Part shown: piece by piece, positions 1 through 64,000 of the stretch
How positions within the stretch are numbered: the stretch's first letter is position 1
Layout: every line of letters begins with the position of its first letter
Source: an uncultured Chitinophagaceae bacterium
GTDB taxonomy: Bacteria > Planctomycetota > Planctomycetia > Pirellulales > UBA1268
Length of the DNA stretch: 64,000 nt
Reading direction: 5' to 3'
Assembly (NCBI GenBank): GCA_964600785.1
Contig: CAZRKH010000005.1
Location: forward strand, 4,317-68,316
Translations under genes and position numbers: made by a program
Notes under the pieces: model-generated
Told to the model about the DNA's origin: nothing
Database searches by the model: none
The model's input: the letters and a program-made list of their open reading frames with translations, nothing else

Positions 1-93
1 GATTTCCCCTTCGCATTCGGCCAGGCTCGCCGCGGCGGCCACGAACATGTCGCCGCTGATTCCGGCGGCCGGTTCGATGATGAGTGATCGCAT
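1..93 (-). CDS. larC: LarC-family nickel-insertion protein (DUF111), N-terminal fragment running off the window
   Basis: Reverse translation from the ATG at 93 gives MRSLIIEPAAGISGDMFVAAAASLAECEGEI. The GISGDM motif near the N-terminus is the hallmark of LarC/DUF111. It is not in the ORF track because only 31 codons are visible. Confidence 0.55.
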   Translation of the reverse strand, partial: MRSLIIEPAAGISGDMFVAAAASLAECEGEI

Positions 94-301
94 GGCGGCC
101 TCGGAAATCGGGGCGGGAAGCGGCGTGGTCGATATCCGCCGTCGAGGGATGGTTGTAACGGCCGCCAGGGGCGACTCCAAACCGGGCCGGTTTCCCGGCG
201 GCCGTCGCCGCGGCTATCTTCCGCGAAGCTTCTCGCAGAGTGTGCGACAGGTTCGCCGCCGCTGGAAATTCGAACCAGAACGGAACTGAAAGGCAGTCGC
301 C

Positions 302-1579
302 ATGCGGATCGTGATGATGACCAACACGTTTCTGCCGATGGTCGGCGGGGTGTCGCGGTCGGTGGCCTGGTTCAGCGAGGCCTTTCGCGAGGTCGGCCAC
401 GACGTGCTTGTGGTAGCACCGCAGTTTGACGGCAAGACCGACGGGGAAACGGATGTCGTGCGGATTCCCGCAATCCGCCACTTCAACGGCAGCGACTTCT
501 CCGTCGGCCTGCCGGTGCCGGGCATTCTGCTGCCGGTGCTCGAACAGTTCGACCCTGAAATCATCCATGCCCACCATCCCTTCCTGCTCGGTGACACGGC
601 ATTGCGGGTGGCGGCCAGTTTCAACATCCCGGCAGTCTTCACCCATCACACGATGTACGAGCAATACACCCACTATTTGCCCGGAAACTCCGAGGTGATG
701 CGGCACTTCGCGGTGCGTCTGGCCACCGAGTTCGCCAATCTCTGCGATTACGTGATCGCTCCGAGTGAGAGCGTCGAGGCGATCATCCGCAGCCGTGGCG
801 TGCTCACCCCGATCACCACCATTCCCACGGGAATCGACACTGCCGCCTTCGCCGAGGGCAGCCGCGAGGCGGGACGCCGTGCGGCAGGGCTGCCGGCAGA
901 CGCCGAGGTCGTGGGCCACGTGGGACGGCTGGCGGTCGAGAAAAATCTTCCCTTTCTCGCAGACGGTGTCGCGGCGGCGATTCGAAAGCGGCCGCGGGCC
1001 CGCTTCCTGGTGGTGGGCGAGGGGCCGGCCTCCGGAGTGGTTCGCGGGATTTTCGAGGCTGCCGGCTGCGGCAGACAATTGCTGCTGGCAGGGCGATTGG
1101 AGGGACAGGCTCTGGCCGACGCCTATGCCGCGATGGACCTCTTTGCCTTCGCCTCGCGATCGGAGACCCAGGGATTGGTGCTGGCCGAGGCGATGGCGGC
1201 AGGGCTGCCGGTGGTGGCTCTCGACGCACCCGGTGCTCGCGACGTCGTGGAAGATGGCCGCAACGGCCGGCTGCTTTCCGCGGAAAGCGGCGAGCAGGAA
1301 TTTGCCGCCGCGGTTGCCGGGCTGCTTGATGGCGGCGAATCTATTGAGCAGTTTCGCGAAGCCGCCCGCCGCACCGCCGCGGGATTCGACCGCAGGGGCT
1401 GCGGATCGCGGCTGCTCAACGTCTACCGACAGCTTCTCGGCAACGGCCACCGTGCCGCGGTAAGCGATCGATCACCTCTGGCGGCCGCCTGGCGACGTCT
1501 CGGCGAAGAGTGGGACATGCTCGCGGGCAAAAGTGCCGCGGCGGCCGATGCCCTGGCAGCCGCGTTTTTCAGCCGCTGA
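302..1579 (+). CDS. Glycosyltransferase, GT-B fold, group 1 (GT4-like)
   Basis: 425-aa ORF. The N-terminus MRIVMMTNTFLPMVGGVSRSV is typical of GT4. The C-terminal SRSETQGLVLAEAMAAGLPVVALDAPGARDVVEDGRNG matches the glycosyl transferase group 1 E-x7-E region. Confidence 0.85.
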   Translation: MRIVMMTNTFLPMVGGVSRSVAWFSEAFREVGHDVLVVAPQFDGKTDGETDVVRIPAIRHFNGSDFSVGLPVPGILLPVLEQFDPEIIHAHHPFLLGDTALRVAASFNIPAVFTHHTMYEQYTHYLPGNSEVMRHFAVRLATEFANLCDYVIAPSESVEAIIRSRGVLTPITTIPTGIDTAAFAEGSREAGRRAAGLPADAEVVGHVGRLAVEKNLPFLADGVAAAIRKRPRARFLVVGEGPASGVVRGIFEAAGCGRQLLLAGRLEGQALADAYAAMDLFAFASRSETQGLVLAEAMAAGLPVVALDAPGARDVVEDGRNGRLLSAESGEQEFAAAVAGLLDGGESIEQFREAARRTAAGFDRRGCGSRLLNVYRQLLGNGHRAAVSDRSPLAAAWRRLGEEWDMLAGKSAAAADALAAAFFSR

Positions 1580-1631
1580 GGCCCCGCCGGCGGTTTCCAG
1601 AGGGTATGGTTGGACAACAGGGAGTCTTTGT

Positions 1632-2252
1632 ATGAGCTATGCGTCACACCTCAGCGAGCCCAGCCGGGTGCCGCGACTCACGTGGCAACTGCTGCCGGGC
1701 CTCCTCTTGGCCCTGCTGCTGGCGGGCGGAACCGCAACCGCCGTCGAGCCGTTCCCTGCCGACGTGGAAACGGCAAAACTCGACCGCTCCACGATCTATC
1801 GCTACGACCCGATCCACGAGCAGCTCTGGCCGATTCCGGTCAAATCGCTCGAGCCGGGCTCAATCTACAAGCGGTACAGCCCACGGCTCGACCGCTGGGT
1901 CTGGAGCCAGGCCGCCAAGGACGGAGCGATGCGGTATGCCTTCGGCCCCGGTTCAATCCAGCCGGCGGAGCGGTTCCATCTCACCGTCAGCCAGGAGGAG
2001 GGCCTGCGTGAGCTTGAAATCCGGGCCCCCGAACTTGCCCGCCGGCTTGAAATCCAAGGTGGCGCGGTGGTGATGCGACTCAACGCTGACGGCCGCTGGC
2101 AGCTCTACCCAAGCTCGTGCGGACCACGAATCTTTGACGAAATCAGCGGACGCCGCTGGGAGTGGCACGGCCCTGACCGTCATGCCGTGGTCCACAAAGG
2201 GGGTGATCGCTGGCGGTTTGTCGATGGCGACTACCGGCCCGCCGGCCGCTGA
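1632..2252 (+). CDS. Hypothetical secreted protein
   Basis: Part of ORF 1533..2252. The in-frame ATG at 1632 gives a signal-peptide-like N-terminus (RLTWQLLPGLLLALLLAGGTATA). I recognise no domain. Amino-acid composition is normal, unlike the overlapping frames. Confidence 0.55.
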   Translation: MSYASHLSEPSRVPRLTWQLLPGLLLALLLAGGTATAVEPFPADVETAKLDRSTIYRYDPIHEQLWPIPVKSLEPGSIYKRYSPRLDRWVWSQAAKDGAMRYAFGPGSIQPAERFHLTVSQEEGLRELEIRAPELARRLEIQGGAVVMRLNADGRWQLYPSSCGPRIFDEISGRRWEWHGPDRHAVVHKGGDRWRFVDGDYRPAGR

Positions 2253-2273
2253 TCTCCGCGACGCCCTGCCGGC

Positions 2274-3371
2274 TCAACCGCTTGTTCGCCGCGGGCCATG
2301 TTCGCTGACGAACAGCTTGCCGATCATGTCGAGCGGCAGCACGACGTCGGCGAGCCCCGCCTCGATCACCGCCTTGGGCATGCCGTAGACCGCGCAGCTT
2401 GCCTGGTGCTGGGCGACCACCATGCCCCCGGCCTCCTTGACCAGACGGCATCCGGCGGCCCCGTCACGGCCCATCCCGGTCAGCACCGCGGCAGTGACAC
2501 CCGATCCGTAGGCCTCGGCGAGGCTCTCGAGGAGCCGGTCATACGAAGGCCGGCAGCCGTGCAGCGGCGGTTCATCAGCCAGCCGGCAGACATGTCTGCC
2601 ACCATTTGCCGCGACCCTCAAGTGGAATCCAGCCGGTGCCATGTAGACCGTGCCCGCGACGACCCGAAGGCCGTCGGTCGCCAGCCGCACCGGAAAGGTC
2701 GCCATCTCGTCGAGCCGCGCCGCCAGTGATTCGATGAACTTCAAAGGCATGTGCTGGACCACGAATACGGGCACCGACGGAGCCGAGGTAAGCTGGGACA
2801 GGATCACTCGCAACGCCGCCGGACCGCCCGTTGATGCCCCGATGGCGATGCAGCCACCGGAAGGCTTTCTGGCGGCGTCTGTGTTGCCGGCCGCGGTCGG
2901 GGTGGTGAGTCGCGGCGACTTTCGGCCCGCGGCTTTGCTTTCAATGATTTCCCCCAGGCGAACCGCCAGGGCCCTGCCGATCTCGTTGCGGGCGATGTGC
3001 GGCGGCATGCCGAGCGGCTTGAGAATGCAGTCAAACGCCCCGAGCAGGAGAGCGTCGACGGTGGCCGCCGCTTTCTCCTCGGCGGTACTGCTGACGACCA
3101 CGACCTGCGTCTCGAGCTTCCGCCGCTTGATCTCTCGCAGCACGCCGAAGCCGTCGAGATTTGGCATCACCAAATCGAGCGTCACCACATCGGGCTGGAG
3201 GTCGGCGATCATCGCAATCGCCTCGACCCCGTCAGCTGCCGTGCCGACAACCTCGGCTCCTGAGATGCCGGCCACGAGGTTGACAAGCATCTGCCGGTAG
3301 AGGGCCGAGTCGTCGACGACAAGCACCCCGAGAGGTTGTGCTGCAGAAGAATTGTGAAGGGGGTCAGCCAT
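2274..3371 (-). CDS. cheB: Chemotaxis response regulator protein-glutamate methylesterase
   Basis: Receiver domain (LGVLVVDDSALYRQ...DVVTLDLVMPNLDG) followed by a methylesterase domain (IAIGASTGGPAAL, VQHMP, GMGRDGA). The start is chosen at MADPLHN. The ORF extends to 3476. Confidence 0.9.
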   Translation of the reverse strand: MADPLHNSSAAQPLGVLVVDDSALYRQMLVNLVAGISGAEVVGTAADGVEAIAMIADLQPDVVTLDLVMPNLDGFGVLREIKRRKLETQVVVVSSTAEEKAAATVDALLLGAFDCILKPLGMPPHIARNEIGRALAVRLGEIIESKAAGRKSPRLTTPTAAGNTDAARKPSGGCIAIGASTGGPAALRVILSQLTSAPSVPVFVVQHMPLKFIESLAARLDEMATFPVRLATDGLRVVAGTVYMAPAGFHLRVAANGGRHVCRLADEPPLHGCRPSYDRLLESLAEAYGSGVTAAVLTGMGRDGAAGCRLVKEAGGMVVAQHQASCAVYGMPKAVIEAGLADVVLPLDMIGKLFVSEHGPRRTSG

Positions 3372-3555
3372 ACGACGCCGATCATCAGGTCGTTCAAATT
3401 CTACCATCGTGGCTGCACGACCCTCGAAATCCCACCAGCCCCATCCGGAGTTTCCGGCGGGGCGAAGTTTTCGCATCAGGCGGTTTGCTCGGGCAAAAAC
3501 GGCGGGCTATACCAACATCGGACGAATTTTTGACGAAACGGTCATCAAGATTTCC

Positions 3556-4080
3556 ATGAACGATGCATCCCCGACAACCAATGAGAACAACCTCGTTTCC
3601 GGGCGTAGCGGCGTGCCGCAGTTCGTGGGATTCCTCATCGCCGGTCAACACTACCTTTTTCGCATCGAGAAAATACAGGAAATCATCATGCCCGCGGCGG
3701 TCGCCGGCGTGCCGGAGGTGCCGTCGTATGTGGAGGGAGTCAGCAACCTCCGGGGCACGATCATCCCGATCATCAACCTGCGGTCCCTCTTCGGGCTCGA
3801 TCATCGCGAGGCGGATGTCGAAACCCGCACGATCGTGGTCAATGTCGGCTCGAGGACGCTCGGCTGCACCGTTGACGCGGTCTCCCGGGTGATGCGGATT
3901 CCGCCCGACCAGATTCAGCCGGCGGCGGAGGCGGCGGCGACAACGGCCAGGTTTGTCGAGGGATTTGCCCATGTCGACGAAGACCTGCTGATCCTGCTCG
4001 ACGTCGAGCAGCTTCTCGATCCCGCAAGGCTCGACGAAGTCCACCGTGCGAGCATCCGCATGCCACCCACGACCGCTTGA
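3556..4080 (+). CDS. cheW: Chemotaxis coupling protein CheW
   Basis: [24 protein letters not shown]...[26 protein letters not shown]...[11 protein letters not shown] is a typical CheW domain. ATG at 3556 (MNDASP). Confidence 0.9.
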
Positions 4081-4127
4081 TCACCCCCATCACAACTTCC
4101 GCCCCGATGCTTCGGAGTCATTTTCTC

Positions 4128-5834
4128 ATGCCAAGCCGCAACCAGACGTCGCCCAACCAGATTGTCAACGCTCTCGACCGATCGATGGCCCGGGTGGAGT
4201 TTGCCCTCGACAGTACGATCCTCGGGGCCAACGACAATTTTCTCACATTGACCAAGTACACGCTCGATGAGATTCGTGGTCAGCCACATTCCATCTTTGT
4301 CGACGACGAAACAAAGGAGAGCAGCAAATACCGCGAGTTCTGGTCGAGGCTCGGCGGGGGTGAGTTTCAGTCCGGTGAATTCAAAAGAATTTCAAAGTCG
4401 GGCATGCCCGTCTGGATCCAGGCCACCTACAACCCGCTCTTCGATCAGCGAGGACGGCTGGTCGGCGTGGTCAAATACGCCGTTGACATCACCGAGGCGG
4501 TGATTGCCCGCGAGTCTGATCGGGAAATGCAGCGTCGCTACACCGAGATGGTGCAGCACACGAGCGTGCAGATGATTCTCGCCGACCGCGAGTTGAAGAT
4601 CGTCTACTTGAATCCCGCCTCGGTCGAGGCGCTGCGGAAGCTCCAGCATCTGCTTCCCTGCCCGGTCGACCAAATGGTCGGTCAGTCGATCGACATCTTT
4701 CACCGGCACCCCGAACGACAGCGGGCAATCGTGATGGATCCGGCCAACCTGCCCCATCGGGCGGAGATCAAGCTCGGCGATGAAACGCTCGATTTGAGCG
4801 TGACAGCCCTCACCGACCGCCGTGGCCACTACATGGGGCCGCTGTTGACCTGGAGCGTGATCACCGACAAGAAGCGGGCCCAACAGCGAGAGGCGGAACA
4901 ACGGCGACTCATCGATGAGCGGGCCGCCGACATCGAGAACAAGGTCCGGCTGCTGGCAGACGTCTTCACCTCAGCCTCCGAGGGCAATCTGACCCGCGAG
5001 ATCGGCTACACCGACGACGACGACATGGGCCGCCTGGCCGATCATGCCCGCACGATGTTCGCCGATCTGCGGAATCTCGTGCGGCAGATCTCCGAAGCAT
5101 CCGACCAGCAGAACGAAGGGGCTCGCATGATCGCCGAGAGTTCCGGCGGACTCAGCGAGGGGTCGCAGTCGCAGGCAGCGAGCGTCGAGGAGATGACCGC
5201 GGCGGTGGAACAGCTCGTCGGCTCGATCGATGCGATTTCCAAGGCTGCCAACGACTCACGCCAGCAGGCGGAGGAAACCTCGGCCGCCGCCCGTGAGGGC
5301 GGATCTGCCGTGACCGATGCGATCAATTCGATGACGCTGATACGCAGGTCGAGCGAGCAGATCAACGAGATCATCGAGGTGATCAGCGAGATCGCGAGAC
5401 AGACCAACCTGCTCGCTCTGAATGCCGCCATCGAAGCGGCCCGGGCGGGTGAGCACGGCCTCGGTTTCGCCGTGGTGGCCGACGAGGTTCGCAAGCTCGC
5501 CGAGCGGTCGAGCGAGGCCGCCAAGGAGATCACGACACTCATCAAGGAGTCGAGCAAGCGGGTCCAGGAGGGGGCCTCGCTCTCGGAACGGGCCGGCGAG
5601 TCGCTGCAGCGGATCGTGACAGCCTCGCGGCGGACAGCCGAACAGGTGGCCTCGATTGCCTCGGCAACCGAGGCCCAGTCGGCCAATGCCGGCGAGGTGA
5701 AAATCGCGATCCGTTCGGTCTCCCAGACCACCGAGTCAAACGCGGCCAGCGCCGAAGAGCTCGCCGCAAGCGCCGAGGAACTCGGCGCCCAGGCCCAGGG
5801 GCTCCGCGACCTCGTCAAGCGGTTCACGATCTAA
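4128..5834 (+). CDS. Soluble methyl-accepting chemotaxis protein with N-terminal PAS domains
   Basis: The C-terminal signalling domain carries the highly conserved [41 protein letters not shown] hairpin. The N-terminal half has PAS-like segments ([38 protein letters not shown]...). No hydrophobic transmembrane segments are seen. The start is uncertain: TTG 4077 overlapping the cheW stop, ATG 4107, or ATG 4128 with GGAG upstream. Confidence 0.9.
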
Positions 5835-5867
5835 GCCACCGACGCGGGCAAAAACTCCGGGCAGGTT

Positions 5868-6692
5868 TTGATGGAATTGATCAGGCTTACTCAGGATGAG
5901 TTCGACCGGTTTCGCAGCTTCATCTACGACGCGACCGGAATTCGGATGGCTGACGGAAAGATCACGCTCCTTTCCAACCGGATTCGGCGGCGGCTGCGAA
6001 GCCTGGGCGTCGAGAGTTTCGAGGAGTATTACCGGCAGCTGGTCTGTGGCTCGCTGCCTGGCGAGCTCGAGCATTTCATCGACGCGATCACGACCAATGA
6101 AACCCATTTCTTTCGTACTGACCAGCACTTCGAATGGTTTCGCGAAAGCTTCCTGCCGGAGCGGATGGCCCGCAGCCGTCCCCATGAGCGGACGCTGCGA
6201 GTCTGGTCGGCCGCGTGCAGCTCCGGCGAGGAGCTTTACACGCTTGCGATGGTGATCCACGAAGCGACTGGCCGGCTGGCCGGCGGGCGGGTGTCGCTAC
6301 TGGGGACCGACATCAATGAATCGATGCTCGCAGCGGCCCGCCGCGGTGTCTTTCCCGAGCGGTCCCTGGAGCAGGTTCCAGATGACCAGAGGAGAAGATA
6401 CTTCTCCAGGGAAGCCGGGGGGGAGTGGGCGATCGATCAGCGGCTGGTCGGGATGTGTGAATTCCGACGTCACAACCTGCTCGAGCCTTTTTCGGGGCCC
6501 AAGCAGGACTGCATCTTCGTCCGCAACGTATTCATTTATTTTGACCGCCAATCGAAGGAAAGGGCCGTCGCCAACCTGATCGACGCTCTTGCTCCGGGAG
6601 GATCACTGGTCGTGGGCCCGTCCGACGGCGTCTACGAACTCCTGGGCGATCTCGTGAAGAAGTCGATCTTTCTCTACGAAAAGCCGAGCTGA
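5868..6692 (+). CDS. cheR: Chemotaxis protein methyltransferase CheR
   Basis: 274 aa. LTQDEFDRFRSFIYDATGI...NETHFFR...LRVWSAACSSGEELYTLAM...IFVRNVFIYFD are typical CheR N-terminal and SAM-binding domains. Confidence 0.9.
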   Translation: MMELIRLTQDEFDRFRSFIYDATGIRMADGKITLLSNRIRRRLRSLGVESFEEYYRQLVCGSLPGELEHFIDAITTNETHFFRTDQHFEWFRESFLPERMARSRPHERTLRVWSAACSSGEELYTLAMVIHEATGRLAGGRVSLLGTDINESMLAAARRGVFPERSLEQVPDDQRRRYFSREAGGEWAIDQRLVGMCEFRRHNLLEPFSGPKQDCIFVRNVFIYFDRQSKERAVANLIDALAPGGSLVVGPSDGVYELLGDLVKKSIFLYEKPS

Positions 6693-6696
6693 GGCA

Positions 6697-8862
6697 ATGA
6701 TGAGCGACTTCCGATTCTCCAACTCGATGCAGCCCGACGAGATGGGTGAGTACCTGCAGCTTTATCTCGACGAAACCGAGGAGCAGCTCGACAGCCTGGT
6801 CGAGGTCTTCCTGCATCTGGAGCAGAATCCGACCGAGCCCGAGGGCCTCCGAGAGGCATTTCGGCTGGTGCATTCAATCAAGGGATCTTCGGCGCTGCTG
6901 GGCTTTGACGAGATCACGGCCCTCACGCACTTCCTCGAGACGCATTTCGACCGGCTCCGCGCGGGCGAGCGGCTCCTCGACACGGCCACGATCAATGTCG
7001 TCCTGCGGGCGATCGATTTCCTGCGGGAGTCTGCCGCCAAGCTGAGGGCCGGAGGCGAACTGCCGCGAGCCGGAAGCCTGCTGGATGAGGTCAAGGCCCT
7101 CGAGGGGAGTTCCCTCGCGGAATCTGATCCACCGCAGCCCGACGGAGATCGGGCCTGGCACGTTGTCGTGGAGCTCGAGCGGGGCCTGCCAATGGCCGGC
7201 ATGAAAGCCGAATTGATCCTCACGAGGCTCACCAAGCTCGGACGGCTCACCGACTGCCAGCCGCCCCGCGAGTCGCTCGGCGGTCTCGACCTGCTTGATC
7301 ACTTCGAATTCGTGCTCCTGACCGCGGCCAGCGAATCAGAGATTCGCACGACAGCCGGAGCCGACGGCGTGGCAGACCTGCAGCTGAAGCCGACAGACGC
7401 GGCAGAAGCCGTCGCGGAATCGCCGGCCATCTCCGCCGAAGTCGCGGAGCATCACGTGCAGGCCGTCCCCAGGCCAGCTGCGGTCGCAGAGACCGTGCGG
7501 GTCGATGTCGAACGGCTCGACCTTCTGCTCAACCAGACCGGTGAACTGGTCACCAGCCGGGCCCGGCTCGCGCAGCTCACCGATCAGCTCAGCGCGTTGT
7601 TCCGCAAGGACCGTCGGGCGGAGGCTTTCATCTCGCTCGTCGAAGGCCTGCGCGGCCTTCATTGCCGGCTCGCGTCAGGCGAACTTGCCGACGGCGTGCA
7701 AGGCCTCGAGGAACTCGCTTCGCAGCTCGAGGCCCTCGAATCACGGCTCCACGACTGGGATGCCGGGCGGCAGACGTACAGCGAGCTGGTTGAGGCGGTC
7801 GACCGGCTCGGGCAGGTCGCCAATACCCTGCAGCGGAGCATGCTGGGGACGAGGATGGTGCCCGTGGGGCCGCTGTTTGGTCGCTTCAAGCGATCGGTAC
7901 GCGATATCGCGGCCGAACTCGGCAAGCAGGTCCAGTTCGAACTGCACGGGGAATCGACCGAACTCGACAAGCGAATGATCGACGAAATCGGCGACCCGCT
8001 CAACCATCTGATCCGCAACTGCATCGATCACGGGGTCGAGTCGGCCGCCGACCGCCTCCGGCAGGGCAAGCCGCAGGATGCCATGATCAGGCTCTCCGCG
8101 TCGCATCGCGGCAGCAACGTGTTCATCACCGTCGAGGATGACGGCCGCGGGGTCGACACCAATCGCGTGAAGCGACTGGCAATCGAACGCGGCCTGCTCT
8201 CCCGCGAGACCGCCGATTCGCTTTCCGAAAACGACCTGGTGGAGCTGATCTTCCATCCCGGCTTCAGCACGGCCGAGGCCGTGTCGGGGCTTTCCGGCCG
8301 CGGGGTCGGGATGGACATCGTGCGGACGAAGATCGCCCGGCTCAACGGTGGCATCGAGGTCGATTCGACACGTGGCGTGGGCACCCGTTTCACGATTCGC
8401 CTGCCCCTGACACTCACCATCACCCGCTGCATGCTTTTTCAAATGGCTCACGGCGTACTTGCGATTCCGATCGATCAGGTGCGGGAAATTGCTCCGCTCG
8501 ACGGCCAGAGGCGGATCATCGTCGGGGGCCGGGAGATGTGCGACATCCGCAACGAACTCATTCCGCTGACGACGGTCGATGAACTGTTTGACTGGCCGCG
8601 GGCTGCCGTCCCCTCGGACCTTCCGCTTCATCTGGTTGTGCTCCAGGCGAACGGGCGTTTCCTGGGGCTGGTGGTGGAATCTTTGCTGGGAGGGCAAGAC
8701 CTGGTGGTCAAGTCACTTGACGAAAATTTCATCCACATTCGCGGGCTCGGCGGCGCGAGCATCCTCGGAGATGGATCGGTCTGCCTCTTGCTTGATGTCG
8801 CCACCTGCATGGAACTCGCCGGCGGCGCGCCTGTAACCGCCGATGTCTTCGTCGAACAATGA
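6697..8862 (+). CDS. cheA: Chemotaxis histidine kinase CheA
   Basis: 721 aa. It has an Hpt domain (FRLVHSIKGSSALLGF), a dimerisation region, an HATPase domain (HLIRNCIDHG...DDGRGVD...GRGVGMDIV) and a C-terminal CheW-like domain. Confidence 0.95.
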   Translation: MMSDFRFSNSMQPDEMGEYLQLYLDETEEQLDSLVEVFLHLEQNPTEPEGLREAFRLVHSIKGSSALLGFDEITALTHFLETHFDRLRAGERLLDTATINVVLRAIDFLRESAAKLRAGGELPRAGSLLDEVKALEGSSLAESDPPQPDGDRAWHVVVELERGLPMAGMKAELILTRLTKLGRLTDCQPPRESLGGLDLLDHFEFVLLTAASESEIRTTAGADGVADLQLKPTDAAEAVAESPAISAEVAEHHVQAVPRPAAVAETVRVDVERLDLLLNQTGELVTSRARLAQLTDQLSALFRKDRRAEAFISLVEGLRGLHCRLASGELADGVQGLEELASQLEALESRLHDWDAGRQTYSELVEAVDRLGQVANTLQRSMLGTRMVPVGPLFGRFKRSVRDIAAELGKQVQFELHGESTELDKRMIDEIGDPLNHLIRNCIDHGVESAADRLRQGKPQDAMIRLSASHRGSNVFITVEDDGRGVDTNRVKRLAIERGLLSRETADSLSENDLVELIFHPGFSTAEAVSGLSGRGVGMDIVRTKIARLNGGIEVDSTRGVGTRFTIRLPLTLTITRCMLFQMAHGVLAIPIDQVREIAPLDGQRRIIVGGREMCDIRNELIPLTTVDELFDWPRAAVPSDLPLHLVVLQANGRFLGLVVESLLGGQDLVVKSLDENFIHIRGLGGASILGDGSVCLLLDVATCMELAGGAPVTADVFVEQ

Positions 8863-9476
8863 CCCACGCATCCCCGAGGTTTTCCATGCAGCCGCATGCC
8901 CTCTCCCGACAGAGCGAACTCTTCAAACAGGCTGCAGCCAAGGCCTCCGAGGCGATGTCAAAATGGCTCGGTCGCCCGGCGCGAATCGAGGTCAATCTCG
9001 TCTCGTCGCTGCCCCTGGCCGAGGCGGAAAATGTGCTTGGCAGCGGAGACGCACCGTTGGTGGCATGCGTGATGCACATTCGCGGCATGTTTTCCGGCCT
9101 GCTCGTACTCACCAGCGACGACTCGAGCGGCCTGTCACTGGCCGATCTGCTTCTCGGCCGGGAGCCCGGCAGCAGCCGTGAATGGACGGAAATCGAACGG
9201 TCGGCCGCGGTTGAAACCGCCAACATCATCGGCTGCGCCTATCTCAACTCGATGGCGTCAGACCCAGCGACCGGTGCCGCCGAGGCAGGCGGCGGGCTTT
9301 TGCCCTCGCCACCGACGTTTCTCCGAGACTACGCCGCGGCGGTGATGGAGGGCATTCTGATGGTGCAGGCCTCCCATGCCGAGCACATCTTTCTCACGCA
9401 AACCCGCCTCGAGGTCGATCGGATGCCCGGCCACTGTTCGTTGCTGTTTATTCCCGAGGCCGACTCGGGGGCCTGA
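8859..9476 (+). CDS. cheC: CheC/CheX-family chemotaxis phosphatase-like protein
   Basis: ATGA start/stop overlap with cheA. It contains the CheC-type E-x2-N motif (ERSAAVETANIIGCAYLNSMA). Its position directly upstream of cheD is as in CheC-CheD pairs. Confidence 0.65.
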   Translation: MTHASPRFSMQPHALSRQSELFKQAAAKASEAMSKWLGRPARIEVNLVSSLPLAEAENVLGSGDAPLVACVMHIRGMFSGLLVLTSDDSSGLSLADLLLGREPGSSREWTEIERSAAVETANIIGCAYLNSMASDPATGAAEAGGGLLPSPPTFLRDYAAAVMEGILMVQASHAEHIFLTQTRLEVDRMPGHCSLLFIPEADSGA

Positions 9477-9516
9477 TCACGCCGAGCGACCTTTTTCCCT
9501 TCCGGATTCGTCAGCC

Positions 9517-9987
9517 GTGTTTTTCAACGATGCGATCGGGATGGGTGAGATCGGCGTGGGCCGCGAAAGCGGTACCCTGCGGACGTTCGTGGGCTCGTGT
9601 GTCGCGGTGGCACTCTACGACCGCCGGCGAAAGATCGCCGGCATGGCCCATGTGATGGTGCCCGATTCACGAGGCCTCGGAGGGCAGCCTGGTCGATTCG
9701 CCGATACCGCGGTGCCGGAAATATTGCGGCGGCTTGCCGAACTGTGTCGGGGTGAGTCACCCCGGTGCTTGGCAAAGCTCGCCGGCGGCGCGAAGATGTT
9801 CACGTTTCAGGCTGGTATCCCGATCGGCGAGCAGAATGTGATGATGATTGAGCGGATCCTCGAGCAACTTGACATTCCGATCGTCGCGAATTGCTGTGGG
9901 GGAGAGCAGGGTCGACGGGTTTCTCTCGATGTCGCCACGGGCATGATGACCGTCGAGACACTCGGGGCGGAGCCGATTCGGCTATGA
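9517..9987 (+). CDS. cheD: Chemoreceptor glutamine deamidase CheD
   Basis: LRTFVGSCVAVALYDRRRKIAGMAHVMVP...FADTAVPEILRRL...AKLAGGAKMF...IGEQNV...GGEQGRRVSLDVATG is the CheD family pattern with the catalytic Cys. Start at GTG 9517 or ATG 9541. Confidence 0.85.
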   Translation: MFFNDAIGMGEIGVGRESGTLRTFVGSCVAVALYDRRRKIAGMAHVMVPDSRGLGGQPGRFADTAVPEILRRLAELCRGESPRCLAKLAGGAKMFTFQAGIPIGEQNVMMIERILEQLDIPIVANCCGGEQGRRVSLDVATGMMTVETLGAEPIRL

Positions 9988-10021
9988 CAGGCACCAGCTT
10001 TTTTCAGAGAACCAAGCCCCG

Positions 10022-10408
10022 ATGAACGCTTTCGCCAAACGCCTCCTCGTCGTCGACGATGCCCTGATCATGCGGGCGATCATCAAGGATGCGGCCCGGC
10101 AGGCCGGCTGGGAGATCGTCGGCGAGGCGGCCACCGGCAGCGAGGCCGTGGCCAAATTCGACGAACTGCGGCCCGACCTGACCACCCTCGACATCGTGAT
10201 GCCGGAAATGGACGGCGTCGAGGCCCTGCGGGTGATCCGGCGAGAGCACCCCGATGCCCGCATCGTGATGATCACGGCAATCGACCAGAGGGCCAAACTT
10301 GAAGAGTGCATCCGGCTTGGAGCGATCGACTTCGTGGTCAAACCGTTCGAGAAAGACCGCCTGCTGTCCCTGTTTTCCGGCTACCTTCCCAAGGAATCGA
10401 GCACGTGA
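10022..10408 (+). CDS. cheY: Single-domain chemotaxis response regulator CheY
   Basis: 128 aa. RLLVVDDALIMR...DLTTLDIVMPEMDG...ITA...DFVVKPF are canonical receiver residues. Confidence 0.9.
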   Translation: MNAFAKRLLVVDDALIMRAIIKDAARQAGWEIVGEAATGSEAVAKFDELRPDLTTLDIVMPEMDGVEALRVIRREHPDARIVMITAIDQRAKLEECIRLGAIDFVVKPFEKDRLLSLFSGYLPKESST

Positions 10409-10777
10409 GCGGTTTGGTTGCGGTCGATGTGGCTGCCACCTTCAAGTCCGTTTCGGGGCCATCGAGCCCGGCAGACTTGATTCCTGTCGTACCGGATGCT
10501 ACCGTTTGACGATCCTTCGATGAAGGTGACGGAGAGGTGCCCTGCATATGGCCAGGGACATCCGCCACCGCGATCGCATCTTCTTGGAGCGGCCGTCGCT
10601 CGATATCGCCTCTTTCGGGTGGCGTTTCGAACGACATCTTTTCCGGCAGGCGGTGATCCATCGGATCCGCTGCAGAATTGTCGGCTGCCGCAGGCGTGAT
10701 TCCGGACGAGTGGTCCGCGATCCCGCGAGGGTTGTACACCCGCATTCCCGACGGCACACCTGAAAGCACCAGTTTCC

Positions 10778-12115
10778 ATGCATGTCATGACACTCACTCC
10801 GCCTGAGACCTCAGGCGACCCCCGCCCGCTGTTTGCCGACCTCGGCCTTTCACAGCCGCTGCTCGAGGCGGTCGAGGCCGAGGGCTACTCCACGCCCACG
10901 CCAATCCAGGCCAGGGCGATTCCCCACGTACTCGCCGGCCGGGATCTCTTTGGCTGCGGCCAGACCGGCACCGGCAAGACCGCGGCGTTTGCCCTGCCGC
11001 TGATCGAACGCATGCTCGCCTTACCACGGCCGCGGGCGGCCCGCGGCTGCCGCACCCTGGTGCTCGCCCCGACCCGCGAACTGGCAGGCCAGATCCATGC
11101 CAGTTTCCTGGCTTATGGTCGTCGGGCCCGTCTGACCGCAGCGGTGATTCATGGCGGGGTCAGCCAGCGGCCACAGGCCGCGGCGATGCGAAAGGGCGTT
11201 GACGTGCTCGTGGCCACTCCAGGACGGCTGCTCGACCTGGTGGGCCAGCGACTGGTCGACATCCGCGGCGTCGAGTTTCTCGTGCTCGACGAAGCTGACC
11301 GGATGCTCGACATGGGCTTCATCCACGACATGCGGCGAATCATAGAAATGCTGCCACGACGTCGACAGACGCTCTTCTTTTCCGCCACGCTGCCGACGGA
11401 GGTGCGAAGCCTGGCCTCGTCGATGCTTCGCGATCCGCTCGAGGTGATGGCCGCCCCGCGATCGACTCCGGCAGAATCGGTCGAGCAGTCGGTCCTCTTC
11501 GTCGCCAAGGAGCAGAAACGGGCGGCGTTGGTGCAGCTGCTCCGCGAGGAGGCCACCGGCCGGGTGATTGTCTTCACGCGAACCAAGCACGGGGCTGACA
11601 AGCTCCATCGCCTGCTCGACAAGGCGGGCCTCGTGGCCGCGGCGATCCACGGCAACAAGACCCAGGGGCAGCGGGAGCGGGCCCTCGCGGCATTCCGCTC
11701 GCCACGGCCGCCGGTACTGATCGCCACCGACATCGCTGCCCGCGGCATCGACGTGGAGCATGTCTCCCATGTGGTCAACTACGAGCTGCCCCACGAGCCG
11801 GAGACCTACGTGCACCGCATCGGGCGAACGGGCAGGGCGGGGCACTCGGGGGCGGCGGTGAGCTTTTGCGAGCCGGAGGAGTGGAACCGGCTGACGGCGA
11901 TCGAGCGGCTGCTGCGGCGGCCGATTCCCCGTCGCAACGAGCCACCCGCCGGGGTCGCCGAGCGGGCAGCTAGCGGCCAAGCTCGAGGCAGGCGAGGGTC
12001 GCATCGTCCCGCAGATAGAGCCTCCCGCCGGCGAGGGCGGGCAGCCCGCGGAGGGTCGCCTCCCGCGGGCGGCAGCGGGCGAGCACGCGGAGCCCGGCGG
12101 GGTCGGGCCGGATGA
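10778..12115 (+). CDS. DEAD-box ATP-dependent RNA helicase (RhlE-like) with Arg-rich C-terminal tail
   Basis: Q-motif TPTPIQ, Walker A GQTGTGKT, the DEAD box in VLDEADRMLDMGF, SAT, and HRIGRTGRAG. Confidence 0.92.
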   Translation: MHVMTLTPPETSGDPRPLFADLGLSQPLLEAVEAEGYSTPTPIQARAIPHVLAGRDLFGCGQTGTGKTAAFALPLIERMLALPRPRAARGCRTLVLAPTRELAGQIHASFLAYGRRARLTAAVIHGGVSQRPQAAAMRKGVDVLVATPGRLLDLVGQRLVDIRGVEFLVLDEADRMLDMGFIHDMRRIIEMLPRRRQTLFFSATLPTEVRSLASSMLRDPLEVMAAPRSTPAESVEQSVLFVAKEQKRAALVQLLREEATGRVIVFTRTKHGADKLHRLLDKAGLVAAAIHGNKTQGQRERALAAFRSPRPPVLIATDIAARGIDVEHVSHVVNYELPHEPETYVHRIGRTGRAGHSGAAVSFCEPEEWNRLTAIERLLRRPIPRRNEPPAGVAERAASGQARGRRGSHRPADRASRRRGRAARGGSPPAGGSGRARGARRGRAG

Positions 12116-13256
12116 GCAGCAGTTCGCCGTCGGTGGTGGCCGCGATCAGTTTGCCGTCGGCTGCGATCAGCGTGCCGTAGCCGAGGCCCGGCTCCCGCCA
12201 GCGAACCTCGCCGGTCGCCGGATCGAGGCAGACAAGGCTCGCCGGGGGCACGTCGTCGCGACCGTCAAAGCCGTAGAGCAGCCCGTCGACCAACAGCGGC
12301 GTGCAGTATTGGCTCGCCAGCGAATCGACACCCTTCCACAGCGGTGTGGCGTCATCGACATCGAAGGCCGCCGCCACCGAGCCGATGCCGTAGGCGGCGG
12401 TCACCAGCAATCGCGGCCGGTCTCCCGGCGGCAGCAGCACCGGCGTGGCCGCATTGACCGTCGGCCCCCGCATGCCAAAGGGAAACTCCCAGCGGACCCC
12501 GCCGTCGGCTGCGTCGAGCAGCAGACAGCGGTAGCGGGTCACCGCCAGCACATGCGGCCTGCCGCCGAGGCTGACCGCGATCGGTGCGGAATAGCCGGCC
12601 GGCTCCCGGGTCGCCGTCCAGCGGGTCGAGCCGTCGGCCAGGGCAACGGCCACGATCCCGGTCTCGCCCTTCGTGCCGCCGACGAACGTCACCACGCAAG
12701 CCGCCTCGCCCTCGCCCGTGACCAAGGGCGTGCTGCCGGCCCCGAAATAGCCCTCGCGGGCGTCAAACTCGCGGTGGGTCTGCCGCTGCCACAGCCGCCG
12801 ACCGGTGGCCAGCTCGTGGCAGGAGAGCATGCCCGTGGCTCCGTAGGTCACGACCCGTTCGCCGTGGACCACGGGTGTGCACAGCGGGCCGTCGCCGCCG
12901 CCGACCTGCGGGCGAAAACGGGTGGGGTGAGCATCCCGCCAGCGTGTCTGCCCGCTGGCCGCGTCGATCGCCTCGATGACCTCCTCGTCGCCGGACCCTC
13001 CACGGGACGCCTCGCGATGGAACACGACCACAGTCTCACCAACGACCACCGGGCCGGCGTAGCCGCGTCCGATCGGCCGTCGCCAGCGTGCCTTCGGACC
13101 CGTCTCCGGCCAGCTCTCGGCGATCCGCTCGTCGGCCGCGGCGTGCCCGTCGCGATGCGGCCCGAGCAGCTGCGGCCAGTCGCCCGCCCGGGCCACGGCG
13201 GCACCGAACGCGAGGATTCCGGCCGACAGCACCGCGAGGGACGTACGACGCACCAT
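11970..13256 (-). CDS. PQQ-like beta-propeller repeat protein (BamB/YxaL-like fold), secreted
   Basis: Start chosen at MVRRTSLAVLSAGILAFGAAVARA (signal peptide). The sequence has repeated W/G-rich blade segments (GDWPQLLGPHRDG, GQTRWR, GRRLWQ, GSTRW, GGVRWEF, GEVRWRE, GRLYLRDD). Confidence 0.8.
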   Translation of the reverse strand: MVRRTSLAVLSAGILAFGAAVARAGDWPQLLGPHRDGHAAADERIAESWPETGPKARWRRPIGRGYAGPVVVGETVVVFHREASRGGSGDEEVIEAIDAASGQTRWRDAHPTRFRPQVGGGDGPLCTPVVHGERVVTYGATGMLSCHELATGRRLWQRQTHREFDAREGYFGAGSTPLVTGEGEAACVVTFVGGTKGETGIVAVALADGSTRWTATREPAGYSAPIAVSLGGRPHVLAVTRYRCLLLDAADGGVRWEFPFGMRGPTVNAATPVLLPPGDRPRLLVTAAYGIGSVAAAFDVDDATPLWKGVDSLASQYCTPLLVDGLLYGFDGRDDVPPASLVCLDPATGEVRWREPGLGYGTLIAADGKLIAATTDGELLLIRPDPAGLRVLARCRPREATLRGLPALAGGRLYLRDDATLACLELGR

Positions 13257-13498
13257 CAGAAGCCTCACTCGCCGATGACGTTGATGCGGACCGGCACGCA
13301 ACACCCGCTGGATACCCGGCCATGGACGGGGGCAGGCAGTCTCGGCGGCCTGCATCGATCCCTGCGTGAGTTTTTGATGAAAAGCCGGCTCGCCGCAACC
13401 CGGCGGCCTGTCGCGGGGCAATACTTCGCCTCGGGCCGGTTGCTGCCGTGGGCCGATTCATTCAGCCACGCCCGCGATTTCTCCTGGAAACACAAGCC

Positions 13499-16033
13499 AT
13501 GCCAGTTCAGTCGAAGGCCGATCTGCTCGAATGCTACGAGGTCGGCTCGCTCCGCTTTCCCGACCGCGACTACTACGACCGCCATCTCGTGCTCAACCAT
13601 GTCGTGCTGCCCGACGCGGCCAGCCAGCGAGAGCGGTTTGAGGCGGTGGCCCGCACGCTGCGTGACCTGCTCGCCCAGCGATGGATGCTGACGCAGGCCG
13701 AGTATGACCGCAGAAATCCCAAGCAGGTCTACTACCTCTCGATGGAGTTTCTCATCGGGCGGATGCTCGAGAACAACATCGCGGCCCTCGGGGTGGAGCG
13801 ATTCGTCCGGGAAGATCTGCGGTCTGACCCGCTGCAAGACTGGTCGGGCATCGTGGAGAGTGAGCCAGACGCGGGCCTGGGCAACGGTGGCCTCGGGCGG
13901 CTCGCCGCCTGCTTCATCGACTCGATGGCGACCCTCGGGCTGCCGGCCACCGCCTACGGCCTGCGGTACGACTTCGGCATCTTTCGGCAGCGTATCGAGG
14001 ACGGCCGCCAGATCGAACAGCCTGACAATTGGCTGGCCTGTCCCGATCCCTGGGAGGTGGTCAGGCCCAGCCGAGGTGTGGCTGTCGGCTTCGCCTGCGG
14101 GTTCGCACTGCACGGCGGCCAGATCGATCTGGTCCGCAACCATTCCTTCCAGTTCAAGGGTGTGCCGTATGACCGGCCGGTCGTCGGCCATGGAGGCCGC
14201 ACGATCAACACGCTGCGGCTGTGGCGAGCGGCCACGGCCGACGTCTTCGATTTCGGCCAGTTTTCGGGAGGTGATTTCTTCGGGGCGGTCTCCGACAAGG
14301 TGCTCGCCGAGACGGTGACCCGCGTGCTCTACCCCGATGATTCCACCCCCCGCGGCCGCTCGCTGCGATTCATCCAGGAGTTTTTCCTCGTCCGCTGCTC
14401 GCTGGCCGACATCATTCGCCGCTTCCGTCACCGCGGCAACGACTGGAGCGAACTGCCGGCGAAGGTCGCGATCCAGCTCAACGACACCCATCCCTCGATG
14501 GCGGTGGCCGAACTGATGCGGATCCTGCTCGACGAGGCGGGCCTGGGCTGGGACGAGGCCTGGGAGCTTTGTGTCGGCACCCTCGCCTACACCAACCACA
14601 CGCTCCTGCCGGAGGCGCTGGAGAAGTGGCCGGTCGAGCTGTTTGAGCGGCTCCTGCCGCGGCACCTGGAGCTGATCTACGAGATCAATCGTCGCTTCCT
14701 CGACGACGTCCGCCGGGAGCACCCCGGCGACGAACAACGTGTGGCCCGCATGAGCCTGATCGAGGAGGGGCCGCACCGCCGCGTACGGATGGCCCACCTG
14801 GCGGTGGTCGGCAGCCACAGCACCAACGGCGTGGCCGCGATCCACAGCAGGCTCCTGCAGGAGACGACGTTGCGGGACTTCGCCGAGATGTATCCCGAAC
14901 GCTTCAACAACAAGACCAACGGCATCACCCCCCGCCGCTGGCTGCTGGTGGCCAACCCGCCGCTGGCGGACCTGATCACCGAAGCGATCGGCGACGGCTG
15001 GATTACCGACCTCACGCAGCTCGAACGGCTCGCGCCGCTTGCCGAAGACGCTCCCTTTCGTGCTCGCTTCCTGGAGGCGAAGCGGCAGGCGAAGCTGCGG
15101 CTGGTCGACTGGCTGGCGGCCACCCGTGGGATCAAGCTCGACCCCGAGACCCTCATCGACTGCCAGATCAAGCGGATCCACGAATACAAGCGGCAGCTGC
15201 TCGCCGCGATCGGGATCGTGGCCACCTACGACCGCCTGCGGAGCGACCCGCAGCTGGAAATCCCGCCGCAGACCTACCTCTTCGCGGGCAAGGCGGCCCC
15301 CGCCTACCATCTCGCCAAGGTGATCATCCGGCTGATCACCGCCATCGGCCGGGTGGTGAATCGGGATCCGCTCATCCGTGGGCGGCTGCGGGTCGAGTTT
15401 TTGCCCGATTACTCGGTGACCCTCGCGGAGCGAATGATTCCCGCGGCGGACGTGTCGGAGCAGATCTCGACCGCCGGCTACGAGGCCAGCGGAACGAGCA
15501 ACATGAAATTCATGCTCAACGGGGCGATCACCGTGGGCACCCGCGACGGGGCGACCGTCGAGATGGCCGAGGCGGTCGGCGAGGAGAACATCATGCTCTT
15601 CGGGCTTTCCGCGGAGGAAGTCGCGGCAAGCCGGGGCTGGTACAGCCCCCACTGGCACTACCACCACGAACCGGAGACGAAAGCCGCCCTCGACCTGATC
15701 TTCAACAACCACTTCAGCCACGACGAGCCGGGCTGCTTCGAGCCGATTCGCGAGGCGATCATGCACCACGGCGACCCCTACATGCACCTCGCCGATTTCA
15801 GCAGTTATCTCGAGGCCAAACAGCGGATCTGGGCGCTCTATGCCGATCCGCACCGGTGGGCGGCCGTCGCGATCCGCAACGTGGCCGCGGCCGGGCGATT
15901 CTCGAGCGACCGCACGATCGCGGAATATGCCCGCGACATCTGGCGGGTTGAGCCTTGTCCGGTGCAAACGACCTGCGAGCTGCCCGTTGCCCACCCCGGG
16001 GAGCCGACGGCCACCGTTTCACCGAGCTGGTGA
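13499..16033 (+). CDS. glgP: Glycogen/maltodextrin phosphorylase
   Basis: YYLSMEFLIGR, EPDAGLGNGGLGRLAACF, NDTHP, the EISTAGYEASGTSNMKFMLNGA region with the PLP lysine, and RTIAEYARDIW. Confidence 0.95.
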   Translation: MPVQSKADLLECYEVGSLRFPDRDYYDRHLVLNHVVLPDAASQRERFEAVARTLRDLLAQRWMLTQAEYDRRNPKQVYYLSMEFLIGRMLENNIAALGVERFVREDLRSDPLQDWSGIVESEPDAGLGNGGLGRLAACFIDSMATLGLPATAYGLRYDFGIFRQRIEDGRQIEQPDNWLACPDPWEVVRPSRGVAVGFACGFALHGGQIDLVRNHSFQFKGVPYDRPVVGHGGRTINTLRLWRAATADVFDFGQFSGGDFFGAVSDKVLAETVTRVLYPDDSTPRGRSLRFIQEFFLVRCSLADIIRRFRHRGNDWSELPAKVAIQLNDTHPSMAVAELMRILLDEAGLGWDEAWELCVGTLAYTNHTLLPEALEKWPVELFERLLPRHLELIYEINRRFLDDVRREHPGDEQRVARMSLIEEGPHRRVRMAHLAVVGSHSTNGVAAIHSRLLQETTLRDFAEMYPERFNNKTNGITPRRWLLVANPPLADLITEAIGDGWITDLTQLERLAPLAEDAPFRARFLEAKRQAKLRLVDWLAATRGIKLDPETLIDCQIKRIHEYKRQLLAAIGIVATYDRLRSDPQLEIPPQTYLFAGKAAPAYHLAKVIIRLITAIGRVVNRDPLIRGRLRVEFLPDYSVTLAERMIPAADVSEQISTAGYEASGTSNMKFMLNGAITVGTRDGATVEMAEAVGEENIMLFGLSAEEVAASRGWYSPHWHYHHEPETKAALDLIFNNHFSHDEPGCFEPIREAIMHHGDPYMHLADFSSYLEAKQRIWALYADPHRWAAVAIRNVAAAGRFSSDRTIAEYARDIWRVEPCPVQTTCELPVAHPGEPTATVSPSW

Positions 16034-16704
16034 TTGCGGTAGCGTTGACAGAAGCCGCGGCGGGTCGCGGCCGAAGGCTGCTGGAATCCGCCGTGAGCGA
16101 GACACCCCCCGACCTGGCCATCCTCCGCGAACTGCTTCCCGGCCCGATCGAGCCGCTCTGGCGGCGGCTGGCGATGGAACTTGCCACGGCGGCAGCCTCC
16201 GGGCGGCATCCGCTGCACCTGGTCGTTGTCGCGTCGCTCGATGCCCGCGGCGGGGCTGCTGCCCGCACCGTGGTCTTGCGGGGCTTCGACGAGGCGGCCC
16301 GGCTGGCAAGCTTCCACACCGACCGTCGCAGCCCCAAGCTGGCGGGGCTGGCCCGCGATCCGCGGCTCACGCTTCTGTGGTACGACGAGCCATCGCGGCT
16401 GCAGATCCGCATCCCCGCCGAGGCCACGATCCATCACGCCGACCGGGTCGCTCGGGATGCCTGGGAGGCGGCCGCGGCGATGAGCCGGGCTTGTTACGCC
16501 TCGCAGCATGCCCCGGGCGAGGAACTGACCCGGCCAACTCCGGCACCATCACCACACGATCCCGAAAACGGCTTCGACAACTTCGCAGTTGTCTGCTGTC
16601 GCTTCAGGGCCGTGGAACTGCTCGCGCTCGATGCCGCCGGCCACCGACGGCGGAGGATCGATCTTGCGGGTCAGACGCCGCAGGGAGCCTGGCTGGCCCC
16701 GTGA
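16030..16704 (+). CDS. Pyridoxamine 5'-phosphate oxidase-like (PdxH-like split-barrel FMN-binding) protein
   Basis: RTVVLRGFDEAARLASFHTDRRSPKLAGLARDPRLTLLWYDEPSRLQIRIPAEATI parallels the PdxH core ([24 protein letters not shown]...LLFYW...RQVRIEG), recalled from memory. The start is uncertain. GTG 16030 would overlap the glgP stop (GTGA). Confidence 0.6.
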   Translation: MIAVALTEAAAGRGRRLLESAVSETPPDLAILRELLPGPIEPLWRRLAMELATAAASGRHPLHLVVVASLDARGGAAARTVVLRGFDEAARLASFHTDRRSPKLAGLARDPRLTLLWYDEPSRLQIRIPAEATIHHADRVARDAWEAAAAMSRACYASQHAPGEELTRPTPAPSPHDPENGFDNFAVVCCRFRAVELLALDAAGHRRRRIDLAGQTPQGAWLAP

Positions 16705-16734
16705 GCCCACGATCGCCCTGACTCGAATCGACAT

Positions 16735-16929
16735 TCATTCTTCGCGGCGGCGACGGCGGGCATCGCGACGGCGGCGGGCCTCGCGCCTGGCCACCCGTTT
16801 GATCTCGTCTTCCATGACACGATTGATCGCCTCGTCGACATCACGGCGGGTGGCGATTCCCATGTCGATGAGCATCTGCATCCAGCCCTGTTCGTAATCG
16901 TGAAGCCGCGACTTGAGTCGTTCGCCCAT
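16735..16929 (-). CDS. Small hypothetical protein (64 aa) with helical N-terminal part and Arg-rich tail
   Basis: The ATG at 16929 is preceded by AGGAGG about 8 nt upstream on the coding strand. The N-terminal 45 aa have non-degenerate composition (MGERLKSRLHDYEQGWMQMLIDMGIATRRDVDEAINRVMEDEIKRV). Confidence 0.5.
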   Translation of the reverse strand: MGERLKSRLHDYEQGWMQMLIDMGIATRRDVDEAINRVMEDEIKRVARREARRRRDARRRRREE

Positions 16930-17044
16930 TCGGGGGTCCCTCCTGCCCGCCGGTAATTCTCTGCGGAACGCCGGATTCTAGAAGGAGCCCCGGCAAGGAC
17001 ACGCCGGCGGCTGGGGGGGCGGTTTTTCCCGTTTTTTCCGCCCC

Positions 17045-17881
17045 TCAGTCCGCCTTTCGCCAGCAGGACACTTCCGCGAAGGTGTGCTGATGCTTGCGGG
17101 CGGTCTCACGGATCACGAAGGGCAGATCGCAGCGGGCTTCGAGGTCGAAGCGATCGCCGAGGGACAGACCGATCCCTTCGAGCGTGCGTCTCGGGCGGCC
17201 ATCGACGACTCGCCCGCCAAGCCATCGATCCGGAGGCGTGTAGTCGGCAAGCCAGGTGTAGGGCGAGGTGATTACCAGCAGACCGCCCGGCTGCAGCCGC
17301 CCGCCAAGCCCCTCCAGAAAGGCGGCCGGGTCGTAGAGCCGGTCGATGAGGTTCCCGGCGAAGACGACATCATATCCGCTCAGCGAGGGATCGAGCCGAC
17401 AGGCGTCGCCCTCGGCAAAATGCACTCGCTGCCGGACCTCGGCGAGCCCGAGCGACGCGAGGTCAATCCTCCTCGGCTCGGTGAGGCTGCCCTCGATGAC
17501 CACCTCGTAGTCCACCACCGGCTCAGACTGCACGCGACGGCAGGCGTCGATGAAGCTCGCCGAAAAGTCGATCGCATCGACCCGCCCCACGAGTCTCGCC
17601 AGTTCAAAACTGGCCCGGCCGACGGCGCAGCCCACGTCGAGCCCCCGGTCGGTACCTCGCAGCCGTCCGGCAACCTCGGCGATTGCCGCAGCCGGGAAGT
17701 TGGCGACGCCCAGGGCAGTGGGGCCGTAGTGAAACTCGAGATACTCGGCGACCGCCCGCTCGGTTTCATAGAGCCGCGATCCTGGCGTGACCGCCACGCC
17801 GGCGGGCTGCGGGGGCGTGCTTGCGTTGTGCATCTTGCCGCTCATGTTGCCGCTCATGTTGCCACTCATGTTGCCACTCAT
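17045..17881 (-). CDS. Class I SAM-dependent methyltransferase resembling the C-terminal (putative 4-mercaptohistidine N1-methyltransferase) domain of OvoA, stand-alone
   Basis: LYETERAVAEYLEFHYGP...GLDVGCAVGRASFELA (SAM motif I)...YDVVFAGNLIDRLYDP...GGLLVITSPYTWL. The family assignment is from memory of the OvoA C-terminal domain pattern. The start is taken at the first ATG of the MSGN repeat, 9 nt after the upstream stop. The 396-aa ORF extension overlaps the upstream gene. Confidence 0.75.
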   Translation of the reverse strand: MSGNMSGNMSGNMSGKMHNASTPPQPAGVAVTPGSRLYETERAVAEYLEFHYGPTALGVANFPAAAIAEVAGRLRGTDRGLDVGCAVGRASFELARLVGRVDAIDFSASFIDACRRVQSEPVVDYEVVIEGSLTEPRRIDLASLGLAEVRQRVHFAEGDACRLDPSLSGYDVVFAGNLIDRLYDPAAFLEGLGGRLQPGGLLVITSPYTWLADYTPPDRWLGGRVVDGRPRRTLEGIGLSLGDRFDLEARCDLPFVIRETARKHQHTFAEVSCWRKAD

Positions 17882-17890
17882 GTTGCCGCT
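17831..17890 (-). repeat. Five tandem copies of a 12-bp unit (plus-strand CATGTTGCC[G/A]CT, first copy CATCTTGCCGCT) encoding (MSGN)4-MSGK
   Basis: Read directly from the sequence: units at 17831, 17843, 17855, 17867 and 17879. Each carries an in-frame ATG on the minus strand. Confidence 0.95.
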
Positions 17891-18939
17891 CAGGGCGTTC
17901 GCCCCGTTGCCTGTCGGCCAGCCCCGCCGGCGAGTCTGTCGGTTGCCAGCAGTTGCTCGAGGCGATCGGTCGCCGCGAGGCCTTCGAGCAGGCCCGGCGG
18001 GATCCCCGCGGCGGCGGCCAGCAGCGATCCGACCACCGCCCCACGGTGGCAGCTGTCGCCGCCGACCATGGCGTTGCTCATGACACCCGCGGTGAAATCG
18101 GAGGCGTGCCGCCAGGCGAGAAAGAGAGCGGCCGGGAACGCGTCGGGGATGTAGCAGGCCGGGCTGAGCACCCGTCCGACGACGACCGCGTCGGGATAGC
18201 GGTCCCAGTCGCTCGTCTTCGCCGCCGAGATCCATTCGTGGCCCTCGTCGAGCATCGCCGAGCGGAGCGGCTCGCCCGCCTCGACCCGCACCAGGAGCCG
18301 CACGAGCACATCGGCGGCCCGCAGCACGCCGGAATCGCGGTGGGTCAGCCCCACGTGTTCCTGCACGATCCGCCGCAGCTCCGGCAGACTCGGCTCAAAG
18401 GGCCGCATCGCGTCGAGGATCGCCGGCACCGGCACCAGCCCGCCGATGTGCACATCAACGCCCCCACAGGCCCGCGGCTTGCGGCCGGCGGCAAGGCTCG
18501 CAAAGAACGTGCGGTGGTATTCCTCGACATAGGTGTCGCGGTGGCGGCCCGGGGTGAGCATGAAATCGATGTATCGCTCGAGCCAGCGGTCGGCGTCGTA
18601 GCCGCCTTCCTCGCGGATGCAGGCGGCGAGTTCGAGGGCCAAACGGGCGTTGAGGGTGTTCTCACCGGCCTGGAGAAACTGGTGATAGTGGATACCCCGC
18701 TGGCCCCAGTAGCGAGCCTGCTCTCGAAGGATGTCGCCCCGCGGCCCGGCCGGCTCGTAGCGGCTCCGCCAGAGGATGCTGTCGGGGTGGGGGGATTTCG
18801 GCGGCAGGTAGCCGGATATCTCGCCGTAGTCCCGCCGCAGGGCCTCGCGGTCGTAATACCAGTGCACCGGCATCGCGATCGCGTCGGCCACCAGCGAGCC
18901 GGCGAGAGGCGAGCGGGAGAGATCGGGATCGTTCATCAC
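17890..18939 (-). CDS. ADP-ribosylglycohydrolase-family protein (divergent active-site motifs)
   Basis: 349 aa. The N-terminal LAGSLVADAIAMPVHWYYD and C-terminal NAMVGGDSCHRGAVVGSLLAAAAG correspond to the two conserved ARH-fold motifs but carry substitutions. ATGA overlap with the upstream ATPase gene. Confidence 0.8.
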   Translation of the reverse strand: MMNDPDLSRSPLAGSLVADAIAMPVHWYYDREALRRDYGEISGYLPPKSPHPDSILWRSRYEPAGPRGDILREQARYWGQRGIHYHQFLQAGENTLNARLALELAACIREEGGYDADRWLERYIDFMLTPGRHRDTYVEEYHRTFFASLAAGRKPRACGGVDVHIGGLVPVPAILDAMRPFEPSLPELRRIVQEHVGLTHRDSGVLRAADVLVRLLVRVEAGEPLRSAMLDEGHEWISAAKTSDWDRYPDAVVVGRVLSPACYIPDAFPAALFLAWRHASDFTAGVMSNAMVGGDSCHRGAVVGSLLAAAAGIPPGLLEGLAATDRLEQLLATDRLAGGAGRQATGRTP

Positions 18940-19685
18940 AGCACCTTTGCGAGGAAGCCGGTCAGGCGAGGCGTCGCCGGCCGATCAAAAAATTCAGTGG
19001 ACGGCCCGTGGGCCTCGATCAGCCCGTCGGCCACAAAGGCCAGTTCGTCCGCCACACGCCGGGCGAAGCCCATTTCGTGGGTGGCCAGCACGATCTGGCC
19101 GCCGAGTGCACCGACCTCGCCGATCATGTCAAGCACCTCCGAAGTCATTTCCGGATCGAGCGCCGAGGTCGGCTCGTCCAGAAACAGGATAGACGGCTCG
19201 ACCACGAGGGCACGCAGGATCGCGATCCGCTGCTGCTGCCCGCCCGAAAGCGAGGCCGGACGCTTGCGGGCATGCTCGGCGAGGCCGAACCGGGCCAGAG
19301 GCTCGCGGATCCTCGCCTCGGCCGCCTCGCGGGTCATGCCGTGCACGTGCACCAAAGGCAGAATCAGGTTGTCGAGTGCGGAGAGGTGCGGGAAGAGGTT
19401 GTAGGCCTGGAAAACCGTGCCCACCTGCCGCCGCCAGGCGAGCAGCCCCGCCTCATCCCGCGGCAGGGGCCGGCCGTCGAAGGAGACCCTCCCGGCTGCG
19501 GGCACATCGATCCCTGCAAGAATCCGCAGGAGGGTCGACTTGCCCCCACCCGAGGGGCCGATCAGCACCAGCGTACGGATTTCGCCGGTGGCGAGCGTGC
19601 AGCCGCGGAGCACCTCCGCCGCGGTGCCATCGGCGGCGGTGAACCGCTGCCGCACATCCTCGAGCACGAGCTTCACGCGGCACAC
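18936..19685 (-). CDS. Polar amino acid ABC transporter ATP-binding protein
   Basis: Walker A GPSGGGKST, Q-loop, signature LSGGQQQRIAILRAL, Walker B ILFLDEPTSALD and H-loop. The C-terminal FFDRPATPRLTGFLAKVL is typical of the GlnQ/HisP type. Confidence 0.95.
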   Translation of the reverse strand: MCRVKLVLEDVRQRFTAADGTAAEVLRGCTLATGEIRTLVLIGPSGGGKSTLLRILAGIDVPAAGRVSFDGRPLPRDEAGLLAWRRQVGTVFQAYNLFPHLSALDNLILPLVHVHGMTREAAEARIREPLARFGLAEHARKRPASLSGGQQQRIAILRALVVEPSILFLDEPTSALDPEMTSEVLDMIGEVGALGGQIVLATHEMGFARRVADELAFVADGLIEAHGPSTEFFDRPATPRLTGFLAKVL

Positions 19686-19712
19686 TCCGTCGGTCTCGGC
19701 GAGCCGCTGTGG

Positions 19713-20465
19713 TCAGCCCTCATGGCGGAGCCTCCGTTCGAGCCCGCGGGCGGCCCAGGAGAGCGGGAGCGTGAGCAGGAGATAGCCCGCCGCCAGCGGC
19801 AGGTAGCTCTCCAGGGCCGAGTAGGTGAAGGCATTCACCTCTTGTGCGGCCAGGGTGAACTCCGAGATTGCGATCACCGAAAGCAGTGAGGAATCCTTGA
19901 TCAACGAGGCGAGCTGTCCGGCCACCGGCGGGAGCACGATTCTCGCTGCCTGCGGCAGGATCACAAGACGAAACGCCTGCCACCTCGTGAGGCCGATCGC
20001 CCGGGCAGCGTCCCGCTGCGGTTGCGGGATCGCCTTCAGGCCACCCCGGAAGATCTCGGCCATGTAGGCTCCCGAAAAAAGCGAGAGGATCAGAATCCCG
20101 ACCACGAAGCGATTCTCCAGCCCGACGGCCGAGGCCACCACGTAGAAACCGATCAACAGCTGCACCAACAGCGGGGTGCCGCGGAACAGCTCGACGTAGA
20201 CCCGTGCCACCGCTTCGAGAATGAGCGACTTCGACCCGAGGCAGATCGCCGTGACGAGCCCAACCAGGCCGCTGATCACCAAGGCCGCGAGGCTGATCGC
20301 GACAGTGGCCAGCCAGCCGGTGACAAACCGGCGTCGGTAGGCCCAGACCTCGTCCCACTTCCAGTCGTAGTCGATCCGCCAGAAGGCCAGCGCGATCAAG
20401 CCCGCAGCCACCGCGATCACGGCAAGGTGGGCGGCCGTGCGGGAATTGGAGAGTCGACGGATCAC
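19713..20465 (-). CDS. Polar amino acid ABC transporter permease (HisM/GlnP type)
   Basis: 250 aa with multiple hydrophobic segments. FRGTPLLVQLL and the EAA-like loop AARAIGLTRWQAFRLVILPQA. Confidence 0.9.
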   Translation of the reverse strand: MIRRLSNSRTAAHLAVIAVAAGLIALAFWRIDYDWKWDEVWAYRRRFVTGWLATVAISLAALVISGLVGLVTAICLGSKSLILEAVARVYVELFRGTPLLVQLLIGFYVVASAVGLENRFVVGILILSLFSGAYMAEIFRGGLKAIPQPQRDAARAIGLTRWQAFRLVILPQAARIVLPPVAGQLASLIKDSSLLSVIAISEFTLAAQEVNAFTYSALESYLPLAAGYLLLTLPLSWAARGLERRLRHEG

Positions 20466-20523
20466 AAACGTTACTTATCGGGCTTGTCGCTGGATGCGGC
20501 GGATTCGCACCCCGCCAACCACC

Positions 20524-21333
20524 TCAGAATACGAAGGGAATCCCCTCCGCGGCGAAGAAGGCCTTCTCCTGGGGAAGATACCGGTCGCCGAGCCGCTCAA
20601 AACCACCCGATTCCCGAAAGGATTCGAGAAAGCGGTTGACCTCGCGTCGTAGCTTGTCGTCGCCCAGGCGGATACCGACCGCCCAGGATTCCTCGCGGAA
20701 GGGAGTCAGCAGGGCCCGCGTGGTGTCGGGATGGCGGCGGTGGCTGCGGTAGACGGAGAAGGGATCGTAGAGAAAGGCATCGGCCTTGGCCTGCGCGACC
20801 TCCATCACCGCCGCGGTTTCCCGGTCGAGCACGAGCAGCCGGGCCTCGTGGAGGGCCTCACGGGCAAAAAGGTGGCCGGTGGTTCCCTTCTTCACCGCCA
20901 CCGTTCTGCCCGGCCGGTCGAGGTCACCGGCCGACTCGATGTTGGAATCGGCCGCCGCAAGAATCGCGAGGCCGGTCCGCAGATAGGGCTCGGAAAAGGC
21001 GATCGACCCGGCACGCTCGGGTGTGGCCGTCATCGACGAGATGACCAGGTCGATGCGGCCGGTCTTGAGAGCAGGAATCAGCCCGTCGAAGGCGATGTTC
21101 TCGATGACCACGTCCCGCCGGAGAAACTCACCGAGGGCCCGGGCCAGGTCAGGGCTGACGCCGGTCGGCTCGCCGCGGGCATCGGTCATTTCGAAGGGCG
21201 GGTAGGAGAGTTCCATCCCTACCCGCAACGGCCGGCCGGATGATTTGTCGAAGCGACCGCTGCGGACGCCGCATCCGCCCGCCGGCAACACCGTGAGCAG
21301 ACCGAGCAAGAGGAGTAGGTGGCGACGTGGCAT
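20524..21333 (-). CDS. Family-3 (polar amino acid) solute-binding lipoprotein
   Basis: The start at MPRRHLLLLLGLLTVLPAGGCG gives a lipobox. LRVGMELSYPPFEM, DVVIENIAFDGLIPALKTGRIDLVISSMT and ADAFLYD are typical SBP_bac_3 features. Confidence 0.85.
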   Translation of the reverse strand: MPRRHLLLLLGLLTVLPAGGCGVRSGRFDKSSGRPLRVGMELSYPPFEMTDARGEPTGVSPDLARALGEFLRRDVVIENIAFDGLIPALKTGRIDLVISSMTATPERAGSIAFSEPYLRTGLAILAAADSNIESAGDLDRPGRTVAVKKGTTGHLFAREALHEARLLVLDRETAAVMEVAQAKADAFLYDPFSVYRSHRRHPDTTRALLTPFREESWAVGIRLGDDKLRREVNRFLESFRESGGFERLGDRYLPQEKAFFAAEGIPFVF

Positions 21334-21426
21334 CGGCGGTAGCAGCGGGAGAGGCACGGGAGAGGCACCCGGTGCGAGTGTAGCTCTCGGCCGCTTGCTA
21401 TCAAGCAACGCGTTGTCCAGGAAACC

Positions 21427-22074
21427 CTACTCGAGTCCGTGGCGGATGGCCCACACGGCCGCCTGGGTGCGGTCGCTGACGGCGAGTTTGCGGAGCAGAT
21501 TTTGGACATGCTCCTTGACGGTCTCCACGCTGATCGCCAGGGCCAGGGCGATCTCCTTGTTGGAAAGACCCAGGGAGATCTGCCGCAGCACCTGCGACTC
21601 TCGCGGGGTAAGCGGAATGTCGAGATCATCCACGGTCGCCTGGTTGGCCATCGTTCCAGCCACCTTCCGCACCGGCCCTGACTGCAGCGGGGCATGCCCG
21701 TCGACGGCGCCCTTGACCGCGTCGCGGATCATCTTGGCGTCAGATCCCTTGACGAGATAGTCGAAGGCTCCGGCCGCCAAGGCCCGGGCCAGATAGGTCG
21801 GGTTGTCGAAAGCCGAAAACATGATCACCCTTGTCTTGGGTGAGGCCGCACGGATTCGGGAGAGCACCTCGAAACCGTCGAGGCTGCCCGCCTCCTCGCT
21901 TCTCAGCCGCACATCGAGGAGGACCACGCCCGGCTTGAGCTTCCTCGCCATCCTGACCGCATCGGTGCCGTTGTCCGCCTCGCCGGCGACACGCATTCCC
22001 GCCTGCTCGAGAATTACAACGAGTCCACGACGGACGACCTCCTGGTCATCGACCACCATCACATTCTCAGCCAC
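21427..22074 (-). CDS. NarL/FixJ (LuxR-type HTH) two-component response regulator, no cognate kinase nearby
   Basis: Receiver domain (VMVVDDQEVVRRGL...VVLLDVRL...) plus a C-terminal LuxR HTH (LTPRESQVLRQISLGLSNKEIALALAISVETVKEHVQNLLRKL). The start is approximate. Confidence 0.9.
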   Translation of the reverse strand: MAENVMVVDDQEVVRRGLVVILEQAGMRVAGEADNGTDAVRMARKLKPGVVLLDVRLRSEEAGSLDGFEVLSRIRAASPKTRVIMFSAFDNPTYLARALAAGAFDYLVKGSDAKMIRDAVKGAVDGHAPLQSGPVRKVAGTMANQATVDDLDIPLTPRESQVLRQISLGLSNKEIALALAISVETVKEHVQNLLRKLAVSDRTQAAVWAIRHGLE

Positions 22075-22258
22075 CGGCCCGGCCCTCCCAATCACACCTC
22101 CGAATCCTGACACCAGAACGGCATCAGCGGGGCGACGTTTCGGCGAACCGGCCAAGAATGCCCATGGCCTCGCCCCCTATCTCCGGGGAGAATAGCCCCC
22201 GCCGGGCACCCTCGGCAAGCATTCCGAGGCACACCGCAAAATCGGGCCTCCGCCACCG

Positions 22259-22828
22259 CTAGCGAGGCACGACGTAGATTCCCTCCGCGGTGATCTGCAC
22301 GATCGGGAACGGGAGGTCGGGGTCATAGCGGCCGCGGCCGCGAATCACGACCTTTTGACCGGCATCGATGCCAAAAATCGCCCGGGCATCGCTGGGAATC
22401 ACCGCACCGGCATCATCGACGAACTGCACCGCCGCCACGGTCGCCTTCTCCTTTCGCCGCTTGCAAAACGGGCAGCTGTCGGCGTCGTGGCCCTCGGCCT
22501 TCGCATGGCCGTCGTCCGCGAGGTCGATCAGCATGAACGAGGCCTTACCCTCGAGAAACGGGCTGTCCTTGGGATCCTTGGCGGCGATCGTGCCGGCAAC
22601 GGTGATCAATGCCTCGTGGTCGGTGGCTTTTTTGAGGATGCCGAGGGCATCGCCAAGGGTAAGTGCCGCCGGCGGCTTCTCGGAAAGGACGAACCGTTCC
22701 CGGACCTCGGCGGCCGGGATTGCCTCCGCGGCCGAATCACTCGGCCAGCCTGCCACCGCAAGGACCACCGCAACGCATCCGATCTTCAAGCCCGTCTCGG
22801 CCGGCAAGAATCGTCCACCGCTGTTCAT
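22259..22828 (-). CDS. Hypothetical exported protein
   Basis: 189 aa with an N-terminal hydrophobic segment (IGCVAVVLAVAGW) and a CPFC motif. ATGA overlap with the upstream His-rich lipoprotein gene. I recognise no domain. Confidence 0.6.
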   Translation of the reverse strand: MNSGGRFLPAETGLKIGCVAVVLAVAGWPSDSAAEAIPAAEVRERFVLSEKPPAALTLGDALGILKKATDHEALITVAGTIAAKDPKDSPFLEGKASFMLIDLADDGHAKAEGHDADSCPFCKRRKEKATVAAVQFVDDAGAVIPSDARAIFGIDAGQKVVIRGRGRYDPDLPFPIVQITAEGIYVVPR

Positions 22829-23424
22829 TCCTCGTCTCCCTTTGTCTTGGGCTTGCCGGCGGCATGCTTTTCGATGGCTGCGATGCCTTTCTCAACTCGC
22901 TCCGATATATCATCGTAGACCGCCTTCCCGCCATCGTGGATCGTTTCATCGAGCTCGTTGAAGGCCTCAAAAAGCTTGTCCGTCGCATCCTTGACCGCTT
23001 CGGAAGCCTCTTCGCCGAGCGACGCGGCAAGCCCCTCGATGTCTTCAAGCAGATGGCCGACCGCATGGACATGCCCGTCAGCGGCCTCGACGTTCTCCTC
23101 ACCAAGCGAGGATTTCAGCTTGCCAACCAGCGACTTCAGCTCGGCAAGACCCTCCGCCAGCGTTTCGGGATGCACGTGCTCGGCGTCGTGGTCATGGTCG
23201 TGGTCATCGCCATGGTCGTCGTGGCTGTGGTCGGTCTCGGCCGGCTTTTTCTCGGTCGTCGCCCCTCCCCCGCCGGCTGGAGGCGGACTGCAGCCGCCGA
23301 TCGCCACCGTCACCGCAGGCAGCAGCATCCCCACGAGGACCGGCCCCAGCATGCTTCCCGCCGCGGCCCGCGGCTTTGCGATTTGCATCTTGTGTCGCAT
23401 CTTTTGTCGCATCACCCGTCTCAT
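22825..23424 (-). CDS. Histidine-rich lipoprotein (putative periplasmic metal-binding protein)
   Basis: The start at MRRVMRQKM gives a signal peptide ending in the lipobox VAIGGC. This is followed by TDHSHDDHGDDHDHDHDAEHVHPE and an acidic helical C-terminal part. Confidence 0.65.
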   Translation of the reverse strand: MRRVMRQKMRHKMQIAKPRAAAGSMLGPVLVGMLLPAVTVAIGGCSPPPAGGGGATTEKKPAETDHSHDDHGDDHDHDHDAEHVHPETLAEGLAELKSLVGKLKSSLGEENVEAADGHVHAVGHLLEDIEGLAASLGEEASEAVKDATDKLFEAFNELDETIHDGGKAVYDDISERVEKGIAAIEKHAAGKPKTKGDEE

Positions 23425-24975
23425 ATCTTGGCTCCCGTGTGGGGTCTCTGTTTCGCGGGGTACAAACCCTAGCGCGAACTGAAGAATACCGGTGTAGGTT
23501 GCCGGCTGACAAATCCGGTTTTCACAGCCCGAGGAATGAACCATGGCAGACACCGCCGGCAGCATCGATCCGATCGCCCAGAAGGCCCTCGCGATCAACC
23601 TCGACGAACGGCTTTACGGCACCTTTGCCGAGATTGGTGCCGGCCAGGAGGTGGCCCGCTGGTTTTTCAGCGTGGGGGGCGCCGCGGGAACCGTGGCCAA
23701 GACGATGTCGGCCTACGACATGACCTTCAGCGACGAGATCTACGGCCATGCCTCGCGGTACGTTTCGCTCGAGCGGCTGACCGAAATGCTCGATCACGAG
23801 TACGGCCTGCTCGGCGAACGGCTTTCACAGTCACGTGGCGGCCGCAGCTGCTTCTTCACCTTCGCCAACACCGCCGCAGCCCTTTCGCATCGTGGCGGCA
23901 ACGAATGCCATGCCTGGATGGGGATTCGCTTCCAGACCGAACCCGGGGCCGAGCCGAGCGACCTTTTGATTCACGCCCGAATGCACGACCGCAGCAACCC
24001 TTCGCAGCAGGAGGCGATCGGCAGGCTGGGGGTGAACCTCTGCACGGCGGCCTTCTACCACTGGAAGCAGCCGCGGGCGATGCTCGAGATGCTGCTGGAC
24101 GACATCGAGCCGGGTCGCCTGGAGATCGACTGGGTGCAGCTCGCCGGGCCGGCCTTCTCCACCCCCGGTCCGATCGACAACCGCCTGATGGCTCTGCACC
24201 TGGTGCGGCTCGGCTTCACCCCGGCTGTGCTCTTCGGTGACACCGGTGAGCCACTCCTGGCCGCCGACGTGCTGCGTCGCAAGGCGGTGCTCGTGGAACG
24301 CGGCCGCTTCGCGCCGGTCACGCGACTCAATCTCGGCATGCTCGCAGAGTCACGAACGCTCTTCGAGGCCGAACTTGCCGCCCCACCAAACCCCGGCGAC
24401 CCGGTGGCCTCCGCCTCCACCTGCCCGGCGGTGCTGGAGGTCATGGAAATCACGATGAACAACCTCCGCGACCGCGGCATGGTCGACGACGCCGACTTTC
24501 TCTCCCGCGTCGACCTCCTCACCGCCGCGGGAAAGATGGTGCTCGTTTCCGATCTCGGACCCTTCCACCGGCTCGCGGAATACCTCGCCGAGCGGAAGGT
24601 GGCCCGCGCGGGGATCGTGCTCGGCGTGCCGCTGCTGCGGGAGCTGTTCGTCGAAAACCACTACCGCGACCTGCCCGGCGGCATCCTGGAAGCCTTCGGG
24701 CGGCTCTTCACCCATTCGGTGCGGCTGTTCGTGCATGCCACCCGCGATCCCCTCGACGGCCGGCCTGTCACCGCTGAGTCGCTGAAAGTCGCGGGCCACC
24801 TCTGCCACCTCCACAGGCATCTTCTCGAGAATCGGTTCATCATCCCGATTCCTTTCGACGAAGCCTCGCTGCGGACCTACTCGAGCGACGAGGTGCGGAG
24901 CCGGATCGCCGCGGGCGACCCCAGCTGGAAGGCGTTCGTGGAGCCGGCCGTGGCGGAGCTGATCGAATCGCGGGG

Positions 24976-27186
<2,211 letters not shown>

Positions 27187-27274
27187 GCGGCGGGATCATA
27201 CCGCGCCGGCCCTCCGCACGCCGACCTCAGCCGGCGGGGCTTGCGGCACCGCCGCGGCAGGGAAGAATATCCAC

Positions 27275-28360
27275 GTGAGCGGAGCCACCTATTCCAGTGC
27301 CGGGGTGAACCTCGACCTCTACCGCGAGGCGATGTCGCGGATTCCGTCGCACCTGCGGCGGACACATTGTCCCCGCGTGGAAAGCGCCGAGGGAAGCTTC
27401 GCCGCGGTCTTCCGGCTCGATTTCGAGGGTCTCTTCGCCCGTCGCTACGACGACCCGCTGCTCGTCTCATGCACCGATGGGGTCGGCACCAAGCTCAAGA
27501 TCGCCACGCTCGCCGGAGCCCACCGGACCGTCGGCATCGACCTGGTGGCGATGAGCGTCAACGACCTGATCTGCACCGCTGCCGAGCCGCTCTTCTTTCT
27601 CGACTACATCGCGATGGCGGCCGACGAGCCCGCCCTGCTCGAGCAGATCGTGCAGGGCATCGCCGATGGCTGCGTGGCGAGCGACTGCGCCTTGGTCGGC
27701 GGCGAGACCGCCATCCTTCCCGACATGTACCAGCCAGGTGAATACGACCTGGCCGGCTTCTGCGTGGGCGTGGTCGAGCGACGCAAGCTCGTCGACGGCA
27801 GCCACATGGAACCGGGCGATATCGCGATCGGCCTGGCCTCCAGCGGCCTCCACTCCAACGGCTTCAGCCTCGTCCGCAAGGCCGTGTTCGAGATGGCCGG
27901 CCTGGCCTGCGGCGATCGGGTCGACGAACTCGCCGGCCGAAGCGTGGGTGAAATCCTGCTCGAGCCGACCCGGCTCTATGCCCGCCCGATCAAAAGCGTG
28001 CTGGCCCACTACCGTGTCAAACAGGTGGTGCACGCGATCGCGCATGTGACCGGCGGCGGGATCGTGGAAAATCTCGCCCGCGTCGTGCCGCCGCGGGTGC
28101 AGGTGGTGCTCTCGCGGAGCGGCTGGCAGGTGCCACCGGTCTTCCGCTGGGTGCAGCGGCTCGGGCGGATCGAGGAGGCGGAGATGGAGCGGGTGTTCAA
28201 CATGGGCATCGGCATGGTGCTCGTGGTGGCCCCCCACTTCGCCGCGAGCATCCGCAGCCAGCTTGCCGACTTCGGGATCGAGTCGTTCGACCTCGGCCGT
28301 GTCGAGGCCGCCTCGCCGGATGACCCGCGGGTCGTGCTCCGCGACGAGCCGGCGGCGTAG
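27275..28360 (+). CDS. purM: Phosphoribosylformylglycinamidine cyclo-ligase (AIR synthetase)
   Basis: YSSAGVNLD, DGVGTKLKIA, GIDLVAMSVNDL, LVGGETA, GLASSGLHSNGFSL and FNMGIGMVLVV. GTG start at 27275 after GGAAGAA. Confidence 0.95.
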   Translation: MSGATYSSAGVNLDLYREAMSRIPSHLRRTHCPRVESAEGSFAAVFRLDFEGLFARRYDDPLLVSCTDGVGTKLKIATLAGAHRTVGIDLVAMSVNDLICTAAEPLFFLDYIAMAADEPALLEQIVQGIADGCVASDCALVGGETAILPDMYQPGEYDLAGFCVGVVERRKLVDGSHMEPGDIAIGLASSGLHSNGFSLVRKAVFEMAGLACGDRVDELAGRSVGEILLEPTRLYARPIKSVLAHYRVKQVVHAIAHVTGGGIVENLARVVPPRVQVVLSRSGWQVPPVFRWVQRLGRIEEAEMERVFNMGIGMVLVVAPHFAASIRSQLADFGIESFDLGRVEAASPDDPRVVLRDEPAA

Positions 28361-28380
28361 CAGACTGTGAAACCAGTCTG
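28361..28380 (+). terminator. Perfect hairpin CAGACTG-TGAAAC-CAGTCTG immediately after the purM stop
   Basis: Read directly from the sequence: 7-bp stem and 6-nt loop. A T-rich stretch (ctttgattttt) follows only about 25 nt later, so it is not a canonical intrinsic terminator. Confidence 0.3.
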
Positions 28381-28431
28381 CCGGTGCGGGATGATGCTTT
28401 GATTTTTCCGTTCTCGACCGCCCATGCCCCG

Positions 28432-30870
28432 TCAGGGACGCGAAGCGGCGCGGATTTCAGGATCACACTGCCGCGAAGGGCCCGCCTCGCGGATCGCCTC
28501 GAGCACCTGCGACTCGGTGAGCAAGTCGCGAAGAACGATCGGCTCCCGCATCGGCTCGCCCGGACGGCAGCCGGGATAGATCGCCAGTAGCGGGATCGAT
28601 CGGCTTTGCAGGCTCTCGAGCATCATCTTGATCTCGGCCGATTCCTCCGTCCAATCGGCCAGCAGGGGCACGACCCGATTCTCCTCGAGCAGCTCCTTGA
28701 CCGCATCGGTCTCGATCGCCGTAGCCAGGTTGAGCTTGCAGGTCATGCACCAGTCGGCTGAGAAGTCGACCAGCACCGTCGACCCCTCCTCACGCAGGCT
28801 CGCCAGCCTGGCCCGCGAGAACGGCTCCCAGGGGATCAGCGACTCCACTGGTGCCAAGAGCGAAAACGAGAGCCCGCCGAGGGCCGCGGCAATGCCCGCC
28901 GCCTGGATCCAGCGGCCGGTCTTGGGGGTCGTCGGGGCAAGGGTTTGGCCGCGGCCGATCCACCAGCAGCCGGCCCAGATCGAGAACAAAAGCCCCAGGG
29001 TCGGCACCAGGTAGTCGTCCTCGAGGAAGGTGAACAGGAAGACGACCGTGCCGAGCATCACGAAGCCCATCACTTCCTTGACAGTCTCCATCCAGGCTCC
29101 CGGTTTCGGCAGGAACCGGACGAGTGAGGGGAAGGCACCGACAAGCAGATAGGGCAGGGCCATCCCGGTGGCGATCGAGGCGAAGACCGCGTAGGTCACG
29201 CTCGTGGGCTGCGAGAGGGTGTAGCCGAACACCGGCCCCAGGAACGGCCCGCTGCAGGGCGTGGCCAGCACCGTGCTCAGGACACCTTTGAGGAAGGCTC
29301 CCAACGGTCCCTCCTTGCTCTGCACATGGCCGGCACGTTCACCGATGAAACCTGGAATCGGGATCTCCCAGACACCCAAAAACGAGAGAGCGAAGGCGAA
29401 CACGATTGAAGCCATCACGATGTTGAACTTCGTGGAGGTGAACTGCTCGCCCCAGGCGAGATTCGATGCGCCCAGCCCGACGTTGGCCGCCACGCTCGCG
29501 GTCGCCAGCACAAAGAACACCGCAAACAGCCCGGCCACATACCAGAGGTTCATCTCGAAGACCTCGCGGCGAGCCCGGCCCGACTGCTGGGCGAAGGCCA
29601 TCAGCTTCAGGCCGAGCACCGGCAGCACGCAGGGCATGAGATTGAGAATCAGCCCCCCGGCGAGGCCCATCGCCAGGGCCACCGGCAGCGAGAGGGCTGT
29701 CGCCGAAAAGCCCGGGCCGACCGGGCCTGGCGGCTCGACGGCCGCGGCCGTCGACGTGCCGGGCAGGCTGATCGGGGCGGCGGCGGCGGCCACCTCGGCA
29801 TAGCGGGCGGAGCTGAAATGGAGCGTGGGGTCGCCATCATCAGGCAGCAGGCCGCGGATCCGAACGGCAAACGGTGGGTCGCAGGCGGTTTCCCTGCAGG
29901 TCTGGTAGCCGACGAGCAGATCGATGCCGTCGGGCGCCTCCCCGGCAGAGCCGACCGAGGCGGTTTCTTCGACACGACGCAGTTGCAGATCGAGTTCCAC
30001 CGCCTCCTCGGCGGTGGCGGTCTGCACCGCGCGGGCACGAATCTCCTCGACGGCGTACCCCCGCGTCTCGGCGATCGAGACGAGCGTCGGCTTGCCTTCA
30101 CCGATGTCGCTCGTGTCGGCCGACGCCGCCGGATAAAGATGCCATCCGTCGGTCGGCAGCAGCCGCACCGTGAGCTGCCGCCTCGTCCCGGCGGAACGAT
30201 CAAACCAGGCCTCAAAGAGCACATGCCCCCGCTCGGGCTGGTGCATCACCGGCGGACTCGGCGGCGATTGCGTTCCGGCGGGCCCGAGCACGGCGGTGAA
30301 GGGGATTGTTTCCGGCGGCAGGCAGGAGGTCGCTCGGCACAGCTGAAATGTCAGCGAGCCCTCCAGCTTTTCGCCAGACGACGCGGGGTTCGCCTTCAGC
30401 GGCACCTCCCAACTGACGTTCCCCGCATGCTCGCGGAGTTCGAGCCCCTTCCAGGCCGGCACGTCATCAGCCTCATGCGATTCCGGCGGCGGGTCGGCCG
30501 CGAACTCACCATCCGGCAGCCAGGGGGAGTCGTCGTTGACGCGGATCACCGTGGCCCGCGGTCCGCCCGGAGGCTGGTCGATCGCGTAGAGGTGCCAGCC
30601 CGGCTCGATCTCGGCTTGCACCCGCAGCAGGCGACCTCCGCCCTCCGCCGCGGGCACCATCTCGGCTGAAACGCTCACGCGATCGGCCGATGCATCGAGA
30701 CCGAAGCCGCCGCCAAAATCGGGCAGGTCTTCGACGGCAATCGTGGCCTGCACGGTCGCGAGTGCGGCACACACTCCGATCACACCCCGCGTGGCGATTG
30801 CCAGGGGAGTTGAACGCTCGATGCCAAGGCCCGCACGAAGCAGGCCCGGCGAACTGCACGATCGCCTCAT
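28432..30870 (-). CDS. DsbD-like thiol:disulfide interchange protein with extended N-terminal periplasmic region
   Basis: The central membrane domain has LNLMPCVLPVLGLK and ATPCSGPFLG. The C-terminal thioredoxin fold has VLVDFSADWCMTCK. Confidence 0.85.
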   Translation of the reverse strand: MRRSCSSPGLLRAGLGIERSTPLAIATRGVIGVCAALATVQATIAVEDLPDFGGGFGLDASADRVSVSAEMVPAAEGGGRLLRVQAEIEPGWHLYAIDQPPGGPRATVIRVNDDSPWLPDGEFAADPPPESHEADDVPAWKGLELREHAGNVSWEVPLKANPASSGEKLEGSLTFQLCRATSCLPPETIPFTAVLGPAGTQSPPSPPVMHQPERGHVLFEAWFDRSAGTRRQLTVRLLPTDGWHLYPAASADTSDIGEGKPTLVSIAETRGYAVEEIRARAVQTATAEEAVELDLQLRRVEETASVGSAGEAPDGIDLLVGYQTCRETACDPPFAVRIRGLLPDDGDPTLHFSSARYAEVAAAAAPISLPGTSTAAAVEPPGPVGPGFSATALSLPVALAMGLAGGLILNLMPCVLPVLGLKLMAFAQQSGRARREVFEMNLWYVAGLFAVFFVLATASVAANVGLGASNLAWGEQFTSTKFNIVMASIVFAFALSFLGVWEIPIPGFIGERAGHVQSKEGPLGAFLKGVLSTVLATPCSGPFLGPVFGYTLSQPTSVTYAVFASIATGMALPYLLVGAFPSLVRFLPKPGAWMETVKEVMGFVMLGTVVFLFTFLEDDYLVPTLGLLFSIWAGCWWIGRGQTLAPTTPKTGRWIQAAGIAAALGGLSFSLLAPVESLIPWEPFSRARLASLREEGSTVLVDFSADWCMTCKLNLATAIETDAVKELLEENRVVPLLADWTEESAEIKMMLESLQSRSIPLLAIYPGCRPGEPMREPIVLRDLLTESQVLEAIREAGPSRQCDPEIRAASRP

Positions 30871-30903
30871 TGCGCGGAGTCTAGCGAGGGGCTTTTCCCG
30901 GGG

Positions 30904-32019
30904 TCAATCGGGAGTTCCGCGGGCGATGCCGCGGCGGGGGGCGGCCGCGAGGAACCGCACGGCCGGCCCGAGTCGGCCCAGGAGTCTCTCGATTCGCGAG
31001 ACCACCGCTGCGGGCCGGGCAAACTCCCGCCGCTCTTCGACGACCCACCGCAGCCAGTTATCGAGCCCCAGAACGACCCCCGAGGCATGCAGCCAACCGA
31101 CGGCCTCCCGCTCGTCGGAAGAGAGTCCGCCACGGTATCCGGCGGCGGCGGCATAGGCATCCAGCGCGTCGGCATGACCCGCGGCTTCTGGCAGGCCCAA
31201 CTCCCAGTCGCCCAGGAGTCGTGCCAGGTCGCAGGCCACGCTGTCGAAACCCGCGGCATGGTAGTCGATCAGCCCCACGACACGGGATGGCTTTCCCGGG
31301 GATGTCTCATCAGCGAAGAGCACATGCTCGGCGGTGCAATCGCGAAGCACCACCTGACGAACCTCGAGTGCGGGGGGGTCTTCGGCAATGCGGCGGACCG
31401 CCTGCTCAACCAGCGGCCGCATCGCCGCCTCCGCCGCGGCCAACTGCCGCCAAATGCCGCCGGCACGCTCGAGTCGTGCCGGCCAGGGATCGGCAAGGAT
31501 TGCGGCCGCTCGCTGCGGGCGATACACCGCTGCCGGGGGCGGACCGGCGGGCGGCAGGGCGGTCAAGTCGGCGACCGCCCGGTGGACCGCCGCGACCGCC
31601 TGGATCGCGGCGATCACCTCCGCAGGCCGCGGCCGCAGCCGCGGACGACCCTCGATCCAGGAGAGCATCTCCCAGTGCCGGCCGTCCGCCGCGACGAACA
31701 CGCTGCCCCCGCCGGGGTGTTCCACGGGCCGCGGAACGATCGATCCGCTGCCGGAGGCATGCCGCAGTATCCGGTGTACCCACTCCGCCCGCCGGAGGTC
31801 GTAGCCGGGCGGGAACGCCTTCACCAGCCAGACCCCGCCGCAGGCAGGGCCCGAGCTGAGCTGCACCCGAAACGCGGCACCGCCACTGAAGCCGCCGGCG
31901 AGCGGCTCGAGCAGCACCGCAGCCTCCTGAATGCGGAGATAGCCGGCCGCCACGCGGCGTGCCTGCGTGGCCGTTTCAGTCGCTCGGCTGCCGTGAAAAT
32001 GGTTCGGATTGGAGGGCAT
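30904..32019 (-). CDS. Phosphotransferase-family (APH / choline-kinase-like) protein
   Basis: Start at MPSNPNHF. LEPLAGGFSGGAAFRV (Gly-rich loop), WLVKAF, and VVGLIDYHAAGFDSVACDLARLL (the D-x-D region of APH-type kinases). Confidence 0.7.
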   Translation of the reverse strand: MPSNPNHFHGSRATETATQARRVAAGYLRIQEAAVLLEPLAGGFSGGAAFRVQLSSGPACGGVWLVKAFPPGYDLRRAEWVHRILRHASGSGSIVPRPVEHPGGGSVFVAADGRHWEMLSWIEGRPRLRPRPAEVIAAIQAVAAVHRAVADLTALPPAGPPPAAVYRPQRAAAILADPWPARLERAGGIWRQLAAAEAAMRPLVEQAVRRIAEDPPALEVRQVVLRDCTAEHVLFADETSPGKPSRVVGLIDYHAAGFDSVACDLARLLGDWELGLPEAAGHADALDAYAAAAGYRGGLSSDEREAVGWLHASGVVLGLDNWLRWVVEERREFARPAAVVSRIERLLGRLGPAVRFLAAAPRRGIARGTPD

Positions 32020-32141
32020 GAGCGGGTAATGACGACTCGGAAAACGGGTTCGCTCCGAAGATTGGTGCCGTCGCGAGGGCGATGGTACCTTGCAAGTTCC
32101 GGCCCACGGCCGAGTCAGAACCCTTTCACGGAGCGTAGGCG

Positions 32142-34916
32142 ATGTCGAACTCTTCGAGCGTGTCGAGTCTTCCGGGTTCATCCGCTGCCCGGCAAGGCCT
32201 GCCTGTGCGGCTCTCCGGCGCGGCGGGATCGCTGGTGGTCGCCCTGCTCGCCGCGGCGATCGCGGTGCTGGTCCTGGTAATCCCGGCCGCCGCCGAAGAG
32301 CAGGCCGCCGAGGCAAAGCCGACGCCGGCTGCCGACGACAAGAGTGAGAACGACGACAAGGCGAGCAGCGGCTCGAAAGCAGCCGCCTCCGGCCTGCGTG
32401 GGAAGTATTCGTCGCTTGTCGAGGATGCCACCACCCTGAAAGGCCTGCTCACGCTCTACCGCAAGGATGACGCGGTGTATGCCGAAATTCCCAAGGCGAT
32501 GCTCGGGCGGGAGTTTTTCGTGCTCATCTCGATCGCCCGCGGGATCGGCGAACGCTCCCTGCTCGGCGGCATGAGCTGGGGCAGCGGCGATGACTGGGTC
32601 TGGGAGTTCCGCAAGGTCGACGACACGATCCACGTCGTGCGGCGGAACGTGCGATTTTTCGCCGACAAGGGAAGCCCCGAGGCGAAGGCGGTCGACCTCG
32701 CCTACACCGACAGCGTGCTCTACAGCGTGCCGATCGCGGCCACGAGCCCCTCGGGCGGCCAGCTGATCGATCTTTCCAAGATCTTCTTCACCGACCTGCC
32801 CCGGATCTCGGCCCGACTGCCGGGCTTCTCTTTCGCCAAGGATCGCACCACCTGGGCGAGCGTGAAGGCCTTCGACGACAACGTTGAGATCGAGGTCGCC
32901 GCCACCTACGGCTCCAACGGTTCGATGACGATCGACACCGTGCCCGACAGCCGAGGTGCGACGGTCAACGTGCACTACTCGCTGAGCCTGCTCCCGCAGA
33001 ACGATTACACACCGCGGCTGGCCGACGATCGCGTGGGCTACTTCGTGACCGCGCTGAAAGACTTTTCACAGGATGTCGAGGAGGACCGCTTCGTTCGCTA
33101 CATCAACCGCTGGCAGCTGGAGAAGGCCGACCCCGATGCCGAGGTCTCGCCGCCGAAGAAGCCGATCGTGTTTTGGATCGAGAAGACCGTGCCCTTCGAA
33201 TACCGGCAGCCGATCCGCAGCGGGATCGAAGCCTGGAACGAGGCCTTCGAGAAGGCCGGCTTCGCGACCGCAATCGAGGTTCGCCAGCAGCCCGAGGCCA
33301 CCGACTGGGACCCCGAAGATGTCAACTACAACACCTTTCGCTGGATCACATCAGGCGCCGGCTTCGCCATGGGGCCCTCCCGCGTGAACCCGCGAACCGG
33401 CCAGATTCTCGATGCCGACATCATCTTCGACGCCGACTTTCTGCAGTTTTGGCGGACCCAATACGAGACCTTCACCCCTGCGGCGTCCACTTCCGGCGAG
33501 CGGCTGTTGCTCGCGGCCGGCGGCCATCGGCGGTGCACCGACGACGGCTGCGGCATGGGAGCCTGCCGGCTCTTCGAGGGCCATGCCCGGGAGACGGCCA
33601 TCGCCGCGGCGGCAATCCAGGCGCTCAGGCCGGCGGGGATCTCCGAGAAGGAAAAAGAGAAGCTCGTGCGACAAGGGCTCGAACTCGTGGCGATGCACGA
33701 GGTCGGCCATACGCTCGGCCTGCGGCACAACTTCAAGGGCAGTGCCCACCTTTCGCTCGCCGAGATCAATGACGTCAGCAAGACGAACGAGTCGGGGGCC
33801 TCCACGAGTGTGATGGACTACCTGCCGGCGAACATCATGCCCACCGGCCGCACCCAGGGAAACTACTACACGCCGCGGCTTGGCGGTTACGACCTGTGGG
33901 CCATCGAATACGGCTACAAGCCGCTGCCCGGCGGCACGCAGGCCGAGCGGGAGGCGCTGGAAAAAATCGCCTCCCGCAGCGGCGAGCCGCTGCTCGCGTA
34001 CGCCACCGATGAAGATACCGAAAGCGACGATCCCGATCCGTTCTCCAACCGCTTCGACCTCGGCAAGGATCCGCTGGAGTTTGCCAGGGTGCGGGCGGAA
34101 CTGGTCGCCGAAGTGATGCCGCTTTTTGCCGATCGGCTCGCCGAGAGCGGCGGGTACAAGCGGGTTCGGCAGGCCTTTGGCGTTTTGCTCGCCGCCCATG
34201 GCCGAGCGATGCAGATCGCGGCCCGGCTGGTTGGCGGGCTGGAAACATCCCGCAGCCACAAGAGTGATCCCACGGCCCCGCCACCCTTCCGCGTGATTCC
34301 GGCCGAGACCCAGCGGGAGGCGGTAACACTGCTTGAAAAGCAGCTCTTCGGCACCGAGCCCTTCGACTTCCCGCCCGAACTCTACAACCAGCTGGCCACC
34401 ACGCCCTGGCTGCACTGGGGCATGTCAAACAGCTCGCGGGCCGACTACCCGGTCCACGATGTGATTCTCTCCTGGCAGGAACGGGTGCTCGACGACCTGC
34501 TCTCCCCGCTGACCCTCTCGCGGATCATCGACAACGAACTGAAGGTCCCGGCCGACGAGGATGCCTTCACCGCCGCTGAGCTGATGGACCGGCTGACCGC
34601 GGCGATCATCGGCAATCCGGCCACGCTCGAGAAGGGCGACTACACCACCCGCAAGCCTGCGATCCCCAGCCTGCGGAGGGCCCTGCAGCGGGCCTATCTT
34701 GCGAGGCTCTCGGCGATTGCCCTCGGCCGCACCTCCGCCCCGGCTGACTGCGAGGCGCTCGCCTCCTCGCAGCTGCGACAACTGCTCGCGATGCTTGACG
34801 ACGCGCTCGGTCGCGAGGATCTCAAGCTCGATGCCTATTCCCGGGCCCACCTCGAGGAGGCCCGCGACCGGATCGACCGGGTGCTCGACGCCGACATCCT
34901 CCAGGCCCGGCCATAG
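32142..34916 (+). CDS. Secreted zinc-dependent metalloprotease (HExxH, large multi-domain)
   Basis: N-terminal transmembrane/signal segment (LVVALLAAAIAVLVLVIPAAA). The zinc site is AMHEVGHTLGLRHNF followed by SVMDY. Size and layout resemble the DUF4953/DUF5117-type metalloproteases, recalled from memory. Confidence 0.85.
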   Translation: MSNSSSVSSLPGSSAARQGLPVRLSGAAGSLVVALLAAAIAVLVLVIPAAAEEQAAEAKPTPAADDKSENDDKASSGSKAAASGLRGKYSSLVEDATTLKGLLTLYRKDDAVYAEIPKAMLGREFFVLISIARGIGERSLLGGMSWGSGDDWVWEFRKVDDTIHVVRRNVRFFADKGSPEAKAVDLAYTDSVLYSVPIAATSPSGGQLIDLSKIFFTDLPRISARLPGFSFAKDRTTWASVKAFDDNVEIEVAATYGSNGSMTIDTVPDSRGATVNVHYSLSLLPQNDYTPRLADDRVGYFVTALKDFSQDVEEDRFVRYINRWQLEKADPDAEVSPPKKPIVFWIEKTVPFEYRQPIRSGIEAWNEAFEKAGFATAIEVRQQPEATDWDPEDVNYNTFRWITSGAGFAMGPSRVNPRTGQILDADIIFDADFLQFWRTQYETFTPAASTSGERLLLAAGGHRRCTDDGCGMGACRLFEGHARETAIAAAAIQALRPAGISEKEKEKLVRQGLELVAMHEVGHTLGLRHNFKGSAHLSLAEINDVSKTNESGASTSVMDYLPANIMPTGRTQGNYYTPRLGGYDLWAIEYGYKPLPGGTQAEREALEKIASRSGEPLLAYATDEDTESDDPDPFSNRFDLGKDPLEFARVRAELVAEVMPLFADRLAESGGYKRVRQAFGVLLAAHGRAMQIAARLVGGLETSRSHKSDPTAPPPFRVIPAETQREAVTLLEKQLFGTEPFDFPPELYNQLATTPWLHWGMSNSSRADYPVHDVILSWQERVLDDLLSPLTLSRIIDNELKVPADEDAFTAAELMDRLTAAIIGNPATLEKGDYTTRKPAIPSLRRALQRAYLARLSAIALGRTSAPADCEALASSQLRQLLAMLDDALGREDLKLDAYSRAHLEEARDRIDRVLDADILQARP

Positions 34917-34974
34917 CGGCCGCCGACCGCCTGCCGCACGGGGCGGTCCACGGCAGATCGGGAAGCCCGCGACC

Positions 34975-35283
34975 ATGAAGCTGATCATTGCCGACGTGCC
35001 ACCGCCGCGGCTCGAGGCGGTCCGCCAGGCGCTCGCGGAGCTGCAGGTGACCCGCATGTCGATTGCCGACGCCCACGGCTACGCGATGGCCGAGTCCGGC
35101 GAGCGGATCACGAGGCGGGTGGTGCTCGAGATCGCGGTCAACGATGACTTTCTGGAGCGGACCGTGGCCACGATTTCCGCAGCCCTCGAGCCGGCTGTCG
35201 CGGCGGGCGGCGGTCTGTTCGTGCTGCCGATCGATGAGTCGGTGCAGCTCTATCGCGGCGTCCGCGGTCCCGAGGCTGTGTAG
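34975..35283 (+). CDS. P-II-like (GlnB-fold) small protein with shortened T-loop
   Basis: MKLIIADVPPPRLEAVRQALAELQVTRMSIADAHGY...VVLEIAVNDDFLERTVATI...GGLFVLPIDESVQLYRG aligns by eye with the GlnB pattern MKKIEAIIKPFKLDDVREAL...GMTV..V.G.G...KIEIVV.D......I......G.GDGKIFV..V...IRIRTGE. The loop between strands is about 12 aa shorter. Confidence 0.6.
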   Translation: MKLIIADVPPPRLEAVRQALAELQVTRMSIADAHGYAMAESGERITRRVVLEIAVNDDFLERTVATISAALEPAVAAGGGLFVLPIDESVQLYRGVRGPEAV

Positions 35284-35335
35284 CCGGTTCGCTGTTGGCC
35301 AATCGGGCGGCGGTGTGGTACGACCCCCCTTGGCC

Positions 35336-35722
35336 ATGGAAGACTCCACACATCCGCCGACGACCGTTCGCATCCTGCTCGTCTCACCAGACCTGATGCT
35401 CACCAGCCGTGTGGCCGGTCTCGCCCGCGATCTGCCCGCCCGGGTGGATACGCTGCGGTCGCTGGAGGCCGAGCCATCCGGCGGCCCCTATGACCTCGTC
35501 CTGCTCGACACCGGTTCGATCCAGGGCGATCCGGCGGTGATGCTCACGCGGATCCGGGCGATCCTGGGCAGCTCGCCGGCACCAATCGCCGCCTTTGGCC
35601 CTCATGTCCACCGCGACCGGCTGGCCCAGGCCCGCGACGCGGGGGCCGACCATGTGGTCAGCCGTGGTGAACTGCTCGGGGGCTTCACGCCGCTGGTGAC
35701 CCGCTGGTGCCGCCCGAGCTGA
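35336..35722 (+). CDS. Receiver-like (pseudo-receiver) domain protein
   Basis: VRILLVSPDLMLTSRV...YDLVLLDTG...IAAFGPH has receiver-like beta-alpha periodicity. One acidic pocket residue and the conserved Lys are not evident. Confidence 0.45.
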   Translation: MEDSTHPPTTVRILLVSPDLMLTSRVAGLARDLPARVDTLRSLEAEPSGGPYDLVLLDTGSIQGDPAVMLTRIRAILGSSPAPIAAFGPHVHRDRLAQARDAGADHVVSRGELLGGFTPLVTRWCRPS

Positions 35723-35745
35723 TGGGGGCCAAGACTGCGGGCCAC

Positions 35746-36951
35746 TCAGCCCGCCTCGCCGGGGAGTTCATCGAGCACGACCTCGTCGAGTTCGGTGCCA
35801 TCGACCGCCTGCCGCAGCAGGAGATAGCCCGCGGTCACCACCGACCAGAAATAGCCCCAGCCAAAGGAGCCCAGGAGCGTCTCCACGCAGCGATGCCAGA
35901 AGACAAGGGCCCGCAGGCCCACCCCGGCCTGCCGGCTGCCGCCCGCCAGGCCGTCGGAAAGGCCGCCGAGCAGTTCGGCGGTCCGCTCGTGGCCCATGCC
36001 AAAGCTCGTGGCCCACACGGCAAGGGTCGTGGTGGCGTCGGCAAACAGACCCGCCGCGAAAAGTGCCGGCACGAAAACCACTGCCGCCACCGTCGTGTAG
36101 AAGGCGACATGCAGCGGCCGCTGGTAGAGATAGGAGAACGCCGTCGAGATCGCCTGGAAGGCATCACCCCGCTCGACGCCGACCGCCGCCACCATCAGCG
36201 GCCAGCCGGCAACCAGCCCGACCACGAGAATTGCCAGCACCAGTGATCCCAAGAGCACCAGCGGCCAGAGAAAGCCCGCCAAGGCGAGGCCCCAGTCGGT
36301 CCGCATCGCCAGGCCAAGCACCGCGCCGGGCACCGAGAGCAGCAGCACGCCGAGCAACACGAAGGCCATGGCGTTGAAACTCGAGGGCCACTTGCGGGCC
36401 CCGAAACCGATCGCCCCGAGAAAGCCGGGCTGCTCCTCGCCGACGAGCTTGACCGCCACCTGCCGGGTGATCGCGGTTCCGAAAACGGCCCAGACCAGCA
36501 CGACCCACACGATTCGCAGTGTGCTGCCGCCCGCCTCGGCCAGGCTGGCGGTTGGGAGGAAGGGCGTGGCCACGACCATCGCCACCGAGGCCAAGGGGGC
36601 CGGCAGTCGCCCGAGCAGGCCGCTTGCGTCGGGCAAGGCCCGCCGTGAAGGCATCACCGCAGGCGAGGATGTCTCGGGAAAGGCGATCGCCTCGGGACTC
36701 GACTCAATGATCAGCTCCATCGCCGGATCGACCGCGGCAGTACCCGCCAGACCGAGGGAATCGGCAATCGAAAGGCCGGCCCAGGTGGCCAGTCCCCCGA
36801 GGGCCGCCAACAGGATCACCGTCGGCGAGAAGGCCGCCCCGGCGGCTCGAAAGAGAATCCACCAGGGCAGGGCGTCGGCCCAGTGGACCTCGTGGACGGG
36901 CTGGCCGATCACCGCGGCGGCGTGATCGGGGGGCGGGGATGCTTCGCTCAT
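35746..36951 (-). CDS. Polytopic membrane protein, unknown function
   Basis: Start at MSEASPPPD. There are at least 7 long hydrophobic segments (e.g. VILLAALGGLATWAGL, IVWVVLVWAVFGTAI, FVLLGVLLLSVPGAVLGLA, LVLLGSLVLAILVVGLVAGWPLMVAAV). Confidence 0.65.
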   Translation of the reverse strand: MSEASPPPDHAAAVIGQPVHEVHWADALPWWILFRAAGAAFSPTVILLAALGGLATWAGLSIADSLGLAGTAAVDPAMELIIESSPEAIAFPETSSPAVMPSRRALPDASGLLGRLPAPLASVAMVVATPFLPTASLAEAGGSTLRIVWVVLVWAVFGTAITRQVAVKLVGEEQPGFLGAIGFGARKWPSSFNAMAFVLLGVLLLSVPGAVLGLAMRTDWGLALAGFLWPLVLLGSLVLAILVVGLVAGWPLMVAAVGVERGDAFQAISTAFSYLYQRPLHVAFYTTVAAVVFVPALFAAGLFADATTTLAVWATSFGMGHERTAELLGGLSDGLAGGSRQAGVGLRALVFWHRCVETLLGSFGWGYFWSVVTAGYLLLRQAVDGTELDEVVLDELPGEAG

Positions 36952-37059
36952 GAGGGGTCTCCAACGGCAGGTTCGTCTCCCTCGTCCCCGGCGGACGGGC
37001 TTGGGGGGAGTATACGGCGCGGCCGGGATTTCGCGAGGAGCCCGCAGAAGCACCCGCAG

Positions 37060-37278
37060 CTAGTCGCCGGCGGTCTCATCCGTCGATGGGGAGTCGTCGC
37101 GAAAGGCCGGCGGCGGCTCCTCATCATCATCGTCACCGTCACGACCCACCGCCGGCACGCCGTAGCCCTCCTCCAACCAGCGACCGAGATCGACCAGCCG
37201 GCACCGCTCGCAGCAGAAGGGGGGCGTTTCCAGCGCCGCGAGCACCACCGGCTTATGACAGACAGGACAGGAGGGCAT
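37060..37278 (-). CDS. yacG: YacG-type zinc-finger protein (DNA gyrase inhibitor family) with acidic tail
   Basis: MPSCPVCHKPV...PPFCCERCRLVDLGRWL matches the YacG pattern C-P-x-C ... PFCS-x-RC-x-x-[IV]DLG-x-W. Confidence 0.75.
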   Translation of the reverse strand: MPSCPVCHKPVVLAALETPPFCCERCRLVDLGRWLEEGYGVPAVGRDGDDDDEEPPPAFRDDSPSTDETAGD

Positions 37279-37333
37279 CGATCACCTCACAGAGCACGCA
37301 AACCGGGCCGCAAACGAATACCGACCGCGCGGC

Positions 37334-37651
37334 TCACGAGTCGGCCGGCTTCGGCTGCGGCTTGGCATCGGACCCCTTCGATCCACCGTCAGACTTGCCA
37401 TCGGAGCCACCCTTCGCCCCGCCGGCCTTGCCGCCGGAGTCGGCCGCCGCCTGCTTCTTGTAGGAATCGCTGCGGTAGTCGGTGGTGTAAAAGCCGGAGC
37501 CTTTGAACATGATCGCGGCACCCGGCCCGATCAGGCGACGGAGCTTTTTCTTACCACATTCCGGACAGGTACGCTTGACCTTGTCGGTGATCGACTGGAA
37601 GAGTTCGAAGGCATGACCGCAGGCATCGCAGACATAGTCGTAGGTGGGCAT
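37334..37651 (-). CDS. FmdB-family zinc-ribbon protein
   Basis: MPTYDYVCDACGHAFELFQSITD...CPECG is the CxxC...CxxC FmdB/'putative regulatory protein' signature. Its ATG overlaps the grpE stop (TGATG). Confidence 0.85.
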   Translation of the reverse strand: MPTYDYVCDACGHAFELFQSITDKVKRTCPECGKKKLRRLIGPGAAIMFKGSGFYTTDYRSDSYKKQAAADSGGKAGGAKGGSDGKSDGGSKGSDAKPQPKPADS

Positions 37652-38208
37652 CAGCTGTCAGACTCCTTGGCCACGATCACCTGCGCCGGCCGCACCACGC
37701 GGTCGTGCAGGCAGTATCCCCGGTTGGTGACTCCCACGACCTGGCCGGCCGGCACGCCCGGCACGGCCTGCTGCAACACCGCGTCGTGAACCGCGGGGTC
37801 AAAGGCCGCCCCCTCGGTCTCGATCGGCTTGCAGCCGTGGCTTTCGAGCAGCTTCTCAATCTGCTGGGCCGTCATCCGAAAGCCGTTGAGCAGACTCTCG
37901 GTGTCGGTGGAGTTTTCGGCCGCCTCGATGGCCCGCAGCATGTTGTCGTGCACCGGCAGGAGGTCGCGGAGCAGGTCGATCTCCCGATAGCGAAGGGCTT
38001 CCTCGAGTTCACGCCGCGAACGCTTGCGGAAATTGTCGAGTTCGGCCTGCACCCGCAGCAGCCGCTCCTCCGCCTTCTCGAGTTTGCGGGCGAGCCGGTC
38101 GGGCTGCCCGCCCGGCTCCACCTCCTGCCCGGCAGCCTCTTCCTGCCCGGCAAACTCGATCTCCCCGGCATCGATCCCTTCGGCGTCGTGGTCGTCGTGG
38201 CTCGTCAT
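37651..38208 (-). CDS. grpE: Nucleotide exchange factor GrpE
   Basis: RVQAELDNFRKRSRRELEEALRY...LLPVHDNMLRAI...G...I...G..FDP..H.A is the typical GrpE pattern. Confidence 0.95.
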   Translation of the reverse strand: MTSHDDHDAEGIDAGEIEFAGQEEAAGQEVEPGGQPDRLARKLEKAEERLLRVQAELDNFRKRSRRELEEALRYREIDLLRDLLPVHDNMLRAIEAAENSTDTESLLNGFRMTAQQIEKLLESHGCKPIETEGAAFDPAVHDAVLQQAVPGVPAGQVVGVTNRGYCLHDRVVRPAQVIVAKESDS

Positions 38209-39351
38209 CTACGCTGTCTCCTCGGGATTCTCCCGTGGCTGAAAATAGTCCTTGAGCCTCTCAAAAAAGCTCGTCCGTTTCGGTGAGACATTCGCCTGCT
38301 CCTCGTCGGCGAGTTCCCGAAGCAGCTCCTCGGCACGCGGCGAAAGCGTTTTCGGCACCTCGATGTGAATCTGCACGACGAGGTCGCCCACGCCGCGGCC
38401 GCGAACCTCCGGCATTCCCAGACCCCGCATCCGCAGTGTGGCATCACTCTGAGTTCCGGCGGGAATCTCCAGCGGCTTGGTGCCGCCGAGTGTCGGCACC
38501 TCGATCGTACCTCCCAGAGCCGCCTGGCTGAAGGTGATCGGCACCTCACACAGCAGGTCCTTGCCATGGCGGTGCAGGAAAGGATGCTCCTCGACCTCGA
38601 TCACGCAGTAGCAGTCGCCCGGCGGGCCGCCGGCCGAGCCCGGCTCCCCTTCACCCGCGAGCCGCACCCGCACGTCCTCGTCGACACCCGCGGGAATGGT
38701 CACCTTCCGCTCGACACGCTCCTCGACAAGACCCTGCCCGCGGCAGGCCGGGCACTTCTGTCGCACGATCCGGCCGGCACCCCTGCAGGCCGGGCAGGTG
38801 GTCTGCATCCGGAACATGCCGGCCGACTGGATCACCTGGCCCTGGCCGCCACAGTAGTCGCACGGCTCGGGGGAGGTGCCCCGCCGGGCGCCGGATCCCT
38901 CGCAGTCGCCGCAGGTTTCGTGCCGCGTGAAGACGACCTGCTTGACGGCGCCCTCGGCCGCCTCCTCGAGCGAGAGCCGAATCTCGCAGAACACGTCCTT
39001 GCCCTTGCGGGGCCTGGTTCCGCGGCGGCGTCCTCCGAACGCTTCGCCGAAAATGCCACCTCCGAAGAGTTCTCCAAAGGCGTCGAAGATGTCGGAGATG
39101 TCGTTGAAGTCGTGGGTGCCGCCCTGCAGCCCGGCATGGCCGTAGCGATCGTAGCGGCCCCTCAGCGACGGGTCGGAGAGCACCTCGAAGGCCCGGGCCG
39201 CCTCCTTGAAGCGGTCGGCCGCCTCGGCGTTGCCGGGATTGCGGTCCGGGTGGTACCGCATCGCGAGTTGGCGGTAGGCGTTGGTGATCTCCTCCGACGA
39301 TGCCCGCCGCTCGATCCCGAGCACCTCGTAGTAGTCACGCTCCTGGGCCAT
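38209..39351 (-). CDS. dnaJ: Molecular chaperone DnaJ (type I)
   Basis: J-domain DYYEVLGI...YRQLAMRYHPDRNPG, a G/F region, and four CxxCxGxG zinc motifs (CGDCEGSG, CDYCGGQG, CPACRGAG, CPACRGQG). Confidence 0.95.
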   Translation of the reverse strand: MAQERDYYEVLGIERRASSEEITNAYRQLAMRYHPDRNPGNAEAADRFKEAARAFEVLSDPSLRGRYDRYGHAGLQGGTHDFNDISDIFDAFGELFGGGIFGEAFGGRRRGTRPRKGKDVFCEIRLSLEEAAEGAVKQVVFTRHETCGDCEGSGARRGTSPEPCDYCGGQGQVIQSAGMFRMQTTCPACRGAGRIVRQKCPACRGQGLVEERVERKVTIPAGVDEDVRVRLAGEGEPGSAGGPPGDCYCVIEVEEHPFLHRHGKDLLCEVPITFSQAALGGTIEVPTLGGTKPLEIPAGTQSDATLRMRGLGMPEVRGRGVGDLVVQIHIEVPKTLSPRAEELLRELADEEQANVSPKRTSFFERLKDYFQPRENPEETA

Positions 39352-39391
39352 GCCATCTCACGCCTTTCCCCGGCGATCCCGGCGAGCCGTC

Positions 39392-41011
39392 TCAGCGGAC
39401 ACTCCCCTCGATCCGATGCTTCTTGAGGTCATCCTTCTCGAGGTTCGTCACAAGGGCCTCGGTGGTAAGCATCAGCCCCGCGATGCTCGCGGCATTGGTA
39501 AGGGCCACTCGCACCACCTTCACCGGATCGATGATGCCCGCCTTGAGCATGTCGACATACTCGCCGGTATTGGCGTCGAAGCCGACATTCTTCTCCTTGC
39601 GGGCCACCTCGTCGGCGACCACGGAGCCGTCGATCCCGCCGTTGGAGGCAATCTGGCGGATCGGGGCCTCCAGCGCCTTGAGCACGATGTTCACACCGGT
39701 CCGCTCGTCCCCCTTGGCCTGGGAGGCCGCCTTTTGCACAGCGTCGCGGCACCGCACGAGGGCCACACCGCCTCCCGGCACGATGCCCTCTTCGACGGCC
39801 GCCCGCGTGGCATGCAGGGCATCCTCGACGCGGGCCTTCTTCTGCTTCATCTCGGCCTCGGTGCCGGCACCGACCGACACGATCGCCACGCCACCGGTGA
39901 GCTTGGCAAGCCGCTCCTGGAGCTTCTCGCGGTCGTAATCGCTCTCGGTCGCCTCGATCTGGTTGCGAATCTGCTGCACCCTCGCCTGCACGTCAGACGC
40001 CTTGCCCGCGCCTTCGACGATGGTGGTCTCGTTCTTGTCGACCGTCACGGTCTTGGCCGTGCCGAGCTGGGAGAGCTCGATGTTCTCCAGCTTGATCCCG
40101 AGGTCCTCGCTGAGCAGCGTGCCGCCGGTGAGCGTTGCAATGTCGCCGAGCATCGCCTTGCGGCGGTCGCCAAATCCGGGCGCTTTGGCCACGCAGACAT
40201 TCAGCACGCCACGAAGCTTGTTGACCACGAGTGCCGTCAGGGCATCGCCGTCGACATCCTCGGCGATGATCAACAGCGGCTTGGCCGCCTGGGCGACCTT
40301 TTCGAGAAGTGGCACGAGGTCGCGGAGGCTGGAGATCTTCTTTTCGTGGATCAGGATCAGTGGGTCGGTGAAATGGCAGTCCATCTCCGCCGGCCTGTTG
40401 ATGAAGTAGGGGGACACATAACCCTTGTCGAACTGCATGCCGTCGACGAATCGAACGGTGGTCTCGGTGGTCTTTCCCTCCTCGACGGTAATCACACCGT
40501 CTTTGCCGACCTTCTGCAGGGCCTCGGCAAGCAGGTCGCCGATCGTGCGATCGTTGTTGGCGCTGATCGCGCCAACCTGAGCCACCTCCTCGGGCCGGTC
40601 GACCGGCTTGGCGATCTCGATGAGATGCCCCACGGCCGCGGCCACGCCCTTTTCGATGCCGCGGCGGACGGCGGTGGGATTGCTGCCCGCGGCCACCAGC
40701 CGGGTGCCCTCGCGGAAGACCTCGCGGGCGAGCACGGTGGCGGTGGTCGTTCCGTCACCGGCGAGGTCGGAAGTCTTGCTGGCGACCTCGTTGACGAGTT
40801 TGGCACCCATGTTTTCGAAGCGGTCTTCGAGATCGACCTCCTTGCTGACCGTCACGCCGTCTTTGGTGACCGTCGGCCCGCCGAACGACTTGTCGATGAT
40901 CACATTGTGACCGGTGGGACCCATCGTCACTGCGACGGCATCGGCGAGTTTCTCGACACCCTTGAGCAGTTTGCCGCGGGCGAAGTCTTCGAAGAGCAGT
41001 TGCTTGGACAC
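39392..41011 (-). CDS. groL: Chaperonin GroEL paralog lacking the GGM tail
   Basis: [21 protein letters not shown] and [36 protein letters not shown]. It ends ...[16 protein letters not shown]. Confidence 0.95.
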
Positions 41012-41100
41012 GTCGTGGTTCTCCTGAATTCTCGCCGCCTCATGGCGGCTGCGTGTGGTCGCCCGGCGGGCGGTTTGGGGGGGACGTCCTCTCGGTGCGG

Positions 41101-41400
41101 CTAGTTCATGACCTTCGCGAGAATGTCGCTCTCGCGAAGAATTTTGACCTCGTTGCCGTCGATCTCGATGTCGCTACCGGAGTATTTGCCGTAGATCACC
41201 TCATCGCCGACTTCGAGCATCATCTCGGCACGCTGCCCGTTCTCGAGCAGGCGGCCAGGGCCGAGGGCCTCGACATGGCCCCGCTGCGGCTTCTCCTTGG
41301 CGCTGTCGGGCAGGACGATGCCGCCGGCAGTCCGCTCCTCCGCCTCAACCGGAGTGACGACAACGCGATCATCGAGGGGACGAATCTTGAGGTTCTTCAT
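41101..41400 (-). CDS. groS: Co-chaperonin GroES
   Basis: 99 aa. [10 protein letters not shown]...[26 protein letters not shown]......G....L.VGD.V.Y.KY.G. Confidence 0.95.
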
Positions 41401-41463
41401 GAATCAGGTTCTCCGTGGAAGTTGGTTCACAACGAAATCGTGTACGAGTGCGACAGCCGACGC

Positions 41464-43158
41464 TTACATCATGCCTGGCATGCCGCCCATGCCACCCATG
41501 CCTGGCATGCCGCCCATGCCGCCCATGCCACCCATGCCGTGGTGGTCATGGCCGTCACCGCCGCCCTCTTCCTCCTCCGAGGGAATCTCGGTAATGAGCG
41601 ACTCGGTCGTCAGCAGCAGTGCCGCCACGCTCGCGGCATTTGAAAGGGCGGTTCGCACGACCTTGGCCGGATCGATCACTCCCGCCGCCACAAGGTCACC
41701 GTAGTCACCCTTGTCGGCGTCGTAGCCCTCGTTCTTGCCCTTCAACTGACGAACCCGGTTGACCACAACCGGCCCGTCGACCCCGGCATTGTCGGCGATG
41801 GCCTCGAGCGGATACCGCAGGGCGTTGCGGACGATTCCCGCCCCGAGTTTCTCGTCACCCTCGAGCTGGAGTTTGTCGATCGCCTTCTCGCTGCGAAGCA
41901 GGGCCACGCCGCCCCCTGGCACGACACCCTCGGCAAGGGCCGCCTGGACGGCACTTTTGGCGTCGTCAATGAGCGCCTTCCGCTCCTTCATTTCCGTTTC
42001 GGTGGCGGCCCCGACATTGATCTGGGCCACGCCTCCGGCGAGCTTGGCAAGCCGCTCCTGGAGTTTCTCGCGATCGTAGTCGCTGTCGGTTGACTCAATC
42101 TCCTGGCGGATCTGGGCCGCGCGGCCGTCGATCGCCGCCTTGGTGCCCGCCCCGCTGACGATTGTCGTGTTTTCCGCCTCGACAATCACCTTCTTCGCCC
42201 GGCCAAGGTCGGTGAGCTTCACCGAGTCGAGCTGGATGCCGAGGTCTTTGTACACCGCCTGGCCGCCGGTGAGCACGGCCAGGTCACCCATGATCGCCTT
42301 GCGGCGGTCACCGTAGCCGGGCGCCTTGACCGCCACCGCCTGCAGGATGCCGCGGAGCTTGTTGACCACCAGGGTGGCCAGGGCCTCGCCCTCCACATCC
42401 TCCGCGATGATCACCAGCGGCTTGGCCGCCTTGCTGACCGCCTCGAGCAGCGGCACGAGATTCTTGGCGCTCGAGATCTTCTCCTCGAAGATCAGGATGT
42501 AGGGATTTTCGAGTTCGCAGACCTGGGAGTCGGCGTCGGTCACGAAGTGTGGCGACAGGAATCCACGGTCGAACTGCATGCCCTCCACGACATCGACGGT
42601 CGTTTCCGCCTGCTTCCCCTCCTCGACGGTGATCACGCCGTCCTTGCCCACCTTGAGGAAGGCCTCGGAGAGCACGTTGCCGATCGTGGGATCGTTGTTG
42701 CCGGCGATCGTGGCGATCTGCTGGAGTTCCTTTTTGTTTTTTTCGTCGATCGGCGTGGCCTGAGAGAGGATCGCGTCACTCACCGCCGCAACCGCCTTGT
42801 GGATGCCACGCGAGAGCGCCATCGGATCACCCCCGGCCGCGATCATCTTCAGGCCCTCGCGGAAGATCGCCTCGGCAAGCACGGTGGCCGTGGTGGTGCC
42901 GTCACCGGCGACATCGTTGGTCTTGCTGGCGGCCTCTTTGACCAGCTGGGCACCGAGGTTCTCGTAGGGATCCTCGAGATCGATGTCCTCCGCGACGGTC
43001 ACGCCGTCTTTGGTGACCTTCGGCGAACCCCAGCCCTTGTCGAGCACCGCGTTGCGACCACGAGGGCCCAGCGTGCTCTTCACGGCTCGGGCGAGTTTGG
43101 AAACGCCGGCAAGCAACGGCTGCCGTGCCTCATCGTCAAACACCATTTGTTTGGCCAC
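41464..43158 (-). CDS. groL: Chaperonin GroEL paralog with His-rich plus GGM-repeat tail
   Basis: [22 protein letters not shown] and [36 protein letters not shown]. The tail is [36 protein letters not shown] start preceded by GAAGGAG. Confidence 0.95.
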
Positions 43159-43450
43159 GAAAAGCTCCTTCGCGGGTCAGTGATCCGCACCCGGTGGTCG
43201 CGGGATCGACGTCTTTCTCTTTGTGACGGCAGGATCGCAAGACCCTGCCCGGCCCGGGCCGCACCGTTTGGCAGCCAGCTCGGGTATATCCCAGCGAGAG
43301 CAACCCGCGTGCCGAGCCGAAATTGCAGCTTGGCAGGGCCGCAATAGAGCGCTATTTCTCCGTTCAACCGGGAAAACCGCTCCGCCACCATCGCCGCAGA
43401 CGTGCCGTTTTGGCAGCCCCGCTGCCGTCGCCCGCCGGGCTGGCGGATGC

Positions 43451-44509
43451 TCAGGGAATCCAGTCAGCGGCCTCGTCGATGCCGCGGACGAAAGCCGCCA
43501 GCAGATCGGCGGTGCGGTCGAGGTCGTCGAGTGAAATCGTTTCCACCGCAGAATGCATGTAGCGGTTGGGTACGCCCACCAGCCCGGTGGCCACGCCGCT
43601 ACGGGTCGTCTGCAGGACGTTGGCGTCAGTCGGCGTGGCCCGCCCAATCGCCAGCAACTGGAAGGGAATCGCGGAGGCTTCCGCCGCCGCGACGAGCCGC
43701 TCGACGACGCGGGGGCTCATGTTTGGTCCGCGGGAGATGACCGGCCCCCGACCGAGGGCCACGTCGCCTTCGGACTTTTTGTCGATCGTCGGGCAGTCGG
43801 TGGCATGGGTCACGTCGACCGCGATCGCCACGTGGGGATCGACGGCATGCGCACTGGTGCGTGCGCCCCGCAGGCCGATCTCCTCCTGCACCGTCGAGGC
43901 CACGAAGAGCCCGCACTCCAGCGGGCCGGCCGCCGCCCGCCGGAACCCCTCGAGCACAGCCCACAGGCCGACCTTGTCATCCATCGCCACCGCCGCGGCC
44001 AGGTCGTGCCGCAGCTGCTGGAATCGAAGCGAAAACGTCGCCGAGTCACCGATCCGCACCACGCTCTCGGCATCGGCCCGGTCGGTGGCACCGATATCGA
44101 TCCAGAGATCCTTGAGTTTCGGAACCGTCTTTCGCTCCTCGTCGGTGAGCAGGTGGATCGGCTTGCGCGAAATGACCCCCGGCACGGGGCCCGACGCGGT
44201 CCAGATCACGACATGAGATCCGACGAGTTGGATCGGATCCCAGCCCCCGATCGCAGCCACCGAGATGAAGCCCTGTTCGTCGATGTACTGCACGATCAGC
44301 CCGATCTGGTCGCAGTGGCCCGCCAGCAACACGCGGACGCCCGCGGAGCGGTTCTTGCTGCCGATCACGTTGCCGTGGGAATCGCTCGAAACGTCGTCAG
44401 CAACCCCGCTGAGGTAGCCGCGAACGAGATCCTGAACCGGCCGCTCGTAGCCCGAGGGGCTCGGCGTTTCCAGAAGCTGAACGAGAAAATCGCGGGCCGT
44501 GGAATCCAT
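43451..44509 (-). CDS. M42-family metallopeptidase (FrvX/CelM-type aminopeptidase)
   Basis: Start at MDSTARDFLVQLLETPSPSGYE. DSHGNVIG, LLAGHCDQIG, DDKVG, VQEEIGLRGA and the layout are typical of M42 peptidases. Confidence 0.85.
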   Translation of the reverse strand: MDSTARDFLVQLLETPSPSGYERPVQDLVRGYLSGVADDVSSDSHGNVIGSKNRSAGVRVLLAGHCDQIGLIVQYIDEQGFISVAAIGGWDPIQLVGSHVVIWTASGPVPGVISRKPIHLLTDEERKTVPKLKDLWIDIGATDRADAESVVRIGDSATFSLRFQQLRHDLAAAVAMDDKVGLWAVLEGFRRAAAGPLECGLFVASTVQEEIGLRGARTSAHAVDPHVAIAVDVTHATDCPTIDKKSEGDVALGRGPVISRGPNMSPRVVERLVAAAEASAIPFQLLAIGRATPTDANVLQTTRSGVATGLVGVPNRYMHSAVETISLDDLDRTADLLAAFVRGIDEAADWIP

Positions 44510-44710
44510 GCGTCGTCGCTCTCCTCGCTGGGTCTGTCGGCTGCCGGCTGCCGGCGTTTTTCGGTGGGAACCGACGGAGTACAGCGGAGCGTAGCCCTGC
44601 CACCCGGGCCAACGCAACCGCCCGCCGTCGCGCCGCGGGCAGGCTATGATCGACCGGCGGCGGTGATTACGATCACAGGTTTCTCACCCGCCACCCCTTC
44701 GCATCCCACC

Positions 44711-46036
44711 ATGACCCAGCCCGCGCGGATTGGCATCCTCGGCCTCGGCACCGTCGGCTCCGGGGTGGTACGGCTGCTCTCGGAATCGGCGGACCACATC
44801 GAGCGTCATGTCGGCCGGCGGATCGTGGTCGAACGGGCCGTGGTCCGCCATGCCTCGAAGGAGCGGGGCCTCGATCTGCCCGCGGGGATCGTCACCGACG
44901 ACCTGGCGGCGATCAGCAGCGACCCGGGAATCTCGGTGGGGGTGCTGCTGGTGGGCGGCCTGGAGCCGGCCCGCAGCATGGCGGTGGCCCTTTTGGAGAG
45001 CGGCAAAGACCTGGTCACCGCCAACAAGGCCCTGCTCGCCGAGCACGGCCCCGAACTCTTCGCCCTGGCCCGCGAGCGTGGCCGATCGATCGCCTTCGAG
45101 GCGGCCGTGGCCGGCGGCATCCCGATCGTGGCGGCGATCAGCGAGTGCCTCGCGGCCAACCGCATCGACTCGATCCGTGGCATTCTCAACGGCACCAGCA
45201 ACTTCATTCTCTCCCGCATGGAAGAGGAGGGGATCGGCTATGCCGAGGCCCTCGCCCAGGCCCAGGCCAACGGCTTTGCCGAGGCCGATCCATCGATGGA
45301 CGTCGACGGTACCGACGCCACACAGAAACTGGCGATCCTCGCCCACCTCGCCTTCGGCATGTGGGTGCCCTGGAGGGAGATTCCGCGAACCGGCATCGAG
45401 CAATTCGACCCCGCCGTGCTCGAGGATGCCGCCGAACTCGGCTACCGCGTGCGACTGGTGGCCCTTGCCAGCCGCGGCGACGGCCGGGTCTCGATGCGGG
45501 TCGCTCCGGCCCTTGTGAGAATCGGCACCCCGCTCGCCGAGACCCGCGGTGCCTTCAATGCCGTAAGCATCGTGGGCGATGCGGTGGGGCCGATGTTCTT
45601 CCACGGCCTCGGTGCCGGGCAGATGCCGACCGCCTCGGCGGTCGTCGCCGACATCATCGACACCGTCGTGGGGCGGGCCGCGATCACCTTCCGCACCACC
45701 GGAATGCTCTCGCCGGAGAGCCCCGTCCTCGGCGGCGGCGTCGAGGACGCTCACTTTCTCAGAATCCATGCCGGCGACCGGCCCGGAGTGCTCGCCGGGC
45801 TGACCGGCATCCTCGGCGAGCACGGCATCTCGATCGCGTCGATGATCCAGCGGCCCGAAAAACCGGTCGGCCGGGAGTCGGCCACCTCCGGCATTCCGCT
45901 GGCGATCCTCACCCATCCCGCCCCGCCGGAGACGATGGCGAGGGCGGTGGCGGCCATCGACCAATCCGACGACGTGTTTGGCCGGACCGTCTGCCTCGGC
46001 GTGCTTGACCAGTCGATCCATGCCGGCCACATCTGA
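44711..46036 (+). CDS. hom: Homoserine dehydrogenase with C-terminal ACT domain
   Basis: RIGILGLGTVGSGVVRLL, VTANKALLA, GGIPI, ILNGTSNFILSRM, AQANGFAEADPSMDVDG.DA..KL.ILA, and a C-terminal ACT-like segment. Confidence 0.95.
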   Translation: MTQPARIGILGLGTVGSGVVRLLSESADHIERHVGRRIVVERAVVRHASKERGLDLPAGIVTDDLAAISSDPGISVGVLLVGGLEPARSMAVALLESGKDLVTANKALLAEHGPELFALARERGRSIAFEAAVAGGIPIVAAISECLAANRIDSIRGILNGTSNFILSRMEEEGIGYAEALAQAQANGFAEADPSMDVDGTDATQKLAILAHLAFGMWVPWREIPRTGIEQFDPAVLEDAAELGYRVRLVALASRGDGRVSMRVAPALVRIGTPLAETRGAFNAVSIVGDAVGPMFFHGLGAGQMPTASAVVADIIDTVVGRAAITFRTTGMLSPESPVLGGGVEDAHFLRIHAGDRPGVLAGLTGILGEHGISIASMIQRPEKPVGRESATSGIPLAILTHPAPPETMARAVAAIDQSDDVFGRTVCLGVLDQSIHAGHI

Positions 46037-46058
46037 CACCGCCGCGTGACCCGTCCCC

Positions 46059-47333
46059 ATGAAATACCTCATCGTGATTCCCGACGGGGCCGCCGACGAG
46101 CCGAGGGATGACCTCGATGGCCGCACGCCGCTGGAGGCGGCGAGCACCCCCGCGATTGATGGCCTCGCCGCCCGCGGTCGATCGGGGCTTGTCAGCCACG
46201 TGCCCGAGGGCTTTCCACCCGGCAGCGAGGTGGCCTGCATGAGCCTGCTCGGCTACGACCCGCTCGCCTGCTTCACCGGCCGGGCTCCCCTCGAGGCAGC
46301 CGCCTCGGGAATCACGCTCGGCCCGCACGACTGGGCGGTTCGCTGCAATCTCGTCACGATTCGCGATGATGGCCCGACGCCGATCATGGAGGACTTCACC
46401 GCCGGTCACGTCAGTTCCGAGGAGGCGAGCGAATTGCTCGCCGCGGCGGGCGAGGGGCTGGCCCGGGAATTTCCTCTCGTGGCGGAGCACTGGCGATTCC
46501 ATCCCGGCGTGAGCTACCGCAACCTGCTGCTGTTTCAGCGGGAGACGCGGGGACAATTGCAGGGGCAGCCGCAGGATACCGCGGCCGAGCCGCTCGCCGA
46601 CGACCTGCGGACGGTCCCGCCGCACGACCTGACCGACAAGCCGGTGGCCGACGCCTTCCCGCGAGGCACCGGCAGCCGCCTGCTCGGCGAGATCATGGCC
46701 GCCAGCGGCCGCTGGTTTGCCGGACACCCGGTCAACCTCCGGCGGGTCGAGGCGGGGCACAGGCCGGCCACGCATCTCTGGCTGTGGGGAGCCGGGCGGG
46801 CCCCGGCGATGCGGCCTTTCAGCGAGATCTACGGCGTCTCGGCCACGATGATCACCGCGGTCGACCTGTTGCGGGGCCTGGCAGCCCTGGCCGGCTGGCG
46901 GAGGCGGGAGGTCGAGGGAGCGACCGGCTACCTCGATACCGACTATGCCGCCAAGGGCCGGGCCGCCGCGGAAGAACTCGAGCGGGCCGATCTCGTCTGC
47001 GTGCATGTCGAGGCACCCGACGAGGCGAGCCACCAGGGGGACACCACCGAAAAGATCACGGCCATCGAGCGGATCGACGAATTGATCGTGGGACCGCTCG
47101 TCGAGCGGCTCGCTGGCAGCGAGCACCGGATTCTCGTCTGTCCCGACCACCCCACGCTGCTGGCCACGAAGACCCACTCGCGGGGCCTCGTGCCCTATGT
47201 GATCGCCGGCACGGGGATCGAGCCCGACGGCGGCACCAGCTACGGCGAGCGGACCGCGGCAGGCGGCGAGCTGGTCGAACCCGGCTGGAGGCTGATGGGC
47301 CGGTTCCTCGGCACCACGCCAGGGGGGAGCTAG
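46059..47333 (+). CDS. Cofactor-independent phosphoglycerate mutase-like protein (archaeal ApgM type; family proposed as alternative homoserine kinase)
   Basis: MKYLIVIPDGAADEP...TPLEAASTPAIDGLA...VCVHVEAPDEASHQGD...PDHPT is the alkaline-phosphatase-superfamily ApgM pattern. It sits between hom and aspartokinase with 22-nt and 4-nt spacers. Confidence 0.85.
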   Translation: MKYLIVIPDGAADEPRDDLDGRTPLEAASTPAIDGLAARGRSGLVSHVPEGFPPGSEVACMSLLGYDPLACFTGRAPLEAAASGITLGPHDWAVRCNLVTIRDDGPTPIMEDFTAGHVSSEEASELLAAAGEGLAREFPLVAEHWRFHPGVSYRNLLLFQRETRGQLQGQPQDTAAEPLADDLRTVPPHDLTDKPVADAFPRGTGSRLLGEIMAASGRWFAGHPVNLRRVEAGHRPATHLWLWGAGRAPAMRPFSEIYGVSATMITAVDLLRGLAALAGWRRREVEGATGYLDTDYAAKGRAAAEELERADLVCVHVEAPDEASHQGDTTEKITAIERIDELIVGPLVERLAGSEHRILVCPDHPTLLATKTHSRGLVPYVIAGTGIEPDGGTSYGERTAAGGELVEPGWRLMGRFLGTTPGGS

Positions 47334-47337
47334 GCGG

Positions 47338-49495
<2,158 letters not shown>

Positions 49496-49536
49496 CCGGG
49501 GCTGAAAAGCTCTACCCGGGCTGTTTCCACGGGCAG

Positions 49537-49938
49537 CTAGCCGAGGACGTCGGCGAGCACGTCTTCGGCGACGTAGATCGGCAGGTTGGGCTCGCAGGTG
49601 ACCGCCACCGCGATCGCGTCGGAAGGACGGGCATCGATCTCGATGAGCTCGCCATCCTTTTCCACGCGGATCACCGCAAAATAGGTGTGCTCTTTGAGTT
49701 CGGAGACGATCACGTCCTGGAACTCCCCACCGAGCAGCTCCACCGCCGCCACGAGCAGGTCGTGGGTCAGCGGCCGGGGGGCCTGATGATGCTTCACGCG
49801 TCGGTCGATGCTGGTCGCCTCGAACAGGCCGATCAAAATCGGAAACGTCCGGTCGCCCTCCACCTCCTTGAGGTAGACGACCTGCTGGTCGTTGATCTCG
49901 CTGATGATGATCCGTGACAACTCCATCTGCACCGTCAT
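49537..49938 (-). CDS. Bifunctional nuclease (BFN/DUF151-like) module, possibly an independent cistron
   Basis: MTVQMELSRIIISEINDQQVVYLKEVEGDRTFPILIGLFEATSI...RPLTHDLL...ELKEHTYFAVI...IDARPSDAIAVAV matches the DUF151 bifunctional nuclease pattern. GGAGAA lies 6 nt upstream of the ATG at 49938. Confidence 0.7.
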   Translation of the reverse strand: MTVQMELSRIIISEINDQQVVYLKEVEGDRTFPILIGLFEATSIDRRVKHHQAPRPLTHDLLVAAVELLGGEFQDVIVSELKEHTYFAVIRVEKDGELIEIDARPSDAIAVAVTCEPNLPIYVAEDVLADVLG

Positions 49939-52900
49939 GGGTCGTTCTCCGACACAAGGCTTCCTGGAAACCCTGCAGGACCATCCATCCGCTCGGGCCT
50001 GCGACGACCCGAGTCTACCCGAAAGCCCCCGCCGTCGCCCGCCGGGGCCGGCGGGGCAGCTCGATTCGCGGCGGCTGCGGAGATCCTCGAGCGTCGCCGC
50101 GGCGGCCGTGAGGCGTTCTTCCAGTTCGGCAAGCTGGGCCCGCTCCCGCTCGACGACCTCCGCGGGGGCCCTGGTCACGAAGCCCTGGTTGTCGAGCTTC
50201 TTGCGTTTCGCCTCGACGAGCCCGGCGAGCTTGTCGCGGTCCCTGCCGACGCGGCGGATCTCCGCCTCCACGTCGACAAGCCCCGCAAGATCGACCGCCA
50301 GCTCGCACCCCCCGGCCGACACCACCGCCGCATCCGCCGGCGTCTTCGCCGCAGGACCGATGTCGAGCACCTCGGCGGTGGCCATCGCCGCGAGGGCGTC
50401 GAGCATCGGCTCGAGCAGGGCCTTCCGCGAGGCGTCGGCACGGATCACGACCGAGAGCACCGTCCGCGGAGGCACGTTCTGGCGGGCACGAACCTCGCGG
50501 ATCGCCCCCACCACCGCCAGAAAAGCCGCCAGCCGATCCTCGCTCTCGCGGTCGATCCAGGAATCGGGTGGCGCCGGCCAGCGGGCGATCATCACCGATT
50601 CCGCCGGCGGCCCCTCGTCCCACGGCAGCCGCCGGTCGCCGGCCGCCTCGCGGAGGTGCTGCCACAGTTCCTCGGTGACAAACGGCATGATCGGGTGCAG
50701 CAGTCGCAGGATCGTGTCGAGGCCGGTGACGAGCATCGCCTGGGCCCGCGGACGGGCGACCGGGTCGGCCAGCCGCGGCTTGGAGAGCTCGAGATAGCCG
50801 CTGCAGTATTCATCCCAGGCGAAAGCGTAGAGAATCCTCGCGGCCTCGGCGAAGCGGAAGGCATCGATCGCGGCGGTCACCTCGGCGGTCACGCTCGCCA
50901 GCCGGCTGCACAGCCAGGCCTCCTCCAGCGGCGCCGCCGGCTCGGCCCCGGCCCCGCCGATGGTCGTGGCGTCGCCGTTGAAGTCGTCGAGGTTCAGCAG
51001 CACGAAGCGGGTGGCGTTGAAGAGCTTGTTGGCAAAATTGCGACCTGCGTCAAACCGCTCGCTGACCGCCGGACCGCGGGGCAGGGCGAGATCTTCGGCG
51101 GTGCTCGCCCACTGGGTGCGGAAGGGCTTGCCGCACTTCGGGCAGTCGATCCGCGGCTTCGTGCGGTTGGCCGTGGTCTGCTCGATGCGGTGGCCGCAGG
51201 AGGGGCAGGCAAACTCCACCGGCATCCGCACGTCCTGCGTTTCGGTGGCCATGCTCGCCATCCCGAAGCGGAGGGCATCGGCGCCGAGCGACTCGATCAC
51301 GTCGAGCGGATCGACGCCGTTGCCCTTGCTCTTGCTCATCGTTTCGCCGTAACGGTCGAGAATCTTGGGGTGGATCACGACGTCGGCAAACGGCGGTCGC
51401 CCGGTGTCGAACAGCCCCATGATCACCATCCTCGCGACCCACAGCGTGATGATGTCGCGGCTGGTGACCAGGGTGGTGGTGGGATAGAAGCAGTCCATCT
51501 CGGGCGTGGCCTGCGGCCAGCCGAGCGTGGAGTGAGGCCACAGCGCCGAGGAGAACCAGGTGTCGAGCACGTCGGGATCCCGCTCGAGGGGCTGGCCGGC
51601 GACATGCTCGACCTCGAGCGACTCCCCGCGGCAGCAGACAAACCAGTCCCGCGGTCCCTCGCCCGCCGGCTCGCCGTCGGCCGGTGCCCAGGCCACGTCG
51701 CCGCGGCCGGTGAAGGCGGCGGCCAGGTCGGCCTCGCCGACGCCCGCCACATGCCAGATCGGGATCCGATGGCCCCACCAGAGCTGGCGGCCAACCGGCC
51801 AGTCCCGCTTCTCGCCGAGCCAGTCGAGGTAGCTCTTGGCATATCTCGGAGGCGAGAACCGCACCGCCCCATCCTCGACCGCGCGGAGGGCCGGCTCGGC
51901 CAGCTCCGCCATGCGGATGAACCACTGGTCGGCCAGGTAGGGCTCGATCGGAGTCTTGGAGCGGTCGGAATGGGCGAGATCGATCAGCCGGTCTTCGACC
52001 GCCTCCAGCAGGCCGGCGGCCTCGAGGTCGGCGACGACCTTCTTGCGGGCCCGGGAAATCGTGAGTCCCGCATAGGGACCCGTGGACTCGTTGAGCGTCC
52101 CGTCGGGCTCGAGGATGTTGATCATCGGCAGACCCTGCCGCAGGCCCACTTCGTAGTCGTTGGGATCGTGGGCGGGCGTGATCTTGACCGCGCCGCTGCC
52201 CATCTCGGGCTTGGCCCACTCGTCGGCCACCAGCGGGATCGCTCGGCCGGCAAGCGGCAGGCGACCCCGCCTGCCCGAGCGGGCCATCGCCGCCAGCCGT
52301 TCAAGCTCTTCGAGCATCTCCCTCCGCCGCTGCTCGAGGGCCGCCAGTTCCGCGGCGAGGGCAGCCGGGTCGGCCGCGAGCTTTTCGCGGGCCGCCGCCT
52401 CCACCGCCGCGAGGGCCGCAGCCGGGTCGGGGTGGACCGCCACCGCGGTGTCGCCCAGGAGCGTCTCCGGACGGGTCGTGGCGACCGTCACGCTCGTCGG
52501 TTCGCCGGGCGCCGGATCGATGACGTCGTAGCGGATGTGCCAGAAGTGCCCCTTGACCTCCTCGTGGAAGACCTCGTCGTCGCTGACGGCCGTCTGCAGG
52601 AAGGTGTCCCAGTTGACCAGCCGCTTGCCGCGGCGGACGAGGCCACGCTCGAAGAGCCGGAAGAAGGCCTCGCGGACCGCCGCGGCACACTGCTCGTCGA
52701 GCGTGAAGCGGGTGCGGCTCCAGTCGCAGCTCGCCCCGAGTTCACGCAGCTGGCCGAGGATGCGGGTTTCGTATTGCTCTTTCCACTGCCAGATCCGCTC
52801 CACGAGCTTCTCCCGACCGAGATCGTGGCGGGAGAGCTTCTCCTCCTCGAGCAGCCGCCGCTCCACGACGGCCTGGGTGGCGATTCCCGCATGGTCGGTG

Positions 52901-53142
52901 CCCGGCATCCAGAGCGTGAGGTAGCCCTGCATCCGTCGGCACCGTACGAGGATGTCCTGGAGGGTGTTGTTGAGAGCGTGGCCGAGGTGCAACGCCCCGG
53001 TCACGTTCGGCGGCGGGATCACGATCGAGAAGATCTTCCGTCCCCCCTCCGGCTCGGCATGCCAGTAGCGACCGGAGTCCCAAAGGGTGTGGCAGCGGGC
53101 CTGGGCGGCGGTATGGTCGAAGTGCTTGGGGAGCTCGTGCAT
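49537..53142 (-). CDS. valS: Valine--tRNA ligase; the reading frame continues without a stop into a C-terminal bifunctional-nuclease-like module
   Basis: Start at MHELPKHFD. HIGH region PPPNVTGALHLGHA, the KMSKS motif in ETMSKSKGN, a Zn-ribbon insertion (CPSCGH...CPKCG) and a C-terminal coiled coil (...ELEERLTAAAATLEDLRS). No stop codon occurs in frame until 49537. Confidence 0.9.
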   Translation of the reverse strand: MHELPKHFDHTAAQARCHTLWDSGRYWHAEPEGGRKIFSIVIPPPNVTGALHLGHALNNTLQDILVRCRRMQGYLTLWMPGTDHAGIATQAVVERRLLEEEKLSRHDLGREKLVERIWQWKEQYETRILGQLRELGASCDWSRTRFTLDEQCAAAVREAFFRLFERGLVRRGKRLVNWDTFLQTAVSDDEVFHEEVKGHFWHIRYDVIDPAPGEPTSVTVATTRPETLLGDTAVAVHPDPAAALAAVEAAAREKLAADPAALAAELAALEQRRREMLEELERLAAMARSGRRGRLPLAGRAIPLVADEWAKPEMGSGAVKITPAHDPNDYEVGLRQGLPMINILEPDGTLNESTGPYAGLTISRARKKVVADLEAAGLLEAVEDRLIDLAHSDRSKTPIEPYLADQWFIRMAELAEPALRAVEDGAVRFSPPRYAKSYLDWLGEKRDWPVGRQLWWGHRIPIWHVAGVGEADLAAAFTGRGDVAWAPADGEPAGEGPRDWFVCCRGESLEVEHVAGQPLERDPDVLDTWFSSALWPHSTLGWPQATPEMDCFYPTTTLVTSRDIITLWVARMVIMGLFDTGRPPFADVVIHPKILDRYGETMSKSKGNGVDPLDVIESLGADALRFGMASMATETQDVRMPVEFACPSCGHRIEQTTANRTKPRIDCPKCGKPFRTQWASTAEDLALPRGPAVSERFDAGRNFANKLFNATRFVLLNLDDFNGDATTIGGAGAEPAAPLEEAWLCSRLASVTAEVTAAIDAFRFAEAARILYAFAWDEYCSGYLELSKPRLADPVARPRAQAMLVTGLDTILRLLHPIMPFVTEELWQHLREAAGDRRLPWDEGPPAESVMIARWPAPPDSWIDRESEDRLAAFLAVVGAIREVRARQNVPPRTVLSVVIRADASRKALLEPMLDALAAMATAEVLDIGPAAKTPADAAVVSAGGCELAVDLAGLVDVEAEIRRVGRDRDKLAGLVEAKRKKLDNQGFVTRAPAEVVERERAQLAELEERLTAAAATLEDLRSRRESSCPAGPGGRRRGLSGRLGSSQARADGWSCRVSRKPCVGERPMTVQMELSRIIISEINDQQVVYLKEVEGDRTFPILIGLFEATSIDRRVKHHQAPRPLTHDLLVAAVELLGGEFQDVIVSELKEHTYFAVIRVEKDGELIEIDARPSDAIAVAVTCEPNLPIYVAEDVLADVLG

Positions 53143-53352
53143 GGGATGGCTGGCGGGGCTCTGTGAGGCTCGAAAACAAGACGCACAGCATAGTCGTCCA
53201 ACCACGGCCGACCGACCCCGGTGTCCGGTCTGCCGCGGGCAGATGCAGCCAGCGGCGATCGCGGTTATGATCAGCCACGGTGCGGAAGGCGGCATGATCC
53301 CGCGAGGCCCCACTCGGCCCGGCCGTGTCCGCCCGCTCCCACAGGTTCCAGC

Positions 53353-54027
53353 GTGCTTTCGACGACCTACTCCCGATCTCGGCCGCATCCTTGGCATGGC
53401 CTCTCCGTCGGTCCCGAGCCGCCAAGCGTGGTGAGCGTGTTTGTCGAGATCACGCCGTTTGACCTCGTGAAATACGAGGTCGACAAGCACACCGGCTATC
53501 TCCGTGTCGACCGGGCACAGAAGACCAGCTCGTTGCCGCCGGCGATCTACGGCTTCATCCCGCAGACGCTCGCCGGCGGCGAGGTGGCCACGATGATGCC
53601 GGAGGCCCGCAGGGGCGACCTCGACCCGCTCGACATCTGCGTGCTCGCCGAACGGCCGATCAACCGGGCCGAGGTGCTGCTGCAGGCTCGCGTGATCGGG
53701 GGTGTGCCGATGCTCGACCACGGCGAGGCCGACGACAAGATCGTGGCGGTCATGCTCCACGACCCGGTCTACGGCGGCTTCAGCGATATCGAGGAAGTGC
53801 CCGCGGTGCTCACCGACCGGCTGGTGCATTACTTCAGCACCTACAAGCTCACCCGGCCCGACGACGGCGGGGTGCGGGTCGGCGATCCCTACCAGCGGGC
53901 CCATGCCGAGGCTGTTGTCTCCGCCGCGATCCGTGACTATCAGGCCGCCTTCACCAGCAAGCAGGATTTGTCGCCGGTGCCGCCCGCGCCGGCAGACCGC
54001 CCGTCCGCTACTCCTCGAACAGTTTGA
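53353..54027 (+). CDS. ppa: Inorganic diphosphatase (family I)
   Basis: [35 protein letters not shown] and [15 protein letters not shown] start at 53353 is my best guess. Confidence 0.9.
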
Positions 54028-56770
54028 GTTCGGCGGTGCCGCCGGGGATCATGAGATCGGCAAGCGGGGTGCCATCGGGCACCGGTGTGACACCGTCGCG
54101 ACGTGTCAGCTGAATCTTCGGCTGGGCCGCGAGATGGGCCTCGAGTTCTTTGGTGAGCTTCTTCTGGTCCTGCTCCGGCAGCTTCGTGAAGGTGCCCCGG
54201 CCGCGGCACTTGGGAAATGCCCCGCAGCCGAGCCAGGGTCCTCGCTTGCCTTCGCGGAGGTTCAGCGGCTCGCCGCATTTGTCGCAGGAAAGGTCGGTCA
54301 CAAGCGGGGGCGGAGCGGGAAACTTGATGTTGCCCTTCTTGTCGATGTTGACGATATAGGGCGGTGGCTCGTCAACACCGCCGCCGACCACCTTCTTTCC
54401 CTTGGACTTCGCCGGGCGGGGCTTGTCTTCAACGAGAAAGTCGCCGAAGCGGCCGGTCTTTTTGATCATCGGAATTCCCGCCGGAGAAAGCAGGTCGATC
54501 TGCTCGGGCAGTTGCGGCTTTCCTTCGCTGTCGACCTGTATCCCGTAGCTGCAGGCGGGCACCTCCTTGGGCTTCGCCTTCGAGGGCCGGCCGCTGGGCG
54601 TCGTGGCGGGAATCTTTTCGAGCACCTTCTCGTTGAAGCCGCTGCAGGAGAGGAAGCGGCCGTTCTTGCCGAGGCGGTATTCCAGTCGGCGGCCGCATTC
54701 GGGGCAGGCGTAGGGCGAGGGATCGGCCTTCGCCTTGACATGCTCTTCCTGCATCGCCGACTCGAGTTTCGGCTCGAGCTCATCGTGAAACTCGTGGAGC
54801 ATCTCGACCCACCCTTTGGTGCCCTGGGCGACCTGGTCGAGCTCCTGCTCGATCTCGCGGGTGTAGCCGATCTCGATGAACTGGTCGCGGAAGCCCCGCT
54901 TGAGGAAGTCGGTGACCGCCTCGCCGAGGGCCGTCGCGTAGAACCGCCGGTCCCGCTGCTCGACGTAGCCGCGGTTCTCGATGACGTTGATGATGCTGGC
55001 GTAGGTCGAAGGCCGGCCGATTCCCTCCTCCTCGAGTTTCTTGACCAGCGAGGCCTCGGAGTAACGCGGTGGGGGAGCCTGGAACTTCTGCCGGGCGTCG
55101 ATCTCGAAAGGGGCGAGCACCGCGTGCTTCTCGAACTCCGGCAGCACCTGCTCACCGTCGCCCTTGGGCACGCCGCTGATCCGCAGGCAGCCGTCGAACT
55201 TCAGCACGCGGCCGTTGGCCTTGAAGACCGCGCCGGTGTCACGGTCGCTCCGCCGCAGCCGCACCGTGGTCGAGTCCCACTGGGCGTCGGTCGCCTGGCA
55301 GGCCACAAAGCTCTCCCAGATCAGGCGGTAGAGCCGCGCCTGCTCGCTGGTCAGGGCGGCGGCCACGGCGTCGGGATCGCGGAAGGGATCGGTCGGGCGA
55401 ATCGCCTCGTGGGCCTCCTGGGCCGACTGGTTGGAGCTCGAATAATGACGGGGCTTTTCGGGCAGGTAGTCCTTGCCGAGCCGCTCTTCGAGGTAGCGGC
55501 GGGCGCCGGCGATCGCCTCGCCGGAGAGGTTGGTGGAATCGGTTCGCATGTAGGTGATCAGGCCCACACGGCCCTCGCCGGGCAGGTCGATGCCTTCGTA
55601 GAGCTGCTGGGCGATCCGCATTGTGCGATCGGTGCTCATGCCCAGACGGCTGCTGGCGGCCTGCTGCAGGGTGCTGGTGATCAGCGGCGGATAGGGCTTC
55701 GACTTGGTGCGGCTGACCTCGACCGATTCGACCGTGTAGCGGGCGGCAGGATCGGGCCGGCCGGTGATCGTGACCACGTTGCGTCCGCGGCCCTTGGCCT
55801 TTTCATCGACGCTCCGCACGACTTCCACATCGAGCAGCCCGGCCCCCTCGGCGGCGGCCACCGCGTCGTCTGCGAGGTCGGCCGAGGAATCATTTTCGGC
55901 CGCGATCTTCAGCGGCTGGCCGCCGAGTTCCACCATCTCGCAGGAGAGCGCATGCCGCTCGGCGAGCCAGGCCATCTGGTCCCGCTTCAACGGAGGACGG
56001 CCGCGTTCATCACGCTGGCCGATGAAGGCGGTCCAGTCGGCGTGGGCCGTGGCGGCCTCGGCGACACTGAAGGTCATCGCCGCCGAGAGATGCCACGACT
56101 CGGCCGGGGTGAACTCGCGGATCTCCTGTTCTCTTTCGGCCACGATTCGCAGGGCCACGCTCTGCACCCTCCCGGCGGAGAGGCGGCCTGCCACCTTCTT
56201 CCAGAGGATCGGCGAAACCCGATAGCCGACGATCCGATCGACGATGCGGCGGGCCTGCTGGGCCTCCACGCGGGGCATGTTGATCGCCCGGGGCGACTGG
56301 AAGGCCCGCTGCACCTCGGCCTTGGTGATCGCGTCGAAGGTGACTCGCTTGGCCCTCGCCGGATCGACGCCGAGAACCTCGGTCAGGTGCCAGGCGATCG
56401 CCTCCCCCTCGCGGTCGAGGTCGGTGGCGAACCAGATGTCGCTGGCATTCTTGGCGAGCCTGCGCAGTTCGGCGACGGTCTTGCTCTTGCCGTCGGAGAT
56501 CTCGTAGCAGGGGGCGAAGTCGTGCTCGAGATCGACGCCGGGCACCGGCTGCTTGGTGCCCTTGGGGGCCTTGGCGGGCAGGTCGCGGATGTGGCCCACC
56601 GAGGCGGTGACCACGAATCCGTTGCCGAGATACTTCTCGATCGTCTTGGCCTTCGCCGGGCTCTCCACGATCACCAGTTCGTAGTCACCCCTCGGCGGGG
56701 AAGTCATTGCCCGGGAGCGTTTGGCGGAACGCTTGGCGGTGCGACGGGATGTGGCGGCTTTCTTGGCCAT
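54008..56770 (-). CDS. topA: DNA topoisomerase I
   Basis: Start at [41 protein letters not shown], the active-site region [10 protein letters not shown], and C-terminal zinc ribbons (CPECGRRL...CSGF; CDKCGEPL...CGAFPKC). Confidence 0.95.
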
Positions 56771-56984
56771 AAAGAGCGAGGGCCCCTCGTGCGGCAACGG
56801 CCCGGGGGAGCCCTCAGCAGGGCAGCCCGGGCCGCGGTGGACGTGGCGGGGTGGCAGGGCGACGCCGACGAGGCAGCCGCCTTCCATCCCGGTCCATCAA
56901 AGCGGTACCCTGCCCCCTGCCGGCCTGTCAAGTTGGTCTCGAGCGGCCGCCGGGTCCCTACGCCTCCGGAAGAGAAATTCACCG

Positions 56985-57644
56985 ATGCCAAATTCAGATC
57001 CCGTTACCGACGCGTTGCTCGAGCAGAACAACCGCTATGCCGCCGGCGAGAGCATCCATGCCGCGGCGTTCCCGGGGAGCCAGCCGATTCGGCCGGCCAA
57101 GCGGGTGGCGGTGGTGGCCTGCATGGACGCCCGCATGGACGTCGAGGACCTGCTCGGCCTGCAGACCGGCGACGCCCACATCATCCGCAACGCCGGGGGC
57201 ATCGTGACCGACGACGTGATCCGCTGCCTCGTGATCTCCCACCACCTGCTTGACACCAACGAGATTGTTCTCCTGCACCACACCCGCTGCGGGATGCTCG
57301 GTTTCACCGACGAACTGCTCGCTGCCGGCCTCGAGGGCGACCCTGCCGCGGTCGCCGCCCTGGCCAAGGCAACGGGGCGATCCTTCACCCCCTGCCATGC
57401 AGCCTCCCCGAGCCCGGCTGCCTTCGGAGCCTTTCGCGGCAGTCCGGAACCGGTCGACGCACCGCCCACTCCCGAGAGCCGTGCCCGGCTGGCAGCCGAC
57501 GTGCGTCGTGGCCTCTCCGCAATCCGGCACCATCCCTGGATCCCCACCGCCGGGCCCGACGCCGTCACGATCCGCGGCTTTGTCTATGACGTCGACACCG
57601 GCAGGCTCGAGGAGGTGACCACCGAAGGCGAATCTCGAGCCTGA
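56985..57644 (+). CDS. Beta-class carbonic anhydrase
   Basis: The zinc ligands are in VACMDARMD (C-x-D-x-R) and LLHHTRCGM (H-x-x-C). The ATG at 56985 is preceded by GGAAGAGAA. Confidence 0.85.
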
Positions 57645-57685
57645 AGCGGGCTGACGACCGAAGTGCTTGGCGGCTCTTTGCAGAC

Positions 57686-59212
57686 TCACTTCGCGGCAGC
57701 TGCGGTGTCGGCAAACGGCAGGGCGAAGGCCTCGTTGGGCTCGTGCTCGGTGTCGATGAAGGCGGCGAGCCTCGCGGCGACTTCCGGCTTCTCCGCGGCA
57801 ATGTCGACCTGCTCGGCCGGATCGGCGAGGAGGTCGTAGACCACCAGCGGGCCGGCCTCACGACCCCTGTTCTTCCCGCGGCGGATCGCCTTGAAGCGAC
57901 CGGCCACCGCTGCCTGCCAGCGGCCTTCGGTCAGTTCGCGATAGAGCGAGCGGTCGGCATCAGGCTCGTCCTCGCCGAGCAGCACGCTCGAGAGATCGAC
58001 CCCGTCGAGGCCCTTGGGCACCCGATCGGCCAGGCCGACCAGCGAGAGCAGGGTGGGCAGCCAGTCCTCGAATCCGTTGGGAGCCTCGATCACCCGGCCT
58101 GCGGCAATGCGACCCGGAAAGCGGATCACCGTGGGCACCCGCAGGCCGCCTTCGTAGGGTGAGCCCTTCCAGCCGCGTAGCGAGCCGTTGCTCTTCAGGC
58201 GGCCGGTGTCGATCCCGCCGCAGCCGGGAAAGGTCGCGCCGTTGTCGCTGGTGAATAGAACGATCGTGTTGTCGGCGAGGTCCTGTTTTTCCAGCAGTTC
58301 CATGATCCGGCCGAGATACCGATCCATGCGGGTGATCATCGCGGCGTAGGTCGCCAGCGGATGCTCGCAGGGCACGTAGCCGCCGCCGCCGCGATAGGGC
58401 TTGTCGTCGGAAAAGTGCTCGATGTAGCCGGGCAGCGACGGCTCGTCGGGCGGCACCTGCAGGGCCAGGTGGGGCACCGTGGTGGGCACGTAAAGAAAGA
58501 AGGGCTTCCCGTTTTTGGCATCCCCGGCAGCCTGCTCGAGGAAGGCCAGGGAGGCCTCGGCGATCACGTCGGCTGAGTAGGTGGTGCCGATGAAGGTGGC
58601 GAAGTCTGCAGGGCCCGCATCGGGCGGGAGTTTGCCGCCGCGCGGCACCGGCGGGTTGTCGAGCGGCATCCGTCGGTCGTCGTCCCAGAGGTAGTCAGGG
58701 TAGAAGGTGTGGGCGTGTCGCTGGCAGTTGTAGCCGAAGAAATGGTCGAAGCCGGAAGCGAGCGGATCGCTCACGCTGCCCGGGGCCCCCAGCCCCCACT
58801 TGCCAAAGCCTCCGGTGGCATAGCCCGCTTCGCCGAGCAGGCTCGCGAGGGTGACGGTGCCCTCGGGCATCGGATGCTGCCCCTCGGGCTTGACCTCGCG
58901 GTTGGAGCGAACGACGGCATGGCCTGGGTGCCGACCGGTCATCAGCACGCAGCGGCTCGGGGCACACACGGCGTTGCCGGCCCAGTGGCGTGCCAGACGG
59001 GTGCCGTCGGCAAAAAGCCGGTCAATCGAGGGCGTCTTGATGTCACGGCTGCCGAGAGCTGCGATGTCGCCCTCACCAAGATCGTCACAGAGAAAGACCA
59101 CGATGTTGGGCCGGATGTCGGGCTGCTCGGCGGCGGCCGCGACGCCTGCGACCCTCGCGGTGATCAGGAGCATGGGGAGCAGGAACGAAGCGGTCGATTG
59201 AAACCATCGCAT
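57686..59212 (-). CDS. Arylsulfatase-family protein, secreted
   Basis: Signal peptide, NIVVFLCDDLG, and the formylglycine motif CAPSRCVLMTGRHPGH (C-x-P-x-R). Confidence 0.9.
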   Translation of the reverse strand: MRWFQSTASFLLPMLLITARVAGVAAAAEQPDIRPNIVVFLCDDLGEGDIAALGSRDIKTPSIDRLFADGTRLARHWAGNAVCAPSRCVLMTGRHPGHAVVRSNREVKPEGQHPMPEGTVTLASLLGEAGYATGGFGKWGLGAPGSVSDPLASGFDHFFGYNCQRHAHTFYPDYLWDDDRRMPLDNPPVPRGGKLPPDAGPADFATFIGTTYSADVIAEASLAFLEQAAGDAKNGKPFFLYVPTTVPHLALQVPPDEPSLPGYIEHFSDDKPYRGGGGYVPCEHPLATYAAMITRMDRYLGRIMELLEKQDLADNTIVLFTSDNGATFPGCGGIDTGRLKSNGSLRGWKGSPYEGGLRVPTVIRFPGRIAAGRVIEAPNGFEDWLPTLLSLVGLADRVPKGLDGVDLSSVLLGEDEPDADRSLYRELTEGRWQAAVAGRFKAIRRGKNRGREAGPLVVYDLLADPAEQVDIAAEKPEVAARLAAFIDTEHEPNEAFALPFADTAAAAK

Positions 59213-59275
59213 CGCACTAGATCCTTTCTGAGGTCAGGAATCGGCGGTTGAGATTATCGCAATCCCCGGGGCTCG

Positions 59276-60847
59276 TCAGGCCCGCCGGGTGGTTGCCAGA
59301 AAAGCCTCGAAGGCGTCGGAGAGAGCCAGCCAGCTGGCCTCGATCACATTTTCACTCACGCCCACGGTGCCCCAGGTCCGCTCGCCGTCGCTGCTCTCAA
59401 TGAGCACGCGAACCCTCGCGGCGGTGCCCTCGTGACCGTTGATCACGCGGACCTTGTAGTCGAGCAGATGCATCCTCGCGACCTCGGGGAAATGCGGCTC
59501 GAGGGCCTTGCGGACCGCGGCATCCAGGGCATTGACCGGGCCGTCACCCTCCGCCACCTCATGGCGAATTGCCTCCCCGATTCGCAGCTTGACGGTCGCC
59601 TCGGTGCCGATGCTGCCGCAACGGCCATCGCGGCTCTCCACGCCCACATGGTAGCTGATCCGCTCGAAGGCCGGGCGGAAGCTGCCGGCAAGCCGCTCCA
59701 CGAGCAGGTCGAAGGAGGCACCGGCCGCCTCGAACTGCCAGCCTTCGTTCTCCAGCCGGCAGACTTCCGTGAGCACCCGCTCCTGCAGGCCACGGTCGGC
59801 CTTGATGTCGGGATGCTTCACGACCGCGGCGATGTTCGAGCGGCCGGAGAGTTCGCTCACGAGCACGCGGCGGGAGTTGCCCACCGCCTCGGGTGGGATG
59901 TGTTCATACGACTCTGCCGCCTTGGCCACCGCATGGACATGCATCCCGCCTTTGTGGGCGAAGGCGCTGCCGCCCACAAACGGCTGGCTGGGGCGATAGC
60001 TCATGTTGGCCGTCTCGTAGACAAACCGTGAGAGTTCGGTGAGATGCCTCGTGCCGCTGCCGTCGAGCAGTTCGTAGCCGGGCATTTTGAGGGCCAGGTT
60101 CGCGATCACCGAGATCAAATCGGCATTCCCGCACCGCTCACCGATCCCGTTGATCGTGCCCTGGGCCTGGATGCAGCCGGCGGCCACTGCGGCGAGTGTG
60201 TTGGCCGTGCCGAGATCGCAGTCGTTGTGGCAGTGGATGCCGAGCTTCGCGTCGACCGCAGCCGCCGCGAGGCCCACGATTTCCGTGATCTCGCCGGGGA
60301 GCGTGCCGCCGTTGGTGTCGCAAAGCACCAGCCGCGTGGCCCCGGCGGCAGCCGCGGCGCGGAGAGTGTCCGCGGCGTAGTCGGCGTCGAGCTTCCAGCC
60401 ATCGAAAAAATGCTCGGCGTCGTAAAAGACCTCGCGACCCTCGGCGGTGAGGAAGGCCACCGTGTCGGAGATCATCGCCAGGTTTTCCTCGCGAGAAACG
60501 CCAAGCACCTCGGCGACGTGGAAGGACGAGGTCTTGCCCACGATCGTGATCACCCCCGTGCCCGCCTCGAGCAGGGCGGCCATGCCGGGGTCATCGGCCG
60601 CGGCGATGCCGCGGCGGCGAGTCATCCCGAAGGCGGCCACCCGCGAATGGGCCAGTGGCAGATCGCGGAGATGGCGAAAATACTCGGCATCCTTGGGATT
60701 GGAGAGCGGGTATCCGCCCTCGATGAAGTCGACACCCGCCTCGTCGAGCCGGCGGGTGATCGCCAGCTTGTCAGCCAGCGAGAAATTCACGCCCTCGCCT
60801 TGGGATCCGTCACGGAGGGTGGTGTCGTAGATTTCGATGCGTTGCAT
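59276..60847 (-). CDS. cimA: Citramalate synthase (2-isopropylmalate synthase family, CimA type)
   Basis: IYDTTLRDGSQGEGVNFSL, HCHNDCDLGTANTLAAV and FAHKGGMHV. The 523-aa length with a C-terminal LeuA-dimer-like regulatory domain fits the CimA subfamily, from memory. Confidence 0.8.
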   Translation of the reverse strand: MQRIEIYDTTLRDGSQGEGVNFSLADKLAITRRLDEAGVDFIEGGYPLSNPKDAEYFRHLRDLPLAHSRVAAFGMTRRRGIAAADDPGMAALLEAGTGVITIVGKTSSFHVAEVLGVSREENLAMISDTVAFLTAEGREVFYDAEHFFDGWKLDADYAADTLRAAAAAGATRLVLCDTNGGTLPGEITEIVGLAAAAVDAKLGIHCHNDCDLGTANTLAAVAAGCIQAQGTINGIGERCGNADLISVIANLALKMPGYELLDGSGTRHLTELSRFVYETANMSYRPSQPFVGGSAFAHKGGMHVHAVAKAAESYEHIPPEAVGNSRRVLVSELSGRSNIAAVVKHPDIKADRGLQERVLTEVCRLENEGWQFEAAGASFDLLVERLAGSFRPAFERISYHVGVESRDGRCGSIGTEATVKLRIGEAIRHEVAEGDGPVNALDAAVRKALEPHFPEVARMHLLDYKVRVINGHEGTAARVRVLIESSDGERTWGTVGVSENVIEASWLALSDAFEAFLATTRRA

Positions 60848-60946
60848 GACGGAGGCGCGGGGACGGAGACTGACGATTCCCGTAGCCTAATCGGCCCGGG
60901 GGTGGCCCGCCGGGAATTCGCTCCCGTCCCCATTTTTTTGGGGGGG

Positions 60947-63742
<2,796 letters not shown>

Positions 63743-64000
63743 TGGCGGATTGCTCGCGGTCGGGGTCGGGGTCGGGAAGTCGGGACGGACGGCGCAACGG
63801 CGTCGAGAGCCTCTCGGCAAGGCTACCCCCCGAAAAGACGGCCGGCGGAGCCGGACGGGCCGGCGGCAGCGGCCCATCCTGCCGGTCGTGCGGGCGTTGC
63901 CGGTAGGGCAAGAATGAGGGGCCGCGGACGGGCCGGGCGGCTATTATTACGTGTCACCGGGAGGCTCGTCGGGCCTCCGCTGGTTCACCGCCCAGGAGCA

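Follow-up and report, generated by a model that had tools for sequence, protein, structure and literature searches.

The 64-kb window analyzed here, meaning the whole stretch of DNA under study, carries genes for an amino-acid ABC importer, an ADP-ribosylglycohydrolase (ARH)-fold protein and a predicted OvoM-type methyltransferase (MT), and gene order across relatives identifies this importer–ARH–OvoA/MT block as the usual planctomycete home of the predicted ovothiol synthase gene, of which the window holds an MT-only variant. We tentatively favor a reading in which such an MT-only locus would import a thiohistidine-type amino acid and mature it into ovothiol A. The assignment appears to be new, as we found no paper among those searchable that describes the importer–ARH block as an ovothiol synthase locus, nor one that connects ovothiol with ARH proteins or with an ABC importer. 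An earlier note on this DNA described seven co-directional minus-strand genes, and all seven open reading frames (ORFs) are present where it placed them. Profile searches against Pfam and NCBIfam identify a LuxR/NarL-type response regulator (RR; 21427–22059; Response_reg 90 bits, GerE 69 bits), a family-3 solute-binding protein (SBP; 20524–21408; SBP_bac_3 115.6 bits), a permease of the HEQRo or GlnP-EhuC ABC importer type (19713–20465; BPD_transp_1 89 bits; TIGR01726 73 bits, above the cut-off of 42), an importer ATPase (18936–19685; ABC_tran 112 bits), the ARH-fold protein (17890–18939; PF03747 131.8 bits, GA 26.2) and a putative stand-alone SAM-dependent thiohistidine N-pi-methyltransferase (MT; 17045–17881), followed by a 64-aa Arg-rich ORF with no Pfam or NCBIfam match (16735–16929). 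Spacers computed from the longest ORFs are tiny or negative, as the earlier note had it, in the ATPase–ARH–MT core, where the ATPase and ARH genes overlap and ARH and MT lie 8 nt apart, but not elsewhere (RR–SBP 18 nt, SBP–permease 58 nt, permease–ATPase 27 nt, MT to the 64-aa ORF 115 nt). The ATPase–ARH overlap had been given as ATGA; the junction reads GTGATG and offers either a GTG start for ARH (4-nt overlap with the ATPase TGA stop) or an ATG start (1-nt overlap). ARH ends in a TGA at 17892–17890 and the first ATG of MT lies at 17881. The three transporter genes, ARH and MT form a tightly packed unit.

Comparison with relatives bears out the SBP–permease–ATPase–ARH–MT synteny that the earlier note had raised. 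At 52 of 53 planctomycete loci the ABC ATPase gene lies directly upstream of ARH, and at 50 of 50 the gene directly downstream is OvoA or MT alone; the permease is kept in 45 of 46 relatives, and the SBP is on the same strand in 31 of the 35 with enough upstream sequence. Recurrence in dozens of independent genomes puts the arrangement far outside what chance would produce. The OvoA sulfoxide-synthase domain is present in 32 of the 50 loci, where full-length OvoA or a synthase-bearing gene holds the genomic position of the window MT, and the remaining 18, window included, are MT-only. Complete synthase-bearing genes among the 32 are mostly full-length OvoA, the gene after ARH in locus L012 being a bona fide example (TIGR04344 622 bits, TIGR04345 303 bits), and in locus L018 an N-domain-only OvoA adjoins ARH. 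The earlier note had missed that the last gene is full-length OvoA in most relatives. ARH and MT trees are broadly congruent. We considered whether this adjacency might exist without a shared pathway, the importer and ARH serving another imported amino-acid derivative and OvoA/MT being a long-standing neighbor or a co-regulated member of a stress regulon. Verrucomicrobiota carry the same ARH family without transporter, OvoA or any conserved neighbor, and a relative with 41% identity has an SDR gene on one side and a photolyase-related gene on the other, so ARH is not strictly tied to ovothiol genes; the downstream Fe-ADH gene also shows that synteny in the compared genomes extends to the neighborhood as a whole. 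We nevertheless judge this explanation improbable, given that ARH and OvoA/MT keep the same strand and a spacing of 0–100 nt in 50 of 50 loci at ARH identities down to ~57%, that the genes flanking the block vary between loci, and that several lineages (L081, L084, L042) show start/stop overlaps.

Profile evidence places MT as an OvoM or OvoA-C-terminal-type enzyme. MT matches TIGR04345 (ovoA_Cterm, NCBIfam) with 253.6 bits (cut-off 170) over model positions 1–242 of 242, whereas generic methyltransferase Pfam models reach at best 44 bits, so that the resemblance to the OvoA C-terminal methyltransferase that had been noted earlier stands, and in the proposed comparison with generic class I families the OvoA model scores clearly higher. 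The best structural matches are OvsM (9bxh, 250.8 bits), OvoA (8khq residues 464–706, 221.9 bits) and OvoM (9bxl, 212.8 bits). [quoted passage not shown] MT is 51% identical to OvsM and nearer to planctomycete full-length OvoA, sharing 58–60% identity with the C-domains. Stand-alone enzymes of this type are already known, both OvoM (5-thiohistidine N-methyltransferase) and OvsM (5-selenohistidine N-methyltransferase) being solved ~260–280-aa proteins of the same family, and NCBI and JGI annotation already names such proteins. OvsM belongs to the ovoselenol cluster, with gamma-proteobacterial neighbors ovsA, senB and senC (PMC11030361), whereas the window MT is partnered with an ABC importer and an ARH-fold protein; the window yielded no OvsA-like gene, and the one AIRS-domain protein nearby is PurM, not a selenophosphate synthetase. 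Characterized relatives of MT methylate the N-pi of 5-thio- or 5-selenohistidine. The full-length fusion occupies the same position in most relatives, as it would if MT were a decaying, functionless remnant of a truncated OvoA, yet the TIGR04345 match is full-length and well above cut-off, and the near-identical contigs L081–L083 retain an uninterrupted MT frame. The 18 MT-only loci come from at least four deep lineages and carry intact genes 48–64% identical to each other, which argues against decay, and no N-domain remnant is left because the ARH–MT spacer is 8 nt here and below 100 nt at the other MT-only loci. We find the remnant explanation scarcely credible.

With no sulfoxide-synthase domain in MT and none found in the window, the locus cannot form the C–S bond. 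A tblastn search (E ≤ 1) of the whole 64 kb returned no OvoA N-terminal homologue, in agreement with the earlier observation that no synthase accompanies MT, and the 10-kb flanks of the 17 other MT-only loci contain no sulfoxide-synthase homologue either. Of the ~36 window ORFs compared with Pfam or NCBIfam models none is a PLP lyase, nor do the conserved neighbors of OvoA-bearing loci include one. For planctomycete OvoA N-domains, every one of the 120 closest homologues is a fused protein of ~740 aa, the sole exception being a 419-aa fragment on a short contig, and nothing in these sequences points to a stand-alone synthase being common in the planctomycete clade. Both the empty MT-only neighborhoods and the near-uniform fusion weigh against a split de novo pathway, in which a separate N-domain-only sulfoxide synthase and a beta-lyase would be encoded elsewhere in the genome, the importer would supply cystine/cysteine or histidine, MT would be an ordinary OvoM finishing endogenous ovothiol A, and ARH would be accessory. 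Pieces of such a pathway do exist, since OvoM stands alone as a solved protein, OvoA homologues lacking the MT module are on record (PMC12631010) and an N-domain-only OvoA sits beside ARH in L018. OvoB is described as a broad-specificity lyase (PMC12631010), in keeping with the lack of a PLP lyase among conserved neighbors at OvoA-bearing loci, and the transporter components score well, below cut-off, on cystine (TcyJ, TcyN) and histidine models. An importer feeding the C–S step should travel with the synthase, however, and this one stays with ARH and MT in synthase-less loci. We regard a split pathway as possible, though less likely than import and maturation; that transporter and ARH remain with MT even at loci without the synthase speaks for a role tied to the MT step or to its product, not to C–S formation.

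As judged from alignment, the ARH-fold protein belongs to a conserved PVC-clade family that carries His and Asp-x-Cys-His where canonical members have the metal ligands Glu and Asp-x-Asp-Thr. Its motifs ADAIAMPVHWYYD and GGDSCH align with GDALGMPTE of MJ1187 and GGDADT of a Thermus ARH, putting H26 in place of the canonical Glu and D295-x-C297-H298 in place of Asp-x-Asp-Thr, and H26, D295, C297 and H298 are invariant across 25 homologues. An AF2 model (pLDDT 87.6, pTM 0.91) retrieves MJ1187, DraG and ARH3 in Foldseek at 12–22% identity (probability 1.00; target-normalized TM ≤0.77). Alignment, residue invariance, model and structural search thus agree with the earlier description of an ARH fold with substituted metal-site motifs. 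As a member of PF03747 (DraG, ARH1/ARH3, MJ1187, Tri1-type immunity proteins), the window protein shares the all-helical fold, matches the Pfam model above threshold, and retains two Asp residues, that of the N-terminal (A/G)DA motif and the first one in the GGD motif. The family differs in having His at the MJ1187 Glu position, GGD-S/N-C-H instead of GGD-x-D-T, and additional invariant His, Cys and Trp residues (HWYYD, PHPDSILWRS, HYH, DTYVEEYHR); NCBIfam holds no specific model for it, and the window protein is only 12–22% identical to any solved member. At least 595 ARH loci occur in GTDB species genomes, with family identity of 60–76% across the phylum and many invariant His, Cys and Asp. 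A metal site that is altered yet invariant, in a family under strong constraint, points to an active protein with putative non-canonical chemistry. A canonical, DraG-like ADP-ribosyl hydrolase reversing regulatory ADP-ribosylation of the transporter or of OvoA/MT would be in keeping with the Pfam ADP_ribosyl_GH match, the fold and the presence of DraG and ARH3 among the nearest solved structures, but is very unlikely: the MJ1187 Glu and the Thermus second Asp and Thr positions are invariantly His, Cys and His, the sole NCBIfam match, DraG, reaches 19 bits against a cut-off of 337, and no ADP-ribosyltransferase gene lies among the conserved neighbors. We take the replaced positions to be the catalytic Glu and two Mg/Mn ligands of ARH3 and DraG.

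The importer is of generic PAAT type. The SBP begins with a signal sequence bearing a lipobox-like AGGC, and its closest match in the PDB (132.9 bits) is the reconstructed ancestral binding protein AncCDT-1, with SSMTATPER, GTTG and the Asp of FLYDP aligning with MSGMTITPER, GTTS and VTDSP. In LAO/HisJ-type binding proteins these positions presumably bind the ligand through its alpha-carboxylate and alpha-ammonium groups. Best NCBIfam matches all fall below their cut-offs, both for the SBP (Lys/Arg/Orn, cystine, Gln) and for the ATPase (GlnQ, TcyN, ArtP), and the three components together score best, still sub-cut-off, on Lys/Arg/Orn, cystine, Gln and ectoine models. The system thus shares three-component architecture and domain families with GlnHPQ, TcyJLN, HisJQMP and ArtPIQMJ and reaches no equivalog cut-off, so its substrate is not assignable by model. 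Here the ATPase gene overlaps the ARH gene, an arrangement kept across the phylum, and we know of no characterized PAAT system with an ATPase–ARH arrangement. Bacterial ABC uptake of a thiohistidine-derived antioxidant has a precedent, in concept rather than sequence, in the ergothioneine importer EgtUV, a transporter of the betaine/choline (OpuC-like) type and not the family-3 SBP type, with no linkage to ARH or a methyltransferase that we know of.

Under the favored reading of import and maturation, the substrate of the importer would be an alpha-amino acid from the thiohistidine pathway, namely 5-thiohistidine itself or a precursor in conjugated or oxidized form. The cytoplasmic ARH-fold protein, with its His/Asp/Cys/His site replacing the acidic Mg/Mn site, may then unmask or process the imported compound as a metallo-hydrolase or lyase, and MT would use SAM to convert the resulting 5-thiohistidine into ovothiol A. 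Relatives with full-length OvoA would combine the same module with de novo synthesis from His and Cys. The role suggested in the earlier note, uptake and tailoring or salvage of a histidine-derived amino acid, is a plausible one. Free 5-thiohistidine or its conjugates are not documented as environmental nutrients in searchable papers.

The RR and the 64-aa ORF, which the earlier note had counted among the operon members, do not belong to the conserved block. Only L004 and the near-identical contigs L081–L083 have an RR homologue upstream of the SBP, and no NCBIfam equivalog reaches cut-off for the RR; judged by this distribution it is not a conserved member of the block and may control the operon in this lineage only. 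The 64-aa ORF has no tblastn match in L001–L080, is called as a gene only in L081–L083 and probably lies outside the module. At the ARH–MT junction, a 12-nt tandem repeat (17831–17892, no strand; TRF score 103) with 5.2 copies of the coding-strand unit ATGAGYGGCAAC extends over the stop of ARH and the start of MT, every unit containing an ATG in the MT frame and a TGA in the ARH frame. The near-identical contigs L081 and L083 have 36 nt fewer at this repeat, which leaves ~2 copies.

The seven co-directional minus-strand open reading frames (ORFs) described in the earlier note are all present, within 16735-22155. From Pfam and NCBIfam matches, the set comprises a NarL/LuxR-type response regulator, a family-3 solute-binding protein (SBP), a HEQRo-type permease, an ABC ATPase, a PF03747 ADP-ribosylglycohydrolase (ARH)-fold protein (17890-18939), a methyltransferase (17045-17881), and a 64-aa ORF that belongs to no family in either collection. 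The ARH start codon does overlap the stop codon of the ATPase gene, as reported there, but the junction reads GTGATG and not ATGA; the first methyltransferase ATG lies 8 nt past the ARH stop (17892-17890), and the remaining intergenic gaps in the block are 18-115 nt. No Rfam family was found, and promoter and terminator consensus scans returned nothing significant. Neither the 64-aa ORF nor the response regulator is a conserved block member: the former is restricted to near-identical strains, and homologs of the latter occur besides these only in L004, one of the closest relatives. The SBP, permease, and ATPase are encoded together as a complete polar-amino-acid ABC importer (PAAT) gene set, with the permease matching TIGR01726 at 73 bits (cut-off 42). 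None of the substrate-specific PAAT equivalog models in NCBIfam (glutamine, cystine, histidine, arginine, ectoine) was reached, with scores far under the cut-offs for GlnQ (201 versus 379), TcyJ (96 versus 312), and HisJ (60 versus 459). Motifs in the SBP align with those of AncCDT-1, which we take to hold the α-amino-acid group in LAO/HisJ-type proteins.

[quoted passage not shown] Its sequence includes LDVGCAVGRAS, the glycine motif through which class I enzymes bind SAM. Among solved structures, the best match is the 5-selenohistidine N-methyltransferase OvsM (9bxh; 250.8 bits, E=1.7e-73), followed by the C-terminal domain of full-length OvoA (8khq; 221.9 bits, E=1.1e-64) and the stand-alone 5-thiohistidine N-methyltransferase OvoM (9bxl; 212.8 bits, E=6.3e-62), and the next match is MitM at an E-value of about 1e-3. 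These comparisons place the protein in the thio-/selenohistidine N-π-methyltransferase family, with a predicted SAM-dependent activity on 5-thiohistidine. NCBI and JGI annotate many homologs of ~256-265 aa as 'putative 4-mercaptohistidine N1-methyltransferase', which together with the OvoM and OvsM structures indicates that stand-alone enzymes of this type are already known; a synthase-free methyltransferase of this kind is not new, and nor are OvoA, OvoM, OvsM, or the ARH fold. Compared with bifunctional OvoA, in which an N-terminal DinB/FGE-sulfatase sulfoxide-synthase domain is fused to the methyltransferase, the window enzyme has no such fusion. It is 58-60% identical to planctomycete OvoA C-domains and 51% identical to OvsM, and is therefore not specifically an ovoselenol enzyme even though OvsM is its best structural match. 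A link to selenium was rejected on this ground and on gene content: ovs clusters, reported mainly from γ-proteobacteria (PMC11030361), encode OvsM with OvsA, SenB (selenosugar synthase), and SenC (selenophosphate synthetase), whereas the window holds no OvsA-like gene and no match to the OvoA/EgtB/SenA family, and the only AIRS-domain protein near the block is PurM (390 bits), not SelD or SenC.

A tandem repeat with a 12-nt unit (coding strand, ATGAGYGGCAAC) occupies the junction between the ARH and methyltransferase genes; its 5.2 copies (17831-17892) run across the ARH stop and the methyltransferase start and encode (MSGN)n. Every repeat unit supplies both an ATG for the methyltransferase frame and, for the ARH frame, a TGA. 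Two contigs near-identical to the window (L081 and L083) are missing 36 nt here and retain ~2 copies, with the ARH stop and methyltransferase start overlapping as ATGA, so repeat copy number varies between strains.

A search with the ARH alignment, covering a single genome for each GTDB species, identified at least 595 loci, of which we analyzed the best 80. Within these 80, 32 loci from Planctomycetota encode the SBP, permease, ATPase, and ARH followed by an OvoA sulfoxide-synthase domain, nearly always as a full-length fusion where the contig is long enough; one example is the 744-aa OvoA that follows ARH in locus L012 and scores 622 bits against TIGR04344 (OvoA N-terminal sulfoxide synthase) and 303 bits against TIGR04345. 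The window and 17 other planctomycete loci in the same set of 80 have only the methyltransferase directly downstream of those four genes, and this methyltransferase-only block also occurs on a TARA Oceans contig. Across planctomycete loci with enough flanking sequence, the ATPase adjoins ARH in 52 of 53 and an OvoA or methyltransferase gene adjoins ARH downstream in 50 of 50; the grouping first drawn in the earlier note thus recurs in relatives, and the transporter-ARH-methyltransferase core is a conserved, tightly packed unit. A downstream Fe-alcohol-dehydrogenase gene common to both types indicates that full-OvoA and methyltransferase-only loci share a chromosomal neighborhood. Neighbor-joining trees of ARH and of the methyltransferase domain are broadly congruent, with methyltransferase-only loci forming several deep lineages and full-OvoA loci forming one clade. 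The methyltransferase-only genes are intact and share 48-64% mutual identity, and this intactness and depth of lineage argue for a stable architecture and not a decayed OvoA, making it extremely improbable that the window gene is a pseudogene remnant. Together, these data identify the locus as the planctomycete equivalent of an ovothiol locus, lacking the domain that forms the C-S bond. Because the importer and ARH stay coupled to the methyltransferase even where the locus has no synthase, they most plausibly serve the methyltransferase step. In the leading reading, to which we give somewhat under an even chance, the importer would take up a thiohistidine-type α-amino acid, the ARH-fold enzyme would process the imported compound, and the methyltransferase would methylate the processed compound to yield ovothiol A.

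The main competing explanation is a split de novo pathway, in which an unlinked synthase makes the C-S bond and the importer supplies cystine or histidine. A tblastn search with a planctomycete OvoA N-domain query (E<=1) found no OvoA N-terminal sulfoxide synthase in the 64-kb window, no homolog was detected within ±10 kb of the other methyltransferase-only loci, and no PLP-lyase family, the class in which OvoB (a PLP-dependent β-lyase) would fall, was found among the ~36 window ORFs scanned with Pfam and NCBIfam. The closest 120 homologs of the planctomycete OvoA N-domain are all ~740-aa fusions except for one fragment, and thus do not point to a stand-alone synthase being common in the clade, although any more divergent copies would fall outside this list. 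We regard the split pathway as possible but on the unlikely side.

The step between import and methylation would fall to the ARH-fold protein, which matches PF03747 at 131.8 bits (threshold 26.2). An AlphaFold2 model built from a 25-homolog alignment is confident (pLDDT 87.6, pTM 0.91), and a Foldseek search with this model recovered the ARH fold, including MJ1187, DraG, ARH3, and ART-ARH immunity proteins at 12-22% identity. The motifs that the earlier note singled out, ADAIAMPVHWYYD and GGDSCH, are present in the protein, and HMMER alignments to MJ1187 and a Thermus ARH bear out their description as substituted metal-site motifs, pairing the canonical N-terminal GDALGMPTE with ADA(I/V)AMPVH and the canonical C-terminal GGDADT with GGD(S/N)CH. 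Histidine (PVH26) occupies the canonical Glu position and C297-H298 occupy those of the second Asp and Thr, replacing what we take to be the catalytic Glu and two metal ligands of the di-metal site in ARH3 and DraG. Residues H26, C297, and H298, with many further His, Cys, Trp, and Asp residues, are invariant across the 25 homologs (61-73% identity), and we infer that the middle TDDT motif of ARH proteins may correspond to G-E93-N94-T95. These alignments demonstrate that the family has a conserved, non-canonical predicted metal site. The window protein has the fold and Pfam score of the canonical ARH family but does not keep the acidic Glu and GGD-x-D-T residues, and no specific NCBIfam model describes it (DraG, 19 bits versus a cut-off of 337). 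A canonical DraG-like regulatory hydrolase would share this fold, but the replacement of its motif residues makes that assignment highly unlikely.

Broader searches show where else this ARH family occurs. Among 1.84 billion cluster representatives it numbers 140 members at E<=1e-30 and 629 at E<=1e-10, and distant members keep H26, H84, H86, and usually GENT and have lost the Cys-His pair. No fusions were found in these distant relatives, in which longer proteins hold just ARH domains or unannotated extensions; one, a 780-aa protein from Creolimax fragrantissima (P0241, eukprot), contains two tandem 'HWYY'-family ARH domains and scores 365.7 bits to the window ARH, so the family is not confined to bacteria. 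In Verrucomicrobiota, ARH genes occur in 22 of the best 80 loci (of at least 595) without the transporter or OvoA, and clustering of flanking ORFs and Pfam searches on ten neighbors found no conserved partner. A 41%-identical family member (L087:7264-10615) lies between SDR and DPRP (photolyase-related) genes with both junctions overlapping, indicating that the wider family is used in other, unrelated operons; this locus and a second more distant relative, L088, were set aside as informative context because their surroundings are unrelated to OvoA. The orphan verrucomicrobial genes and the 41% relative in its unrelated context both favor mere conserved adjacency as the explanation for the planctomycete block, which we nevertheless consider quite doubtful.

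Few natural thiol antioxidants are as strong as the ovothiols. The conserved coupling of OvoA/OvoM to a family-3 ABC importer and a remodeled ARH family appears to be undescribed, and in the literature searched no paper joins an ADP-ribosylglycohydrolase with ovothiol, OvoA, thiohistidine, ergothioneine, or selenoneine. A 2025 paper on 5-thiohistidine describes knowledge of the proteins that detect, convert, or rely on 5-thiohistidines as scarce (PMC12631010), and a 2021 survey of bacterial ovothiol genes left transporter co-evolution as future work and did not mention Planctomycetes (PMC8433421). The locus provides a concrete, phylum-wide genetic association of OvoA/OvoM with two unexplained partners, an amino-acid ABC importer and an ARH-fold family whose predicted metal site has been remodeled from acidic ligands into a set of His, Cys, and Asp, and the full-OvoA and methyltransferase-only lineages constitute a ready-made natural experiment. 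If methyltransferase-only organisms contain ovothiol, the thiohistidine core must come from outside, which would establish antioxidant salvage and cross-feeding in aquatic microbial communities and new chemistry for the ARH fold; if a synthase is encoded elsewhere, the finding shrinks to ovothiol synthesis split between loci, plus two accessory genes. A more specific proposal, which we put forward speculatively and consider unlikely, is that the 'HWYY / GGD-x-CH' ARH would be a new thiohistidine metalloenzyme, a hydrolase or PLP-independent lyase that frees 5-thiohistidine, either from a conjugate taken up by the cell or from the sulfoxide that OvoA produces, and that the coupled family-3 ABC system would be the first bacterial ovothiol-type thiohistidine importer and part of a synthase-free planctomycete salvage route in methyltransferase-only lineages.

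Individual loci depart from the two main architectures. In L018, the gene after ARH (L018:5427-6761) encodes a 444-aa OvoA N-terminal sulfoxide-synthase domain that ends at a stop codon, and the 480 nt left beyond it show no methyltransferase domain. The locus is a candidate third, synthase-only variant that could also be an assembly or frameshift artifact. A sulfatase-like gene with a CTPTR motif (L035:2117-3754, minus strand) separates the ATPase from ARH in L035, the sole planctomycete locus with a broken ATPase-ARH junction. A marine Pirellulales sub-lineage of methyltransferase-only loci carries a membrane rhodanese (Rhodanese-YgaP_TM-Rhodanese) directly upstream of the SBP on the same strand and, beyond it, an Nramp-like transporter gene on the opposite strand (L042:5800-6741 and L042:3801-5489; also L041, L050, L053, L062, L063, L077, and L084). 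Neither gene is present in the window, and the rhodanese was rejected as a block member since it is confined to this one sub-lineage. Also rejected was a low-complexity membrane protein of 524-535 aa that lies downstream of OvoA at some loci; it has no Pfam match and is not universal.

The surroundings of the window block also vary. A PQQ_2 β-propeller gene directly follows the methyltransferase in the closest relatives (L001, L003, and L004). The window copy (11970-13421, minus strand) is 3.6 kb from the methyltransferase, separated by an opposite-strand glycogen phosphorylase (13448-16033, plus strand), a PPOX-type flavoprotein (15955-16704, plus strand), and the 64-aa ORF, a displacement that indicates local rearrangement or insertion of the glycogen phosphorylase gene. 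An 812-aa DsbD-like protein (28432-30870, minus strand) matches in part the model for TsoB, a rhodanese/DsbD-fusion selenoprotein, at 134 bits, far under its cut-off of 805, and is probably a general-purpose membrane reductase for thiol-disulfide exchange. Upstream of the response regulator, two small minus-strand ORFs without a family match (22259-22828 and 22825-23598) are also called as genes in the near-identical contigs L081-L083, and the 257-aa product of one contains a His/Asp-rich stretch, HSHDDHGDDHDHDHDAEHVH, that suggests a putative metal-binding envelope protein.
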